Assembly: GCA_050288485.1 (NCBI GenBank)
Contig: JBNKDX010000001.1
Span: 1-27,885 of the forward strand
DNA: 27,885 bases
Direction of reading: 5' to 3'
Origin: Rhodomicrobiaceae bacterium
GTDB taxonomy: Bacteria; Pseudomonadota; Alphaproteobacteria; Rhizobiales; Rhodomicrobiaceae
Shown here: positions 1 through 27,885 of the stretch, in pieces
How the letters are laid out: each line of letters begins with the position of its first letter
How positions within the stretch are numbered: position 1 is the first letter of the stretch
Notes under the pieces: model-generated
Told to the model about the DNA's origin: nothing
The model's database searches: none
Seen by the model: only the letters and a program-made list of their open reading frames with translations
Position numbers and translations under genes: made by a program

Positions 1-402
1 AGCTATGGCCCCATTCAACATGGCAGCGCCATTTACAGGCGTGGCGCTCTTGCTGTCAAGCGCCCGTCCAGAGCCATTCGCCCCATTCAAGCCCTACTTA
101 AACACCGCGTTTCGCGAACTTATTGATACGACGCAGGAATTGGTGAAATTCGCGCGGCGCGGCGCGGCGCTACGCTTTGGGCGGCCGCGGCGTTTTCCGG
201 GCTGGAAGGTCACAAGTGGTGGCCGTGACGTTCTGGCAGGATCGCCTTATGGGCGGTGTCCACACATGACCTACGCATGGTGAACCTAACCCTTCGCTCG
301 CAACGCGATGGGCGGTTGCCAGTAACGCGGTCCCCGCGCGTGATGGGCGGGGTGGCGGCGCCCTCAGTGATCGCGAGCTTTCTGGTCCTTTCCCCCTTGG
401 TG

Positions 403-961
403 TCAATCCCTTCGAGGTTCGGTACAGCGACCGCGGTCAGGAAGTCTGCCCGGCGGAGGATCGAGCTTGTCGACAAGCTGCTGGTAGACGGCGTCGAAGC
501 CGGGATCGTAGTTGTCCGGATGATCGCGGATCATGGCGATGACCTTGCGGCAGCAATCGGCGGCCTCGCGGTTCTCGCCGCGGGCCTCATGCACCATGCC
601 GAGGCGGTCATAGCCATCGTGCTCGTCAGGGAACCGCTCCAGGAGGTCGCGCGCGGTCTGCTCGGCCTCGTCGAGTTTGCCGGCATGGACGAGGTCGACC
701 ACGGCGTTGGAAGCGTCCGTGAGTTCTTCGGCCTCGTCGTAGACGGTGGCGAGCATGTCGGCGAGTTCCTCCACAGCGCTGGGCAGGCGTGGTGGCGAAG
801 CGGGAGGCTGCACGGCAGCGGCGAGCCGCTCGCGTTTCGCGGCTTCATCATTCGTCAGGCAACGACTCTTTGTTTGTCCTACCGCTTCGCTGCTTGAGGA
901 CCTGTTTGTACTTCTTGCCGCTTCCGCAGGGGCAGGGATCATTGCGTCCGGTTTTGGCCAT
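403..961 (-). pseudogene. SEC-C motif + TPR-repeat protein, frameshifted by a ~37 bp insertion
   Basis: ATG at 961 reads MAKTGRNDPCPCGSGKKYKQ (SEC-C motif GRNDPCPCGSGKKYK). Removing 865-901 joins this in frame to RCLTNDEAAKRERL...GKLDEAEQTARDLLERFPDEHDGYDRLGMVHEARGENREAADCCRK (TPR-like helices) of the 403..942 ORF. Confidence 0.8.
865..901 (-). repeat. Hairpin micro-insertion, family A copy 1
   Basis: Minus strand GTCCTCAAGCAGCGAAGCGGTAGGACAAACAAAGAGT. The 27 bp core is identical to 1900-1926. GTCCT/AGGAC stem with a GCGAAGC cap. Interrupts the SEC-C motif; boundaries +/-1-2 nt. Confidence 0.85.
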
Positions 962-989
962 GGCGGTCAATACGCCGTTGCTCGGAAGG

Positions 990-1706
990 ATGCACACTTT
1001 GTACCAAGCTCTATTGTCTGACGCCGGATTTCATGCCCTCCTGCTCGCCTTCGATCGCGATCTTGCCAATGCCTGCCGGCGCAAGGGTTGCGCCTTGCGC
1101 CGCGGAGCTCTGCACTCCGCCCGGTACCGGCGCAAACCACGCGGCCGGCTCTGCAAGCTTGGCGAGGAGCACGACTGGCGTTTCAGCTATTGCTGCGCCC
1201 GCGACGGCTGCCGCACGCGGGCGACGCCGCCGTCGCTGCGCTTTCTCGGCCGCAAAGTCTATCTCGCCGCCATGGTGGCGCTGGCTGCGATCATGCAGCA
1301 TGGGATCACCGGGGCGCGGATAAGACAGCTGCACAAGGCCGCACGCGTCAGCCGCCGGACGGTTGCGCGCTGGCGGCTGTGGCGGCGCAGCACTTTCCCC
1401 GCAACCCCATTCTGGCGGACTGCGTGTGCCGCATTCATGCCGCCGGCCGATGAGGATCGTCTGCCAGCCTCGCTGCTCAAGCGCTTCTCCGATGACGGCA
1501 CATCCTGTCCGGACACCCCTGGTGCTGCACAGCTGCTGCGATGCTTGGAAGCGATGTTTACTGATCGCGACCAGGAGCGACGTTTATCTGGTCGCGACCA
1601 AACAAGTGTCGCTCCAAGCGTCGCTCTGAATCGCAGCCACAAACAGCTGATGGCGCTGTTGCGCTTCATCGCCCCCCTCACCGGAGGCTGCGAGCACGCT
1701 CAGTAG
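990..1706 (+). CDS. Cys/His-rich, HTH-containing transposon-associated protein (DUF6431-like, inferred) with a ~46 aa in-frame foreign insert; probably decayed
   Basis: ATG 990 after GGAAGG. Motifs HSARYRRKPRG, RFSYCCARDGCRTRATPPSLRFLGRKVY and HTH-like VSRRTVARWRLW. Lies directly upstream of the transposase. The insert lies between RFSDDG and HKQLMALLRF. Confidence 0.6.
   Translation: MHTLYQALLSDAGFHALLLAFDRDLANACRRKGCALRRGALHSARYRRKPRGRLCKLGEEHDWRFSYCCARDGCRTRATPPSLRFLGRKVYLAAMVALAAIMQHGITGARIRQLHKAARVSRRTVARWRLWRRSTFPATPFWRTACAAFMPPADEDRLPASLLKRFSDDGTSCPDTPGAAQLLRCLEAMFTDRDQERRLSGRDQTSVAPSVALNRSHKQLMALLRFIAPLTGGCEHAQ
1500..1637. repeat. Nested composite of family B hairpin units (~138 bp, in frame)
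   Basis: Outer inverted repeat GCTGCGAT (1535-1542) / ATCGCAGC (1630-1637). Inner units GCGAT-gtttactg-ATCGC (1551-1568) and GCGAC-gtttatctg-GTCGC-gaccaaacaag (1577-1606). Perfect palindromes TGTCCGGACA (1506-1515) and TGGTCGCGACCA (1589-1600). Confidence 0.7.
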
Positions 1707-1825
1707 CGGTCTTCTCAGATCCGCAGAGGATGCCCGTCGCCGGAAAAATCTGCGTCCTTTATCGTCTGTGCGCCCCGATCCACAGGAGTGCCGATGTGAT
1801 GGAGCAGGAGCGGAGTCCTGGAGTC

Positions 1826-1863
1826 CTTGTTGGCCGCGATCAGACAAGCATCGCGGCGAAGTC
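1826..1863 (-). repeat. Hairpin micro-insertion, family B (38 bp including a 4 bp AGTC duplication)
   Basis: AGTC at 1822-1825 and 1860-1863. Stem GCCGCGAT/ATCGCGGC with a 9 nt loop. Removal restores GV-HERW. Confidence 0.85.
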
Positions 1864-1899
1864 CACGAGCGGTGGGCGCACCTGCGCTTCTCCGTTACC

Positions 1900-1934
1900 G
1901 TCCTCAAGCAGCGAAGCGGTAGGACAGCAAAAAA
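1900..1934 (+). repeat. Hairpin micro-insertion, family A copy 2 (35 bp)
   Basis: GTCCTCAAGCAGCGAAGCGGTAGGACAGCAAAAAA. Removal restores FSVT-AQLLAAPPPKG. Confidence 0.85.
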
Positions 1935-2090
1935 GCACAGCTGTTGGCCGCTCCCCCGCCAAAGGGCGAACTGCGCGCCGCCATCGAGGCGCTCGCCGCT
2001 CAAACCTGGCGCCACCCGGCCACAGGCGATCCTGTCCGCTTCGGCTTCTCCACCATCGAGCGGTTGGTGCTACCGTGCCCTGAAGGAACG

Positions 2091-2126
2091 GTTTTTGTTG
2101 TCCTACCGCTGCGCCACTTGAGGACG
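2091..2126 (-). repeat. Hairpin micro-insertion, family A copy 3 (36 bp, ACG flanking duplication)
   Basis: Minus strand CGTCCTCAAGTGGCGCAGCGGTAGGACAACAAAAAC, 24/27 identical to the copy 1/2 core. Removal restores ALKER-SDPVGVLRR. Confidence 0.85.
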
Positions 2127-2154
2127 CAGTGATCCCGTCGGCGTCCTGCGCCGC

Positions 2155-2190
2155 ATACCGTCGCGATGCTTGTCTGATCGCGACCAGCAA
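2155..2190 (+). repeat. Hairpin micro-insertion, family B (36 bp, GCA flanking duplication)
   Basis: Stem GTCGCGAT/ATCGCGAC, loop GCTTGTCTG (same loop as the 1826-1863 copy on its own strand), tail CAGCAA. Removal restores LRR-KIRNN. Confidence 0.85.
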
Positions 2191-2463
2191 AAAATTCGTA
2201 ACAATGCCGGCCGGCAGATCGCGATGAGCGGCGCCGTCCGGCAGGCTGTGCTGGCGCAATACGCCGCGCACAAAAGCTGGAGTGTCCAGCTCCATCACGA
2301 CAATCTCGCCGCTCTGGCTGAGACGAGGCCCGACCTGCAGCCGGCGCCGTCCTACACCACGCTGCGCCGCTTCTTCAAAGCCAACGGTCTCGACCGCCGC
2401 CGCGTTACATCGCGCCAGACCGAAGGCGCCGCCCGCGCCGAGGACCGGCTCGCTGATCGCGAG

Positions 2464-2897
2464 ATGGGCGACATGTTCGGCGTCGAACTGCGGCCAACCA
2501 ATCGCTGGGGCGGCGCCAAGATGCTCCGTGACCGTTGGCAGCCCCACATCGACGCCGCGCTGTCGCGCCCCGTCCTCATCGTCGACGAGGCGCAGGAAAT
2601 GCCGCCCGCCGTACTCGCCGAACTGCGTCTCCTGTCCTCCGCACGTCTCGACAGCCACATCCTGCTCACCGTCGTCCTCGCCGGCGACGGCCGCCTCGTC
2701 GAACGTCTGCGCTCCGACGAACTGATGCCGCTCGCCAGCCGCATGCGCGTCCGCCTCGCCCCAAGTGAGCGTTTATCGCGAACGGTAAACGTTCGCTTAA
2801 GCGCGCCACGCCGGAGGAACTGCGCGAATACATCGAGCACGGACTGCAGAAAGCCGGCGCCGCCAAGATGATGACGCCCGAGCTGGTCTCTACAGTG
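2464..2897 (+). pseudogene. ExeA/IstB-like AAA+ ATPase, internal fragment
   Basis: Walker B region RPVLIVDEAQEM, followed by LLTVVLAGD and LASRMRVRL. After removing 2762-2796 it continues ALKRATPEELREYIEHGLQKAGAAKMMTPELVSTVSE. Walker A and the C-terminus are missing. Confidence 0.8.
2762..2796 (+). repeat. Hairpin micro-insertion, family C copy 1 (35 bp)
   Basis: CAAGTGAGCGTTTATCGCGAACGGTAAACGTTCGC forms a 12-14 bp stem with G-T wobbles and a CGAA loop. Removal restores the ATPase frame. Confidence 0.75.
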
Positions 2898-2930
2898 AGT
2901 GAGCGCTTGACGCTCACGATAAACGTTCGC
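2898..2930 (+). repeat. Family C copy 2 at the ATPase/IS4 junction
   Basis: AGTGAGCGCTTGACGCTCACGATAAACGTTCGC, 27/33 identical to 2764-2796. Confidence 0.7.
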
Positions 2931-3457
2931 TTTCCCGCGACGCCAATATCGCCCTTGGCAAAGGCAGTGCGATCAAGCCGCTCTCCGCCTTTCTCATCGG
3001 TCAATCCGATAAAACTGAAGCGCTCGTCCGGAAGGTCGAAGGCGCCATGAAGCCGCCATAGGCCGCTGTTCTTCTTTGCCTCTTTCCCTGCCTTCGGAAC
3101 CGTCGTCCCGTCGAGGCGCCGGATGCGCCGTCCTCCTGCCTCGGACGGGACGCCGGCGTTGAGGAGTGTGCCTGCGAGATGTTCCATCCAGGCGCCGCAC
3201 TTGCGCAGGCGCTTAAGCAGGGCAACGTTGGAAAGGTCTGCGAGACCGGCTGATGCGGCCCATGCGCTTGCCGATCTCAGCCCCATGCCGCCCAGGCAAT
3301 AGGCCAGGACCAGACGTAGCAGATCGGTTGCGCAGGCCACTGCCCGGCTTCGAAGAAACGCCCCCTTCACGCGGGCGGACGCCTCGATGGGCGCTGTCCC
3401 GCCAAGCCGGGTAAGGATGGTCTGCCAAAGCTCGTTCAGAAGCGTTTCGTGCGTCAT
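2931..3457 (-). pseudogene. IS4-family transposase, 3-prime truncated (~174 aa remain)
   Basis: DLLRLVLAYCLGGMGLRSASAWA, LSNVALLKRLR, RRLDGTT (first DDE Asp), WRLHGAFDL and LTDEKGGERLDR...GDIGVA. Similarity stops where the second catalytic Asp is expected, and the ORF then reads through unrelated antisense ATPase sequence. Confidence 0.8.
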
Positions 3458-3521
3458 GCCATGCTAGAATCTGACTCGATTCCAGCTGGTGTTAGCGCGT
3501 GTGGGCGAGATGCCTGGGGGG

Positions 3522-3563
3522 CTAAGCAGACTTTCGTTGGCCGCCCAACGAATGCCAGCTTAG
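3522..3563. repeat. Nested inverted repeat upstream of the IS4 gene
   Basis: TTCGTTGG (3533-3540) / CCAACGAA (3545-3552) inside CTAAGC (3522-3527) / GCTTAG (3558-3563). Could be another micro-insertion or an IS-end feature. Confidence 0.45.
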
Positions 3564-3752
3564 ACTCTTTATGTTTTCGCAGAGTTTTTTCGCAAAACCG
3601 GGAAGACCACTTTTGCGAACTCTGCTTAGCGGCGGAAATCCGGCATTTTTCACACGGATTGCAGTGCGGCAGCCCAGGCCCGAATGGATACGCCGTCCGG
3701 TTGAGAACGCTCATCAACGCTATTTTATGGTTTATAGCTGATAGTCCCGCGC

Positions 3753-5162
3753 ATGTTGTGGGAACAGAACTTTCAGCGCGCGGTCGAGTCTCTGGCTGGT
3801 ACGGCGGAGAATAGCGGCGCCTATGTCAGCCCCCGTTCTACCGGCGATCCGGACCAGGTCACTGAAGCCCGCTTTTTGGCGCTCGGCGGAAATTCTCCGG
3901 CGTATTCGGGCGACGCGTTCACCGAAGATCCCGCCGAGCCCTGCGCCGCCATCCTGCTGACGAGGCGCATCGACCCTGCCGAACTGGCCAATGCCCTCGC
4001 CGAGGCGCAGGACCCGGCCTTGCCGATCGCCGATTTCGGCGGCAATCCCGAGCTTCGAAGCGATTTTTCGCGCGCGAATCTGAACGTCGAGAGCTTCGGC
4101 GAGATGAAGCAGACATTCGCGCCGATCTGGCGGCGGCTCGTGGAGCTGCCGTTCCATTCCCTGCGCGAGGACCGGGCCGAACTGACGACGCTCCGTCTCA
4201 GCTATTCGCGCGCCGCGGCCATCGAAGGCGCGCTCACGGCGGAGACGCGCAATGTCGTGGAATACCCGCTCCTCGGGCTGGGCGCCTCCCCGCAGCGTCA
4301 ACTGGAGCTGCTCGCGGACGCGGGCCTTCTGCATCGCCGCTTCTTCACGCGCACGCAGACCTGCGGCAGATGCGGCTCGGCGCGGCTCAACGTGTTCGAG
4401 GCCTGCCCGTCCTGCAGCAGCGCGGACATCGCGGAGCAGGAAATCGTCCACCATTACCGCTGCGGCGCGCAGGAAGCGGAATCGCACTTCAGACAGGGCG
4501 AACTGCTGGTCTGCCCCAAATGCCGCCGCATTCTGCGCCATTTCGGCAAGGATTACGACAAGCCCGGCGTGGTGGTCACCTGCGCGTCCTGCGGCGCCTC
4601 GAATTCACAGCCGGCCGTGCGCTTCGCCTGCCTCGACTGCAAAGCAGTGACGTCGGCGGACGACTCCAAGACGATCGACTGGTTTCACTACGATCTGACT
4701 GACGACGGCATCCGCGCACTGCGCGAAGGCCGTCTGCCGCGCTTCGAGGTCGGAGCGGCGTTCGAAAAGCGCACGCGCGCCTACTCGCCGCAGGACTTCC
4801 GGCTGCTCGTCATGCAGGAGATGCGGGTGGCGGAGCGCTACAAGCGCCCCTTCGCGGTGGCGCGTCTGTCGTTCCCGAACCTCGACACCCTCCGGCACGA
4901 GATGGGGCCTATGGCCGCGAACACTGCTCTTTTGAGCGCCGTCGACGCCGTCACCGGCGTGTTGCGCGGCTCCGATTTCGTAGGCACGCGCGGCGCCGGC
5001 TCCGCGGTGATCGGTTTCCCGGAGACCACGGCCAGAGACGTCCAGGAGAATATCATCAACCGCATCCGCGAAACCATGCGCGAGACGACCGAGGTTCCGA
5101 TCAAGATTGCGGCCGAAGTTTCGGAAGGCGACGCGATCGCGTCGCTGCTGATCGAGAGTTGA
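3753..5162 (+). CDS. TackOD1-like Cys-rich metal-binding protein with C-terminal degenerate GGDEF domain (predicted c-di-GMP receptor)
   Basis: 11 clustered Cys: CGRC, CPSC, HHYRC, CPKC, CASC, CLDC. The C-terminus AERYKRPFAVARL...LRGSDFVGTRGAGSAVIGFPETT follows the GGDEF-fold pattern, with GAGSA in place of GGDEF. Confidence 0.75.
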   Translation: MLWEQNFQRAVESLAGTAENSGAYVSPRSTGDPDQVTEARFLALGGNSPAYSGDAFTEDPAEPCAAILLTRRIDPAELANALAEAQDPALPIADFGGNPELRSDFSRANLNVESFGEMKQTFAPIWRRLVELPFHSLREDRAELTTLRLSYSRAAAIEGALTAETRNVVEYPLLGLGASPQRQLELLADAGLLHRRFFTRTQTCGRCGSARLNVFEACPSCSSADIAEQEIVHHYRCGAQEAESHFRQGELLVCPKCRRILRHFGKDYDKPGVVVTCASCGASNSQPAVRFACLDCKAVTSADDSKTIDWFHYDLTDDGIRALREGRLPRFEVGAAFEKRTRAYSPQDFRLLVMQEMRVAERYKRPFAVARLSFPNLDTLRHEMGPMAANTALLSAVDAVTGVLRGSDFVGTRGAGSAVIGFPETTARDVQENIINRIRETMRETTEVPIKIAAEVSEGDAIASLLIES

Positions 5163-5233
5163 CGCCAGACAGCCGCGGGCGGCGGCGCCTGTGAAGGCGC
5201 TTCTACGCCCCCGCGTCTCCCGAGGAGCCGACC

Positions 5234-6622
5234 ATGCTGAATCGCCCGATGTTGCGGATGCACGCCTCAGACAGGGCGTCCGGCAAGGCCGACGCCTATA
5301 CGAGGCTGCGGCGGCTCATCGACAACAGGAAGGCGTCCGTCGGCATATTCGGGATGGGGCCGGTCGGGTTGCATCTGGCCTGCTCCGCGGCGCAGGGCGC
5401 AGGACTGCAGGTCATCGGGTTCGATATCGACGAGACGCGGATCAAGGCTCTGGAGAAGGGCAAGTCCTATGTGAGCGACCTGCCTTCCACCACCATCGCC
5501 AAGCTCGTCAAGAACGGCCACCTCGTGCCGACCGCGGATTTCTCGCTCGCGCACGATGCGGACGTGCTCATCATCTGCGTGCAGACGCCGCTCAACCAGT
5601 ATCGCGAGCCCGACCTTTCCCATGTCGAAAAGGCGGCGCAGACGCTGTTGCAGCACGCGCGGCCCGCACAACTCGTCATCCTAGAGTCGACGTCCTATCC
5701 GGGCACGACGCGGGACGTGCTCGGCAATCTGCTCAGCCAGCGCGGCCTGACGCTCGGCGAGGACTTGTTCCTGGCGTTTTCTCCCGACCGTCACGATCCC
5801 GCCAATCTCCGCTATGATATCGCCACGACGCCGAAGGTCGTCGGCGGCGAAGGGCGCGCGGCGCTCGATCTCGCCTGCCGCTTCTACGGTTCGTTCATCA
5901 AGGAGGTGACGCCGGTTTCCTCGGCCGACACCGCCGAAGCGGTGAAGCTGACGGAGAACATATTCCGGGCCGTCAACATCAGCCTCGTGAACGAGTTGAA
6001 GATCCTCTTCACGGAAATGGGCATCGACATCTGGGAGGTCATCGAGGCCGCCTCGACCAAGCCGTACGGCTTCATGCCGTTCTTTCCCAGTCCTGGCATG
6101 GGGGGGCACTGCATCCCCATCGACCCCTCCTATCTGGCCTGGCGGGCGCGCTCTTACGGTCTGACGGCGCGTTTCGTCGAACTGGCCGGCGAAATCGACC
6201 TGATGATGCCCAAATACGTGGTCTGCCGGCTCAACACCGCCCTCAATGTGCGGAGGAAACGCAGCCTCTTCGGATCGCGCGTCCTCGTCATCGGCGTGGC
6301 CTACAAAAAGAACGTCAACGATCTCCGCGAGACGCCCGCGGTCGCAGTCATCCGCGAGTTGCTCAAGCGCGGGGCCAAGCCGGCGTACTACGACCCGCTC
6401 GTTCACGTCCTTCCGGCGGAGGACGGGCCGGACCCCACGCCGGAGCTTCGGTCCACGGACTGGTCGCCCGCCAAGATCGCGAGATACGATGCCGTGATCA
6501 TCCATACCGACCACGACGAGATCGATTACGAAGCGCTCGCCGAGAATGCCCAGCTCATCATCGACACGCGCAACGCCTGCGGCAGCCGCGGGATCGTCAG
6601 TTCCAAAATCGTGAAGGCGTGA
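5234..6622 (+). CDS. Nucleotide-sugar 6-dehydrogenase, WbpA/WecC/TviB (UDP-HexNAc) type
   Basis: Rossmann GIFGMGPVG, ICVQTP, LESTSYPGTT, FSPDR, KLTENIFRAVNI, catalytic GGHCIPIDP, AYKKNVNDLRE. RBS GAGGAG at 5222. Confidence 0.9.
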   Translation: MLNRPMLRMHASDRASGKADAYTRLRRLIDNRKASVGIFGMGPVGLHLACSAAQGAGLQVIGFDIDETRIKALEKGKSYVSDLPSTTIAKLVKNGHLVPTADFSLAHDADVLIICVQTPLNQYREPDLSHVEKAAQTLLQHARPAQLVILESTSYPGTTRDVLGNLLSQRGLTLGEDLFLAFSPDRHDPANLRYDIATTPKVVGGEGRAALDLACRFYGSFIKEVTPVSSADTAEAVKLTENIFRAVNISLVNELKILFTEMGIDIWEVIEAASTKPYGFMPFFPSPGMGGHCIPIDPSYLAWRARSYGLTARFVELAGEIDLMMPKYVVCRLNTALNVRRKRSLFGSRVLVIGVAYKKNVNDLRETPAVAVIRELLKRGAKPAYYDPLVHVLPAEDGPDPTPELRSTDWSPAKIARYDAVIIHTDHDEIDYEALAENAQLIIDTRNACGSRGIVSSKIVKA

Positions 6623-6647
6623 AGGGGCGTGCGAGGGAGCCAGCGGC

Positions 6648-7646
6648 ATGACGAGAGCGGCGAAGGTACTGATAACGGGCGGCGGCGGCCTGATCGGCGG
6701 ACGCCTCGCCAAGCAGCTCCTGGATGCCGGCTGCATGGTGACGGTGCTGGATGTAGCGCCGCTGGACGCGGGCAGCCTGCCTTATCTGGGCATTGCGCGC
6801 CACCCCGGCCTGGCCTATCTGAAGGGTTCGGTGACGGACACCGAAGCGTGGCGCAGCCTGCCGGACAACTTCGACCGCATCGTGCATGCGGCGGCCATTC
6901 TCGGCATCGAGCGCGTGCCCCGCGAGCAGATCGAGACCATGGATGTGACCGTCGTCGGCACGAGAATGGCGCTCGATTTCGCGCGGACCCTGCCCGGTCT
7001 GGCGCGCTTTCTCTATCTGAGCACATCCGAAATCTACGGTGTTTCGGCGCAGGGGCTGGACGAAGCCGCGTCCGCCGTCATCCAGACCCAGGGCCGCAGA
7101 TGGTGCTATGCCTCGGCCAAGCTGACCGCCGAATTCTACGTGCAGGCTTTCGCTGAACGTTACGGCTTCCCCTATACCATCGTCCGTCCCTTCAACGTCT
7201 ACGGACCGTCGCCCACTTGCAGCGGCGCGCTCACGACGATGGTCAAACGCGCAGCCGCCGGCGACGCCATCCGCGTGACGGGGACGGGGCATCAGACACG
7301 CTCCTGGTGCCATGTGCAGGATTTCGCCAAAGGATTGCAGCGCTGCCTGTTCGACCACGCGGGCTGGAACCAGACGTTCAATCTCGGCAGCGACACGACC
7401 GAAGTCTCTATCCTCCAGCTCGCGCAGACGATCCGCGACATGGCGCAGTCCTCGTCCGCGATCGTGATCGGCGACGGCGGCGAGCCGGACGTGCTGAACC
7501 GGCGGCCGGACCTGACGAAAGCGCGGAAACTGCTGGGGTTTGAAGCGCCGACCGGTCTGCCCGAGGGGATCGAGGATATTTTGGCCTGGGTGAAAAAGAC
7601 AGTGCCGAAAAATCTCGCGACGGCCGAAAAAGTGCCCGGGACTTGA
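6648..7646 (+). CDS. Extended SDR, UDP-uronic acid decarboxylase (UXS/ArnA-like) or epimerase
   Basis: ITGGGGLIG, HAAA, YLSTSEIYG, RWCYASAK (YxxxK), RPFNVYGP, GTGHQTRSWCHVQD, FNLG. The TSE and RWxY motifs resemble the decarboxylase subgroup. Confidence 0.8.
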   Translation: MTRAAKVLITGGGGLIGGRLAKQLLDAGCMVTVLDVAPLDAGSLPYLGIARHPGLAYLKGSVTDTEAWRSLPDNFDRIVHAAAILGIERVPREQIETMDVTVVGTRMALDFARTLPGLARFLYLSTSEIYGVSAQGLDEAASAVIQTQGRRWCYASAKLTAEFYVQAFAERYGFPYTIVRPFNVYGPSPTCSGALTTMVKRAAAGDAIRVTGTGHQTRSWCHVQDFAKGLQRCLFDHAGWNQTFNLGSDTTEVSILQLAQTIRDMAQSSSAIVIGDGGEPDVLNRRPDLTKARKLLGFEAPTGLPEGIEDILAWVKKTVPKNLATAEKVPGT

Positions 7647-7669
7647 TCGCAGAAGGGAGTATCGCTGCA

Positions 7670-8926
7670 ATGGATGCGTTGGACATACTGCGATCATGGG
7701 GCGTAAATAGCTGGCTATATTTTTCTTGGTTCGCGTGCATATTCTTAACGCCGTACTATTATATCGGACCAATGCTTGTACCGATAGGGATGCTATGGAG
7801 CCGGAGCAAGCCCGCAATCACGCCAAATCTCAGCTTCAGCGTGGTTGTGGCGGGCAACAACGAAGAACACCAGCTTCGCAGGTTCGTGGAATCGATTGCC
7901 GAGCAGACGATCTGTGCGGAAGAAGGAAGAATCGAATTGGTCGTGGTCGATGACGGTTCCACAGATCGAACAGCCGAAATCGCTTGGGAACTCCAGCGAG
8001 AAGGCAAAATCGACAAGGTGCTGAAACTGGATCAGCGGGGCGGAAAAGCGGCCGCCCTCAATCTCGCCCATACAGTGTGCACGGGCGATATCATCATCTC
8101 GGCCGACGTTGACACCACCTTCGACAGGGACGCCTTCGCCAGAATACTGGCCTATTTCGCCGACCCGCGCGTCGGCGCTGTCAGTTGTATTGTCAGTCCG
8201 CTCAACGATGACACCAATCTGATCACCCGCTATCAGGTCATCGAATACGCGTTCTTCGCTTATTTGCGCCGCTGCATTTCGAGCGCCCTAAATATGATGC
8301 CGATGCTCGTGGGCGCTTTTTACGCCTGCCGCCGCACGGCGCTCCAGCAAGTGGGCGCATTGGAGCCGGGCGCCGTCGAAGACGTCGATCTCGCCCTGAA
8401 GCTCCGCCAGGCCGGATGGCGTGTCCTCCTGGCCCCTGAGGCTCGTGCGCTGACAATTGTGCCGGATACGATTGCGGGCCTCATCGTGCAGCGCCTGCGC
8501 TGGGATCAGGGTGTGATTAGTCTCTGGACTCGCAAGTCCGTTTCCACAATCAATCCCCGCAACGCCAACTTCTCTATCCTGAATGCACTCGTATTGCTCG
8601 AACATCTTAGCCATGAGGTTATACTTGGAATTATAATTGGGCAGCTAATATTTGTATTGTATATAACAAGCGCCGAGTTCTGGCAGATTTATGTTGGAAC
8701 TATAGTTATAATAGAGTCGTTCCTTATATTTATAGTTTTTATTGCAGCGGCTGTTGAGGGGCAGGTGCCGTTTAGATACGTCGTTTATGTGCCGTATTAC
8801 ATCGTTCAAACGTACATACTGCGCATAATCCGATCGGTTTCAGTGATTTGGGAGCTGATTTTCTTCAGCTCTTTAAAGAACCCAGTCCTTCCAGCTCGCG
8901 TGAGAAGCCAGGTGGAGGTTTCGTGA
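7670..8926 (+). CDS. Processive GT2 polysaccharide synthase (PgaC/IcaA/HasA-like architecture)
   Basis: DDGSTD, GGKAAALN, DVD, EDVD and QRLRW (D,D,D,QxxRW). One N-terminal and several C-terminal hydrophobic segments. ATG 7670 follows GGAG; an alternative TTG at 7643 overlaps the SDR stop. Confidence 0.85.
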   Translation: MDALDILRSWGVNSWLYFSWFACIFLTPYYYIGPMLVPIGMLWSRSKPAITPNLSFSVVVAGNNEEHQLRRFVESIAEQTICAEEGRIELVVVDDGSTDRTAEIAWELQREGKIDKVLKLDQRGGKAAALNLAHTVCTGDIIISADVDTTFDRDAFARILAYFADPRVGAVSCIVSPLNDDTNLITRYQVIEYAFFAYLRRCISSALNMMPMLVGAFYACRRTALQQVGALEPGAVEDVDLALKLRQAGWRVLLAPEARALTIVPDTIAGLIVQRLRWDQGVISLWTRKSVSTINPRNANFSILNALVLLEHLSHEVILGIIIGQLIFVLYITSAEFWQIYVGTIVIIESFLIFIVFIAAAVEGQVPFRYVVYVPYYIVQTYILRIIRSVSVIWELIFFSSLKNPVLPARVRSQVEVS

Positions 8927-9024
8927 TGCATCCTTTCTACCGGCAGCACGAGATATTGATCTTCAATGACACCGATGCCGACGCCAATATCCGGCGCCCC
9001 ATCCACAGCCAAGTGGAGACATGA
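8926..9024 (+). CDS. Putative 32 aa micro-ORF MHPFYRQHEILIFNDTDADANIRRPIHSQVET
   Basis: GGAGGT at 8914-8919. Its ATG overlaps the GT2 stop (TGATG) and its own TGA overlaps the ATG of the next gene (ATGA). Below the size cutoff of the ORF track. Confidence 0.45.
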   Translation: MHPFYRQHEILIFNDTDADANIRRPIHSQVET

Positions 9025-10067
9025 TGATGCGATTCCTGAAACGGCATGGCGCCGCGCGAATTTTGCCCGTCGAAGACCGCAAGCGCCGACTGGGTCTGAT
9101 CCGTTGGCTGTATCTTGGCAGCATTATCGTGCTGATCATCTGGCTGTTCGATCTGTTCTTCGGCGGCTTGTTTTACCTAAGGAGCGACGGTCTGGTTGTC
9201 GGCCAGCCGGGGGCCATCGCTGCTGAATACCCCATCACCGTGCGCGAACTCGCGGTGCGCGAGGGTGACGTCGTCAAGGCCGGGCAGGTGGCGGCGATCG
9301 GGTCGTCCCAGAACGTGGCCGAGACCATCGCGCGCCTGACCTCCGAACTCGCGGTGCGGCAGGGCCGTCTCAGTGAGTTGCGCGTCCGCAGCCATGTGGT
9401 CAATGCTCTGATGCCGCTCGCCGAGAATCGTTTGAAAGTGGCGACACATGCCCGCGAGGAAATGCACCGGCTTCTGGACAGTGGCCTTACAGCGCTCAAT
9501 CAACGCACGGCGGCGGTCGAACTTGAATACCGCGCGAAGACTGATCTCGCGACGTTGTCAGCCGAAAAGAAAGTCCTCGACAAGGAGATCTCCTCGCTGA
9601 CGGTTGCCTTAGGGGAAGCCACAAAGGCTCTCACCGATCTTCGCCGCCTTTACGATGGGGGCCGCCTGCGCGTGCCTTTGGACGGCGTTATCGGCCGCCG
9701 CCTTGCGAGCACGGGTTCGGTGATGCGTGCGGGCGAGCCACTGTTCGAGGTGTATGGCAACAATCTCTATATCCTTGCCTATCTGCCCTCGGGCACGCTC
9801 TACACGGTGAAACCCGGCGATCCGGTGCGCATTTCGACTGGCCTCGACACTTACCGCGGGACGGTCAAGAGCATCGAACCATACGCAGCCGCGCTGCCAC
9901 ATGAGTTTCAGCGGGCTTTTAGGCCGGTCGAGCGTCAGCAGCTCATGCGTGTCGAATTCGACCGCGGCACGACGCCGCCGCCCGTGTTCACCAAGGTGTG
10001 GCTGACGTCCACCCGCTTGGCGGCACGATGGTTCGACGCCTTTCTCAGAAAAGTCTGGCCGACCTGA
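9021..10067 (+). CDS. HlyD-family membrane fusion / periplasmic adaptor protein
   Basis: Basic N-terminus, one TM segment (WLYLGSIIVLIIWLFDLFFGGL), lipoyl-like half motifs ELAVREGDVVKAGQ and VPLDGVIG...VMRAGEPLFEV flanking a coiled coil. RBS GGAG at 9015. Confidence 0.85.
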   Translation: MMMRFLKRHGAARILPVEDRKRRLGLIRWLYLGSIIVLIIWLFDLFFGGLFYLRSDGLVVGQPGAIAAEYPITVRELAVREGDVVKAGQVAAIGSSQNVAETIARLTSELAVRQGRLSELRVRSHVVNALMPLAENRLKVATHAREEMHRLLDSGLTALNQRTAAVELEYRAKTDLATLSAEKKVLDKEISSLTVALGEATKALTDLRRLYDGGRLRVPLDGVIGRRLASTGSVMRAGEPLFEVYGNNLYILAYLPSGTLYTVKPGDPVRISTGLDTYRGTVKSIEPYAAALPHEFQRAFRPVERQQLMRVEFDRGTTPPPVFTKVWLTSTRLAARWFDAFLRKVWPT

Positions 10068-10083
10068 TCTCAGAAAAGGATAG

Positions 10084-10112
10084 GCTGCGGCGCATTGCGA
10101 TACCGCCGCAGC
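10084..10112 (+). terminator. GC-rich hairpin after the EPS operon (possible terminator)
   Basis: Perfect 9 bp stem GCTGCGGCG/CGCCGCAGC, 11 nt loop, no long U tract. Confidence 0.4.
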
Positions 10113-10190
10113 TTCACAAACCCCGTCGTCCCGGTGTATGGAGGAGAGAGGGTTAATGCGGCATATCTCTTCAGATTCGGCGGGTGATGA

Positions 10191-11165
10191 ATGTCTATCG
10201 CGCTCAACAGCTCGACATTGGTGACGGTTTTCGGCGGTTCCGGCTTCGTCGGGCGCTACGTGGTTCAGGCGCTGGCGCGCACCGGCTGCCGGGTGCGCGT
10301 CGCCGTAAGGCGGCCGGACCTTGCCGGACATCTGCAGCCGCTCGGCAATGTCGGACAGATTTGCGCTGTCCAGGCCAATCTGCGCTATGAAGATTCGATC
10401 CGCCGCGCCGTCGAAGGGGCGGACGCCGTCATCAATCTCGTCGGCATCCTCCAGCAGGGCGGAAAACAGACCTTCCGAACGCTCCAGGCCGTCGGCGCGG
10501 GACTGACCGCGCGCGCGGCGAAGGAGGCGGGGGCGCGCGCTTTCGTGCACATCTCGGCGCTCGGCACCAACCGCCTAAGCAGTTCCGCTTATGCCCGGAC
10601 CAAGGCCGAGGGCGAAGATCTGGTCGCGCGCGCCTTTCCCGGCGCGGTGATCCTCAGGCCGTCGATCATGTTCGGGCCGGAGGACGATTTCTTCAACCGT
10701 TTCGCCGCGATGGCGCTTATATCCCCTGTCATACCGCTCCTGGGCGGCGGGCGCACGCGCTTTCAGCCGGTCTATGTGGGCGACACGGCGCAGGCGGTGA
10801 TCGCCGGGCTGGACGGACGCGCCAAGCCGGGCGTCGTTTACGAACTGGGCGGACCGCGCGTCTACACGTTCCGGGAGCTGCTCGACCTCGTCGCCCAATA
10901 CACCGGCCGCCGCCGTTCCTATTTCCCGGTCCCGTTCTGGCTGGCGAAACTTCAGGGCCTGTTCCTGCAGGTGCTGCCGAACGCGCCGCTCACGCTCGAT
11001 CAGGTCCGGCTCCTGCAGACCGACAACGTCGTCAGCGCCGAGGCCATCGACGAAGGCCGCACGCTGGAGGCGTTGGGCGTCGAACTGCACGCCCTGGAGA
11101 CCATCGTGCCAAGCTACCTCGTCCGCTTCCGCCCGAAGGGCGAGTTCTCGCTGCATCAGGCCTGA
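10191..11165 (+). CDS. Complex I NDUFA9-like atypical SDR
   Basis: VTVFGGSGFVGRYVV, RVAVRRPDLAGHLQPLGNVGQI, VINLVGIL, YARTKAEGE, RPSIMFGPEDDFFNRFA, FQPVYVGD. Confidence 0.9.
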   Translation: MSIALNSSTLVTVFGGSGFVGRYVVQALARTGCRVRVAVRRPDLAGHLQPLGNVGQICAVQANLRYEDSIRRAVEGADAVINLVGILQQGGKQTFRTLQAVGAGLTARAAKEAGARAFVHISALGTNRLSSSAYARTKAEGEDLVARAFPGAVILRPSIMFGPEDDFFNRFAAMALISPVIPLLGGGRTRFQPVYVGDTAQAVIAGLDGRAKPGVVYELGGPRVYTFRELLDLVAQYTGRRRSYFPVPFWLAKLQGLFLQVLPNAPLTLDQVRLLQTDNVVSAEAIDEGRTLEALGVELHALETIVPSYLVRFRPKGEFSLHQA

Positions 11166-11470
11166 AGCCGGGCGGCCCCGCGGCACGATAGACACACGAA
11201 CGGGCTGCGATGGTGCGGACTACGTATTCCGCACTCGACACCCCCTGGTGGGAATCGCGTAATACCCTGTGTAGTGGCGTTGGCAAGAGACGCACAACCT
11301 CGCTGTTCCATCACCGGTGCGGGCTTTTCTGTGTCGGCCTGGGGCGCGAGTTAACGCTTTGCTGATATTGCGTCGCGTACAAACGTTTGTGGCCCTTCGC
11401 CGGGACCAGCGTTTGCGGCGCCATTTCGGCGGTTCTGGTCGCGAGTTGCGCCTAATTCCCGGTTCCGGTC

Positions 11471-12169
11471 ATGCTCAGGCTTATTCATTACCCGCTCTGT
11501 CCGTTCTCCCGCTCCATAAGGCTGGCGCTGGGCGAATGCGGCGTGGTCGTGGAGCTTGACGAAGAACGGCCATGGAGCTGGCGGCGCGAGTTCCTCAAGC
11601 TCAACCCCGCCGGAACGCTGCCCGTGCTCTTGGAACGCGGCGAATTCATTCTCGCCGGGGCTTACGCGATCTCCGAATATCTCGGCGAAGCCCACACCAA
11701 GACCAATGGCGAAGGCATACCGCGCAATCTCCTGTTCCCCGGCGCGGGCGCGGAGCGCGCCGAGGTGCGGCGGCTCGCGGACTGGTTCCACCGCAAGCTC
11801 GATGAAGAAGCCAGCCGCTATCTCCTGGAGGAGAAGCTCTACCAGCGTTTCGCCGACCTCGGGCGCAGCACGCCGGATACCGATCTCATCCGTGCGGGGC
11901 GCGCCAATCTACGCTATCATCTCAGCTACATCGGCCATCTGCTGGACACGCGGAAATGGCTGGCGGGCGATGCCTTGAGTTTCGCCGATCTGGCTGCGGC
12001 AGCACATCTGTCGGTGCTGGACTATCTCGGCGAAGTGCCGTGGGACGAGTTCCCGGAGGCCAAGGCGTGGTATGCGCTCCTGAAATCGCGCCCGTCCTTC
12101 CAGCCGCTTCTGGTGGACCGCCTGCCCGGCGTGGCGCCGCCGCGCCTTTACGCGGAGCTTGATTTTTGA
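11471..12169 (+). CDS. fzlA: Glutathione S-transferase family protein, probable FzlA orthologue
   Basis: HYPLCPFSRSIRLAL, LNPAGTLPVL, RWLADWF-like helix, WLAGDALSFADLAAAAHLSVLDY, KSRPSFQPLL. Position next to queG matches the conserved alphaproteobacterial arrangement; orthology is inferred. Confidence 0.75.
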   Translation: MLRLIHYPLCPFSRSIRLALGECGVVVELDEERPWSWRREFLKLNPAGTLPVLLERGEFILAGAYAISEYLGEAHTKTNGEGIPRNLLFPGAGAERAEVRRLADWFHRKLDEEASRYLLEEKLYQRFADLGRSTPDTDLIRAGRANLRYHLSYIGHLLDTRKWLAGDALSFADLAAAAHLSVLDYLGEVPWDEFPEAKAWYALLKSRPSFQPLLVDRLPGVAPPRLYAELDF

Positions 12170-13326
12170 CGCAGGCCATCGACAGTGCGGCGGGAGCGGA
12201 CCGGCGGTACTCAGCCGTGGCCGTCAAGGCCGCACTCTTCGAGCGGGCGGAGCGCGAGGGCTTCGATGCGGCGGGTGTGACCACGCCGGACGGTATCGGG
12301 CAGGCAGGCGAGCGTCTGGCGGCGTTTCTGACCGAGGGCCTGCACGGCGGCATGGACTGGCTTGAGGCGCATCCAGAGCGGCGGCGGTGCCCTTCGGCGC
12401 TCTGGCCGGATGTGCGCTCCATCGTCATGCTGGGCATGAACTACGCGCCGGAAACCGATCCGCTGGCCATACTCGCCGAGCGCGGACGCGGCGCGGTTTC
12501 CGTCTATGCCCGGGGCCGCGACTATCACGACATCGTCAAAGGCAAGCTAAAGGGGCTCGCGGGCTGGCTCGCGTACACGACAGGCGAGGACGTGAAAGTC
12601 TTCGTCGATACCGCGCCGGTGATGGAAAAGCCGCTGGCGCAGGCGGCGGGGCTGGGCTGGCAGGGCAAACATACCAATCTCGTGTCGCGCCGCCTCGGCT
12701 CATGGCTGTTCCTCGGCGCCATCTTCACCACCGCGCACCTGCCGCCGGACGAGCCGGAGCGCGATCACTGCGGCGCCTGCCGCCGCTGTCTCGACGCCTG
12801 CCCCACGAACGCCTTTCCGGCCCCCTACCGGCTCGACGCGCGGCGCTGCATCTCCTATCTCACCATTGAGCACAAGGGCCACATCCCGTGCGAATTCCGG
12901 CGCGCCATCGGCAACCGCATCTATGGTTGTGACGACTGTCTGGCCGTGTGCCCGTGGAACAAGTTCGCCGCTGCCGCCAGAGAGGCGAAATTCGCCGCGC
13001 GGCGCGCAACGGCGGGGGCACCGCTCGCGGAGCTGCTGACGATGGACGACGCCGCGTTCCGGACCGCATTCGCGGGCACGGCCATCAAGCGGACGGGCCA
13101 CGCCCGCTTCATGCGCAACGTGCTGATCGCGGCGGGGAACGCGGATGACGCGCGTCTCCTGCGCCCTGTCATGGCGCATCTCGCCGCTCCCGAGCCGCTG
13201 ATCCGCGCCATGGCCGTGTGGGCGACACGCCGTTTTTTCCCCTGCGGCGATCCAGAGATTGCGCGCATCCGCCAAAATATGCTGCAAAGTGAGACGGATG
13301 AGGCCGTTCGCGCAGAACTGAACTGA
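12166..13326 (+). CDS. queG: Epoxyqueuosine reductase
   Basis: YARGRDYH, FVDTAPVMEKPLA, GWQGKHTNL, CGACRRCLDACPT, CISYLTIE, GCDDCLAVCPWN. TTG start overlaps the upstream stop. Confidence 0.95.
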   Translation: MTQAIDSAAGADRRYSAVAVKAALFERAEREGFDAAGVTTPDGIGQAGERLAAFLTEGLHGGMDWLEAHPERRRCPSALWPDVRSIVMLGMNYAPETDPLAILAERGRGAVSVYARGRDYHDIVKGKLKGLAGWLAYTTGEDVKVFVDTAPVMEKPLAQAAGLGWQGKHTNLVSRRLGSWLFLGAIFTTAHLPPDEPERDHCGACRRCLDACPTNAFPAPYRLDARRCISYLTIEHKGHIPCEFRRAIGNRIYGCDDCLAVCPWNKFAAAAREAKFAARRATAGAPLAELLTMDDAAFRTAFAGTAIKRTGHARFMRNVLIAAGNADDARLLRPVMAHLAAPEPLIRAMAVWATRRFFPCGDPEIARIRQNMLQSETDEAVRAELN

Positions 13327-13347
13327 TTGGCTCGAAGAGGTTTCGTG

Positions 13348-14223
13348 ATGAGTGTTCTCCTCTGCATTGGACTCGGCTATTCGGCGGCTGCGGTTGCGGC
13401 GCGCTTGAAGAGCCCGGAGTGGCGGATCATCGGTGCCGCCCGCAGCGAGGAGAGCGCCGAAGCCGTCAGGGACCTCGGCTATGAGGCCACGGTGCTGGCG
13501 GACGAAGGGCCGTCGGACGAGGTTTCCGCGGCCGTCGCCGAGGCGACGCATCTTCTCGTTTCCGCTCCCCCCGGCGAGGAGGGCGATCCGGTCCTCAACC
13601 GGCTGGAGGGCGATCTGGCGCGGGCGGAACGGCTGTGCTGGATCGGCTATCTGTCCACTGTCGGCGTCTATGGCGATCACGGCGGCGCCTGGGTGGACGA
13701 AGATACGCCGGTGCAGCCGGAGAACGAGCGCACGGCCCGGCGGGTGGCGGCCGAGCAGGCATGGCGGCGCTTCGCATCGGAGCGTGGCCTGCCGCTGCAG
13801 ATCTTCCGCCTCGCAGGGATCTACGGGCCGGGACGCAGCCCGGTGGACGGGCTGAGGATGCTGAAGGTGCGCTATGTCGACAAGCCCGGCCAGGTCTTCA
13901 ACCGCATCCATGTCGAGGACATCGCTACGACCGTCGTTGCGGGCATCCACGCGGGGGCTGAGGCGGGCGGCGTCTTCAACGTGACCGACGACGAACCGGC
14001 GCCGCCCCAGGATGTCGGCATCTTCGCCGCCGAACTGCTCGGCGCGCCCCCGCCTGAAATCGTGCCGTGGGAGAAAGCCGAGCTTTCGCCGATGTCCGCG
14101 AGCTTCTATGAAGCGAACCGGCGCGTGCGCAACCGCCGCATCAAGGAGATGCTTGGCGTGACGCTGGCCTACCCCACCTATCGCGAGGGCCTGCGCGCGC
14201 TGGTGGCCTCGGCGAAGCAATAG
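13348..14223 (+). CDS. NAD(P)-dependent SDR/epimerase (YeeZ-like)
   Basis: IGLGYSA, YLSTVGVYGDHGGAWVDE, FRLAGIYGPGR, KPGQVFNRIHVEDIA, YPTYREGL. ATG 13348 follows GAGG; the ORF track starts at TTG 13327. Confidence 0.9.
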   Translation: MSVLLCIGLGYSAAAVAARLKSPEWRIIGAARSEESAEAVRDLGYEATVLADEGPSDEVSAAVAEATHLLVSAPPGEEGDPVLNRLEGDLARAERLCWIGYLSTVGVYGDHGGAWVDEDTPVQPENERTARRVAAEQAWRRFASERGLPLQIFRLAGIYGPGRSPVDGLRMLKVRYVDKPGQVFNRIHVEDIATTVVAGIHAGAEAGGVFNVTDDEPAPPQDVGIFAAELLGAPPPEIVPWEKAELSPMSASFYEANRRVRNRRIKEMLGVTLAYPTYREGLRALVASAKQ

Positions 14224-14360
14224 ATACGCTTCATCAAGCCCGCCTCCAGGCCGCATTCCCGATCCTTCTTGCAAGTCAGGACCGTAGCCCGGATTAAGGA
14301 TAGGCGCGGATTTTCGCCCTTGCCCTCGCCCGATCGCCCCCTTCCCGCACGCAGAAGGGC

Positions 14361-14388
14361 TTTACGGCGGCCGCGCTGCTGGTAAAGT
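14361..14388 (+). promoter_or_regulatory. Possible sigma70 promoter for ppx
   Basis: TTTACG-16 nt-TAAAGT. Confidence 0.3.
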
Positions 14389-14401
14389 AACAGACCAGTG
14401 A

Positions 14402-15649
14402 ATGCGGGGAAACACCACGTATCCTTCTGGAGTTGCAGTGACGAACAGGGGCGAGCGAGACGGCGCCGTGCACCAGTGCGCGGGCGCAAATGTTCCTGCC
14501 GCGCAGGAGCATGCAGCTGGCCCTTTGGTTGCCGGGACGGCAAACCGCTCTTCCTCGAATGGCGCAGGGCTCGGCCTCGCCTCCGGCTCTGCGGCCTCGC
14601 CGAAGCCGCCTCCGCCGGTCTATGGCGCGCTCGACCTCGGCACCAACAATTGCCGCCTGCTGGTGGCCAGACCCTCGCGCCGCGGCTTTCAGGTCATCGA
14701 CGCCTTTTCCAGGATCATCCGGCTGGGGGAGGGAGTCAGCCAGACCGGCGTGCTCTCCGAGGCGGCCATGTCGCGGACGCTGGAGGCGCTGAAGGTCTGT
14801 TCGGACAAGATGCGGCGCCGCGAGGTGCGCCGCGCGCGCCTCATCGCCACCGAGGCCTGCCGCGTGGCGAAGAACGGCGGCGATTTCGTCAGCCGCGTGC
14901 GCTGTGAAACCGGCCTCGATCTCGAAGTCATCAGCCGTGAGACCGAGGCGAGGCTCGCGGTTGCGGGCTGCGCGTCGCTGATCGACCGCGACTGCGAGTG
15001 GGCGCTGGTGTTCGATATCGGCGGCGGTTCGTCGGAGCTGATCTGGCTTGATCTGCGCCGCGTCGCGCCGGCCAGGCGCCACACCATGAGCGAGCGCGTG
15101 CGCGTGCAGAACGCCATCGCCGGGTGGACGTCGCTGCCTGTGGGGGTGGTCACGCTTTCGGAGCGGTATGGCGGCCGCAATGTCGGTCCGTCGCTATTCG
15201 AGGTCATGGTTGCCGACGTTCTCTGGAAGCTGGACGCCTTCGAGAAGGCGCACGGCATTTCACGCCAGATCGCGGGCGGGCGGGCGCATCTGCTCGGAAC
15301 CTCCGGCACGGTGACCACGGTGGCGGGCGTCCATCTGGGGCTGCCGTGTTACAGCCGCGCCAAGGTGGACGGCTGCTGGCTGACCGAGAACGAGGTCCGC
15401 GCCGTTGTCGCGCGGCTTCTGAGGCTCAACTACGATGGCCGCGCGGCGGAGCCCTGCATTGGGCCGGAGCGCGCCGACCTCGTACTGGCGGGCTGCGCGA
15501 TCCTGGAGGCAATGTTGCGGCTGTGGCCGTGCGAGCGCCTGCGCGTCGCCGACCGGGGCCTTCGCGAGGGGATCCTGGCCAATCTGATGGCCGAGGATAC
15601 GCGCGCGAACGCGCACTGGCGGGAGAGGCGGCAGGGGAACCGCGCATGA
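14402..15649 (+). CDS. ppx: Ppx/GppA family exopolyphosphatase / pppGpp phosphohydrolase
   Basis: ALDLGTNNCRLL, IATEACR, FDIGGGSSE, GTSGTVTT, RADLVLAGCAIL, DRGLREG. The true start may be downstream of 14402. Confidence 0.9.
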   Translation: MRGNTTYPSGVAVTNRGERDGAVHQCAGANVPAAQEHAAGPLVAGTANRSSSNGAGLGLASGSAASPKPPPPVYGALDLGTNNCRLLVARPSRRGFQVIDAFSRIIRLGEGVSQTGVLSEAAMSRTLEALKVCSDKMRRREVRRARLIATEACRVAKNGGDFVSRVRCETGLDLEVISRETEARLAVAGCASLIDRDCEWALVFDIGGGSSELIWLDLRRVAPARRHTMSERVRVQNAIAGWTSLPVGVVTLSERYGGRNVGPSLFEVMVADVLWKLDAFEKAHGISRQIAGGRAHLLGTSGTVTTVAGVHLGLPCYSRAKVDGCWLTENEVRAVVARLLRLNYDGRAAEPCIGPERADLVLAGCAILEAMLRLWPCERLRVADRGLREGILANLMAEDTRANAHWRERRQGNRA

Positions 15650-15728
15650 ACGAATAGTCTTGTTCGCGATGCTTTCCTGACCGCCGTGCCGCTCATTTCA
15701 CGCGCTCATCGCCAGCGCCGCGGCGCGA

Positions 15729-16553
15729 TCAGGTCGTCTTCCGGCTCTGGAGATTGGTGTAGATCAACTGGCCGAGGCCCAGGGCCTGGGCGGCGAGCGC
15801 CTCCGACAGGAGGCGGCCGAGGCCGCGGCTGAATTTCCTGGCCGTGGGCGTCTCCAGCACGGCGACATAGGCGGCGAGTTCCTTCCGGCTCAGGTCGCGG
15901 TAGGTGTAGGCGAGCGTCGCCAGCACCTCTTTTCGCGTCGCCGCCGTGAGCGGGCCGCGCTGGCTCTCCTCTGCCGTTTTGAGGGCTTCTATATCGACCT
16001 TCTCCGGCCCCTCCGCGGCGCTGAGGATGCCCGCCTGCAGCGCGATGCTCATATTCATGGCGATGGCCACGCCGGTGGCGGTCAGACCGGCCGCCTCGTC
16101 CATCTTCCGGTAGAGCGCGTCGCGCTCCGGATCGGGCTTCGACCTCGCCGCATAGTCGCGTATCTTCGCGTTTGCGTGCACCGCCGCTTTCTCCAGCTCC
16201 GTCAGGCGTTTGCCCAGGCCAGAGTCGTAGTGGGCGAGCAGTTCCTTCTTCTCGGCGGGCGTCAGCAGCGCTTCCAGCCCCTTGTCGAGGAATTTCAGGA
16301 TTTCCTCGGGTTTGTAGGCGACGGGGATGGACTCGCGCATCGCGGTCAGGAATTTCGCGTCGATCTCCGAGCCGTTTTGAAACGCCTCGTCGATCCCCGC
16401 CTGCATGGTTCCGGGGAGACCGCGGATTTCCTGCGCTATTCCGGATTTTTCCAGCAGGTCCTTGTTGATGAGCGGCGTCTCGGCCCAGGCTGGCGCCGCC
16501 GCCGCGAACAGGAGCAAGGCGAAGGCACGGCATACCGTCTCACGAATACGCAT
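15729..16553 (-). CDS. Exported protein, DUF2059-like
   Basis: Signal peptide (RAFALLLFAAAAPAWA). Repeated LTPAEKKELLAHYDSGLGKRL and LSRKELAAYVAVLETPTARKF motifs resemble DUF2059. Confidence 0.65.
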   Translation of the reverse strand: MRIRETVCRAFALLLFAAAAPAWAETPLINKDLLEKSGIAQEIRGLPGTMQAGIDEAFQNGSEIDAKFLTAMRESIPVAYKPEEILKFLDKGLEALLTPAEKKELLAHYDSGLGKRLTELEKAAVHANAKIRDYAARSKPDPERDALYRKMDEAAGLTATGVAIAMNMSIALQAGILSAAEGPEKVDIEALKTAEESQRGPLTAATRKEVLATLAYTYRDLSRKELAAYVAVLETPTARKFSRGLGRLLSEALAAQALGLGQLIYTNLQSRKTT

Positions 16554-16721
16554 TACAACTCCTCGTAAGGTGCGCCAGGGCCGCGTTCGCGGGCCCGAGA
16601 CCGCCGATTTTACGGGAGGATGCTTACCGGATCATGTCGCCGGCCGGGCCGGTCCGCCTTTCGTGCCGGGCGGCTGCCCTCGCCGTCCGCCTGGGAATAC
16701 GGTTCTGGCCGCTGCGACTAC

Positions 16722-16750
16722 TTGCCAAATCACCCGGCTCATTCTATAAC
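16722..16750 (+). promoter_or_regulatory. sigma70 promoter of rpsB-tsf
   Basis: TTGCCA (16722-16727), 17 nt spacer, TATAAC (16745-16750), just upstream of the leader. Confidence 0.75.
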
Positions 16751-16758
16751 GCCGCCAT

Positions 16759-16868
16759 CACACACGCGGGAATCCACGTATGAACGGCCCCTCCGGGGGC
16801 CTCATTCATTCGTTCCGGTGGTGCGCCGGGCGGGTCCGGCGGCTGCAGCTCCCGCGGAGGATTAACCG
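16759..16868 (+). ncRNA. rpsB 5-prime leader (S2 autoregulatory cis element, t44-like)
   Basis: CACACACGCGGG at the 5-prime end pairs with CCCGCG. Internal TTCCGGTG and 3-prime GGAGGATTAACC are the hallmark motifs of rpsB leaders. Confidence 0.7.
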
Positions 16869-16889
16869 GAAAAGAGGAGATGCAGGCCT

Positions 16890-17993
16890 ATGGCGCTGCC
16901 CGATTTCACTATGCGCCAGCTGCTCGAAGCTGGCGTTCACTTCGGCCATCAGACGCACCGCTGGAATCCGAAAATGGATACGTTCATTTTCGGTGAGCGC
17001 AACAACATCCACATCATCGACCTGACCAAGACGGTCCCGCTCCTGCATCAGGCGCTGGTCGCGGTGAGCGATATCGTGGCGCGCGGCGGGCGCGTGCTGT
17101 TCGTGGCGACGAAGCATCAGGCATCGGACGTCATCGCCGACGCGGCCAAGCGCTGCGCGCAATACTACGTCAACCATCGCTGGCTCGGCGGCATGCTGAC
17201 CAACTGGAAGACGATCACGAATTCCATCAGGCGCCTGCGCCAGCTCGATGAACTGGTCAGCGGCGAAGGGCAGGGATTCACCAAGAAGGAGCTTCTGCAG
17301 CTCACCCGCGAACGCGACAAGCTGGAGCAGTCGCTCGGCGGCATCAAGGACATGGGCGGCCTGCCCGACATGATGTTCATCATCGACACCAACAAGGAGT
17401 CCATTGCCGTCGCCGAGGCGCGCAAGCTGGGCATCCCGGTCGTCGCGGTGGTGGATTCCAACTGTGACCCGGACGGCATCAACCACATCATCCCCGGCAA
17501 CGACGACGCTGGCCGCGCCATCACGCTCTATTGCGATTTGATGTCACGCGCGGCCCTCGACGGTATCGAGCGCGGCGCGGCGCGCGGCGGCGTCGATCTG
17601 GGCGCGGCGGAAGAGCCGGTCTCCGAAGATCTCGGCGAAGACGGCCGCCCGAGGCGCGCCAAGACCGCCGGGCGCGGCCGCCGCGGGGCCGAAGGCGAGG
17701 CGGAAGCCGCCGCAGCGAAGGAAAAGCCCGCGCCTGCGCCCGCCGTCCTATCCGGCTTCACGCCGCTCGGCGCTCCGCAGGGCGAGGCGGACGACATGCA
17801 GAAGCTGGCTGGCGTCGGCAAGGGTTGGGCGCGCAGGCTGAACGAAGCCGGCATCTTCCATTACTGGCAGGTGGCTGAACTCACCCAGGAGAACCTTCAG
17901 GAGCTGGACGAAGCCTTCCACGCCAAGGGCAAGATCGCCAAGAGCGACTGGGTCGAAGAGGCCAAGAAGCTTAAGGAAGGCGTGGCCGCCTGA
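16890..17993 (+). CDS. rpsB: 30S ribosomal protein S2 with C-terminal extension
   Basis: [45 protein letters not shown]. Confidence 0.98.
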
Positions 17994-18083
17994 GGCCGCT
18001 GCCAGAGTGACGCTCCCGCGCTCAAGGCGGCGGGCGCCATTTCATTTCACCAACCTCGGATTCGAGAGGCTAACGAGGCGGAT

Positions 18084-19010
18084 ATGGCTGAGATTACGGC
18101 ACAGCTCGTGAAAGACCTGCGCGACAAGACCGGCGCGGGCATGATGGACTGCAAGAAAGCACTGGGCGAAACCAAGGGCGACATGGAAGCCGCCGTCGAC
18201 TGGCTGCGCGCCAAGGGGCTGGCCAAGGCTGCCTCCAAGGCGGACCGCGTGGCCGCGGAAGGTCTGGTCGGCGTGGCCCTCGCGGCCAAATCGGGGGCAG
18301 TGGTCGAGGTGAATTCCGAGACGGACTTCGTCGCCCGCAACGCCGAGTTCCAGGGCGCTGTCAAGGACATCGCCAAGCTGGCGCTGAAGGCGGGCGGCGA
18401 CGTCGCCAAGCTCGGTGAGGCCAAAATGCCCGGCGGCAAATCCGTCACCGAGCATCTGAAGGAAATGGTCGGCAAGATCGGCGAGAACATGAGCCTGCGC
18501 CGCACGGCGTTCCTGAAGGTCGGCAACGGCATCGTCGCTTCTTATGTGCACAACGCCATCGCGCCGGAGCTCGGCAAGATCGGTGTGCTGGTGGCGCTCG
18601 AATCCAAGGCCAAGAAGGACAAACTGGAGACGCTCGGCAAGCAGCTGTGCATGCATGTCGCCGCCACCAGCCCGCTCGCGGTGACGGCGGATGAGGTCGA
18701 TCCGGCGGTCGTCGCCCGCGAGAAGGCGATCTTCACCGAGCAGGCGAAGGAGTCCGGCAAGCCGGCCAATGTCGTCGAGAAGATGGTGGAGGGCCGTCTG
18801 CAGAAGTTCTTCAAGGAGCAGGTGCTTCTGAAGCAGCAGTTCGTCGTTGATCCCGACAATACCGTCGAGAAGGCGGTGCAGGCCGTTGCGAAAGAAGCCG
18901 GTGAGGACATCAAAGTCACGGGCTTCGTGCGTTTCGCTCTCGGCGAGGGTATCGAGAAGCGCGAGAGCGACTTCGCTGCGGAGGTCGCAGCCGCTGCTGG
19001 CGCGAAATAG
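18084..19010 (+). CDS. tsf: Elongation factor Ts
   Basis: [42 protein letters not shown]. Confidence 0.98.
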
Positions 19011-19069
19011 TCCGGCGTCGGGCCGGGTTTCCGCCCGGCTCCCTCGCCTTCATCCTGGGAGCCTCGTCC

Positions 19070-19831
19070 ATGGCCGATGACGGTGCCGCGGGTTCCACCG
19101 CTTTTCGCCGCGTTCTCCTGAAACTGTCCGGCGAGTCCCTCCTCGGGGACAAGGCCTATGGCATCGACCCCGGGGCGGTGGCGGCGATGGCCGCGGAGGT
19201 TCGCGCCGTGGCCGCCCTCGGCCCGCAGGTTTGCATCGTCATGGGCGGCGGGAACATCTTTCGCGGGCTGTCGGCGGCGGCGGGCGGCATGGACCGCGTC
19301 AAGGCCGACAATATCGGCATGCTCGCCACCGTCATGAACGCCATCGCGCTGGAGGGCGCGCTCATTGCGGCTGGCAGCCCGGCGGTGATCCATTCCGCGA
19401 TTCCGACGCCAGTGGCCAATGCCTACCGCCGCGACGAGGCCGTTCGCGACATCGAGGCCGGACGGATCGTCATCTTCGCGGGCGGCACCGGCTGTCCCTT
19501 CTTCACCACCGACACGACCGCCGCCCTGCGCGCCGCCGAGGTGGGCTGCGACGTCATCCTGAAGGCGACGCAGGTGGACGGCATTTACTCGGCGGACCCC
19601 AAACGCCACCCCGACGCCACGCGGTTCGACAGCCTCACCTATGACGAGGCGCTCGCCCGCAATCTCCAGGTGATGGACGCTGCGGCATTCGCGATCGCGC
19701 GCGATGCGCGCATTCCGATTATGGTTTTTGCAGGCGAGGCGAACGGCAGTATAGTCAACGCTCTGACCGGCAGAGCGCGGTCGACGCTCGTCACCGCCGG
19801 GGAGCCGGCCCCGCCAACGCTTTCGTCATGA
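19070..19831 (+). CDS. pyrH: UMP kinase
   Basis: RVLLKLSGESL, GGGNIFRG, GMLATVMN, PFFTTDT, DGIYSADP, VMDAAA. Confidence 0.95.
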   Translation: MADDGAAGSTAFRRVLLKLSGESLLGDKAYGIDPGAVAAMAAEVRAVAALGPQVCIVMGGGNIFRGLSAAAGGMDRVKADNIGMLATVMNAIALEGALIAAGSPAVIHSAIPTPVANAYRRDEAVRDIEAGRIVIFAGGTGCPFFTTDTTAALRAAEVGCDVILKATQVDGIYSADPKRHPDATRFDSLTYDEALARNLQVMDAAAFAIARDARIPIMVFAGEANGSIVNALTGRARSTLVTAGEPAPPTLSS

Positions 19832-19895
19832 TTCATTGAGAGTTGATATTGTGCCGGCCGCGGCAATGAACTGATAGCCGATAAAGGATGATCTC

Positions 19896-20459
19896 ATGGC
19901 CCAAGGGACTTTCGATCTGAAGGATATCGAGAAGCGCATGCGCGGTGCGCTCGGGGTCCTCAAACAGGAATTCGGCGGCCTGCGCACTGGGCGCGCCAGT
20001 GCGACCCTCCTCGATCCGATCATGGTGAACGCCTATGGCTCCAAGATGCCGATCAGTCAGGTCGGAACGGTGTCGGTGCCCGAGGCGCGCATGATCACCG
20101 TTTCGGTTTGGGACAAGGGCCTCGTGAATGCCGTGGACAAGGCCATCCGCGAATCGGATCTCGGACTGAACCCGGTCGTCGACGGCACGACGCTGCGCCT
20201 GCCCATCCCCGAGCTTAACCAGGAGCGGCGGACCGAGCTGACCAAGATCGCGCACAAATACGCCGAGCAGGCCCGCGTCTCCATCCGCAATGTGCGCCGC
20301 GACGGCATGGACCTTCTGAAGCGTCTCGAAAAGGACCACAGCATCAGCGAGGACGAACACCGGATGCAGTCGGTGAAGGTGCAGGAACTGACGGATAAGA
20401 TCATCAAGGAAGTCGATGGCGCGCTGGCGACGAAAGAGCGCGAAATCATGCAGGTCTGA
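19896..20459 (+). CDS. frr: Ribosome recycling factor
   Basis: [40 protein letters not shown]. Confidence 0.98.
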
Positions 20460-20522
20460 CCGTTTGCGAGCGATCGTGGCGGTTTTGAAATCATTTTTTG
20501 CCGTCATTTACATTCTAGCCGG

Positions 20523-21293
20523 GTGCGTGCTGTGACCGAAATGGTGCCGCCGAAATATACCGATCCTTCCGCGGGGAAAGCCGTTCCCGCCCACGTCGCC
20601 ATCATCATGGACGGCAACGGCCGTTGGGCGAAGAAGCGCGGGCTGCCGCGCAGCGAGGGCCATCGGCGCGGCGTGGAAAATGTGCGCGTCTGCGTGCGTG
20701 CCGCCGCCGAACTCGGCGTGCGCTACCTGACGCTGTATGCCTTCTCCTCGGAAAACTGGCGCCGGCCTCAGGCGGAGATCGCCGCGCTCATGGGTCTCCT
20801 CAAGCGTTTCATTCGCCGCGATCTGGTGGAACTGCACGAGGAGAATGTGCGCATCCGCGTCATCGGCGCCGACGACAACGTTGATGAGGAAGTCGCAAGG
20901 CTCATTGGCGAGGCCGTGCAACTCACCAAGGACAACACGGGGCTGGCGCTCACCGTGGCCTTCAATTACGGCGCCCGTGACGAGATTGTGCGGGCGGTGC
21001 GGGCGCTGGCGGCCGAGGCGGCGCGCGGCGAGATCACGCCGGAGAGCATCGGTATGGACAGCATCGCCGCTCATCTGGATACTGCGGGTGTCCCAGACCC
21101 CGACCTGCTGATCCGCACTGGAGGCGACCGGCGCATCAGCAACTTCCTCCTGTGGCAATGTGCCTACACCGAGTTCGTTTTTCATGATGCTTTCTGGCCC
21201 GATTTCACCAAGGATATGCTGGCCGCCGCGGTCAGCGAGTTCCAACGCCGCGAGCGCAGGTTCGGGGGGCTGACCACGAAGTGCAGCGCGTGA
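20523..21293 (+). CDS. uppS: Undecaprenyl diphosphate synthase
   Basis: [58 protein letters not shown]. The start may be 20532 or 20541. Confidence 0.97.
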
Positions 21294-22168
21294 CGGGCGA
21301 ACGGTCTCAGGTGATAACCGGAGGAGAGGGCACGGCGGAGCGCCGGCGCTCGGAGCTGCTGCTGCGGGTCCACTCGGCCCTCGTTCTCATTGTCGTCGCG
21401 CTTCTGCTGACATATGCCGGGCTGCAGGCCTTCGCGGTCCTCATCACGGCTTTCATCGCTCTCATGGCGTGGGAATGGGGGCGGCTGGTGCGCGGCGGCG
21501 GGATCGACGTCGCCTTCGGCCTGCAACTCGCCTCCACCGCAGCCGCTTCATGGGCGACGGTGCAGGGATGCATGGCCTGCGCCCTTTTCGCCGTGATCCT
21601 GGGGACGGTCGCAGTGTTCCTGTTCCGCCTGGGCAAACTGGAACGGCCGCAGGCGTGGTGGTCGGCGGCTGGCGTCTATTATGCGGGTCTGCCTGCCGTG
21701 GCGCTGATCTGGATCCGCAGCGACGCCGAATATGGCTGGCTGGCGATTCTGTACATTTTTGCGATCGTGTGGACGACGGACAGCGCCGCCTATGTCTTCG
21801 GGCGATGGATCGGCGGCGCCAAGCTCGCGCCGCGCGTATCGCCGAAAAAGACCTGGGCCGGGTTCATCGGCGGCACGGCGGCAGCCGGAGCCGCCGGATT
21901 TTTGTTCGCCCTGGCGATGGGCAACGGCGTCCCGCTCAGGCTCGCGGTTCTCGGCGCCGGGCTTGCGCTGGCTTCTCAAATGGGCGATCTCGGCGAGTCG
22001 GCGCTCAAACGTTCATTCGGTATCAAGGACTCGAGCGGTCTTATTCCGGGACATGGCGGCGTTCTCGACCGCATCGACGGTCTCGTTTTCGCCGCCGTGG
22101 CCGCGGCGCTCATTGCCTGGGCGGCCGATGCGGCGCACCCCGGGCGGGCGCTCCTGCTCTGGCAGTAA
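21290..22168 (+). CDS. cdsA: Phosphatidate cytidylyltransferase
   Basis: [62 protein letters not shown] 21290 overlaps the uppS stop. Confidence 0.95.
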
Positions 22169-22228
22169 GCCGTGGCCGGGCGGCGCCGCGCGTCCTCATC
22201 AAAGCCGGACAAAGGAGACGGACAGAAG

Positions 22229-23452
22229 GTGGCAGCGACGGAAAGCACGTCCGCGGGGCGTGCGGAGGACCGGCCGTTGAAACGGCGGAGGGTGAGCGTT
22301 CTCGGCGCAACCGGGTCCATCGGCCTGAACACGCTCGACCTCATCGGCCGCTCGCCCGAGCTTTTCGATGTCGTGGCGCTCGCTGCGGGCGGCAACGCGG
22401 AAAAGCTCGCCAGCCTCGCCATTCGTCACGGCGCGAAATTCGCCGCCATCGCCGATCCCTCGCGCTATGAGGCGTTGAAAAATTGCCTCGCCGGGACCGG
22501 CATCGAGGCGGCGGCGGGCGAGGACGCGGTCTGTGCCGCGGCCCGCATGCCGGCGGACTGGATCATGGCCGCGATCGTCGGCGCGGCGGGCCTGCGCCCC
22601 ACCTTCGCCGCCGTGGAGCAGGGCGCCTGCGTCGCGCTCGCCAACAAGGAATGCCTGGTGTCCGCGGGCGAAGTGTTTCTGGCGGCGGTGCAAAAAGCGG
22701 GCGCATCGCTGCTTCCCGTGGACTCGGAACACTCCGCCGCGTTCCAGGCGCTCGATTCCTCCCATCCGCGCTGCATCGAATGCATCACGCTGACCGCCTC
22801 GGGCGGGCCGTTCCGCGGCTGGGACGCCGCACGGCTGGAGACGGTGACGCCAGCGGAGGCGCTCAGGCATCCGAACTGGTCGATGGGCCAGAAGATAACC
22901 ATCGATTCCGCGACCCTGATGAACAAGGGCCTCGAACTCATCGAGGCGTTCCACCTCTTCCCCGTGAAGGCGGAACAGCTCCGCGCCGTCGTGCATCCGC
23001 AGTCGATCGTGCACTGCCTCATCCAGTATTGCGACGGCGCCGTTCTGGCGCAGATGGGGACGCCCGATATGCGCACGCCCATCGCCTACGCCCTGGCCTG
23101 GCCGGAGCGTATGCCAGCGCCGGTCCGGCGGCTCGATCTGGCCGCCCTCGGCAGCCTAACCTTCGAGGCGCCCGACGAGGGGCGCTTCCCCTGCCTTCGC
23201 ATCGCCCGCGAAGCGCTTTCGGCTGGCGGCAATGCCCCGACCGTTCTTAACGCTGCCAACGAAATTGCTGTGAATGCCTTCCTTGGCGGCAAAATCGGAT
23301 TTATGACTATCGCCAAAGTGGTAGAAGCTGCTCTTGAAGTCGCGCCTGCGGAGATTGGTAATTCGCCTGCCGTGACATTAGATGAGGTTATAGCCACCGA
23401 CCGGGCCGCTCGCGAGCTGGCCCGGCGGCTTTGCGGGACACACGCGGCCTGA
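22229..23452 (+). CDS. dxr: 1-deoxy-D-xylulose 5-phosphate reductoisomerase
   Basis: LGATGSIG, LANKE, PVDSEHSA, TASGGPF, HPNWSMGQKITIDSATLMNKGLE, NAANE. Start is uncertain (GTG 22229 after AAGGAG, or 22172). Confidence 0.96.
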   Translation: MAATESTSAGRAEDRPLKRRRVSVLGATGSIGLNTLDLIGRSPELFDVVALAAGGNAEKLASLAIRHGAKFAAIADPSRYEALKNCLAGTGIEAAAGEDAVCAAARMPADWIMAAIVGAAGLRPTFAAVEQGACVALANKECLVSAGEVFLAAVQKAGASLLPVDSEHSAAFQALDSSHPRCIECITLTASGGPFRGWDAARLETVTPAEALRHPNWSMGQKITIDSATLMNKGLELIEAFHLFPVKAEQLRAVVHPQSIVHCLIQYCDGAVLAQMGTPDMRTPIAYALAWPERMPAPVRRLDLAALGSLTFEAPDEGRFPCLRIAREALSAGGNAPTVLNAANEIAVNAFLGGKIGFMTIAKVVEAALEVAPAEIGNSPAVTLDEVIATDRAARELARRLCGTHAA

Positions 23453-23505
23453 GGCCGCCTCGATGCCGGGCGCCCTGCTCTGTCCGGCGGAACGGAGTGG
23501 ATGAT

Positions 23506-24912
23506 ATGGGCTTCGAGGTTCTATCCGGGCTCTGGTACCAGTTTGTGGACTTCCTGCCCTACGTTTTGCCGATCGCTTTCGTGCTCGGCATGGTGGTCTT
23601 CGTGCACGAACTGGGGCATTTCCTGGTTGCGCGCTATTACGGCGTGGCGGTGACGGCGTTTTCCATCGGTTTCGGTCCCGAAATCACGGGTTTCTACGAC
23701 CGTTACGGCACGCGCTGGCGGATTTCGTGGATCCCGCTCGGCGGCTATGTGATGTTCAAAGGCGACGAGAACGTCGCCAGCATGCCTGCTGCCGATATCG
23801 CCGCCATTCCGGAGTCGGAGCGCGCGGGCATCCTCCACCTCAAGCCGCTGTATCAGCGCGCCGCGGTCTCTGCGGCCGGTCCGGCCGCCAATTTCGTTCT
23901 GGCGATCGTCGTTCTGTTCTTCTGGTACATGTTCATCGGCAAGGCGATCATCGAGCCGCGCGTGGCCGCCGTGTCCCCGGGCAGCGCGGCGGAAGAGGCC
24001 GGTTTCAAGCCCGGCGACCTCATTCTGAAGATCGACGGCGGCGAGATCGAGAGTTTCGACGACGTGCAGCGCGTCGTCATGCTCAGCGCGAACACCCCGC
24101 TGGAGATCACGGTTGGGCGCGGCGATCGCCAGGTCAAGCTCAACGCCACGCCGCGTCTGACCGAGCAGGAGGGCGGCTCCAGCAGCATGAAAATCGGCGT
24201 CCTCGGCATCCGCTCCGCCGTGCCGCGGATTGCGAAGGTCGACGCCGGAAGCGCCGCGGCGGCGGCGGGACTAAAGGCTGGCGATATCGTCGTTCAGGTG
24301 AACGGCGCCGACGTCGAGCGCTTCTCGGATATCGTCGAGGCCGCGGCCAAGAATGCGGGAAAGCCCATGGCGATCGCGGTCGAACGCGACGGACGGCCTG
24401 TCACGCTGAGCGTGACCCCGGAGGTTCGGAAGCGCAAGACGCGCTCGGGCGAGGTCGTGAAGACCGGCGTACTCGGCATTCACATGGAGAGGAGGGACCT
24501 GGCCTTCCACCGCCAGTACCCGCCTCGCGCCTTTGCACTGGCGCTCTCGGAGACGTGGTTCAACCTGAAAGTGCCCTTCATCTTCATTCAGAAGCTGTTC
24601 CTGCGCGAGGCCTCGGGCGAGGACGTGGGCGGCATCATCCGCATCGGTGAGCTTGCACATGATGTCGCAGCGGTCAGCCCCATCGCACTTTTTCACTTGC
24701 TTGCGGTGATTTCCGTGCAGATCGGGCTGCTGAATCTGTTTCCCATTCCCATTCTCGACGGCGGTCACCTTTTGTTCTATGGCATTGAAGCCATACGTGG
24801 TCGCCCATTGAGCGAAAGGGCCATAGAAGTGAGTTTTCGAATTGGCTTCGTACTGGTGATCATGTTAATGCTTTTTGCGACGCGGAATGATGTGATTCAT
24901 CTCCTCCGCTGA
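23506..24912 (+). CDS. rseP: RIP zinc metalloprotease RseP with two PDZ domains
   Basis: HELGH, FSIGFGP, PLGGYV, AGPAAN, two PDZ repeats, NLFPIPILDGGH. ATG 23506 follows GGAG. Confidence 0.96.
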   Translation: MGFEVLSGLWYQFVDFLPYVLPIAFVLGMVVFVHELGHFLVARYYGVAVTAFSIGFGPEITGFYDRYGTRWRISWIPLGGYVMFKGDENVASMPAADIAAIPESERAGILHLKPLYQRAAVSAAGPAANFVLAIVVLFFWYMFIGKAIIEPRVAAVSPGSAAEEAGFKPGDLILKIDGGEIESFDDVQRVVMLSANTPLEITVGRGDRQVKLNATPRLTEQEGGSSSMKIGVLGIRSAVPRIAKVDAGSAAAAAGLKAGDIVVQVNGADVERFSDIVEAAAKNAGKPMAIAVERDGRPVTLSVTPEVRKRKTRSGEVVKTGVLGIHMERRDLAFHRQYPPRAFALALSETWFNLKVPFIFIQKLFLREASGEDVGGIIRIGELAHDVAAVSPIALFHLLAVISVQIGLLNLFPIPILDGGHLLFYGIEAIRGRPLSERAIEVSFRIGFVLVIMLMLFATRNDVIHLLR

Positions 24913-25048
24913 AGGAATAATGGTTTGGCCGCCAGAAACTTATCGGTGACGAAGCGATCTGGCCGGCCGCAGTGCATGTTTTGAGTAGGGCGCGTGGCCG
25001 GGGGGCCACAGCTTCCTGCGATCTTAGGAGCCGGCGCGAAAAGTCACG

Positions 25049-25078
25049 TTGCAGACACAAACCGGTGGCTTTTAAATT
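25049..25078 (+). promoter_or_regulatory. Possible bamA promoter
   Basis: TTGCAG (25049-25054), 17-18 nt spacer, then TTAAAT/TAAATT in an AT-rich patch. Confidence 0.35.
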
Positions 25079-25126
25079 TAGCACGCTGGCGTCTTGGGGA
25101 CCGGCGTAACGGGGGCAGAACATCCG

Positions 25127-27487
25127 ATGCTGTGGACAGCAATGATCAGAGCGAAATTCCTGGCCTGTCTGCTGGTGATGGCGTGCGTATGGTCCGGGGG
25201 GATCGACGCCATCGCAGGCGGCGAAGCTTATGCGCAGTCCGGGGCCGTCATCCGGCAAATTCGCGTTTCCGGCAACAAGCGAATAGCTGCCGAGACCGTG
25301 AAGTCCTATCTGGCCTTCAGCGAGGGCAGCCGCTACAGCGACGCAAAGGCGGACGAGGGGCTGAAGGCTCTGGTCGCCACCGGCCTGTTCGAGAACGTCA
25401 ATATCAGCCAGGCCGGCGGCGTGGTCACGGTCAAGGTGGTTGAGAACTCCGTCATCAACCAGGTCGTTTTCGAGGGCAACAAGGACATCAAGTCCGAGAC
25501 GCTGGCGGCGGAAGTCCAGTTGAAGCCCCGTTCGGTGTTCAGCCGCGCGCGCACCCAGTCCGACGTGCAGCGCATTCTCGACGTGTACCGCCGGTCCGGC
25601 TACTACGCCGTGAAAGTCGACGCCCAGATCATTCAGCTCGACAACGACCGCGTGAACCTGATTTTCGTCATTCAGGAAGGCCCGGAGACGAAGGTTCAGA
25701 GCATCACCTTCATCGGCAACAAGGCTTTCTCCGACTCGCAGCTCCGCAGCGTCATCACGACGACGGAGACGAATTTCCTGAGCTTCCTGAAGTCTACCGA
25801 CGTCTATGACGCCGACCGGCTCAATCTCGACCGCGAGCTTCTGCGCCGCTATTACCTGAAGAACGGCTATGCCGACGCCCGCGTCGTGTCCGCGGTAGCC
25901 AATCTGGATCGCGAGGGCAAGGGCTTCTTCATCACCTTCACCGTCGAGGAAGGCGAATTGTACCACGTCGGCACGGTCAACGTGGAGTCCACGCTGGCGT
26001 CCGTCAACCCGGACGCCCTGCGCCCGGAGGTGCTCACCAACAGCGGCGATATCTACAACGCTGAGCAGGTGGACAAGACCACCGAGAAGCTTACGGTCGC
26101 CGTGGCGGAGCAGGGCTATGCGTTCGGCCAGGTGCGCCCGCGCATCGAGCGTGACCCGATCGGCCGCACGATCAGCGTGTCTTATGTCGTCGAGCAGGGG
26201 CCGCGCGTCTATATCGAGCGCATCAACATCGTCGGCAACGGCCGGACCCGCGACTACGTCATCCGGCGCGAACTGCGCCTTGCGGAGGGCGACGCGTACA
26301 ACCGTTTGCTCGCCGATCAGGCGCGCGGGCGGCTGCAGGCTCTCGGCTTCTTCAAGAGCGTGAAGCTCAAGCGCGAAACCGGCTCGGCTCCGGACCGCGT
26401 GATCCTGACTTTCGATCTCGAAGAGCAGCCCACGGGTGAGCTGTCGCTTGCCGGCGGTTACTCCTCCGCGGAAGGCCCAATTGCCGAGATTTCCTACACC
26501 GAGCGGAACCTCATGGGTAAGGGCCAGTTCCTGCGCGTGAAGGTTTCGGGCAGCTTCGAGAGCGGGCAGGTGGACCTGAGCTTCACGGAGCCGCGTTTCC
26601 TGGACAAGAACATCTCGGCCGGTTTCGACCTCTTCCACAAGGAAGTCGATTACTCCGACCAGTCCGGTTATAAGGATCGCAAGACCGGCGGCGCGCTGCG
26701 CATCGGCTTCGCTCTGACAGACAATGTCTGGTTCCAGCCGAACTACTCCTTCGTTCATGACCAGGTCTTCGACGTGGACGCCGCTACGGCTACTCAGGCG
26801 ATCCAGGACATCGAAGGCGTCGCGAACATCTCGTCGGCCGGCTACTCGATCAGCTACGATACGCGTAACAACCGCAGGGCGCCGAACCGGGGCGTGTATC
26901 TCGCTCTGAATCAGACCGTCGCCGGTTTGGGCGGTGACGTGAACTACGTCCGCAGCGTTGCGGAAGGGCGTGGTTACTACCCGATCTATGAAGGTATTAC
27001 GCTGATCGGCCGCATCATCGGCGGGCATATCGCCGGCTGGGATGGCCAGCAGGTCCGGCTCGTGGATGACTTCTACAAGGGTGGTGAGACCATTCGCGGC
27101 TTTGCGACCTCTGGCATCGGTCCTCGCGTCATCAACAATGATACCGGTGAGGATAACGCGGTCGGCGGCAAGGTCTTCTACGCCGGTACGGTTGAAGTGC
27201 GGTTCCCGCTCCCGTTCATCCCGGATGAGCTTGGGTTCAGCGGTGCGGTGTTTGCGGATGCCGGTTCCGTGTGGAATACCGACGCCATGGCGGATAACAT
27301 GACGTGCGACAGGACGGCTCCTGGCGAGACGCTGTGCGACGAGAACGTCCTGCGGTCGTCGGTCGGCGTCAGTCTCTTGTGGAACTCGCCGGTTGGTCCG
27401 CTGCGCGCCGACTTCGCCCATGTCTTGAGCAAGGCGGAGTTCGACAAAGAGCAGTTCTTCCGGTTCGGCGCTTCGACGGCGTTCTAA
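25127..27487 (+). CDS. bamA: Outer membrane protein assembly factor BamA
   Basis: Signal peptide, five POTRA repeats, IRGF motif (ETIRGF), C-terminal FRFGASTAF. Start at ATG 25127 or 25142. Confidence 0.97.
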   Translation: MLWTAMIRAKFLACLLVMACVWSGGIDAIAGGEAYAQSGAVIRQIRVSGNKRIAAETVKSYLAFSEGSRYSDAKADEGLKALVATGLFENVNISQAGGVVTVKVVENSVINQVVFEGNKDIKSETLAAEVQLKPRSVFSRARTQSDVQRILDVYRRSGYYAVKVDAQIIQLDNDRVNLIFVIQEGPETKVQSITFIGNKAFSDSQLRSVITTTETNFLSFLKSTDVYDADRLNLDRELLRRYYLKNGYADARVVSAVANLDREGKGFFITFTVEEGELYHVGTVNVESTLASVNPDALRPEVLTNSGDIYNAEQVDKTTEKLTVAVAEQGYAFGQVRPRIERDPIGRTISVSYVVEQGPRVYIERINIVGNGRTRDYVIRRELRLAEGDAYNRLLADQARGRLQALGFFKSVKLKRETGSAPDRVILTFDLEEQPTGELSLAGGYSSAEGPIAEISYTERNLMGKGQFLRVKVSGSFESGQVDLSFTEPRFLDKNISAGFDLFHKEVDYSDQSGYKDRKTGGALRIGFALTDNVWFQPNYSFVHDQVFDVDAATATQAIQDIEGVANISSAGYSISYDTRNNRRAPNRGVYLALNQTVAGLGGDVNYVRSVAEGRGYYPIYEGITLIGRIIGGHIAGWDGQQVRLVDDFYKGGETIRGFATSGIGPRVINNDTGEDNAVGGKVFYAGTVEVRFPLPFIPDELGFSGAVFADAGSVWNTDAMADNMTCDRTAPGETLCDENVLRSSVGVSLLWNSPVGPLRADFAHVLSKAEFDKEQFFRFGASTAF

Positions 27488-27511
27488 GGCGCGGGACTTC
27501 GGTCAATCCAG

Positions 27512-27545
27512 CGAAGGCCCCTGCTCAGCGGGGCCTTCGTCGTTT
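27512..27545 (+). terminator. Hairpin between bamA and lpxD
   Basis: Perfect 10 bp stem CGAAGGCCCC/GGGGCCTTCG followed by TCGTTT. Confidence 0.55.
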
Positions 27546-27565
27546 ATGAAAACAAGAATAACAAC

Positions 27566-27885
27566 ATGGAACACCCAGGCTTCTTTCATCGTGCGGGCCC
27601 TTTCACGCTGGCGAAAGTCGCCGGTGAGACTGGCGCCACGCTTGACGATCCGGCCCGCGGCGGCGTCGAGGCCCGGGATATCCGTCCGCTCGCCGAGGCT
27701 GGCGCCGCCGACATCGCCTTCCTCGACAACCCGAAATATCTGCAGCAGCTTCAGGCGACAGAAGCCGTGGCGTGCTTCATGCAGCCCAAATTCGCCGGAC
27801 GCGCCCCGGCCGGCACCACCGCGCTGCTGACGGCCATTTTGGGGTTGGCGGAAAGTCTGGGGGTGCGGGTTGAACTGGAGCGGCA
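27566..27885 (+). CDS. lpxD: UDP-3-O-acyl-glucosamine N-acyltransferase, N-terminal part (runs off the window; not in the ORF track)
   Basis: ATG 27566 reads MEHPGFFHRAGPFTLAKVA...IRPLAEAGAADIAFLDNPKYLQQL...AVACF. Expected position after bamA. Confidence 0.88.
   Translation, partial: MEHPGFFHRAGPFTLAKVAGETGATLDDPARGGVEARDIRPLAEAGAADIAFLDNPKYLQQLQATEAVACFMQPKFAGRAPAGTTALLTAILGLAESLGVRVELER

What the first reader, a model, noticed from the sequence alone, without database searches (positions are those of the whole stretch)
3753..10067. Candidate undescribed c-di-GMP-controlled, synthase-dependent exopolysaccharide system
Seen in sequence: five genes plus a micro-ORF, co-oriented, with overlaps or gaps of 71 bp or less (Cys-rich degenerate GGDEF, sugar dehydrogenase, decarboxylase-like SDR, processive GT2, membrane fusion protein). 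The block sits between transposon debris and core genes. Established: synthase-dependent polymers use a QxxRW GT2 that polymerises and translocates, and they are often c-di-GMP gated (cellulose, Pel, alginate, PNAG). The rhizobial bgsBA mixed-linkage glucan locus pairs a GT2 with an HlyD-like protein. Inference: this set matches none of those loci, because it adds its own precursor pathway and a distinct receptor. It may make a uronic acid and/or pentose(NAc) polymer.
Basis: partly seen in the sequence, partly recalled or inferred. Interest (0 to 1): 0.85.

Follow-up and report, generated by a model that had tools for sequence, protein, structure and literature searches.

The report
Mxd-type exopolysaccharide operon with precursor genes
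This is a relative of the Shewanella mxdABC biofilm-polysaccharide machine, a c-di-GMP-sensing protein, a membrane sugar-polymer synthase and a periplasmic adaptor, that has picked up two sugar-nucleotide enzymes and had its synthase gene swapped, so it is an unusual variant of a known but poorly studied system, not a new kind.

Summary
Five co-oriented, tightly spaced genes lie at 3753-10067: TackOD1 plus dead GGDEF, an NDP-sugar dehydrogenase, a UXS/ArnA-like SDR, a QxxRW GT2 and an HlyD-like adaptor.

The claim that the system is undescribed does not hold. All three core proteins are homologous to Shewanella oneidensis MR-1 MxdA, MxdB and MxdC:
- MxdA has the same TackOD1 plus GGDEF-like architecture and matches at BLASTP E 6e-28.
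- MxdB matches at E 6e-39 over its full length.
- The MxdC family matches by hhalign at 99.6% probability.

MxdA is a published c-di-GMP-binding effector. The trio is widespread: at least 586 loci in species-representative genomes and 2097 clusters at 50% identity. This scan has already reported it on other DNA (31 earlier findings in at least 23 genomes).

Three things are particular to this window:
- The dehydrogenase and SDR genes sit inside the operon. I found this only in this genus and one metagenome lineage, out of about 110 loci inspected.
- The synthase gene is a low-GC replacement allele, 44% identical to the one in an otherwise 76-95% identical relative. A 4-epimerase-like gene has been lost alongside it.
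- The "micro-ORF" is the leftover 3' end of the displaced synthase gene, not a subunit.

The polymer's chemistry is unknown, here and for Mxd. Verdict: a new variant of a known kind, of moderate interest.

The parts
3713..3752 (+). Short leader. A 22-nt AT-rich block (3713-3734) is conserved with the relative, and synteny with the relative starts here.
   Evidence: DNA alignment with L015. blastn collinearity begins at 3714. No sigma-70-like promoter was found upstream.
3753..5162 (+). mxdA-like gene. It encodes an N-terminal alpha/beta domain, a TackOD1 triple zinc-ribbon domain (residues 139-314) and a catalytically dead GGDEF-fold domain (about 333-469). RGSD (405-408) sits at the I-site position and GAGSA replaces GGDEF. 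It is the predicted c-di-GMP receptor.
   Evidence: Pfam E 1.5e-47. BLASTP to MR-1 MxdA E 6e-28, with RGSD aligned to RVTD. AF2 model pLDDT 89; Foldseek matches GGDEF domains with TM about 0.6-0.69 on the target. RxxD is kept in 220 of 233 homologues while the A-site is degenerate; 11 Cys and a His are more than 90% conserved.
5234..6622 (+). Nucleotide-sugar 6-dehydrogenase. It is closest to the UDP-HexNAc dehydrogenase group (WecC, Cap5O, TviB) and further from UDP-glucose dehydrogenases.
   Evidence: TIGR03026 at 378 bits; no equivalog cut-off reached. Best PDB matches are 4r16, Cap5O and CalS8. It is 89% identical to the relative's gene.
6648..7646 (+). Extended SDR of the UXS/ArnA-like type, with STSEIYG and YASAK motifs. 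It is a probable C4-oxidising enzyme, possibly a decarboxylase, acting on the uronic-acid nucleotide. Its last roughly 12 codons lie in the replaced segment.
   Evidence: Pfam Epimerase E 1e-43. Best PDB match 8vr2 (182 bits, function not found), then human UXS1 (102 bits). A 38%-identical M. branderi homologue sits between a sugar dehydrogenase and aminotransferases.
7610..8962 (+). Replaced segment, with approximate limits. The relative has 2.36 kb here (a 4-epimerase-like SDR plus its own GT2). The window has 1.37 kb with a different GT2 allele.
   Evidence: blastn collinearity stops at 7594 and resumes at 8959. Junction alignments. GC is 0.527 against 0.62-0.67 in the neighbouring genes.
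7670..8926 (+). mxdB-like processive GT2 synthase, 418 aa from the ATG. An upstream TTG at 7643 would give 427 aa and a 4-bp overlap with the SDR gene.
   Evidence: BLASTP to MR-1 MxdB: 27% over 398 aa, E 6e-39. PgaC_IcaA model scores 133 bits, below its 422 cut-off. Family-invariant D95, D146, E237, D238, Q274, R275 and W278 are all present. It is 66% identical to the metagenomic P0126 and 44% to the relative's GT2. It forms a clade with P0126 and P0127.
8926..9024 (+). 32-codon ORF. It is the relic of the 3' end of the displaced GT2 gene, a recombination scar.
   Evidence: Its last roughly 24 residues align with the C-terminus of the relative's GT2, at both protein and DNA level.
9021..10067 (+). 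mxdC-like periplasmic adaptor with an N-terminal membrane helix, lipoyl/barrel-sandwich domains and a coiled coil.
   Evidence: Pfam HlyD_3 E 7e-12. hhalign of its family against the MxdC family: probability 99.6%, E 1.5e-24, 314 columns. It is 76% identical to the relative's gene.
10191..11165 (+). NmrA/HpnA-like SDR, a conserved neighbour that is probably not part of the system.
   Evidence: It is 95% identical to the relative's gene, like the core genes that follow, and a 123-bp gap separates it from the adaptor gene.

Best explanation
The block is an Mxd-type, synthase-dependent exopolysaccharide operon.

Shown by homology:
- Its first, fourth and fifth genes are homologues of Shewanella mxdA, mxdB and mxdC.

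Inferred mechanism:
- c-di-GMP binds the conserved RxxD site of the dead GGDEF domain of the MxdA-like protein.
- That protein touches the cytoplasmic catalytic domain of the GT2 through its zinc-ribbon TackOD1 domain and switches on polymerisation coupled to translocation.
- The HlyD-like adaptor links the synthase to a TolC-type outer-membrane channel. That channel is encoded elsewhere in this genome, but inside the operon in many relatives.

Lineage-specific additions:
- A nucleotide-sugar 6-dehydrogenase and a UXS/ArnA-like SDR are inserted between receptor and synthase. They probably turn a common UDP-hexose or UDP-HexNAc into a uronic-acid or decarboxylated donor for this synthase.

History shown by comparison:
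- An ancestral arrangement like the relative's was dehydrogenase, SDR, 4-epimerase-like SDR, GT2. It was overwritten by a divergent GT2 allele from a related lineage that lacks the epimerase.
- The swap left a 32-codon stump of the old synthase gene. Donor pathway and synthase allele therefore changed together.
For: Homology to Mxd:
[quoted passage not shown] It carries TackOD1 (E 4.7e-71) and a weak GGDEF match.
- It aligns to the window protein over 305 residues at E 6e-28.
- MxdB matches the GT2 at E 6e-39. The MxdC family matches the adaptor family at 99.6% probability by hhalign.
- The MR-1 gene order is A-B-C-D.

Linkage of the trio:
- Of 80 gamma- and betaproteobacterial loci, 79 have the GT2 directly after the TackOD1 gene, and 45 have a TolC-like gene between GT2 and adaptor.
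- Of 20 loci from the window's own order, 18 show Tack-GT2-HlyD.

Receptor signature:
- RxxD is kept in 107 of 116 and 113 of 117 homologues, while the GGDEF position is random.
- The C-terminal domain has a GGDEF fold.
- One homologue sits next to a PAS-GGDEF-EAL gene.

Published work:
- MxdA binds c-di-GMP, and mxd is needed for three-dimensional biofilm (PMC7666153, PMC3691769).
- A GT2-HlyD-TolC tripartite model exists for BgsA/BgsB (PMC13438883).

Predicted contact between receptor and synthase:
- The verdict was weak support: score 0.51 against a best control of 0.00. That mark was reached by 58 of 80 solved complexes and 2 of 110 mismatched pairs. At 0.60 or under, only 7 of those 80 solved complexes reached it, as did both mismatches that passed.
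- The interface uses the family's most conserved TackOD1 motif, residues 261-266.

Other support:
- A TolC-like gene is present in the genome on contig C169.
- The synthase swap is documented.
Against: - Nothing was measured in this organism, which is an uncultured MAG about 70% complete.
- The Mxd polymer itself has never been chemically defined in the papers I read, so homology gives the machinery and not the product.
- Nine of 116 close homologues lack the Arg of RxxD.
- An earlier paper described MxdA's effect on c-di-GMP levels as indirect (Rakshe 2011, as cited in PMC3691769).
- Neither sugar enzyme reaches an equivalog cut-off, so the substrates are unknown.
- Synteny with the relative ends 40 bp before the first start codon, next to transposon remains. 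The native promoter may therefore be lost.
- The right-hand junction of the swap is not bridged by an independent contig. Two contigs abut with only a 10-nt overlap.
- The complex prediction is only weak support.
Confidence: 0.72

Rival explanations
1. The machinery is the same, but the TackOD1/dead-GGDEF protein is not primarily a c-di-GMP switch. It would be a scaffold or adaptor that passes protein-borne signals, such as CheY-like receivers or partner cyclases, to the synthase, or simply a structural subunit.
For: MxdA interacts with CheY3 and with the cyclase PdgA (PMC7666153). Other family members carry receiver domains or sit beside response regulators (plasmid hits annotated 'response regulator'; earlier scan notes). 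Some homologues lack the RxxD arginine. The predicted contact with the synthase uses the zinc-ribbon domain and not the GGDEF-like domain.
Against: RxxD is kept in 94% of 233 homologues even though the rest of the nucleotide site has decayed. MxdA is reported to bind c-di-GMP (PMC7666153). The window protein has no recognisable receiver domain by Pfam.
Confidence: 0.15
2. The GT2 does not make a secreted high-molecular-weight polymer. It would make short oligosaccharides, as NodC does, or a lipid-linked glycan, which the adaptor and TolC route then exports.
For: The GT2 also matches NodC and mycofactocin-type GT2 models. Its best solved relative is a small archaeal membrane mannosyltransferase, 6yv7. 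No product is known for any family member.
Against: The GT2 is similar over its full length, including the C-terminal membrane helices, to MxdB and to the PgaC/IcaA model. QxxRW is invariant. mxd mutants lose biofilm matrix architecture (PMC3691769). The adaptor-plus-TolC arrangement parallels the mixed-linkage glucan exporter (PMC13438883).
Confidence: 0.1
3. The locus in this window is a non-functional mosaic, either an assembly chimera of two strains or a silenced remnant whose promoter was removed by the neighbouring transposon.
For: The source is a MAG contig at low depth, about 7x. Independent contigs break at 8929-8938, with a small depth step. Synteny is lost 40 bp upstream of the operon, beside transposon fragments. 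No promoter-like site was found.
Against: All five reading frames are intact and keep the family-invariant residues. An independent contig spans 6600-8938 with no differences, and identical pieces occur in three other studies. A chimera joined at homologous positions would not leave both the new C-terminus and a stump of the old one in tandem. A DH-SDR-TackOD1 contig end and a GT2(66%)-adaptor contig start come from one other sample, which suggests the same gene set without the epimerase exists elsewhere.
Confidence: 0.1

Closest known systems
Shewanella oneidensis MR-1 mxdABCD (SO_4180-SO_4177)
   Same: The three core proteins are homologous and in the same order. MxdA is TackOD1 plus a degenerate GGDEF with RxxD, MxdB is a QxxRW GT2 of about 440 aa, and MxdC is an adaptor of about 350 aa. 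MxdA is a published c-di-GMP effector, and mxd is required for biofilm matrix (PMC7666153, PMC3691769).
   Different: Identity is only 26-27%. There is no MxdD homologue. Two sugar-nucleotide enzyme genes are inserted between the A-like and B-like genes. The host is a different class of bacteria. The product is unknown in both.
Sinorhizobium meliloti bgsBA mixed-linkage beta-glucan system with TolC
   Same: A processive GT2 and an HlyD-like membrane fusion protein, activated by c-di-GMP. TolC is required, and a tripartite envelope-spanning complex has been proposed (PMC13438883).
   Different: BgsA senses c-di-GMP through its own C-terminal domain. Here the GT2 ends after its last membrane helix and a separate protein carries the putative site. 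Gene order is reversed. The best match of the window's GT2 in any S. meliloti plasmid record is NodC (E 1e-11, 54% coverage), so BgsA is at most a distant relative. There are no precursor genes.
[quoted passage not shown]
   Same: Sugar-nucleotide modifying genes (uxs1, uxe) are co-transcribed with the aps polysaccharide genes, and c-di-GMP induces production (PMC7902896, PMC12560781). From my own memory, not checked here: ApsS is a GT2 and ApsH1/H2 are HlyD-like. The relative's version (dehydrogenase, UXS-like SDR, 4-epimerase-like SDR, GT2, adaptor) looks especially alike.
   Different: c-di-GMP acts there on transcription, through the AraC-type regulator CuxR and the silencer MucR. Here a TackOD1/GGDEF-like protein is encoded in the operon. 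No sequence comparison was possible because I could not locate the genes with the tools. No S. meliloti plasmid place matched the GT2 better than NodC did.
PNAG synthase PgaCD/IcaAD
   Same: It is the best-scoring curated GT2 model and a processive membrane synthase. PgaCD is c-di-GMP activated (established knowledge).
   Different: The score of 133 bits is far below the 422-bit cut-off. No PgaA, PgaB or PgaD-like genes appear among the ORFs scanned in the block and its flanks. Receptor and export route differ.
PelD of the Pseudomonas Pel system
   Same: A degenerate GGDEF domain keeps only the RxxD I-site and acts as the c-di-GMP receptor of a polysaccharide machine (established knowledge).
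   Different: PelD is membrane-anchored with a GAF domain and no zinc ribbons. The Pel polymerase is not a GT2 of this type. No homology beyond the GGDEF fold was seen.

Membership tests
Mxd-type exopolysaccharide system (MxdA/MxdB/MxdC) | First gene encodes TackOD1 plus a degenerate GGDEF domain that keeps RxxD (MxdA architecture) | tested here: met
   Pfam finds TackOD1 in both proteins. BLASTP E 6e-28 over 305 aa, with RGSD aligned to MxdA RVTD. GGDEF fold confirmed.
Mxd-type exopolysaccharide system (MxdA/MxdB/MxdC) | MxdB-like membrane GT2 with QxxRW in the same operon | tested here: met
   27% identity over 398 aa, E 6e-39. QRLRW is present. Here two inserted genes separate it from the first gene.
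Mxd-type exopolysaccharide system (MxdA/MxdB/MxdC) | MxdC-like periplasmic adaptor directly downstream of the GT2 | tested here: met
   Pairwise BLASTP is weak (E 4e-4), but profile-profile comparison gives 99.6% probability, E 1.5e-24, end to end.
Mxd-type exopolysaccharide system (MxdA/MxdB/MxdC) | MxdD, a small 118-aa protein after MxdC | tested here: not met
   tblastn of MR-1 MxdD finds nothing in the window (best E 0.52), nor in any of the other loci. MxdD appears specific to Shewanella and not a feature of the wider family.
Mxd-type exopolysaccharide system (MxdA/MxdB/MxdC) | c-di-GMP binding by the MxdA-like protein, and a biofilm-matrix phenotype | not testable with these tools
   Shown only for Shewanella in the literature (PMC7666153, PMC3691769).
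PNAG synthase (PgaC/IcaA equivalog TIGR03937) | Score above the curated equivalog cut-off | tested here: not met
   133.4 bits against a cut-off of 422.3.
BgsBA mixed-linkage glucan synthase | GT2 with a C-terminal c-di-GMP-binding domain | tested here: not met
   The 418-aa GT2 ends about 30 residues after its last predicted membrane helix, with no extra domain by Pfam. The best S. meliloti plasmid match is NodC.
UDP-xylose synthase / ArnA-type decarboxylases (for the SDR) | T-S-E and YxxxK catalytic motifs, and an equivalog-level score | tested here: inconclusive
   STSEIYG and YASAK are present. Human UXS1 is the second-best solved relative. No NCBIfam cut-off is reached: PRK11908 scores 82 bits against a 294-bit cut-off.
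UDP-HexNAc 6-dehydrogenases (WecC/TviB/WbpA type, for the dehydrogenase) | Equivalog-level score to a characterised member | tested here: inconclusive
   The subfamily model TIGR03026 is met (378 bits). The equivalog models score well below their cut-offs: WecC 196 against 459, TviB 186 against 592. The HexNAc-type enzymes do score higher than the UDP-glucose dehydrogenases.

The most novel reading that the evidence does not exclude
In this sub-clade the Mxd-type synthase has been retuned to a non-standard donor, for example UDP-GlcNAcA or UDP-XylNAc, made by the two enzymes encoded inside the operon. Synthase allele and donor pathway would then be exchanged together between lineages, much as serotype cassettes are. 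If so, the locus would make a polymer of a kind not yet described for any synthase-dependent system. It would also offer a natural pair (this window against its relative with the extra epimerase) for reading donor specificity from GT2 sequence.
Probability: 0.2. Interest if true: 0.6.

Novelty: new variant of a known kind. Interest (0 to 1): 0.4.

Why it matters
Mxd-type operons are very common: at least 586 loci in species-representative genomes, and carriers that include named Pseudomonas, Vibrio, Aeromonas, Nitrosomonas, Phyllobacterium and Methylocystis records. Yet their polymer has not been chemically defined in any paper I found. The only paper in the library that mentions TackOD1 calls the domain's function obscure.

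A variant that carries its own precursor enzymes gives a concrete hypothesis about the kind of sugar such synthases can use. The swap of synthase allele together with loss of an epimerase is a natural experiment on how donor pathway and synthase co-vary. The frequent in-operon TolC gene supports a synthase-adaptor-TolC export route as a general alternative to the BcsC, PgaA or AlgE type porins.

The core finding is not new, either in the literature or within this scan.

Tried and rejected
1. The micro-ORF as a small accessory subunit. Rejected: it is the stump of the displaced GT2 gene.
2. Membership in the PgaC/IcaA family. Rejected on score.
3. Closeness to BgsA or ApsS. No S. meliloti plasmid place beat NodC. 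I could not locate the aps genes for a direct comparison, and two key papers were not held.
4. The search for related loci with a mixed alignment returned only relatives of the Aeromonas query, mostly Pseudomonas, and no Shewanella. MxdA was reached through a protein search and cluster names instead.
5. The function of the SDR's best solved relative, 8vr2. The literature search gave nothing relevant, and a UDP-XylNAc literature search was also uninformative.
6. The organism's name.
7. Assembly chimera. The left junction is verified by an independent contig. The right junction is not bridged, so a chimera is unlikely but not excluded.
I removed the row and sent nothing else of that kind.
9. The promoter and terminator scan found nothing useful.
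10. Rakshe 2011 was not held.

Full report
**What is there**

The window is the whole of contig 1 of a 2.4-Mb MAG that is about 70% complete. Five co-oriented genes lie between 3753 and 10067.
- 3753-5162 encodes 469 aa with a TackOD1 domain (Pfam E 1.5e-47) and a C-terminal region that matches diguanylate cyclases only weakly.
- 5234-6622 encodes a nucleotide-sugar 6-dehydrogenase (TIGR03026, 378 bits).
- 6648-7646 encodes an extended SDR.
- 7670-8926 encodes a family-2 glycosyltransferase. An upstream TTG start at 7643 is also possible. The protein has the D, DxD, ED and QRLRW motifs and membrane segments at both ends.
- 9021-10067 encodes an HlyD-type adaptor.

The gaps are 71, 25 and 23 bp. 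A 32-codon ORF at 8926-9024 overlaps both neighbours. Core genes follow downstream: GST, queG, ppx, rpsB, tsf, dxr and rseP. Upstream there are only weak traces of mobile DNA.

**The first protein**

The sequence reads RGSD, then five residues, then GAGSA where a cyclase would have RxxD, five residues and GGDEF. An AlphaFold2 model built from 92 homologues is confident (pLDDT 89, pTM 0.80). Its C-terminal domain superposes on solved GGDEF domains (Foldseek E about 1e-6, TM 0.6-0.69 on the target).

Across 233 homologues, RxxD is kept in 220 while the GGDEF position is unrecognisable. Eleven cysteines and a histidine of the zinc-ribbon domain are more than 90% conserved. That matches the original description of TackOD1, whose function was then called obscure (PMC5847659).

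**The conserved core is a three-gene module**

- Distant homologues of the first protein (about 48% identity) on long contigs are followed directly by a 420-aa GT2 and a roughly 363-aa adaptor, and nothing else.
- In 80 loci from species-representative genomes, mostly Pseudomonas, Stutzerimonas, Marinobacter, Vreelandella and Nitrosomonas, 79 have the GT2 immediately after the TackOD1 gene. The one exception stops at a contig end.
- 45 of those 80 also have a TolC-like gene between GT2 and adaptor.
- In a sample of 251 genomes from the window's own order, 20 carry the gene. Of 20 loci fetched, 18 show TackOD1-GT2-adaptor.
- One peptide pattern alone found at least 586 loci. The family has 2097 clusters at 50% identity with E up to 1e-3.

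**The core is Mxd**

Earlier notes of this scan named the Shewanella mxd operon as the closest known system, and I tested that claim.
- A search started from a Plesiomonas homologue reached Shewanella proteins.
- This protein carries TackOD1 (E 4.7e-71) and a sub-threshold GGDEF match.
- It aligns with the window protein over 305 residues (26% identity, E 6e-28), and its RVTD lies opposite RGSD.
- In the MR-1 chromosome it is followed by a 442-aa GT2, a 351-aa protein and a 118-aa protein, which is the order mxdA-B-C-D.
- The window's GT2 matches MxdB over its full length (27% identity, E 6e-39).
- The adaptor matches MxdC weakly pairwise (E 4e-4). Family against family, the match is clear: hhalign probability 99.6%, E 1.5e-24, 314 columns.
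- MxdD has no counterpart here or in the other loci.

The literature says that mxd is needed for three-dimensional biofilm and aggregation (PMC3691769). It also says that MxdA is a c-di-GMP effector that interacts with CheY3 and a diguanylate cyclase (PMC7666153, citing Gambari et al. 2019). The papers I could read do not link MxdA to the TackOD1 domain or define the polymer.

**How it probably works**

The trio is homologous to Mxd; that much is shown. The rest is inferred from the conserved I-site and from published MxdA binding. c-di-GMP would occupy the RxxD site and the protein would activate the synthase.

A complex prediction of synthase with receptor gave weak support. The score was 0.51 against a best control of 0.00. 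That mark was reached by 58 of 80 solved complexes and 2 of 110 mismatched pairs. At 0.60 or under, only 7 of those 80 solved complexes reached it, as did both mismatches that passed. The predicted contact joins the most conserved TackOD1 loop (residues 261-266, the LRHFGK stretch) to the GT2 catalytic domain near residues 150-154.

Export through the adaptor to a TolC channel is inferred from three things:
- the TolC gene inside 45 related operons;
- a TolC gene upstream of a 64%-identical homologue;
- the published requirement of TolC for the BgsA/BgsB glucan machine (PMC13438883).

This genome has a TolC-like ORF on another contig. A PAS-GGDEF-EAL gene directly upstream of a 56%-identical homologue adds circumstantial support for c-di-GMP control.

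**What is unusual here: the precursor genes**

The dehydrogenase and SDR genes inside the operon were found only in this window and in the same-genus genome G002, which is L015. They probably also occur in one metagenome. There, a contig ends dehydrogenase-SDR-TackOD1 (71% identity to the window protein), and another contig begins with a GT2 (66% identity) followed by an adaptor. None of the other roughly 105 loci has them.

- The dehydrogenase scores best against UDP-ManNAc and UDP-GlcNAc type dehydrogenases and solved relatives (4r16, Cap5O). It reaches no equivalog cut-off.
- The SDR has the STSE and YxxxK signature of UDP-glucuronate decarboxylases.
- Its best solved relative is an uncharacterised entry, 8vr2, followed by human UXS1.
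- A 38%-identical mycobacterial homologue lies between a sugar dehydrogenase and aminotransferases, which suggests a 4-keto intermediate.

A uronic-acid or pentose-type donor is thus plausible but unproven.

**The synthase gene was replaced**

DNA of the window and of L015 is collinear at 82-84% identity on both sides. Collinearity is lost between about 7600 and 8960.
- In that stretch the relative has 2.36 kb: a 335-aa SDR and its own GT2.
- That SDR closely resembles uronate and HexNAc 4-epimerases (5u4q 398 bits, B. cereus UDP-GlcA 4-epimerase 146 bits, TviC model 120 bits).
- The window has 1.37 kb holding a GT2 that is only 44% identical to the relative's. The flanking proteins are 76-95% identical.
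- The window's GT2 has 52.7% GC, against 62-67% around it.
- In a tree it groups with the two metagenomic proteins P0126 and P0127. Together with the relative's GT2 they form a small, long-branched sub-clade of the alphaproteobacterial synthases (long-branch caveat applies).

The 32-codon ORF after the new GT2 aligns with the last roughly 24 residues of the relative's GT2. It is therefore the stump of the gene that was overwritten, not a new subunit.

Independent contigs of the probable source run cover 6600-8938 without a difference. A second contig covers 8929-9999 and overlaps the first by only 10 nt. Identical pieces occur in three other studies, one of them a sludge metagenome. The left junction is solid. 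The right one is likely real but not independently bridged.

**Comparison with what is known**

- The system works like Mxd and passes the membership tests for it, apart from the Shewanella-specific MxdD.
- It resembles bgsBA in using a GT2, an HlyD-like protein and probably TolC. However, it places the c-di-GMP site on a separate protein, and its GT2 is not close to any S. meliloti plasmid GT2.
- It resembles the rhizobial arabinose-polysaccharide operon in co-transcribing precursor genes with the polysaccharide genes (PMC7902896, PMC12560781). There, c-di-GMP acts on transcription.
- It is not a PNAG synthase by the curated threshold.

**Verdict**

The system is a new variant of a known, little-studied kind. 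This scan has already reported the same trio on other DNA many times. The points worth keeping are the in-operon precursor genes, the coupled swap of synthase allele and epimerase, the explanation of the micro-ORF, and the possible loss of the native promoter.

Noticed in passing
window 1-3712: Synteny with the 86% relative ends about 40 bp upstream of the operon's start codon. The relative has rpoBC and housekeeping genes upstream. The window instead has decayed mobile DNA: a fragment at 2456-2759 is 68-72% identical to transposon-type AAA ATPase genes of Cupriavidus and Paraburkholderia plasmids. The operon may have lost its native promoter.
   Followed up: partly
window 3713-3734: A 22-nt AT-rich block (TCAACGCTATTTTATGGTTTAT) just upstream of the first gene is identical in the window and the relative, although the sequence further upstream is unrelated. 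It could be a regulatory or ribosome-loading element.
   Followed up: no
L021 (Aeromonas caviae plasmid pKAM329_3, NZ_AP024139.1) 5524-11346: A complete mxdA-like, GT2, TolC-like (694 aa) and HlyD cassette sits on a 29-kb mobilizable plasmid. It is 96% identical at the first protein to a Stutzerimonas stutzeri chromosomal locus (L025), so the cassette moves between genera.
   Followed up: partly
L042, L044-L063, L075 (Pseudomonas loci), just after the adaptor gene: In 18 Pseudomonas loci a gene 33-35% identical to the relative's 4-epimerase-like SDR follows the adaptor gene. Sugar-nucleotide enzymes may therefore accompany Mxd-type operons in other lineages too.
   Followed up: no
L114 886-3989 and the contig of P0009: A PAS-GGDEF-EAL gene lies 45 bp upstream of a 56%-identical homologue. 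A TolC-family gene lies directly upstream of a 64%-identical homologue.
   Followed up: partly
L123 (G269:C1) 9031-14010; L118 (G008:C36): One genome has two TackOD1 genes 4 kb apart flanking one GT2-adaptor pair. Another has TackOD1 next to the adaptor with no GT2 between them, and its GT2 match lies on another contig.
   Followed up: no
window 8929-8938: Independent contigs of the probable source run break here, and depth steps from 6.7 to 7.9. A second strain with a different arrangement to the left of the adaptor gene may share the sample.
   Followed up: partly
G001:C167:4270-5226: The third species of the genus carries only a distant (32% identity) TackOD1 gene at a contig end, so the operon type differs within the genus.
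   Followed up: no

What the first reader, a model, noticed from the sequence alone, without database searches (positions are those of the whole stretch)
3753..5162. Multi-zinc-finger protein fused to a dead GGDEF domain with an exactly spaced RxxD I-site (PelD-like role)
Seen: RGSD-FVGTR-GAGSA has the same spacing as the PleD I-site/A-site (RAID-LPCRY-GGEEF). The catalytic motif is destroyed but RxxD is intact. Upstream lie five CxxC pairs plus HHYRC (11 Cys) after a wHTH-like segment. Established: PelD is a degenerate GGDEF protein whose RxxD binds c-di-GMP to switch on Pel synthesis, and TackOD1 was described as an output domain of unknown function. Inference: this is a soluble c-di-GMP receptor for the GT2, which has no visible PilZ domain. 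That would give TackOD1 a function, possibly integrating metal or redox state.
Basis: partly seen in the sequence, partly recalled or inferred. Interest (0 to 1): 0.78.

Follow-up and report, generated by a model that had tools for sequence, protein, structure and literature searches.

The report
Zinc-ribbon c-di-GMP receptor of glycan synthase
This gene encodes a soluble protein joining a triple zinc-ribbon (TackOD1) module to a dead diguanylate-cyclase domain that keeps only its c-di-GMP-binding pocket; it always sits in front of a membrane sugar-polymer synthase and its export adaptor, so it is most likely their c-di-GMP switch, a type of device already studied genetically in Shewanella (mxdABC) rather than a new one.

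Summary
ORF 3753-5162 (469 aa) has four parts: a receiver-like domain without a phospho-acceptor, a winged-helix with a 3-zinc TackOD1 array inserted in its wing (Pfam E 1.5e-47), and a GGDEF-fold domain (Z 14.5). That last domain has lost its catalytic motif (GAGSA). It keeps RxxD (R405, D408) and a third arginine (R437), the same triad needed for c-di-GMP binding in PleD and PelD.

Across 221 receiver-less homologues, 190 keep R405 and D408. In a sister clade that carries a real receiver domain, 0 of 16 do. In every related locus with enough downstream DNA (75 of 79, plus 15 of 16 in Gammaproteobacteria), the gene is followed by a processive GT2 synthase and an HlyD-type adaptor.

A complex prediction with the GT2 gave weak support only (0.43 against a best control of 0.01).

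It is not new in kind. Shewanella mxdABC has the same layout, and MxdA binds c-di-GMP. Earlier follow-ups of this scan reached the same family on other DNA. I could not fetch MxdA to test homology directly. The metal/redox idea has no support.

The parts
3753..5162 (+). Whole gene, 469 aa: REC-like domain, wHTH with TackOD1 Zn-ribbon insert, degenerate GGDEF domain
   Evidence: AF2 pLDDT 91.9, pTM 0.83
3864..4145 (+). aa 38-131: receiver-like (pseudo-REC) domain. It has no Asp at the end of strand 3 (AILL-T70) and no acidic pair after strand 1 (FLALGGN). It carries the conserved DPAxPIADF...R102xD104 motif.
   Evidence: VIA Z 7.6-7.7 to REC domains 3jte and 4wxm, 91 aa, rmsd 2.5; alignment
4152..4361 (+). 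aa 134-203: N-terminal part of a winged-helix domain (helices 138-152 and 180-189, first wing strand 193-203)
   Evidence: MarR/PadR wHTH matches, Z 5.5-6.8, spanning both ends of the domain model
4362..4640 (+). aa 204-296: three zinc-ribbon knuckle pairs. Probable sites are C204/C207+C218/C221, H234/C237+C254/C257 and C277/C280+C293/C296. The pairing is inferred from order. The array is inserted in the wing of the wHTH.
   Evidence: invariant Cys/His; Pfam TackOD1; Galperin 2018 PMC5847659; no solved analogue by Foldseek
4641..4754 (+). aa 297-334: returning wing strand (306-315), closing helix (317-325) and linker
4752..5162 (+). aa 334-469: degenerate GGDEF-fold domain
   Evidence: Z 14.5 to DGC domains; PelD 4dmz Z 10.7; BcsE 6ybb Z 8.8
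4965..4976 (+). RGSD = RxxD I-site (R405, D408)
   Evidence: R405 103/113 and D408 108/113; both present in 190/221 REC-less homologues
4992..5006 (+). GAGSA: remnant of the GGDEF active-site motif, not conserved in the family
5061..5063 (+). R437: third I-site arginine, aligned with the first R of 3IGN ERIRE. It corresponds to PleD R390 / PelD R402 by position.
   Evidence: 90/113 conserved
5234..6622 (+). Nucleotide-sugar 6-dehydrogenase (UDP-ManNAc/UDP-GlcNAc dehydrogenase-like). Lineage-specific insert between regulator and synthase.
   Evidence: present in L001/L005 and L036 only
6648..7646 (+). SDR epimerase/dehydratase/decarboxylase-type enzyme
7643..8926 (+). Processive membrane GT2 synthase (DDGS, DVD, ED and QRLRW motifs), 427 aa, no PilZ
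9021..10067 (+). HlyD-type membrane-fusion (periplasmic adaptor) protein, 348 aa, one N-terminal TM segment
10191..11165 (+). NmrA/SDR-type NAD(P)-binding protein, 95% identical in the nearest relative; membership in the system uncertain

Best explanation
The protein is a cytoplasmic c-di-GMP receptor dedicated to the downstream GT2 synthase / HlyD-adaptor export machine, an MxdA-type regulator. Shown: it has a dead GGDEF domain whose only strongly conserved surface features are the I-site residues, and its gene is welded to GT2 and MFP genes across Proteobacteria. Inferred: an intercalated c-di-GMP dimer binds R405/D408/R437, possibly with R362/R365 as the secondary arginine. Binding changes the position of the GGDEF* domain relative to the wHTH/TackOD1 module, or changes dimerisation. 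The zinc-ribbon module then docks on the cytoplasmic GT domain of the synthase and switches polymerisation and export on. The polymer is probably HexNAc-uronate- or pentose-containing here, given the inserted nucleotide-sugar genes. In a sister clade the same TackOD1-GGDEF* body takes its input from a fused receiver domain instead of the I-site. TackOD1 therefore looks like the output (synthase-directed) part, and GGDEF*/REC like interchangeable inputs.
For: Fold and homology: profile against GGDEF structures, 3IGN E 4.7e-13; Z 14.5. Catalytic loss with I-site retention: (R405 91%, D408 96%, R437 80%; A-site positions unconserved); 190/221 keep R405 and D408 without a REC, 0/16 with one. The same three residues are required in PelD (R367, D370, R402; PMC2170427) and form the PleD I-site (R359, D362, R390; PMC7288161). 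Gene linkage: 75/79 genome loci have GT2 then MFP directly downstream, and the other four end within 400 nt. The same holds in 15/16 Gammaproteobacteria loci. Called genes are separated by 2-4 nt or overlap. Neither GT2 nor MFP has a PilZ domain. The genome has at least 2 canonical GGDEF proteins. Complex prediction with 2 c-di-GMP riding along: ipSAE 0.43 (three runs 0.40-0.47), best control 0.01. The mark was reached by 58 of 80 solved complexes and 2 of 110 mismatched pairs, but scores of 0.60 or under by only 7 of those 80 and by both passing mismatches, so the support is weak. The contacts lie in the Zn-ribbon region (aa 219-286) and the GT domain. Precedent: MxdA of S. oneidensis binds c-di-GMP and is said to act through GT2 MxdB, with MFP-like MxdC next.
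Against: There is no binding data for any member of this alphaproteobacterial clade. RxxD and the third Arg are also consensus residues of active GGDEF domains, so part of their conservation is inheritance. The REC-clade contrast rests on few independent evolutionary events. The predicted interface is not enriched in conserved residues (Tack side p = 0.11; GT2 side below the domain average), and the complex score is in the weak range. In this window and its nearest relative, 2-3 sugar-nucleotide genes separate the regulator from the GT2. Here the GT2 has also been replaced by a copy only 44% identical while the regulator stayed 86% identical, which a tight protein-protein fit would not obviously tolerate. 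The module is built on a winged helix, which fits a DNA-binding rival. Homology to MxdA itself was not tested by sequence.
Confidence: 0.6

Rival explanations
1. [quoted passage not shown] The winged helix (with the Zn ribbons as an extended wing) binds DNA upstream of the operon, and c-di-GMP at the I-site switches transcription of the GT2/MFP genes. CuxR does this for the GT2-HlyD arabinose-polysaccharide operon of Sinorhizobium.
For: All 50 best structural matches of the isolated aa 134-334 domain are MarR/PadR-type DNA-binding winged helices (Z 5.5-6.8). It is the first gene of the operon. It tolerates inserted genes and a swapped GT2. A 24-nt block just upstream of the start codon is identical to the 86%-identical relative while the rest of the spacer has diverged.
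Against: Z values are below the level at which the tool's own notes accept more than a common arrangement. The putative recognition helix (aa 180-189, RQLELLADAG) is acidic/hydrophobic rather than basic. No k-mer is shared upstream of the gene in more than 12 of 77 loci, fewer than in coding controls. Start/stop overlaps with the GT2 gene are the rule, as for subunits made in fixed proportion. The complex prediction puts the Zn module on the GT2 (weak). Published statements place MxdA action at the post-transcriptional level through MxdB (PMC13713693).
Confidence: 0.17
2. It is a constitutive structural or assembly subunit of the synthase. The GGDEF* domain serves only for dimerisation or docking, and the RxxD/R residues are inherited or structural, so c-di-GMP plays no part.
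For: RxxD and the downstream Arg belong to the general GGDEF consensus. The REC-fused clade works without them. Thirty-one of 221 REC-less homologues lack R405 or D408.
Against: Every catalytic and GTP-binding position has drifted while R405, D408 and R437 stay at 80-96% down to 25% overall identity. These residues are lost exactly where another input domain is present. The Shewanella operon's first protein does bind c-di-GMP.
Confidence: 0.13
3. It is a metal or redox sensor. The 11 Cys and the His bind a redox-active centre or sense zinc, and this state gates the synthase.
For: Only the high, invariant cysteine content.
Against: The spacing (CxxC-10-CxxC, HxxC-16-CxxC, CxxC-12-CxxC) and the predicted beta-hairpin knuckles are those of structural zinc ribbons. 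The domain's describers reached the same view (PMC5847659). No redox partner genes are linked.
Confidence: 0.04

Closest known systems
MxdA of the Shewanella oneidensis MR-1 mxdABCD operon (SO4180-SO4177)
   Same: It is the first gene of an operon followed by a GT2 synthase (MxdB) and an efflux-adaptor-like protein (MxdC). Its GGDEF motif is degenerate (NVDEF). It is a c-di-GMP-binding effector said to stimulate polysaccharide synthesis through MxdB. It also binds a receiver protein (CheY3-P), which parallels the REC-fused clade found here (PMC13713693, PMC7666153, PMC3691769, PMC11395469). Gammaproteobacterial members of the present family keep RxxD and an xxEEF remnant (STEEF).
   Different: Sequence homology between this protein and SO4180 was not tested, because the sequence could not be fetched with the tools. 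No mxdD-like gene is seen here. Here the A-site is fully erased (GAGSA) and nucleotide-sugar genes are inserted. No paper in the searched library connects MxdA with TackOD1.
PelD (Pseudomonas aeruginosa Pel system)
   Same: It has a degenerate GGDEF domain whose RxxD plus a downstream Arg (R367, D370, R402) bind c-di-GMP and are needed for polymer production. Its GGDEF* fold matches at Z 10.7.
   Different: PelD is an inner-membrane protein with TM helices and a GAF domain. The Pel machinery uses a GT4 (PelF) and other partners. PelD has no Zn ribbons, wHTH or REC-like domain.
BcsE (E. coli-type cellulose secretion regulator; REC*-GGDEF* 'GIL' module)
   Same: It is soluble, has a degenerate receiver plus a degenerate GGDEF, binds dimeric c-di-GMP at the I-site, and docks a partner through a separate face (PMC7439463). 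Structural match Z 8.8.
   Different: BcsE partners with BcsQ/R/F, and its synthase BcsA has its own PilZ. It has no TackOD1/wHTH insert. It enhances secretion rather than acting as the sole c-di-GMP input.
YdaK (B. subtilis) and PssE (L. monocytogenes)
   Same: Both are degenerate GGDEF I-site receptors encoded inside synthase-dependent EPS operons. YdaK appears among the structural matches.
   Different: Both are membrane-anchored, Gram-positive, and have no Zn-ribbon module or MFP partner.
BgsA/BgsB(/TolC) mixed-linkage glucan system and other GT2-HlyD tripartite exporters
   Same: A GT2 synthase is paired with an HlyD-type adaptor, is c-di-GMP-activated and occurs in Alphaproteobacteria. 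An outer-membrane TolC-type partner is encoded elsewhere (PMC13438883).
   Different: BgsA senses c-di-GMP with its own C-terminal domain. Here the GT2 is only about 420 aa and the sensor is a separate protein.
Archaeal REC-TackOD1 / REC-wHTH-TackOD1 response regulators (PF18551)
   Same: They have the same 5 CxxC + HxxC zinc module, described as an output domain of unknown function (PMC5847659).
   Different: The archaeal proteins were reported in type IV pilus loci and lack GGDEF. The bacterial proteins are tied to GT2 synthases.

Membership tests
TackOD1 (Pfam PF18551) | Match to the family model above its gathering score | tested here: met
   162.1 bits against a cut-off of 32, E 1.5e-47, aa 139-314, model positions 6-187 of 188
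TackOD1 (Pfam PF18551) | Five CxxC motifs plus one HxxC (11 conserved Cys) | tested here: met
   All present and invariant or at least 90% conserved; definition from PMC5847659
GGDEF domain (fold) | Diguanylate-cyclase alpha/beta fold | tested here: met
   Family profile against PDB GGDEF chains, E 4.7e-13; VIA Z 14.5, rmsd 2.3-3.0 A over 131 aa; Foldseek TM 0.6-0.69 by target
Active diguanylate cyclases | GG(D/E)EF active-site motif and metal/GTP-binding residues | tested here: not met
   GAGSA at the motif position. The position is not conserved in the family. The DxD of strand 1 is replaced by SFPN
I-site c-di-GMP receptors with degenerate GGDEF (PelD, BcsE, YdaK, PssE, MxdA type) | RxxD upstream of the former active-site motif plus a downstream Arg | tested here: met
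   R405-x-x-D408 and R437; 91%, 96% and 80% conserved; aligned on RqsD and ERIRE of 3IGN
I-site c-di-GMP receptors with degenerate GGDEF (PelD, BcsE, YdaK, PssE, MxdA type) | Measured c-di-GMP binding that depends on the I-site | not testable with these tools
   Needs DRaCALA, ITC or MST with wild type and R405A/D408A/R437A
MxdA / mxdABC-type operon | Gene order: degenerate-GGDEF protein, GT2 synthase, HlyD/efflux-adaptor-like protein | tested here: met
   Window order with inserted sugar genes. The order is direct in 75/79 and 15/16 related loci. The published mxd layout is the same
MxdA / mxdABC-type operon | Sequence homology to S. oneidensis SO4180 | not tested
   SO4180 could not be obtained. 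Three homologue searches, a 400-genome Gammaproteobacteria sample and name look-ups gave Pseudomonas, Stutzerimonas, Legionella, Francisella, Acidithiobacillus and Chromatiales, but no Shewanella
PelD family | N-terminal transmembrane helices and a GAF domain before GGDEF* | tested here: not met
   No Pfam GAF or TM-type hit. The model shows REC-like, wHTH and Zn domains
BcsE (GIL) family | REC*-GGDEF* tandem that recruits BcsQ/BcsR | tested here: not met
   REC-like and GGDEF* domains are present, but a 200-aa wHTH/TackOD1 module separates them. No bcsQ/R/F-like genes are nearby
Response-regulator receiver (REC) | Flavodoxin-like fold with a phospho-acceptor Asp at the end of strand 3 and an acidic pair after strand 1 | tested here: not met
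   Fold match Z 7.6-7.7, which is borderline. Strand 3 ends AILL-T70 and strand 1 ends FLALG-GN. No conserved Asp is seen at either place
MarR/PadR-type wHTH transcription factors | Winged-helix fold | tested here: inconclusive
   The 50 best matches are all wHTH, but at Z 5.5-6.8, below the tool's own trust level. Foldseek found nothing at E <= 0.001
MarR/PadR-type wHTH transcription factors | Sequence-specific DNA binding | not testable with these tools
   No conserved upstream k-mer in 77 loci is only weak negative evidence; an EMSA is needed

The most novel reading that the evidence does not exclude
TackOD1 is a universal docking module for processive GT2 synthases, found from archaea to bacteria, and its input is interchangeable. 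One clade reads c-di-GMP through a relic I-site. The sister clade reads phosphorylation through a fused receiver and has let the I-site decay. This fusion would be a Rosetta stone for the published but unexplained CheY3-P/MxdA interaction in Shewanella. It would also give an orphan Pfam domain a defined molecular job.
Probability: 0.4. Interest if true: 0.55.

Novelty: new member of a known kind. Interest (0 to 1): 0.35.

Why it matters
Synthase-dependent exopolysaccharide systems are the main output of c-di-GMP signalling in biofilms. This family is large: 2097 clusters at 50% identity. It occurs in Pseudomonas putida/fluorescens, Legionella, Francisella, Bradyrhizobium, Thalassospira and many soil and marine Alphaproteobacteria. 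It is annotated only as 'diguanylate cyclase' or 'TackOD1 domain-containing metal-binding protein', and its polymer is unknown. Recognising the protein as an I-site-only receptor tied to a GT2/HlyD exporter corrects a widespread mis-annotation as a cyclase. It also gives TackOD1 a working context and supplies clear point mutants (R405, D408, R437) for testing. For this window itself the result is ordinary: one more copy of a family that the scan has met repeatedly, and that has a genetically studied counterpart in Shewanella.

Tried and rejected
1. Fetching Shewanella MxdA (SO4180) to test homology directly failed.
- Homologue searches from an alpha, a Pseudomonadaceae and a Stutzerimonas query listed no Shewanella.
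- A 400-genome Gammaproteobacteria sample gave 16 family hits. Those named were Legionella, Francisella, Stutzerimonas, Acidithiobacillus and Chromatiales.
- I tried to find Shewanella genomes through the MtrC family PF22113. That led only to 58-65% GC genomes without TackOD1.
- An E. coli record gave a handle without relatives.
- AlphaFold DB cluster hits carried no organism names.
- The papers by Thormann 2006, Rakshe 2011 and Whitney 2012 are not held.

2. Operator search. No 8- to 10-mer is shared upstream of the gene in more than 12 of 77 loci. No sigma-70-like promoter or terminator was found in 3300-5300.

3. Interface conservation. The predicted contact residues are not more conserved than the rest.

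4. The complex prediction with the GT2 gave 'weak support' (0.43 against a best control of 0.01). The mark was reached by 58/80 solved and 2/110 mismatched pairs, but scores of 0.60 or under by only 7 of those 80 and by both passing mismatches. It is used as a hint only. Ligand placement was not scored.

5. Foldseek found no solved analogue of the whole TackOD1 module.

6. PelD and BcsE membership were rejected on architecture.

7. Metal/redox sensing was rejected for lack of any evidence.

Full report
**The object.** The window is high-GC DNA (about 64%) from a metagenome-assembled genome of 2.38 Mb, 70% complete. Its nearest relative is a Rhodomicrobiaceae MAG with 86% protein identity and 84% DNA identity. 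ORF 3753-5162(+) gives a 469-aa protein, P0001. Downstream on the same strand lie five genes:
- a nucleotide-sugar dehydrogenase (5234-6622);
- an SDR epimerase/dehydratase-type enzyme (6648-7646);
- a processive GT2 synthase (7643-8926) with DDGS, DVD, ED and QRLRW motifs;
- an HlyD-type membrane-fusion protein (9021-10067);
- an NmrA/SDR protein (10191-11165).

Upstream is a decayed mobile-element region. Further downstream are housekeeping genes: rpsB, tsf, pyrH, cdsA, dxr and rseP.

**Checking the observation.**
- Pfam TackOD1 matches aa 139-314 at E 1.5e-47.
- The five CxxC pairs and H234-x-x-C237 are invariant or nearly so in alignments of 36 and 113 homologues. This is the pattern by which Galperin et al. 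defined the domain, whose function they called obscure (PMC5847659).
- Codons 4965-5063 read RGSD, five residues, GAGSA, and 19 residues later R437.
- As a single sequence the C-terminal part only grazes GGDEF models. A profile of the family hits solved GGDEF domains (3IGN E 4.7e-13, PleD 3e-5). It aligns R405/D408 on the RxxD of 3IGN, the GAGSA segment on GGEEF and FPET on LPET.
- An AlphaFold model built on 113 sequences is confident (pLDDT 91.9, pTM 0.83). Its aa 334-469 superpose on diguanylate-cyclase domains at Z 14.5. PelD matches at Z 10.7 and BcsE at Z 8.8.
- One correction: most homologues are one residue shorter between RxxD and the motif remnant. The spacing is therefore exact in this copy but not in the family.

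**Anatomy beyond the finding.**
- aa 38-131 resemble a receiver domain (Z 7.6-7.7 to 3jte and FleQ-REC). No Asp stands at the end of strand 3 and no acidic pair follows strand 1, so this is a pseudo-receiver.
- The isolated aa 134-334 domain (pLDDT 93.5) matches only MarR/PadR winged helices in the wide structural search (Z 5.5-6.8). Those alignments use both ends of the domain. The three zinc ribbons are therefore an insertion in the wing of a winged helix.
- Foldseek finds no solved analogue of the whole module.
- The protein thus reads REC*-wHTH[3 Zn]-GGDEF*, and it is soluble.

**Is the I-site under selection?** In 113 sequences, down to 25% identity, the catalytic positions are unconserved. 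R405 is present in 103, D408 in 108 and R437 in 90. R362 (93) and R365 (95) lie at the end of the helix that supplies the secondary I-site arginine in PleD-type enzymes; that placement is an inference from the 3IGN alignment. These are the residues that matter elsewhere. PleD uses R359, D362 and R390 plus R313 from a neighbouring domain (PMC7288161). In PelD, R367A, D370A and R402A each abolish c-di-GMP binding and pellicle formation (PMC2170427).

A natural contrast supports this. A sister clade carries a genuine receiver domain in front of the same body and also precedes GT2/MFP genes. In that clade 0 of 16 members keep R405 and D408, against 190 of 221 receiver-less members. The contrast rests on few evolutionary events and is not a statistical proof. 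It fits an I-site that serves as signal input and decays when another input is present. The window's genome has at least two canonical GGDEF proteins, so c-di-GMP is made there.

**Gene linkage.**
- The family is large: 2097 clusters at 50% identity with E <= 0.001.
- In 79 loci from species-representative genomes, 75 have the GT2 gene and then the MFP gene directly downstream on the same strand. The four exceptions end within 400 nt of the gene. These loci come from Hyphomicrobiales, Rhodospirillales, Thalassospira, Roseibium, Bradyrhizobium guangxiense, Rhodopila globiformis and some Beta- and Gammaproteobacteria.
- Called genes are 2-4 nt apart or overlap.
- In a sample of 400 Gammaproteobacteria, 16 carry the family and 15 of those show the GT2 next door. 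Named members include Pseudomonas putida, P. fluorescens and P. frederiksbergensis, Stutzerimonas, Legionella, Francisella and Acidithiobacillus. They keep RxxD with an xxEEF remnant such as STEEF.
- Neither the GT2 nor the MFP has a PilZ domain.

**Mechanism.** The best-supported reading is a c-di-GMP receptor that controls the GT2/MFP exporter.

For direct docking, a complex prediction was run with two c-di-GMP molecules riding along and the GT2 as partner. It scored ipSAE 0.43 (runs 0.40-0.47) against a best control of 0.01. The mark was reached by 58 of 80 solved complexes and 2 of 110 mismatched pairs. Scores of 0.60 or under were reached by only 7 of those 80 and by both mismatches that passed, so the tool's verdict is weak support. 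The contacts fall on the Zn-ribbon face (aa 219-286, including H233, Y235, R236, K256, D267) and on the cytoplasmic GT domain. These residues are not more conserved than their surroundings.

- In its favour: the fold matches, the tolerance of inserted genes and of a swapped GT2, and a 24-nt upstream block conserved with the nearest relative.
- Against it: the lack of any shared upstream motif among 77 loci, the acidic putative recognition helix, and the subunit-like translational coupling.

My estimates are about 0.6 for the receptor-subunit model, 0.17 for the transcription factor, 0.13 for a c-di-GMP-independent subunit and 0.04 for a metal/redox sensor.

**Comparison with what is known.** A note from earlier follow-ups of this scan pointed to the Shewanella mxdABCD operon. 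I checked the literature myself.
- mxdA is the first gene. MxdB is a membrane GT2 needed for three-dimensional biofilms. MxdC resembles an efflux adaptor (PMC3691769).
- MxdA binds c-di-GMP and interacts with CheY3 and the cyclase PdgA (PMC7666153, PMC11395469).
- It is described as carrying an NVDEF motif in place of GGDEF and as stimulating polysaccharide synthesis through MxdB (PMC13713693).

Layout and proposed role are thus the same as here. The many attempts are listed under Tried and rejected. Only one paper in the searched library mentions TackOD1, and it does not mention MxdA. Other analogues are PelD, BcsE, YdaK and PssE, which are I-site receptors of synthases, and BgsA/BgsB/TolC, a GT2-HlyD exporter with the c-di-GMP site on the synthase itself.

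**Verdict.** The receptor role is well founded by comparison, the redox idea is unfounded, and the novelty is overstated. This is a new alphaproteobacterial member of a known kind of device, found by this scan before on other DNA. What remains of wider interest is the unpublished link between TackOD1 and GT2 synthases, and the apparent swap of input domains.

Noticed in passing
window 7594-8959: The GT2 gene has been replaced inside an otherwise conserved operon. Flanks are 82-84% identical in DNA to the Rhodomicrobiaceae relative. The GT2 protein is only 44% identical, against 86% for the regulator, 89% for the dehydrogenase, 76% for the MFP and 95% for the last SDR. The relative has an extra SDR gene here (2360 bp against 1365 bp). 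GC falls to 0.53-0.59, against about 0.65 around it.
   Followed up: partly
window about 3708-3735: A 24-nt AT-rich block (CTCAACGCTATTTTATGGTTTAT) lies 20-45 nt before the start codon. It is identical in the 86%-identical relative, while the rest of the intergenic region has diverged. It may be a promoter -10/leader or a regulatory site. Only two sequences were compared.
   Followed up: partly
loci L084-L087 and proteins P0212, P0223, P0226, P0227, P0232, P0235: A sister clade has one or two genuine receiver domains fused in front of the same REC*-TackOD1-GGDEF* body. It also overlaps a GT2 gene, and in L087 it sits beside histidine kinases, a single REC protein and an Hpt gene. Its I-site is lost (0/16).
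   Followed up: partly
locus L036 (Chelativorans sp. J32) 9158-15348: A second lineage also has sugar-nucleotide genes in the cluster: a dehydrogenase 52% identical to the window's, plus an SDR. Here they are placed after the MFP instead of before the GT2.
   Followed up: no
window 2170-3457, both strands: An AAA_22-type ORF (2170-2871, +) and an overlapping 263-aa ORF without Pfam match (2666-3457, -) lie directly upstream. This looks like a decayed transposon. First-stage notes describe hairpin micro-insertions here.
   Followed up: no
window 8926-9021: There is a 95-nt gap between the GT2 stop and the MFP start, where relatives have 0-6 nt. A first-stage note proposes a 32-aa micro-ORF in it. 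I did not examine this.
   Followed up: no
proteins P0301, P0338-P0428 (Pseudomonas, Stutzerimonas): NCBI names members of this family 'diguanylate cyclase' or 'diguanylate cyclase domain-containing protein', although the motif is STEEF or worse. This is probably a systematic mis-annotation.
   Followed up: partly

What the first reader, a model, noticed from the sequence alone, without database searches (positions are those of the whole stretch)
5234..7646. Dehydrogenase plus decarboxylase-like pair suggests a UDP-XylNAc (or UDP-xylose) donor
Seen: the dehydrogenase has the GGHCIPIDP signature of UDP-HexNAc 6-dehydrogenases. The adjacent SDR has STSEIYG, RWCYASAK and a QTRS motif like UDP-uronate decarboxylases. 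Established: in the Bacillus cereus group, a UDP-GlcNAc dehydrogenase and a UDP-GlcNAcA decarboxylase produce UDP-XylNAc, and a XylNAc/GlcNAcA exopolysaccharide is known there. Inference: a similar two-step route may feed this synthase, giving a xylan- or chitin-like pentose polymer that I do not know of in Alphaproteobacteria. Substrate cannot be proved from motifs alone.
Basis: partly seen in the sequence, partly recalled or inferred. Interest (0 to 1): 0.7.

Follow-up and report, generated by a model that had tools for sequence, protein, structure and literature searches.

The report
Sugar dehydrogenase–decarboxylase pair in exopolysaccharide operon
Two adjacent, intact genes in an uncultured soil alphaproteobacterium most likely turn a common activated amino sugar into a five-carbon amino sugar for a membrane polymer synthase, but the exact product cannot be read from sequence.

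Summary

The decarboxylase reading is supported. The SDR carries the STSE / YxxxK / QTR set. In a careful tree it falls with ArnA, UXS and Bacillus UXNAcS (99/95 support) and away from a 4,6-dehydratase, a uronate 4-epimerase and GalE.

It is not an orthologue of UXNAcS or UXS. It belongs to a separate, uncharacterised clade that is sister to Pcryo_0617 (PDB 8vr2). That enzyme is an oxidoreductase/decarboxylase, and its relatives usually sit next to a DegT aminotransferase.

This operon and its same-genus relative lack that aminotransferase. UDP-XylNAc is therefore plausible, but a 4-keto or 4-amino pentose, or non-acetylated UDP-xylose, remains open.

The dehydrogenase resembles Bacillus UDP-GlcNAc 6-dehydrogenase (40% identity, GGHCIP[IV]DP). 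The genus also has a separate UDP-glucose dehydrogenase.

New here: the pair recurs beside TackOD1-GT2 synthase modules in several arrangements. In this window the GT2 is a recently swapped-in, low-GC cassette that displaced an epimerase plus GT2, so the link between pair and synthase is uncertain.

The scan has not found this pair on other DNA.

The parts
3753..5162 (+). TackOD1 zinc-ribbon protein with a weak GGDEF-like C-terminus. It is the first gene of the block and the presumed regulator of the synthase.
   Evidence: PF18551 at E 1.5e-47. Only weak hits to diguanylate cyclase models at residues 353-446. 86% identical to its L012 orthologue.
5234..6622 (+). Nucleotide-sugar 6-dehydrogenase of the HexNAc type (catalytic-Cys motif GGHCIPIDP, nt 6101-6127). 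The probable reaction is UDP-GlcNAc to UDP-GlcNAcA.
   Evidence: TIGR03026 at 377.8 bits. UDP-ManNAc dehydrogenase and TviB models score 186-217 bits, above AglM (156), TuaD (116) and Ugd (35). Best PDB matches: 4r16, Cap5O, CalS8. 39.7% identity (313 bits) to the Bacillus UGlcNAcDH orthologue, 31% to WecC, 26% to Ugd. dN/dS 0.145.
6648..7646 (+). Extended SDR, a probable UDP-(2-acetamido)uronate 4-oxidase/6-decarboxylase. Key residues: S125-T126-S127-E128, Y154, K158, N183, R218.
   Evidence: PF01370 at E 1e-43. 8vr2 scores 182 bits against 102 for human UXS. Model pLDDT 93.4. Best structural match is human UXS, Z 39.9. Trees place it in the decarboxylase superclade at 99/95.
7595..8958 (+). 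Low-GC replacement cassette carrying the GT2 processive synthase (ORF 7643/7670-8926, QRLRW at residues 283-287).
   Evidence: blastn synteny with L012 breaks at 7594 and resumes at 8959. GC is 0.527 and GC3 0.62, against 0.64-0.66 and 0.81-0.86 in the neighbouring genes. PgaC/IcaA model 133 bits, NodC 73 bits. 44% identical to the L012 GT2 and 66% to P0122.
9021..10067 (+). HlyD-type membrane-fusion (periplasmic adaptor) protein, the last gene of the block.
   Evidence: PF13437 at E 7e-12. 76% identical to its L012 orthologue.

Best explanation
The two genes form a two-step donor-sugar cassette inside an accessory, synthase-dependent exopolysaccharide island.

Step 1 (inferred from family). 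The dehydrogenase oxidises C6 of a UDP-2-acetamido-hexose, most likely UDP-GlcNAc, to the uronic acid, using two NAD+.

Step 2 (inferred from motifs, phylogeny and context). The SDR oxidises C4 with NAD+. The resulting beta-keto acid loses CO2, giving a UDP-2-acetamido-4-keto-pentose.

Step 3 (least certain). In relatives that carry a DegT aminotransferase, this 4-keto sugar is aminated. Here no aminotransferase or separate reductase is present, so the same enzyme most likely re-reduces C4, as UXS, UXNAcS and the bifunctional Ralstonia enzyme do. The product would be UDP-XylNAc.

Step 4 (inferred from gene order only). The product, possibly together with UDP-GlcNAcA, is used by the adjacent GT2 synthase and exported with the membrane-fusion protein.
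For: - Catalytic set. The SDR has STSE, Y154xxxK158, N183 and R218. These are invariant in 43 homologues and align with the same residues of ArnA, UXS and UXNAcS. The 4,6-dehydratase has STDE and the epimerases have SSCS or SSAT at that place.
- Phylogeny. In the careful tree the SDR family joins ArnA, UXS and UXNAcS at 99/95, excluding RffG, a uronate 4-epimerase and GalE. The quick 88-row tree agrees at 97.
- Nearest solved relative by sequence is 8vr2. Its entry title is 'Pcryo_0617 oxidoreductase/decarboxylase'. Lower-clade members are its orthologues (401 bits).
- A dehydrogenase lies within 10 kb in 20 of 23 members of the window's half of the family, and directly upstream in all six members of its own clade.
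- The dehydrogenase resembles the Bacillus UGlcNAcDH orthologue (40% identity, GGHCIPVDP). The genus also has a separate TuaD-type UDP-glucose dehydrogenase, so a second one would be redundant.
- Three gene orders without DegT place the pair with TackOD1/GT2 modules: the window, L012 and L015. A fourth DegT-less order (the P0008 contig) shows TackOD1 only before the contig ends. This suggests the pair alone yields a usable donor.
- Both genes are under purifying selection.
- ArnA and RsU4kpxs are reported to give UDP-xylose besides the 4-keto product (PMC5607165).
Against: - No enzyme of the window's subclade has been assayed.
- The SDR is outside the UXNAcS and UXS clades.
- The characterised relative, and most relatives by gene neighbourhood, appear to hand a 4-keto sugar to an aminotransferase. 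Release rather than reduction may therefore be the ancestral behaviour.
- L012 carries an extra epimerase 62% identical to Klebsiella 5u4q, which I take to be of the UDP-glucuronate 4-epimerase type. This hints at non-acetylated uronic acids.
- The GT2 here is a recent foreign cassette, so donor and synthase may not be matched.
- The genome is only 70.5% complete, so an unlinked aminotransferase or reductase cannot be excluded.
Confidence: 0.5

Rival explanations
1. ArnA/Pcryo_0617-type route. The SDR releases NADH and the UDP-2-acetamido-4-keto-pentose. An unlinked aminotransferase, or one missing from this incomplete genome, converts it to a UDP-4-amino-4-deoxy-pentosamine. The polymer would then carry a 4-amino sugar.
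For: - The sister clade contains Pcryo_0617.
- DegT lies within 1.5 kb in 46 of 79 relatives and within 10 kb in 59 of 79.
- Inside the window's own six-member clade, L013 and L016 have DegT adjacent. L014's genome has the orthologue beside RR-TackOD1-GT2 on another contig.
- G000 is only 70.5% complete and has a DegT fragment at the end of contig C243.
Against: - No orthologue of that DegT was found in G000. The 98%-complete same-genus genome G006 (= G001, the genome of L012) has only a 30%-identical generic one.
- At least three DegT-less arrangements keep the pair intact.
Confidence: 0.2
2. Non-acetylated route. The dehydrogenase acts on UDP-glucose, as CalS8 does within the same dehydrogenase branch. 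The SDR then makes UDP-xylose or UDP-4-keto-xylose from UDP-GlcA.
For: - CalS8 is among the best PDB matches of the dehydrogenase (162.6 bits).
- L012 adds an epimerase 62% identical to 5u4q, with Bacillus UDP-GlcA 4-epimerase as the next match.
- S. meliloti has an analogous uxs1-uxe-apsS-apsE-apsH cluster for an arabinose-containing polysaccharide (PMC12560781).
Against: - The dehydrogenase is closer to the Bacillus UGlcNAcDH orthologue (313 bits) than to any UDP-glucose enzyme.
- The genus already has a TuaD-type UDP-glucose dehydrogenase.
- The GT2s are PgaC/NodC/chitin-synthase-like.
- Both characterised near relatives of the SDR reportedly use 2-acetamido uronates. For UXNAcS this is cited; for Pcryo_0617 it rests on my recollection.
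Confidence: 0.15
3. The SDR does not decarboxylate. It is a C4 epimerase (UDP-GlcNAcA to UDP-GalNAcA, as TviC or BB2924) or another redox enzyme, and the polymer is a polyuronide.
For: - Dehydrogenase plus 4-epimerase pairs are common (Bordetella BB2925/BB2924, PMC12407052).
- Whole-fold comparison cannot separate the epimerases from the decarboxylases (Z 37-40 for both).
Against: - The Glu of STSE is present and invariant, while the epimerases have SSxS or SSAT.
- The tree separates the SDR from the epimerases at 99/95.
- L012 carries a true epimerase-type gene right next to the SDR orthologue, which would be redundant.
Confidence: 0.07
4. The pair is functionally uncoupled from the present synthase. 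After the GT2 cassette swap, the new synthase uses a housekeeping donor such as UDP-GlcNAc. The pair is then a not-yet-decayed remnant, or serves another glycan.
For: - The GT2 region (7595-8958) has GC 0.53 and GC3 0.62, against 0.65 and above 0.8 around it. It replaces the epimerase plus GT2 of L012.
- Most TackOD1-GT2-MFP modules have no sugar-nucleotide genes at all.
Against: - dN/dS is 0.15 and 0.29, and there is no deviation at conserved positions.
- The nearest relative of the window's GT2 (P0122, 66%) comes from the same metagenome sample as a contig reading dehydrogenase-SDR-TackOD1-contig end. That hints this GT2 lineage also travels with the pair.
Confidence: 0.15

Closest known systems
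Pcryo_0617 oxidoreductase/decarboxylase of Psychrobacter cryohalolentis K5 (PDB 8vr2)
   Same: It is the best solved-structure match by sequence (E 1.4e-52, 182 bits). It shares STSE, RWxYAxSK, RPFNVYGP and the Q-x-R motif (QIR in 8vr2, QTR here), and belongs to the same well-supported family (96/98).
   Different: It lies in the sister subclade, whose members score about 400 bits to it. That subclade normally has a DegT aminotransferase next door; the window has none. From my memory, not from a held paper, its substrate is a 2,3-diacetamido uronate on the route to a triacetamido-L-arabinose. The sugar itself is documented in PMC8040287.
UGlcNAcDH + UXNAcS operon of Bacillus cereus NVH 391-98 (GU784842/GU784843), which makes UDP-XylNAc
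   Same: The gene order is the same: dehydrogenase, then SDR, next to GT2 genes (L095, L123). The motifs match ([16 protein letters not shown], RWSYAxCK, QTRC). The dehydrogenase is 40% identical.
   Different: The SDR is only 31% identical and sits in a separate clade (100/99 for UXNAcS alone). The Bacillus glycosyltransferases are not a TackOD1/membrane-fusion synthase system.
[quoted passage not shown]
   Same: Same decarboxylase superclade, with the RWxY..SK and STSE motifs. Most relatives follow the same logic of pairing a decarboxylase with an aminotransferase. These enzymes are reported to make UDP-xylose as a side product (PMC5607165).
   Different: 25% identity to ArnA. It is stand-alone, with no formyltransferase domain. 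NF008872 scores 82 bits against a cut-off of 294. No aminotransferase is present here.
uxs1-uxe-apsS-apsE-apsH cluster of Sinorhizobium (arabinose-containing polysaccharide, c-di-GMP controlled through CuxR)
   Same: An alphaproteobacterial cluster that, by its gene names, combines a UDP-xylose synthase and a 4-epimerase with further aps genes for a c-di-GMP-controlled polysaccharide. From my memory, apsS encodes a GT2 synthase. L012's order (decarboxylase, epimerase, GT2) parallels it.
   Different: That system uses a true UXS (the window SDR is 30% identical to the UXS family) and a different regulator. It has no cluster-borne HexNAc-type dehydrogenase.
mxdABCD of Shewanella oneidensis
   Same: A regulator, a GT2 and an efflux-pump-like adaptor in one operon, needed for biofilm matrix (PMC3691769).
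   Different: The mxd operon is described there as mxdABCD only, without sugar-nucleotide genes, and its polymer is unknown. I did not compare the sequences here.

Membership tests
UDP-glucose/GDP-mannose dehydrogenase superfamily (TIGR03026) | Three domains (NAD-binding, central, UDP-binding) and a score above the curated cut-off. | tested here: met
   All three Pfam domains are present. TIGR03026 scores 377.8 bits against a cut-off of 189.8.
UDP-GlcNAc 6-dehydrogenase (UGlcNAcDH/WbpA type) | Catalytic-Cys motif GGHCIP(I/V)DP, and closer to HexNAc-type than to Ugd-type dehydrogenases. | tested here: met
   GGHCIPIDP at residues 290-298. 40% identity to the Bacillus UGlcNAcDH orthologue, against 31% to WecC and 26% to Ugd.
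UDP-GlcNAc 6-dehydrogenase (UGlcNAcDH/WbpA type) | Oxidises UDP-GlcNAc, and not UDP-Glc, UDP-ManNAc or UDP-GalNAc. | not testable with these tools
   No curated equivalog model reached its cut-off. CalS8, a glucose-type enzyme, lies in the same branch.
Extended SDR (NAD-dependent epimerase/dehydratase, PF01370) | GxxGxxG fingerprint, catalytic S/T...YxxxK, and the two-domain fold. | tested here: met
   GGGGLIG at 11-17, S125/T126, Y154, K158. Model Z is 36-40 to many family members.
UDP-uronate 4-oxidase/6-decarboxylases (UXS / ArnA / UXNAcS / Pcryo_0617 superclade) | The Glu of S-T-S-E, the Arg of Q-x-R and the Asn of RxFNxxGP are conserved, and the protein falls in one clade with known decarboxylases. 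| tested here: met
   Motif alignment. These residues are invariant in the family. Superclade support is 99/95 and 97.
UDP-uronate 4-oxidase/6-decarboxylases (UXS / ArnA / UXNAcS / Pcryo_0617 superclade) | Loss of CO2 from a UDP-uronic acid. | not testable with these tools
   This needs an enzyme assay. The supporting context is a dehydrogenase directly upstream in all six clade members.
UXNAcS (UDP-XylNAc synthase, Bacillus cereus group) | Orthology: falls inside the UXNAcS clade. | tested here: not met
   31% identity. UXNAcS orthologues form their own clade at 100/99, outside the window's family.
UXS (UDP-xylose synthase) | Falls inside the UXS clade and carries the YDEGKR-type motif. | tested here: not met
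   The window has RWCYASAK where UXS has RACYDEGK. UXS forms a separate clade at 100/99.
ArnA/Pcryo_0617-type pathway (4-keto-pentose handed to an aminotransferase) | A DegT/ArnB-type aminotransferase encoded with the decarboxylase. | tested here: not met
   None in the 27.9 kb window. No orthologue was found in G000, which is 70.5% complete. It is present in the sister loci L013 and L016.
UDP-hexuronate / HexNAc(A) 4-epimerases (GalE, WbpP, TviC, Gla) | An SSxS/SSAT-type motif without the catalytic Glu, and grouping with the epimerases. | tested here: not met
   The window has STSE and is separated from GalE and from the L012 epimerase in both trees.

The most novel reading that the evidence does not exclude
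The dehydrogenase-decarboxylase pair is a portable 'donor cassette' that plugs into TackOD1-regulated GT2 synthase modules of soil Alphaproteobacteria. It would convert a presumably HexNAc-polymerising machine into one that makes a so far undescribed 2-acetamido-pentose polymer (poly-XylNAc, a C6-less, chitin- or PNAG-like polymer). In the sister systems that carry DegT, the product would be a cationic 4-amino-pentosamine polymer. The SDR clade would be a fourth, uncharacterised lineage of UDP-uronate decarboxylases.
Probability: 0.3. Interest if true: 0.7.

Novelty: new variant of a known kind. Interest (0 to 1): 0.5.

Why it matters
Only a few enzyme lineages are known to make UDP-pentoses by decarboxylation: UXS, ArnA, UAS, UXNAcS and Pcryo_0617. 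XylNAc has so far been reported only from the Bacillus cereus group.

If this clade makes UDP-XylNAc or a 4-keto/4-amino analogue for a processive synthase, it would define a new bacterial matrix polymer. It would also add a new lineage of decarboxylases and a pair of enzymes for making rare UDP-sugars.

It would show as well how synthase-dependent polysaccharide systems diversify, by swapping donor-sugar and GT2 cassettes. If the assay shows plain UDP-xylose or an epimerase, the locus is an ordinary variant.

Tried and rejected
- **Curated models.** No curated NCBIfam equivalog reached its cut-off for the dehydrogenase, for the SDR, or for ten relatives, including LegB, RmlB, ArnA, the bifunctional Ralstonia enzyme, GalE and TviC. 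Annotation by model is therefore not possible.
- **Fold comparison.** Whole-fold comparison does not discriminate function. Epimerases, dehydratases and decarboxylases all score Z 36-40.
- **Literature.** Searches for '8VR2' and 'UDP-XylNAc', and the primary UXNAcS and Pzx papers by DOI or PMC id, found nothing usable. Pcryo_0617 biochemistry beyond the PDB title therefore rests on my memory.
- **Promoter and terminator scan.** It gave nothing above shuffles.
- **Rhizobial plasmid homologue of the dehydrogenase.** It is about 50% identical, but its context is uninformative.
- **Downstream SDR2 (10191-11165) as the missing 4-ketoreductase: rejected.** It is 95% conserved and lies next to fzlA in a same-genus genome that lacks the whole cluster.
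- **The DegT-linked relatives as LegB-type 4,6-dehydratases: rejected.** They score 120-155 bits against a cut-off of 475, and one of them, L088, scores about 400 bits to the decarboxylase 8vr2.
- **Joining the P0008 and P0122 contigs.** Not possible, because no DNA was available for that sample.
Full report
**Setting**

The window is the whole contig C1 of a metagenome-assembled genome (2.38 Mb, 432 contigs, 70.5% complete). Its nearest public relatives are Rhodomicrobiaceae and Hyphomicrobiales MAGs.

The finding lies in a co-directional block with short or no gaps:
- TackOD1 protein with a weak GGDEF-like tail (3753-5162)
- nucleotide-sugar dehydrogenase (5234-6622)
- extended SDR (6648-7646)
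- GT2 synthase (7643/7670-8926)
- HlyD-type adaptor (9021-10067)

Housekeeping genes follow: an NmrA-like SDR, fzlA, queG and ppx, and further on rpsB, tsf and pyrH.

**Observation**

- The dehydrogenase has all three family domains and scores 377.8 bits on TIGR03026.
- The SDR scores E 1e-43 on PF01370 and gives a confident model (pLDDT 93.4, pTM 0.92).
- Compared with the same-genus orthologues (L012), dN/dS is 0.145 and 0.29.
- The SDR deviates at no position conserved in at least 80% of 43 homologues.

These are intact genes under selection.

**The dehydrogenase**

HMM scores favour HexNAc-type enzymes: archaeal UDP-ManNAc dehydrogenase 217 bits, WecC 196, TviB 186. UDP-glucose types score lower: AglM 156, TuaD 116, Ugd 35. 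None reaches an equivalog cut-off. The best solved relatives are 4r16, Cap5O, CalS8 and 3g79; true UGDHs score 110 bits or less.

A Bacillus cereus plasmid (L095) carries GT, GT, GT2, dehydrogenase and SDR genes in a row. Its two enzymes match the published B. cereus NVH 391-98 UGlcNAcDH and UXNAcS in every stretch I translated from Additional file 1 of PMC5078965. Examples are [33 protein letters not shown], KIRWSYAxCKTLEE, IVRYFNIYGPRAKDGP and QTRCFTYVSDA. I therefore used them as stand-ins for the characterised enzymes.

The window's dehydrogenase is 39.7% identical (313 bits) to that UGlcNAcDH orthologue, 31% to E. coli WecC and 26% to Ugd.

The genus also has a separate TuaD-type UDP-glucose dehydrogenase: G005:C7, G006:C24 and a fragment on G000:C294, scoring 453 bits on the TuaD model. 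A second glucose enzyme would be redundant. UDP-GlcNAc is the most economical substrate, since no 2- or 4-epimerase is present in the window. This is inference, not proof. CalS8 shows that glucose-specific enzymes exist in this branch.

**The SDR**

By sequence, the best solved relative is 8vr2 (E 1.4e-52, 182 bits). Next come human UXS (102 bits), the epimerase PelX (99) and ArnA (60-63). The PDB title of 8vr2 is 'Pcryo_0617 oxidoreductase/decarboxylase from Psychrobacter cryohalolentis K5'. Fold comparison alone cannot separate the functions (Z 36-40 for all classes).

The residue alignment is informative:

| Protein | Motif at the STSE position |
|---|---|
| Window SDR, ArnA, UXS, UXNAcS | S-T-S-E |
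| RffG (4,6-dehydratase) | S-T-D-E |
| L012 epimerase | S-S-C-S |
| GalE | S-S-A-T |

The Arg of QTR and the Asn of RPFNxxGP are also kept. RWxYxxxK is shared with ArnA and UXNAcS. All of these residues are invariant in the family.

A careful tree of 37 sequences gives these supports:
- ArnA C-terminus + two UXNAcS orthologues + three UXS-family proteins + the window's family: 99/95. RffG, the uronate epimerase and GalE fall outside.
- The window's family: 96/98, separate from UXS (100/99) and UXNAcS (100/99).

The 88-row quick tree agrees.

**Two halves of the family**

- The lower half holds the Pcryo_0617 orthologues. One of its members, L088, scores 401 bits to 8vr2.
- The upper half (98/93) holds the window. 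Its members score 182-188 bits to 8vr2, and none has been characterised.

Gene neighbourhoods of 79 genomic relatives:

| Neighbour | Within 1.5 kb | Within 10 kb |
|---|---|---|
| DegT aminotransferase | 46 of 79 | 59 of 79 |
| Nucleotide-sugar dehydrogenase | 19 of 79 | 32 of 79 |

In the window's half, 20 of 23 members have a dehydrogenase and 17 of 23 a DegT within 10 kb. By analogy with ArnA/ArnB, I read the family norm as dehydrogenase, then decarboxylase, then a 4-keto-pentose that is aminated.

**The window's own clade (six members, 100/100)**

All six have the dehydrogenase directly upstream.
- L013 and L016 have DegT adjacent.
- L014's genome has the DegT orthologue (73%) on another contig, beside RR-TackOD1, GT2 and two small unknown genes.
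- L015, L012 and the window have none.

G006, the same-genus genome of L012 (98% complete; it appears as G001), has only a 30%-identical generic DegT. G000 has no match at E 1e-10.

The aminotransferase step is thus absent from this lineage as far as can be seen. That is why re-reduction to UDP-XylNAc by the same enzyme is my preferred reading. ArnA and the Ralstonia enzyme are reported to make UDP-xylose alongside the 4-keto product (PMC5607165). Release of the 4-keto sugar to an unlinked enzyme remains a serious rival.

**Link to the synthase**

The dehydrogenase-SDR pair recurs with TackOD1/GT2 modules in several orders:
- TackOD1, dehydrogenase, SDR, GT2, MFP (the window)
- TackOD1, dehydrogenase, SDR, epimerase, GT2, MFP (L012)
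- RR-TackOD1, GT2, unkB, unkA, with or without DegT, with dehydrogenase-SDR (L016, L015)
- dehydrogenase, SDR, TackOD1, then the contig end (P0008)

Most TackOD1-GT2-MFP modules have no sugar genes at all (L091, L092). The pair is therefore an add-on. The SDR was found in only 1 of 40 relatives searched. The same-genus genome G005 has the flanking SDR2-fzlA genes without the cluster. The block is an accessory island.

**The GT2 swap**

Window and L012 are collinear at 82-85% nucleotide identity over 3714-7594 and 8959-15635. In between, window 7595-8958 (one GT2) stands in place of L012 10894-13252 (an epimerase plus a GT2 that is 44% identical).
- The window's GT2 has GC 0.527 and GC3 0.62. 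Its neighbours have 0.64-0.66 and 0.81-0.86.
- L012's two genes are near-native at 0.61-0.62.

The window's lineage therefore recently replaced epimerase plus GT2 with a foreign GT2. The new gene still has the D, DxD and QRLRW signatures.

This weakens the claim that the pair feeds this particular synthase. A partial counterpoint is that the nearest GT2 relative (P0122, 66%) comes from the same metagenome sample as the P0008 contig, which ends right after dehydrogenase-SDR-TackOD1.

L012's extra gene is 62% identical to Klebsiella 5u4q. Its next-best match is Bacillus UDP-GlcA 4-epimerase, and it has the epimerase-type motif. This keeps a non-acetylated route (UDP-GlcA/GalA and xylose) alive.

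**Comparison with known systems**

In function, the pair works like the Bacillus UGlcNAcDH/UXNAcS operon and like ArnA. By membership, the SDR belongs to neither, nor to UXS. It is an uncharacterised sister lineage of Pcryo_0617.

It uses different sugar-nucleotide enzymes and a TackOD1 regulator whose function the 2018 census calls obscure (PMC5847659).

**Verdict**

| Statement | My estimate |
|---|---|
| The pair is a decarboxylating two-step route | about 0.8 |
| The sugar carries a 2-acetamido group | about 0.6-0.65 |
| The end product is UDP-XylNAc specifically | about 0.35-0.4 |
| It is used by the present GT2 | about 0.6 |

This is a new variant of a known kind. It is of moderate interest and directly testable with two recombinant enzymes.

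Noticed in passing
window 7595-8958 (compare L012 10894-13252): A cassette swap. One low-GC GT2 (GC 0.53, GC3 0.62) replaces the uronate 4-epimerase-like gene plus a 44%-identical GT2 of the same-genus relative. The flanks stay 82-85% identical.
   Followed up: yes
L016/L001 12426-16534; L015 3877-8038; L108 4288-9575: A second type of the system: response-regulator-TackOD1, GT2, two small conserved proteins without Pfam hits (160 and 187 aa), with or without DegT, and with the dehydrogenase-SDR pair nearby or on another contig.
   Followed up: partly
L091 6631-10306; L092 6652-10378: The three-gene core of TackOD1, GT2 and membrane-fusion protein occurs without any sugar-nucleotide genes. It was seen in both Alphaproteobacteria loci inspected, and 420-aa homologues of this GT2 are numerous in soil metagenomes. 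Its polymer is unknown.
   Followed up: partly
window 10191-11165: An NmrA/HpnA-like SDR just after the cluster. It is 95% identical in L012 and lies next to fzlA in a same-genus genome without the cluster, so it is housekeeping and not the missing ketoreductase.
   Followed up: yes
L004/L005 3453-14058 (Pectobacterium parvum): A 38%-identical SDR sits in a conserved cluster with a dehydrogenase, a CDP-alcohol phosphatidyltransferase-like gene, DegT, an LPG_synthase_TM protein, a FemAB-like gene, an APH kinase and an M20 peptidase. This may be an amino-pentose-modified lipid or small molecule. P0019 and P0020 show a similar SDR, unknown gene, M20 set.
   Followed up: no
L012 10947-11954 versus PDB 5u4q: PDB 5u4q is labelled dTDP-glucose 4,6-dehydratase. 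In the alignment it carries an SSSS motif at the catalytic site, with no Asp-Glu, like the uronate 4-epimerases. The label looks wrong.
   Followed up: no
metagenome contigs of P0008 and P0122 (JGI sample 3300075153): One contig ends with dehydrogenase-SDR-TackOD1. Another, from the same sample, starts 169 nt before the closest relative of the window's GT2, followed by the MFP. They may be one locus split by assembly.
   Followed up: partly
window 1-3750: The four long ORFs tested here (256-897, 789-1706, 1840-2658, 2666-3457) have no Pfam match. Earlier notes of the scan describe a transposon relic with small hairpin repeats in this region.
   Followed up: no
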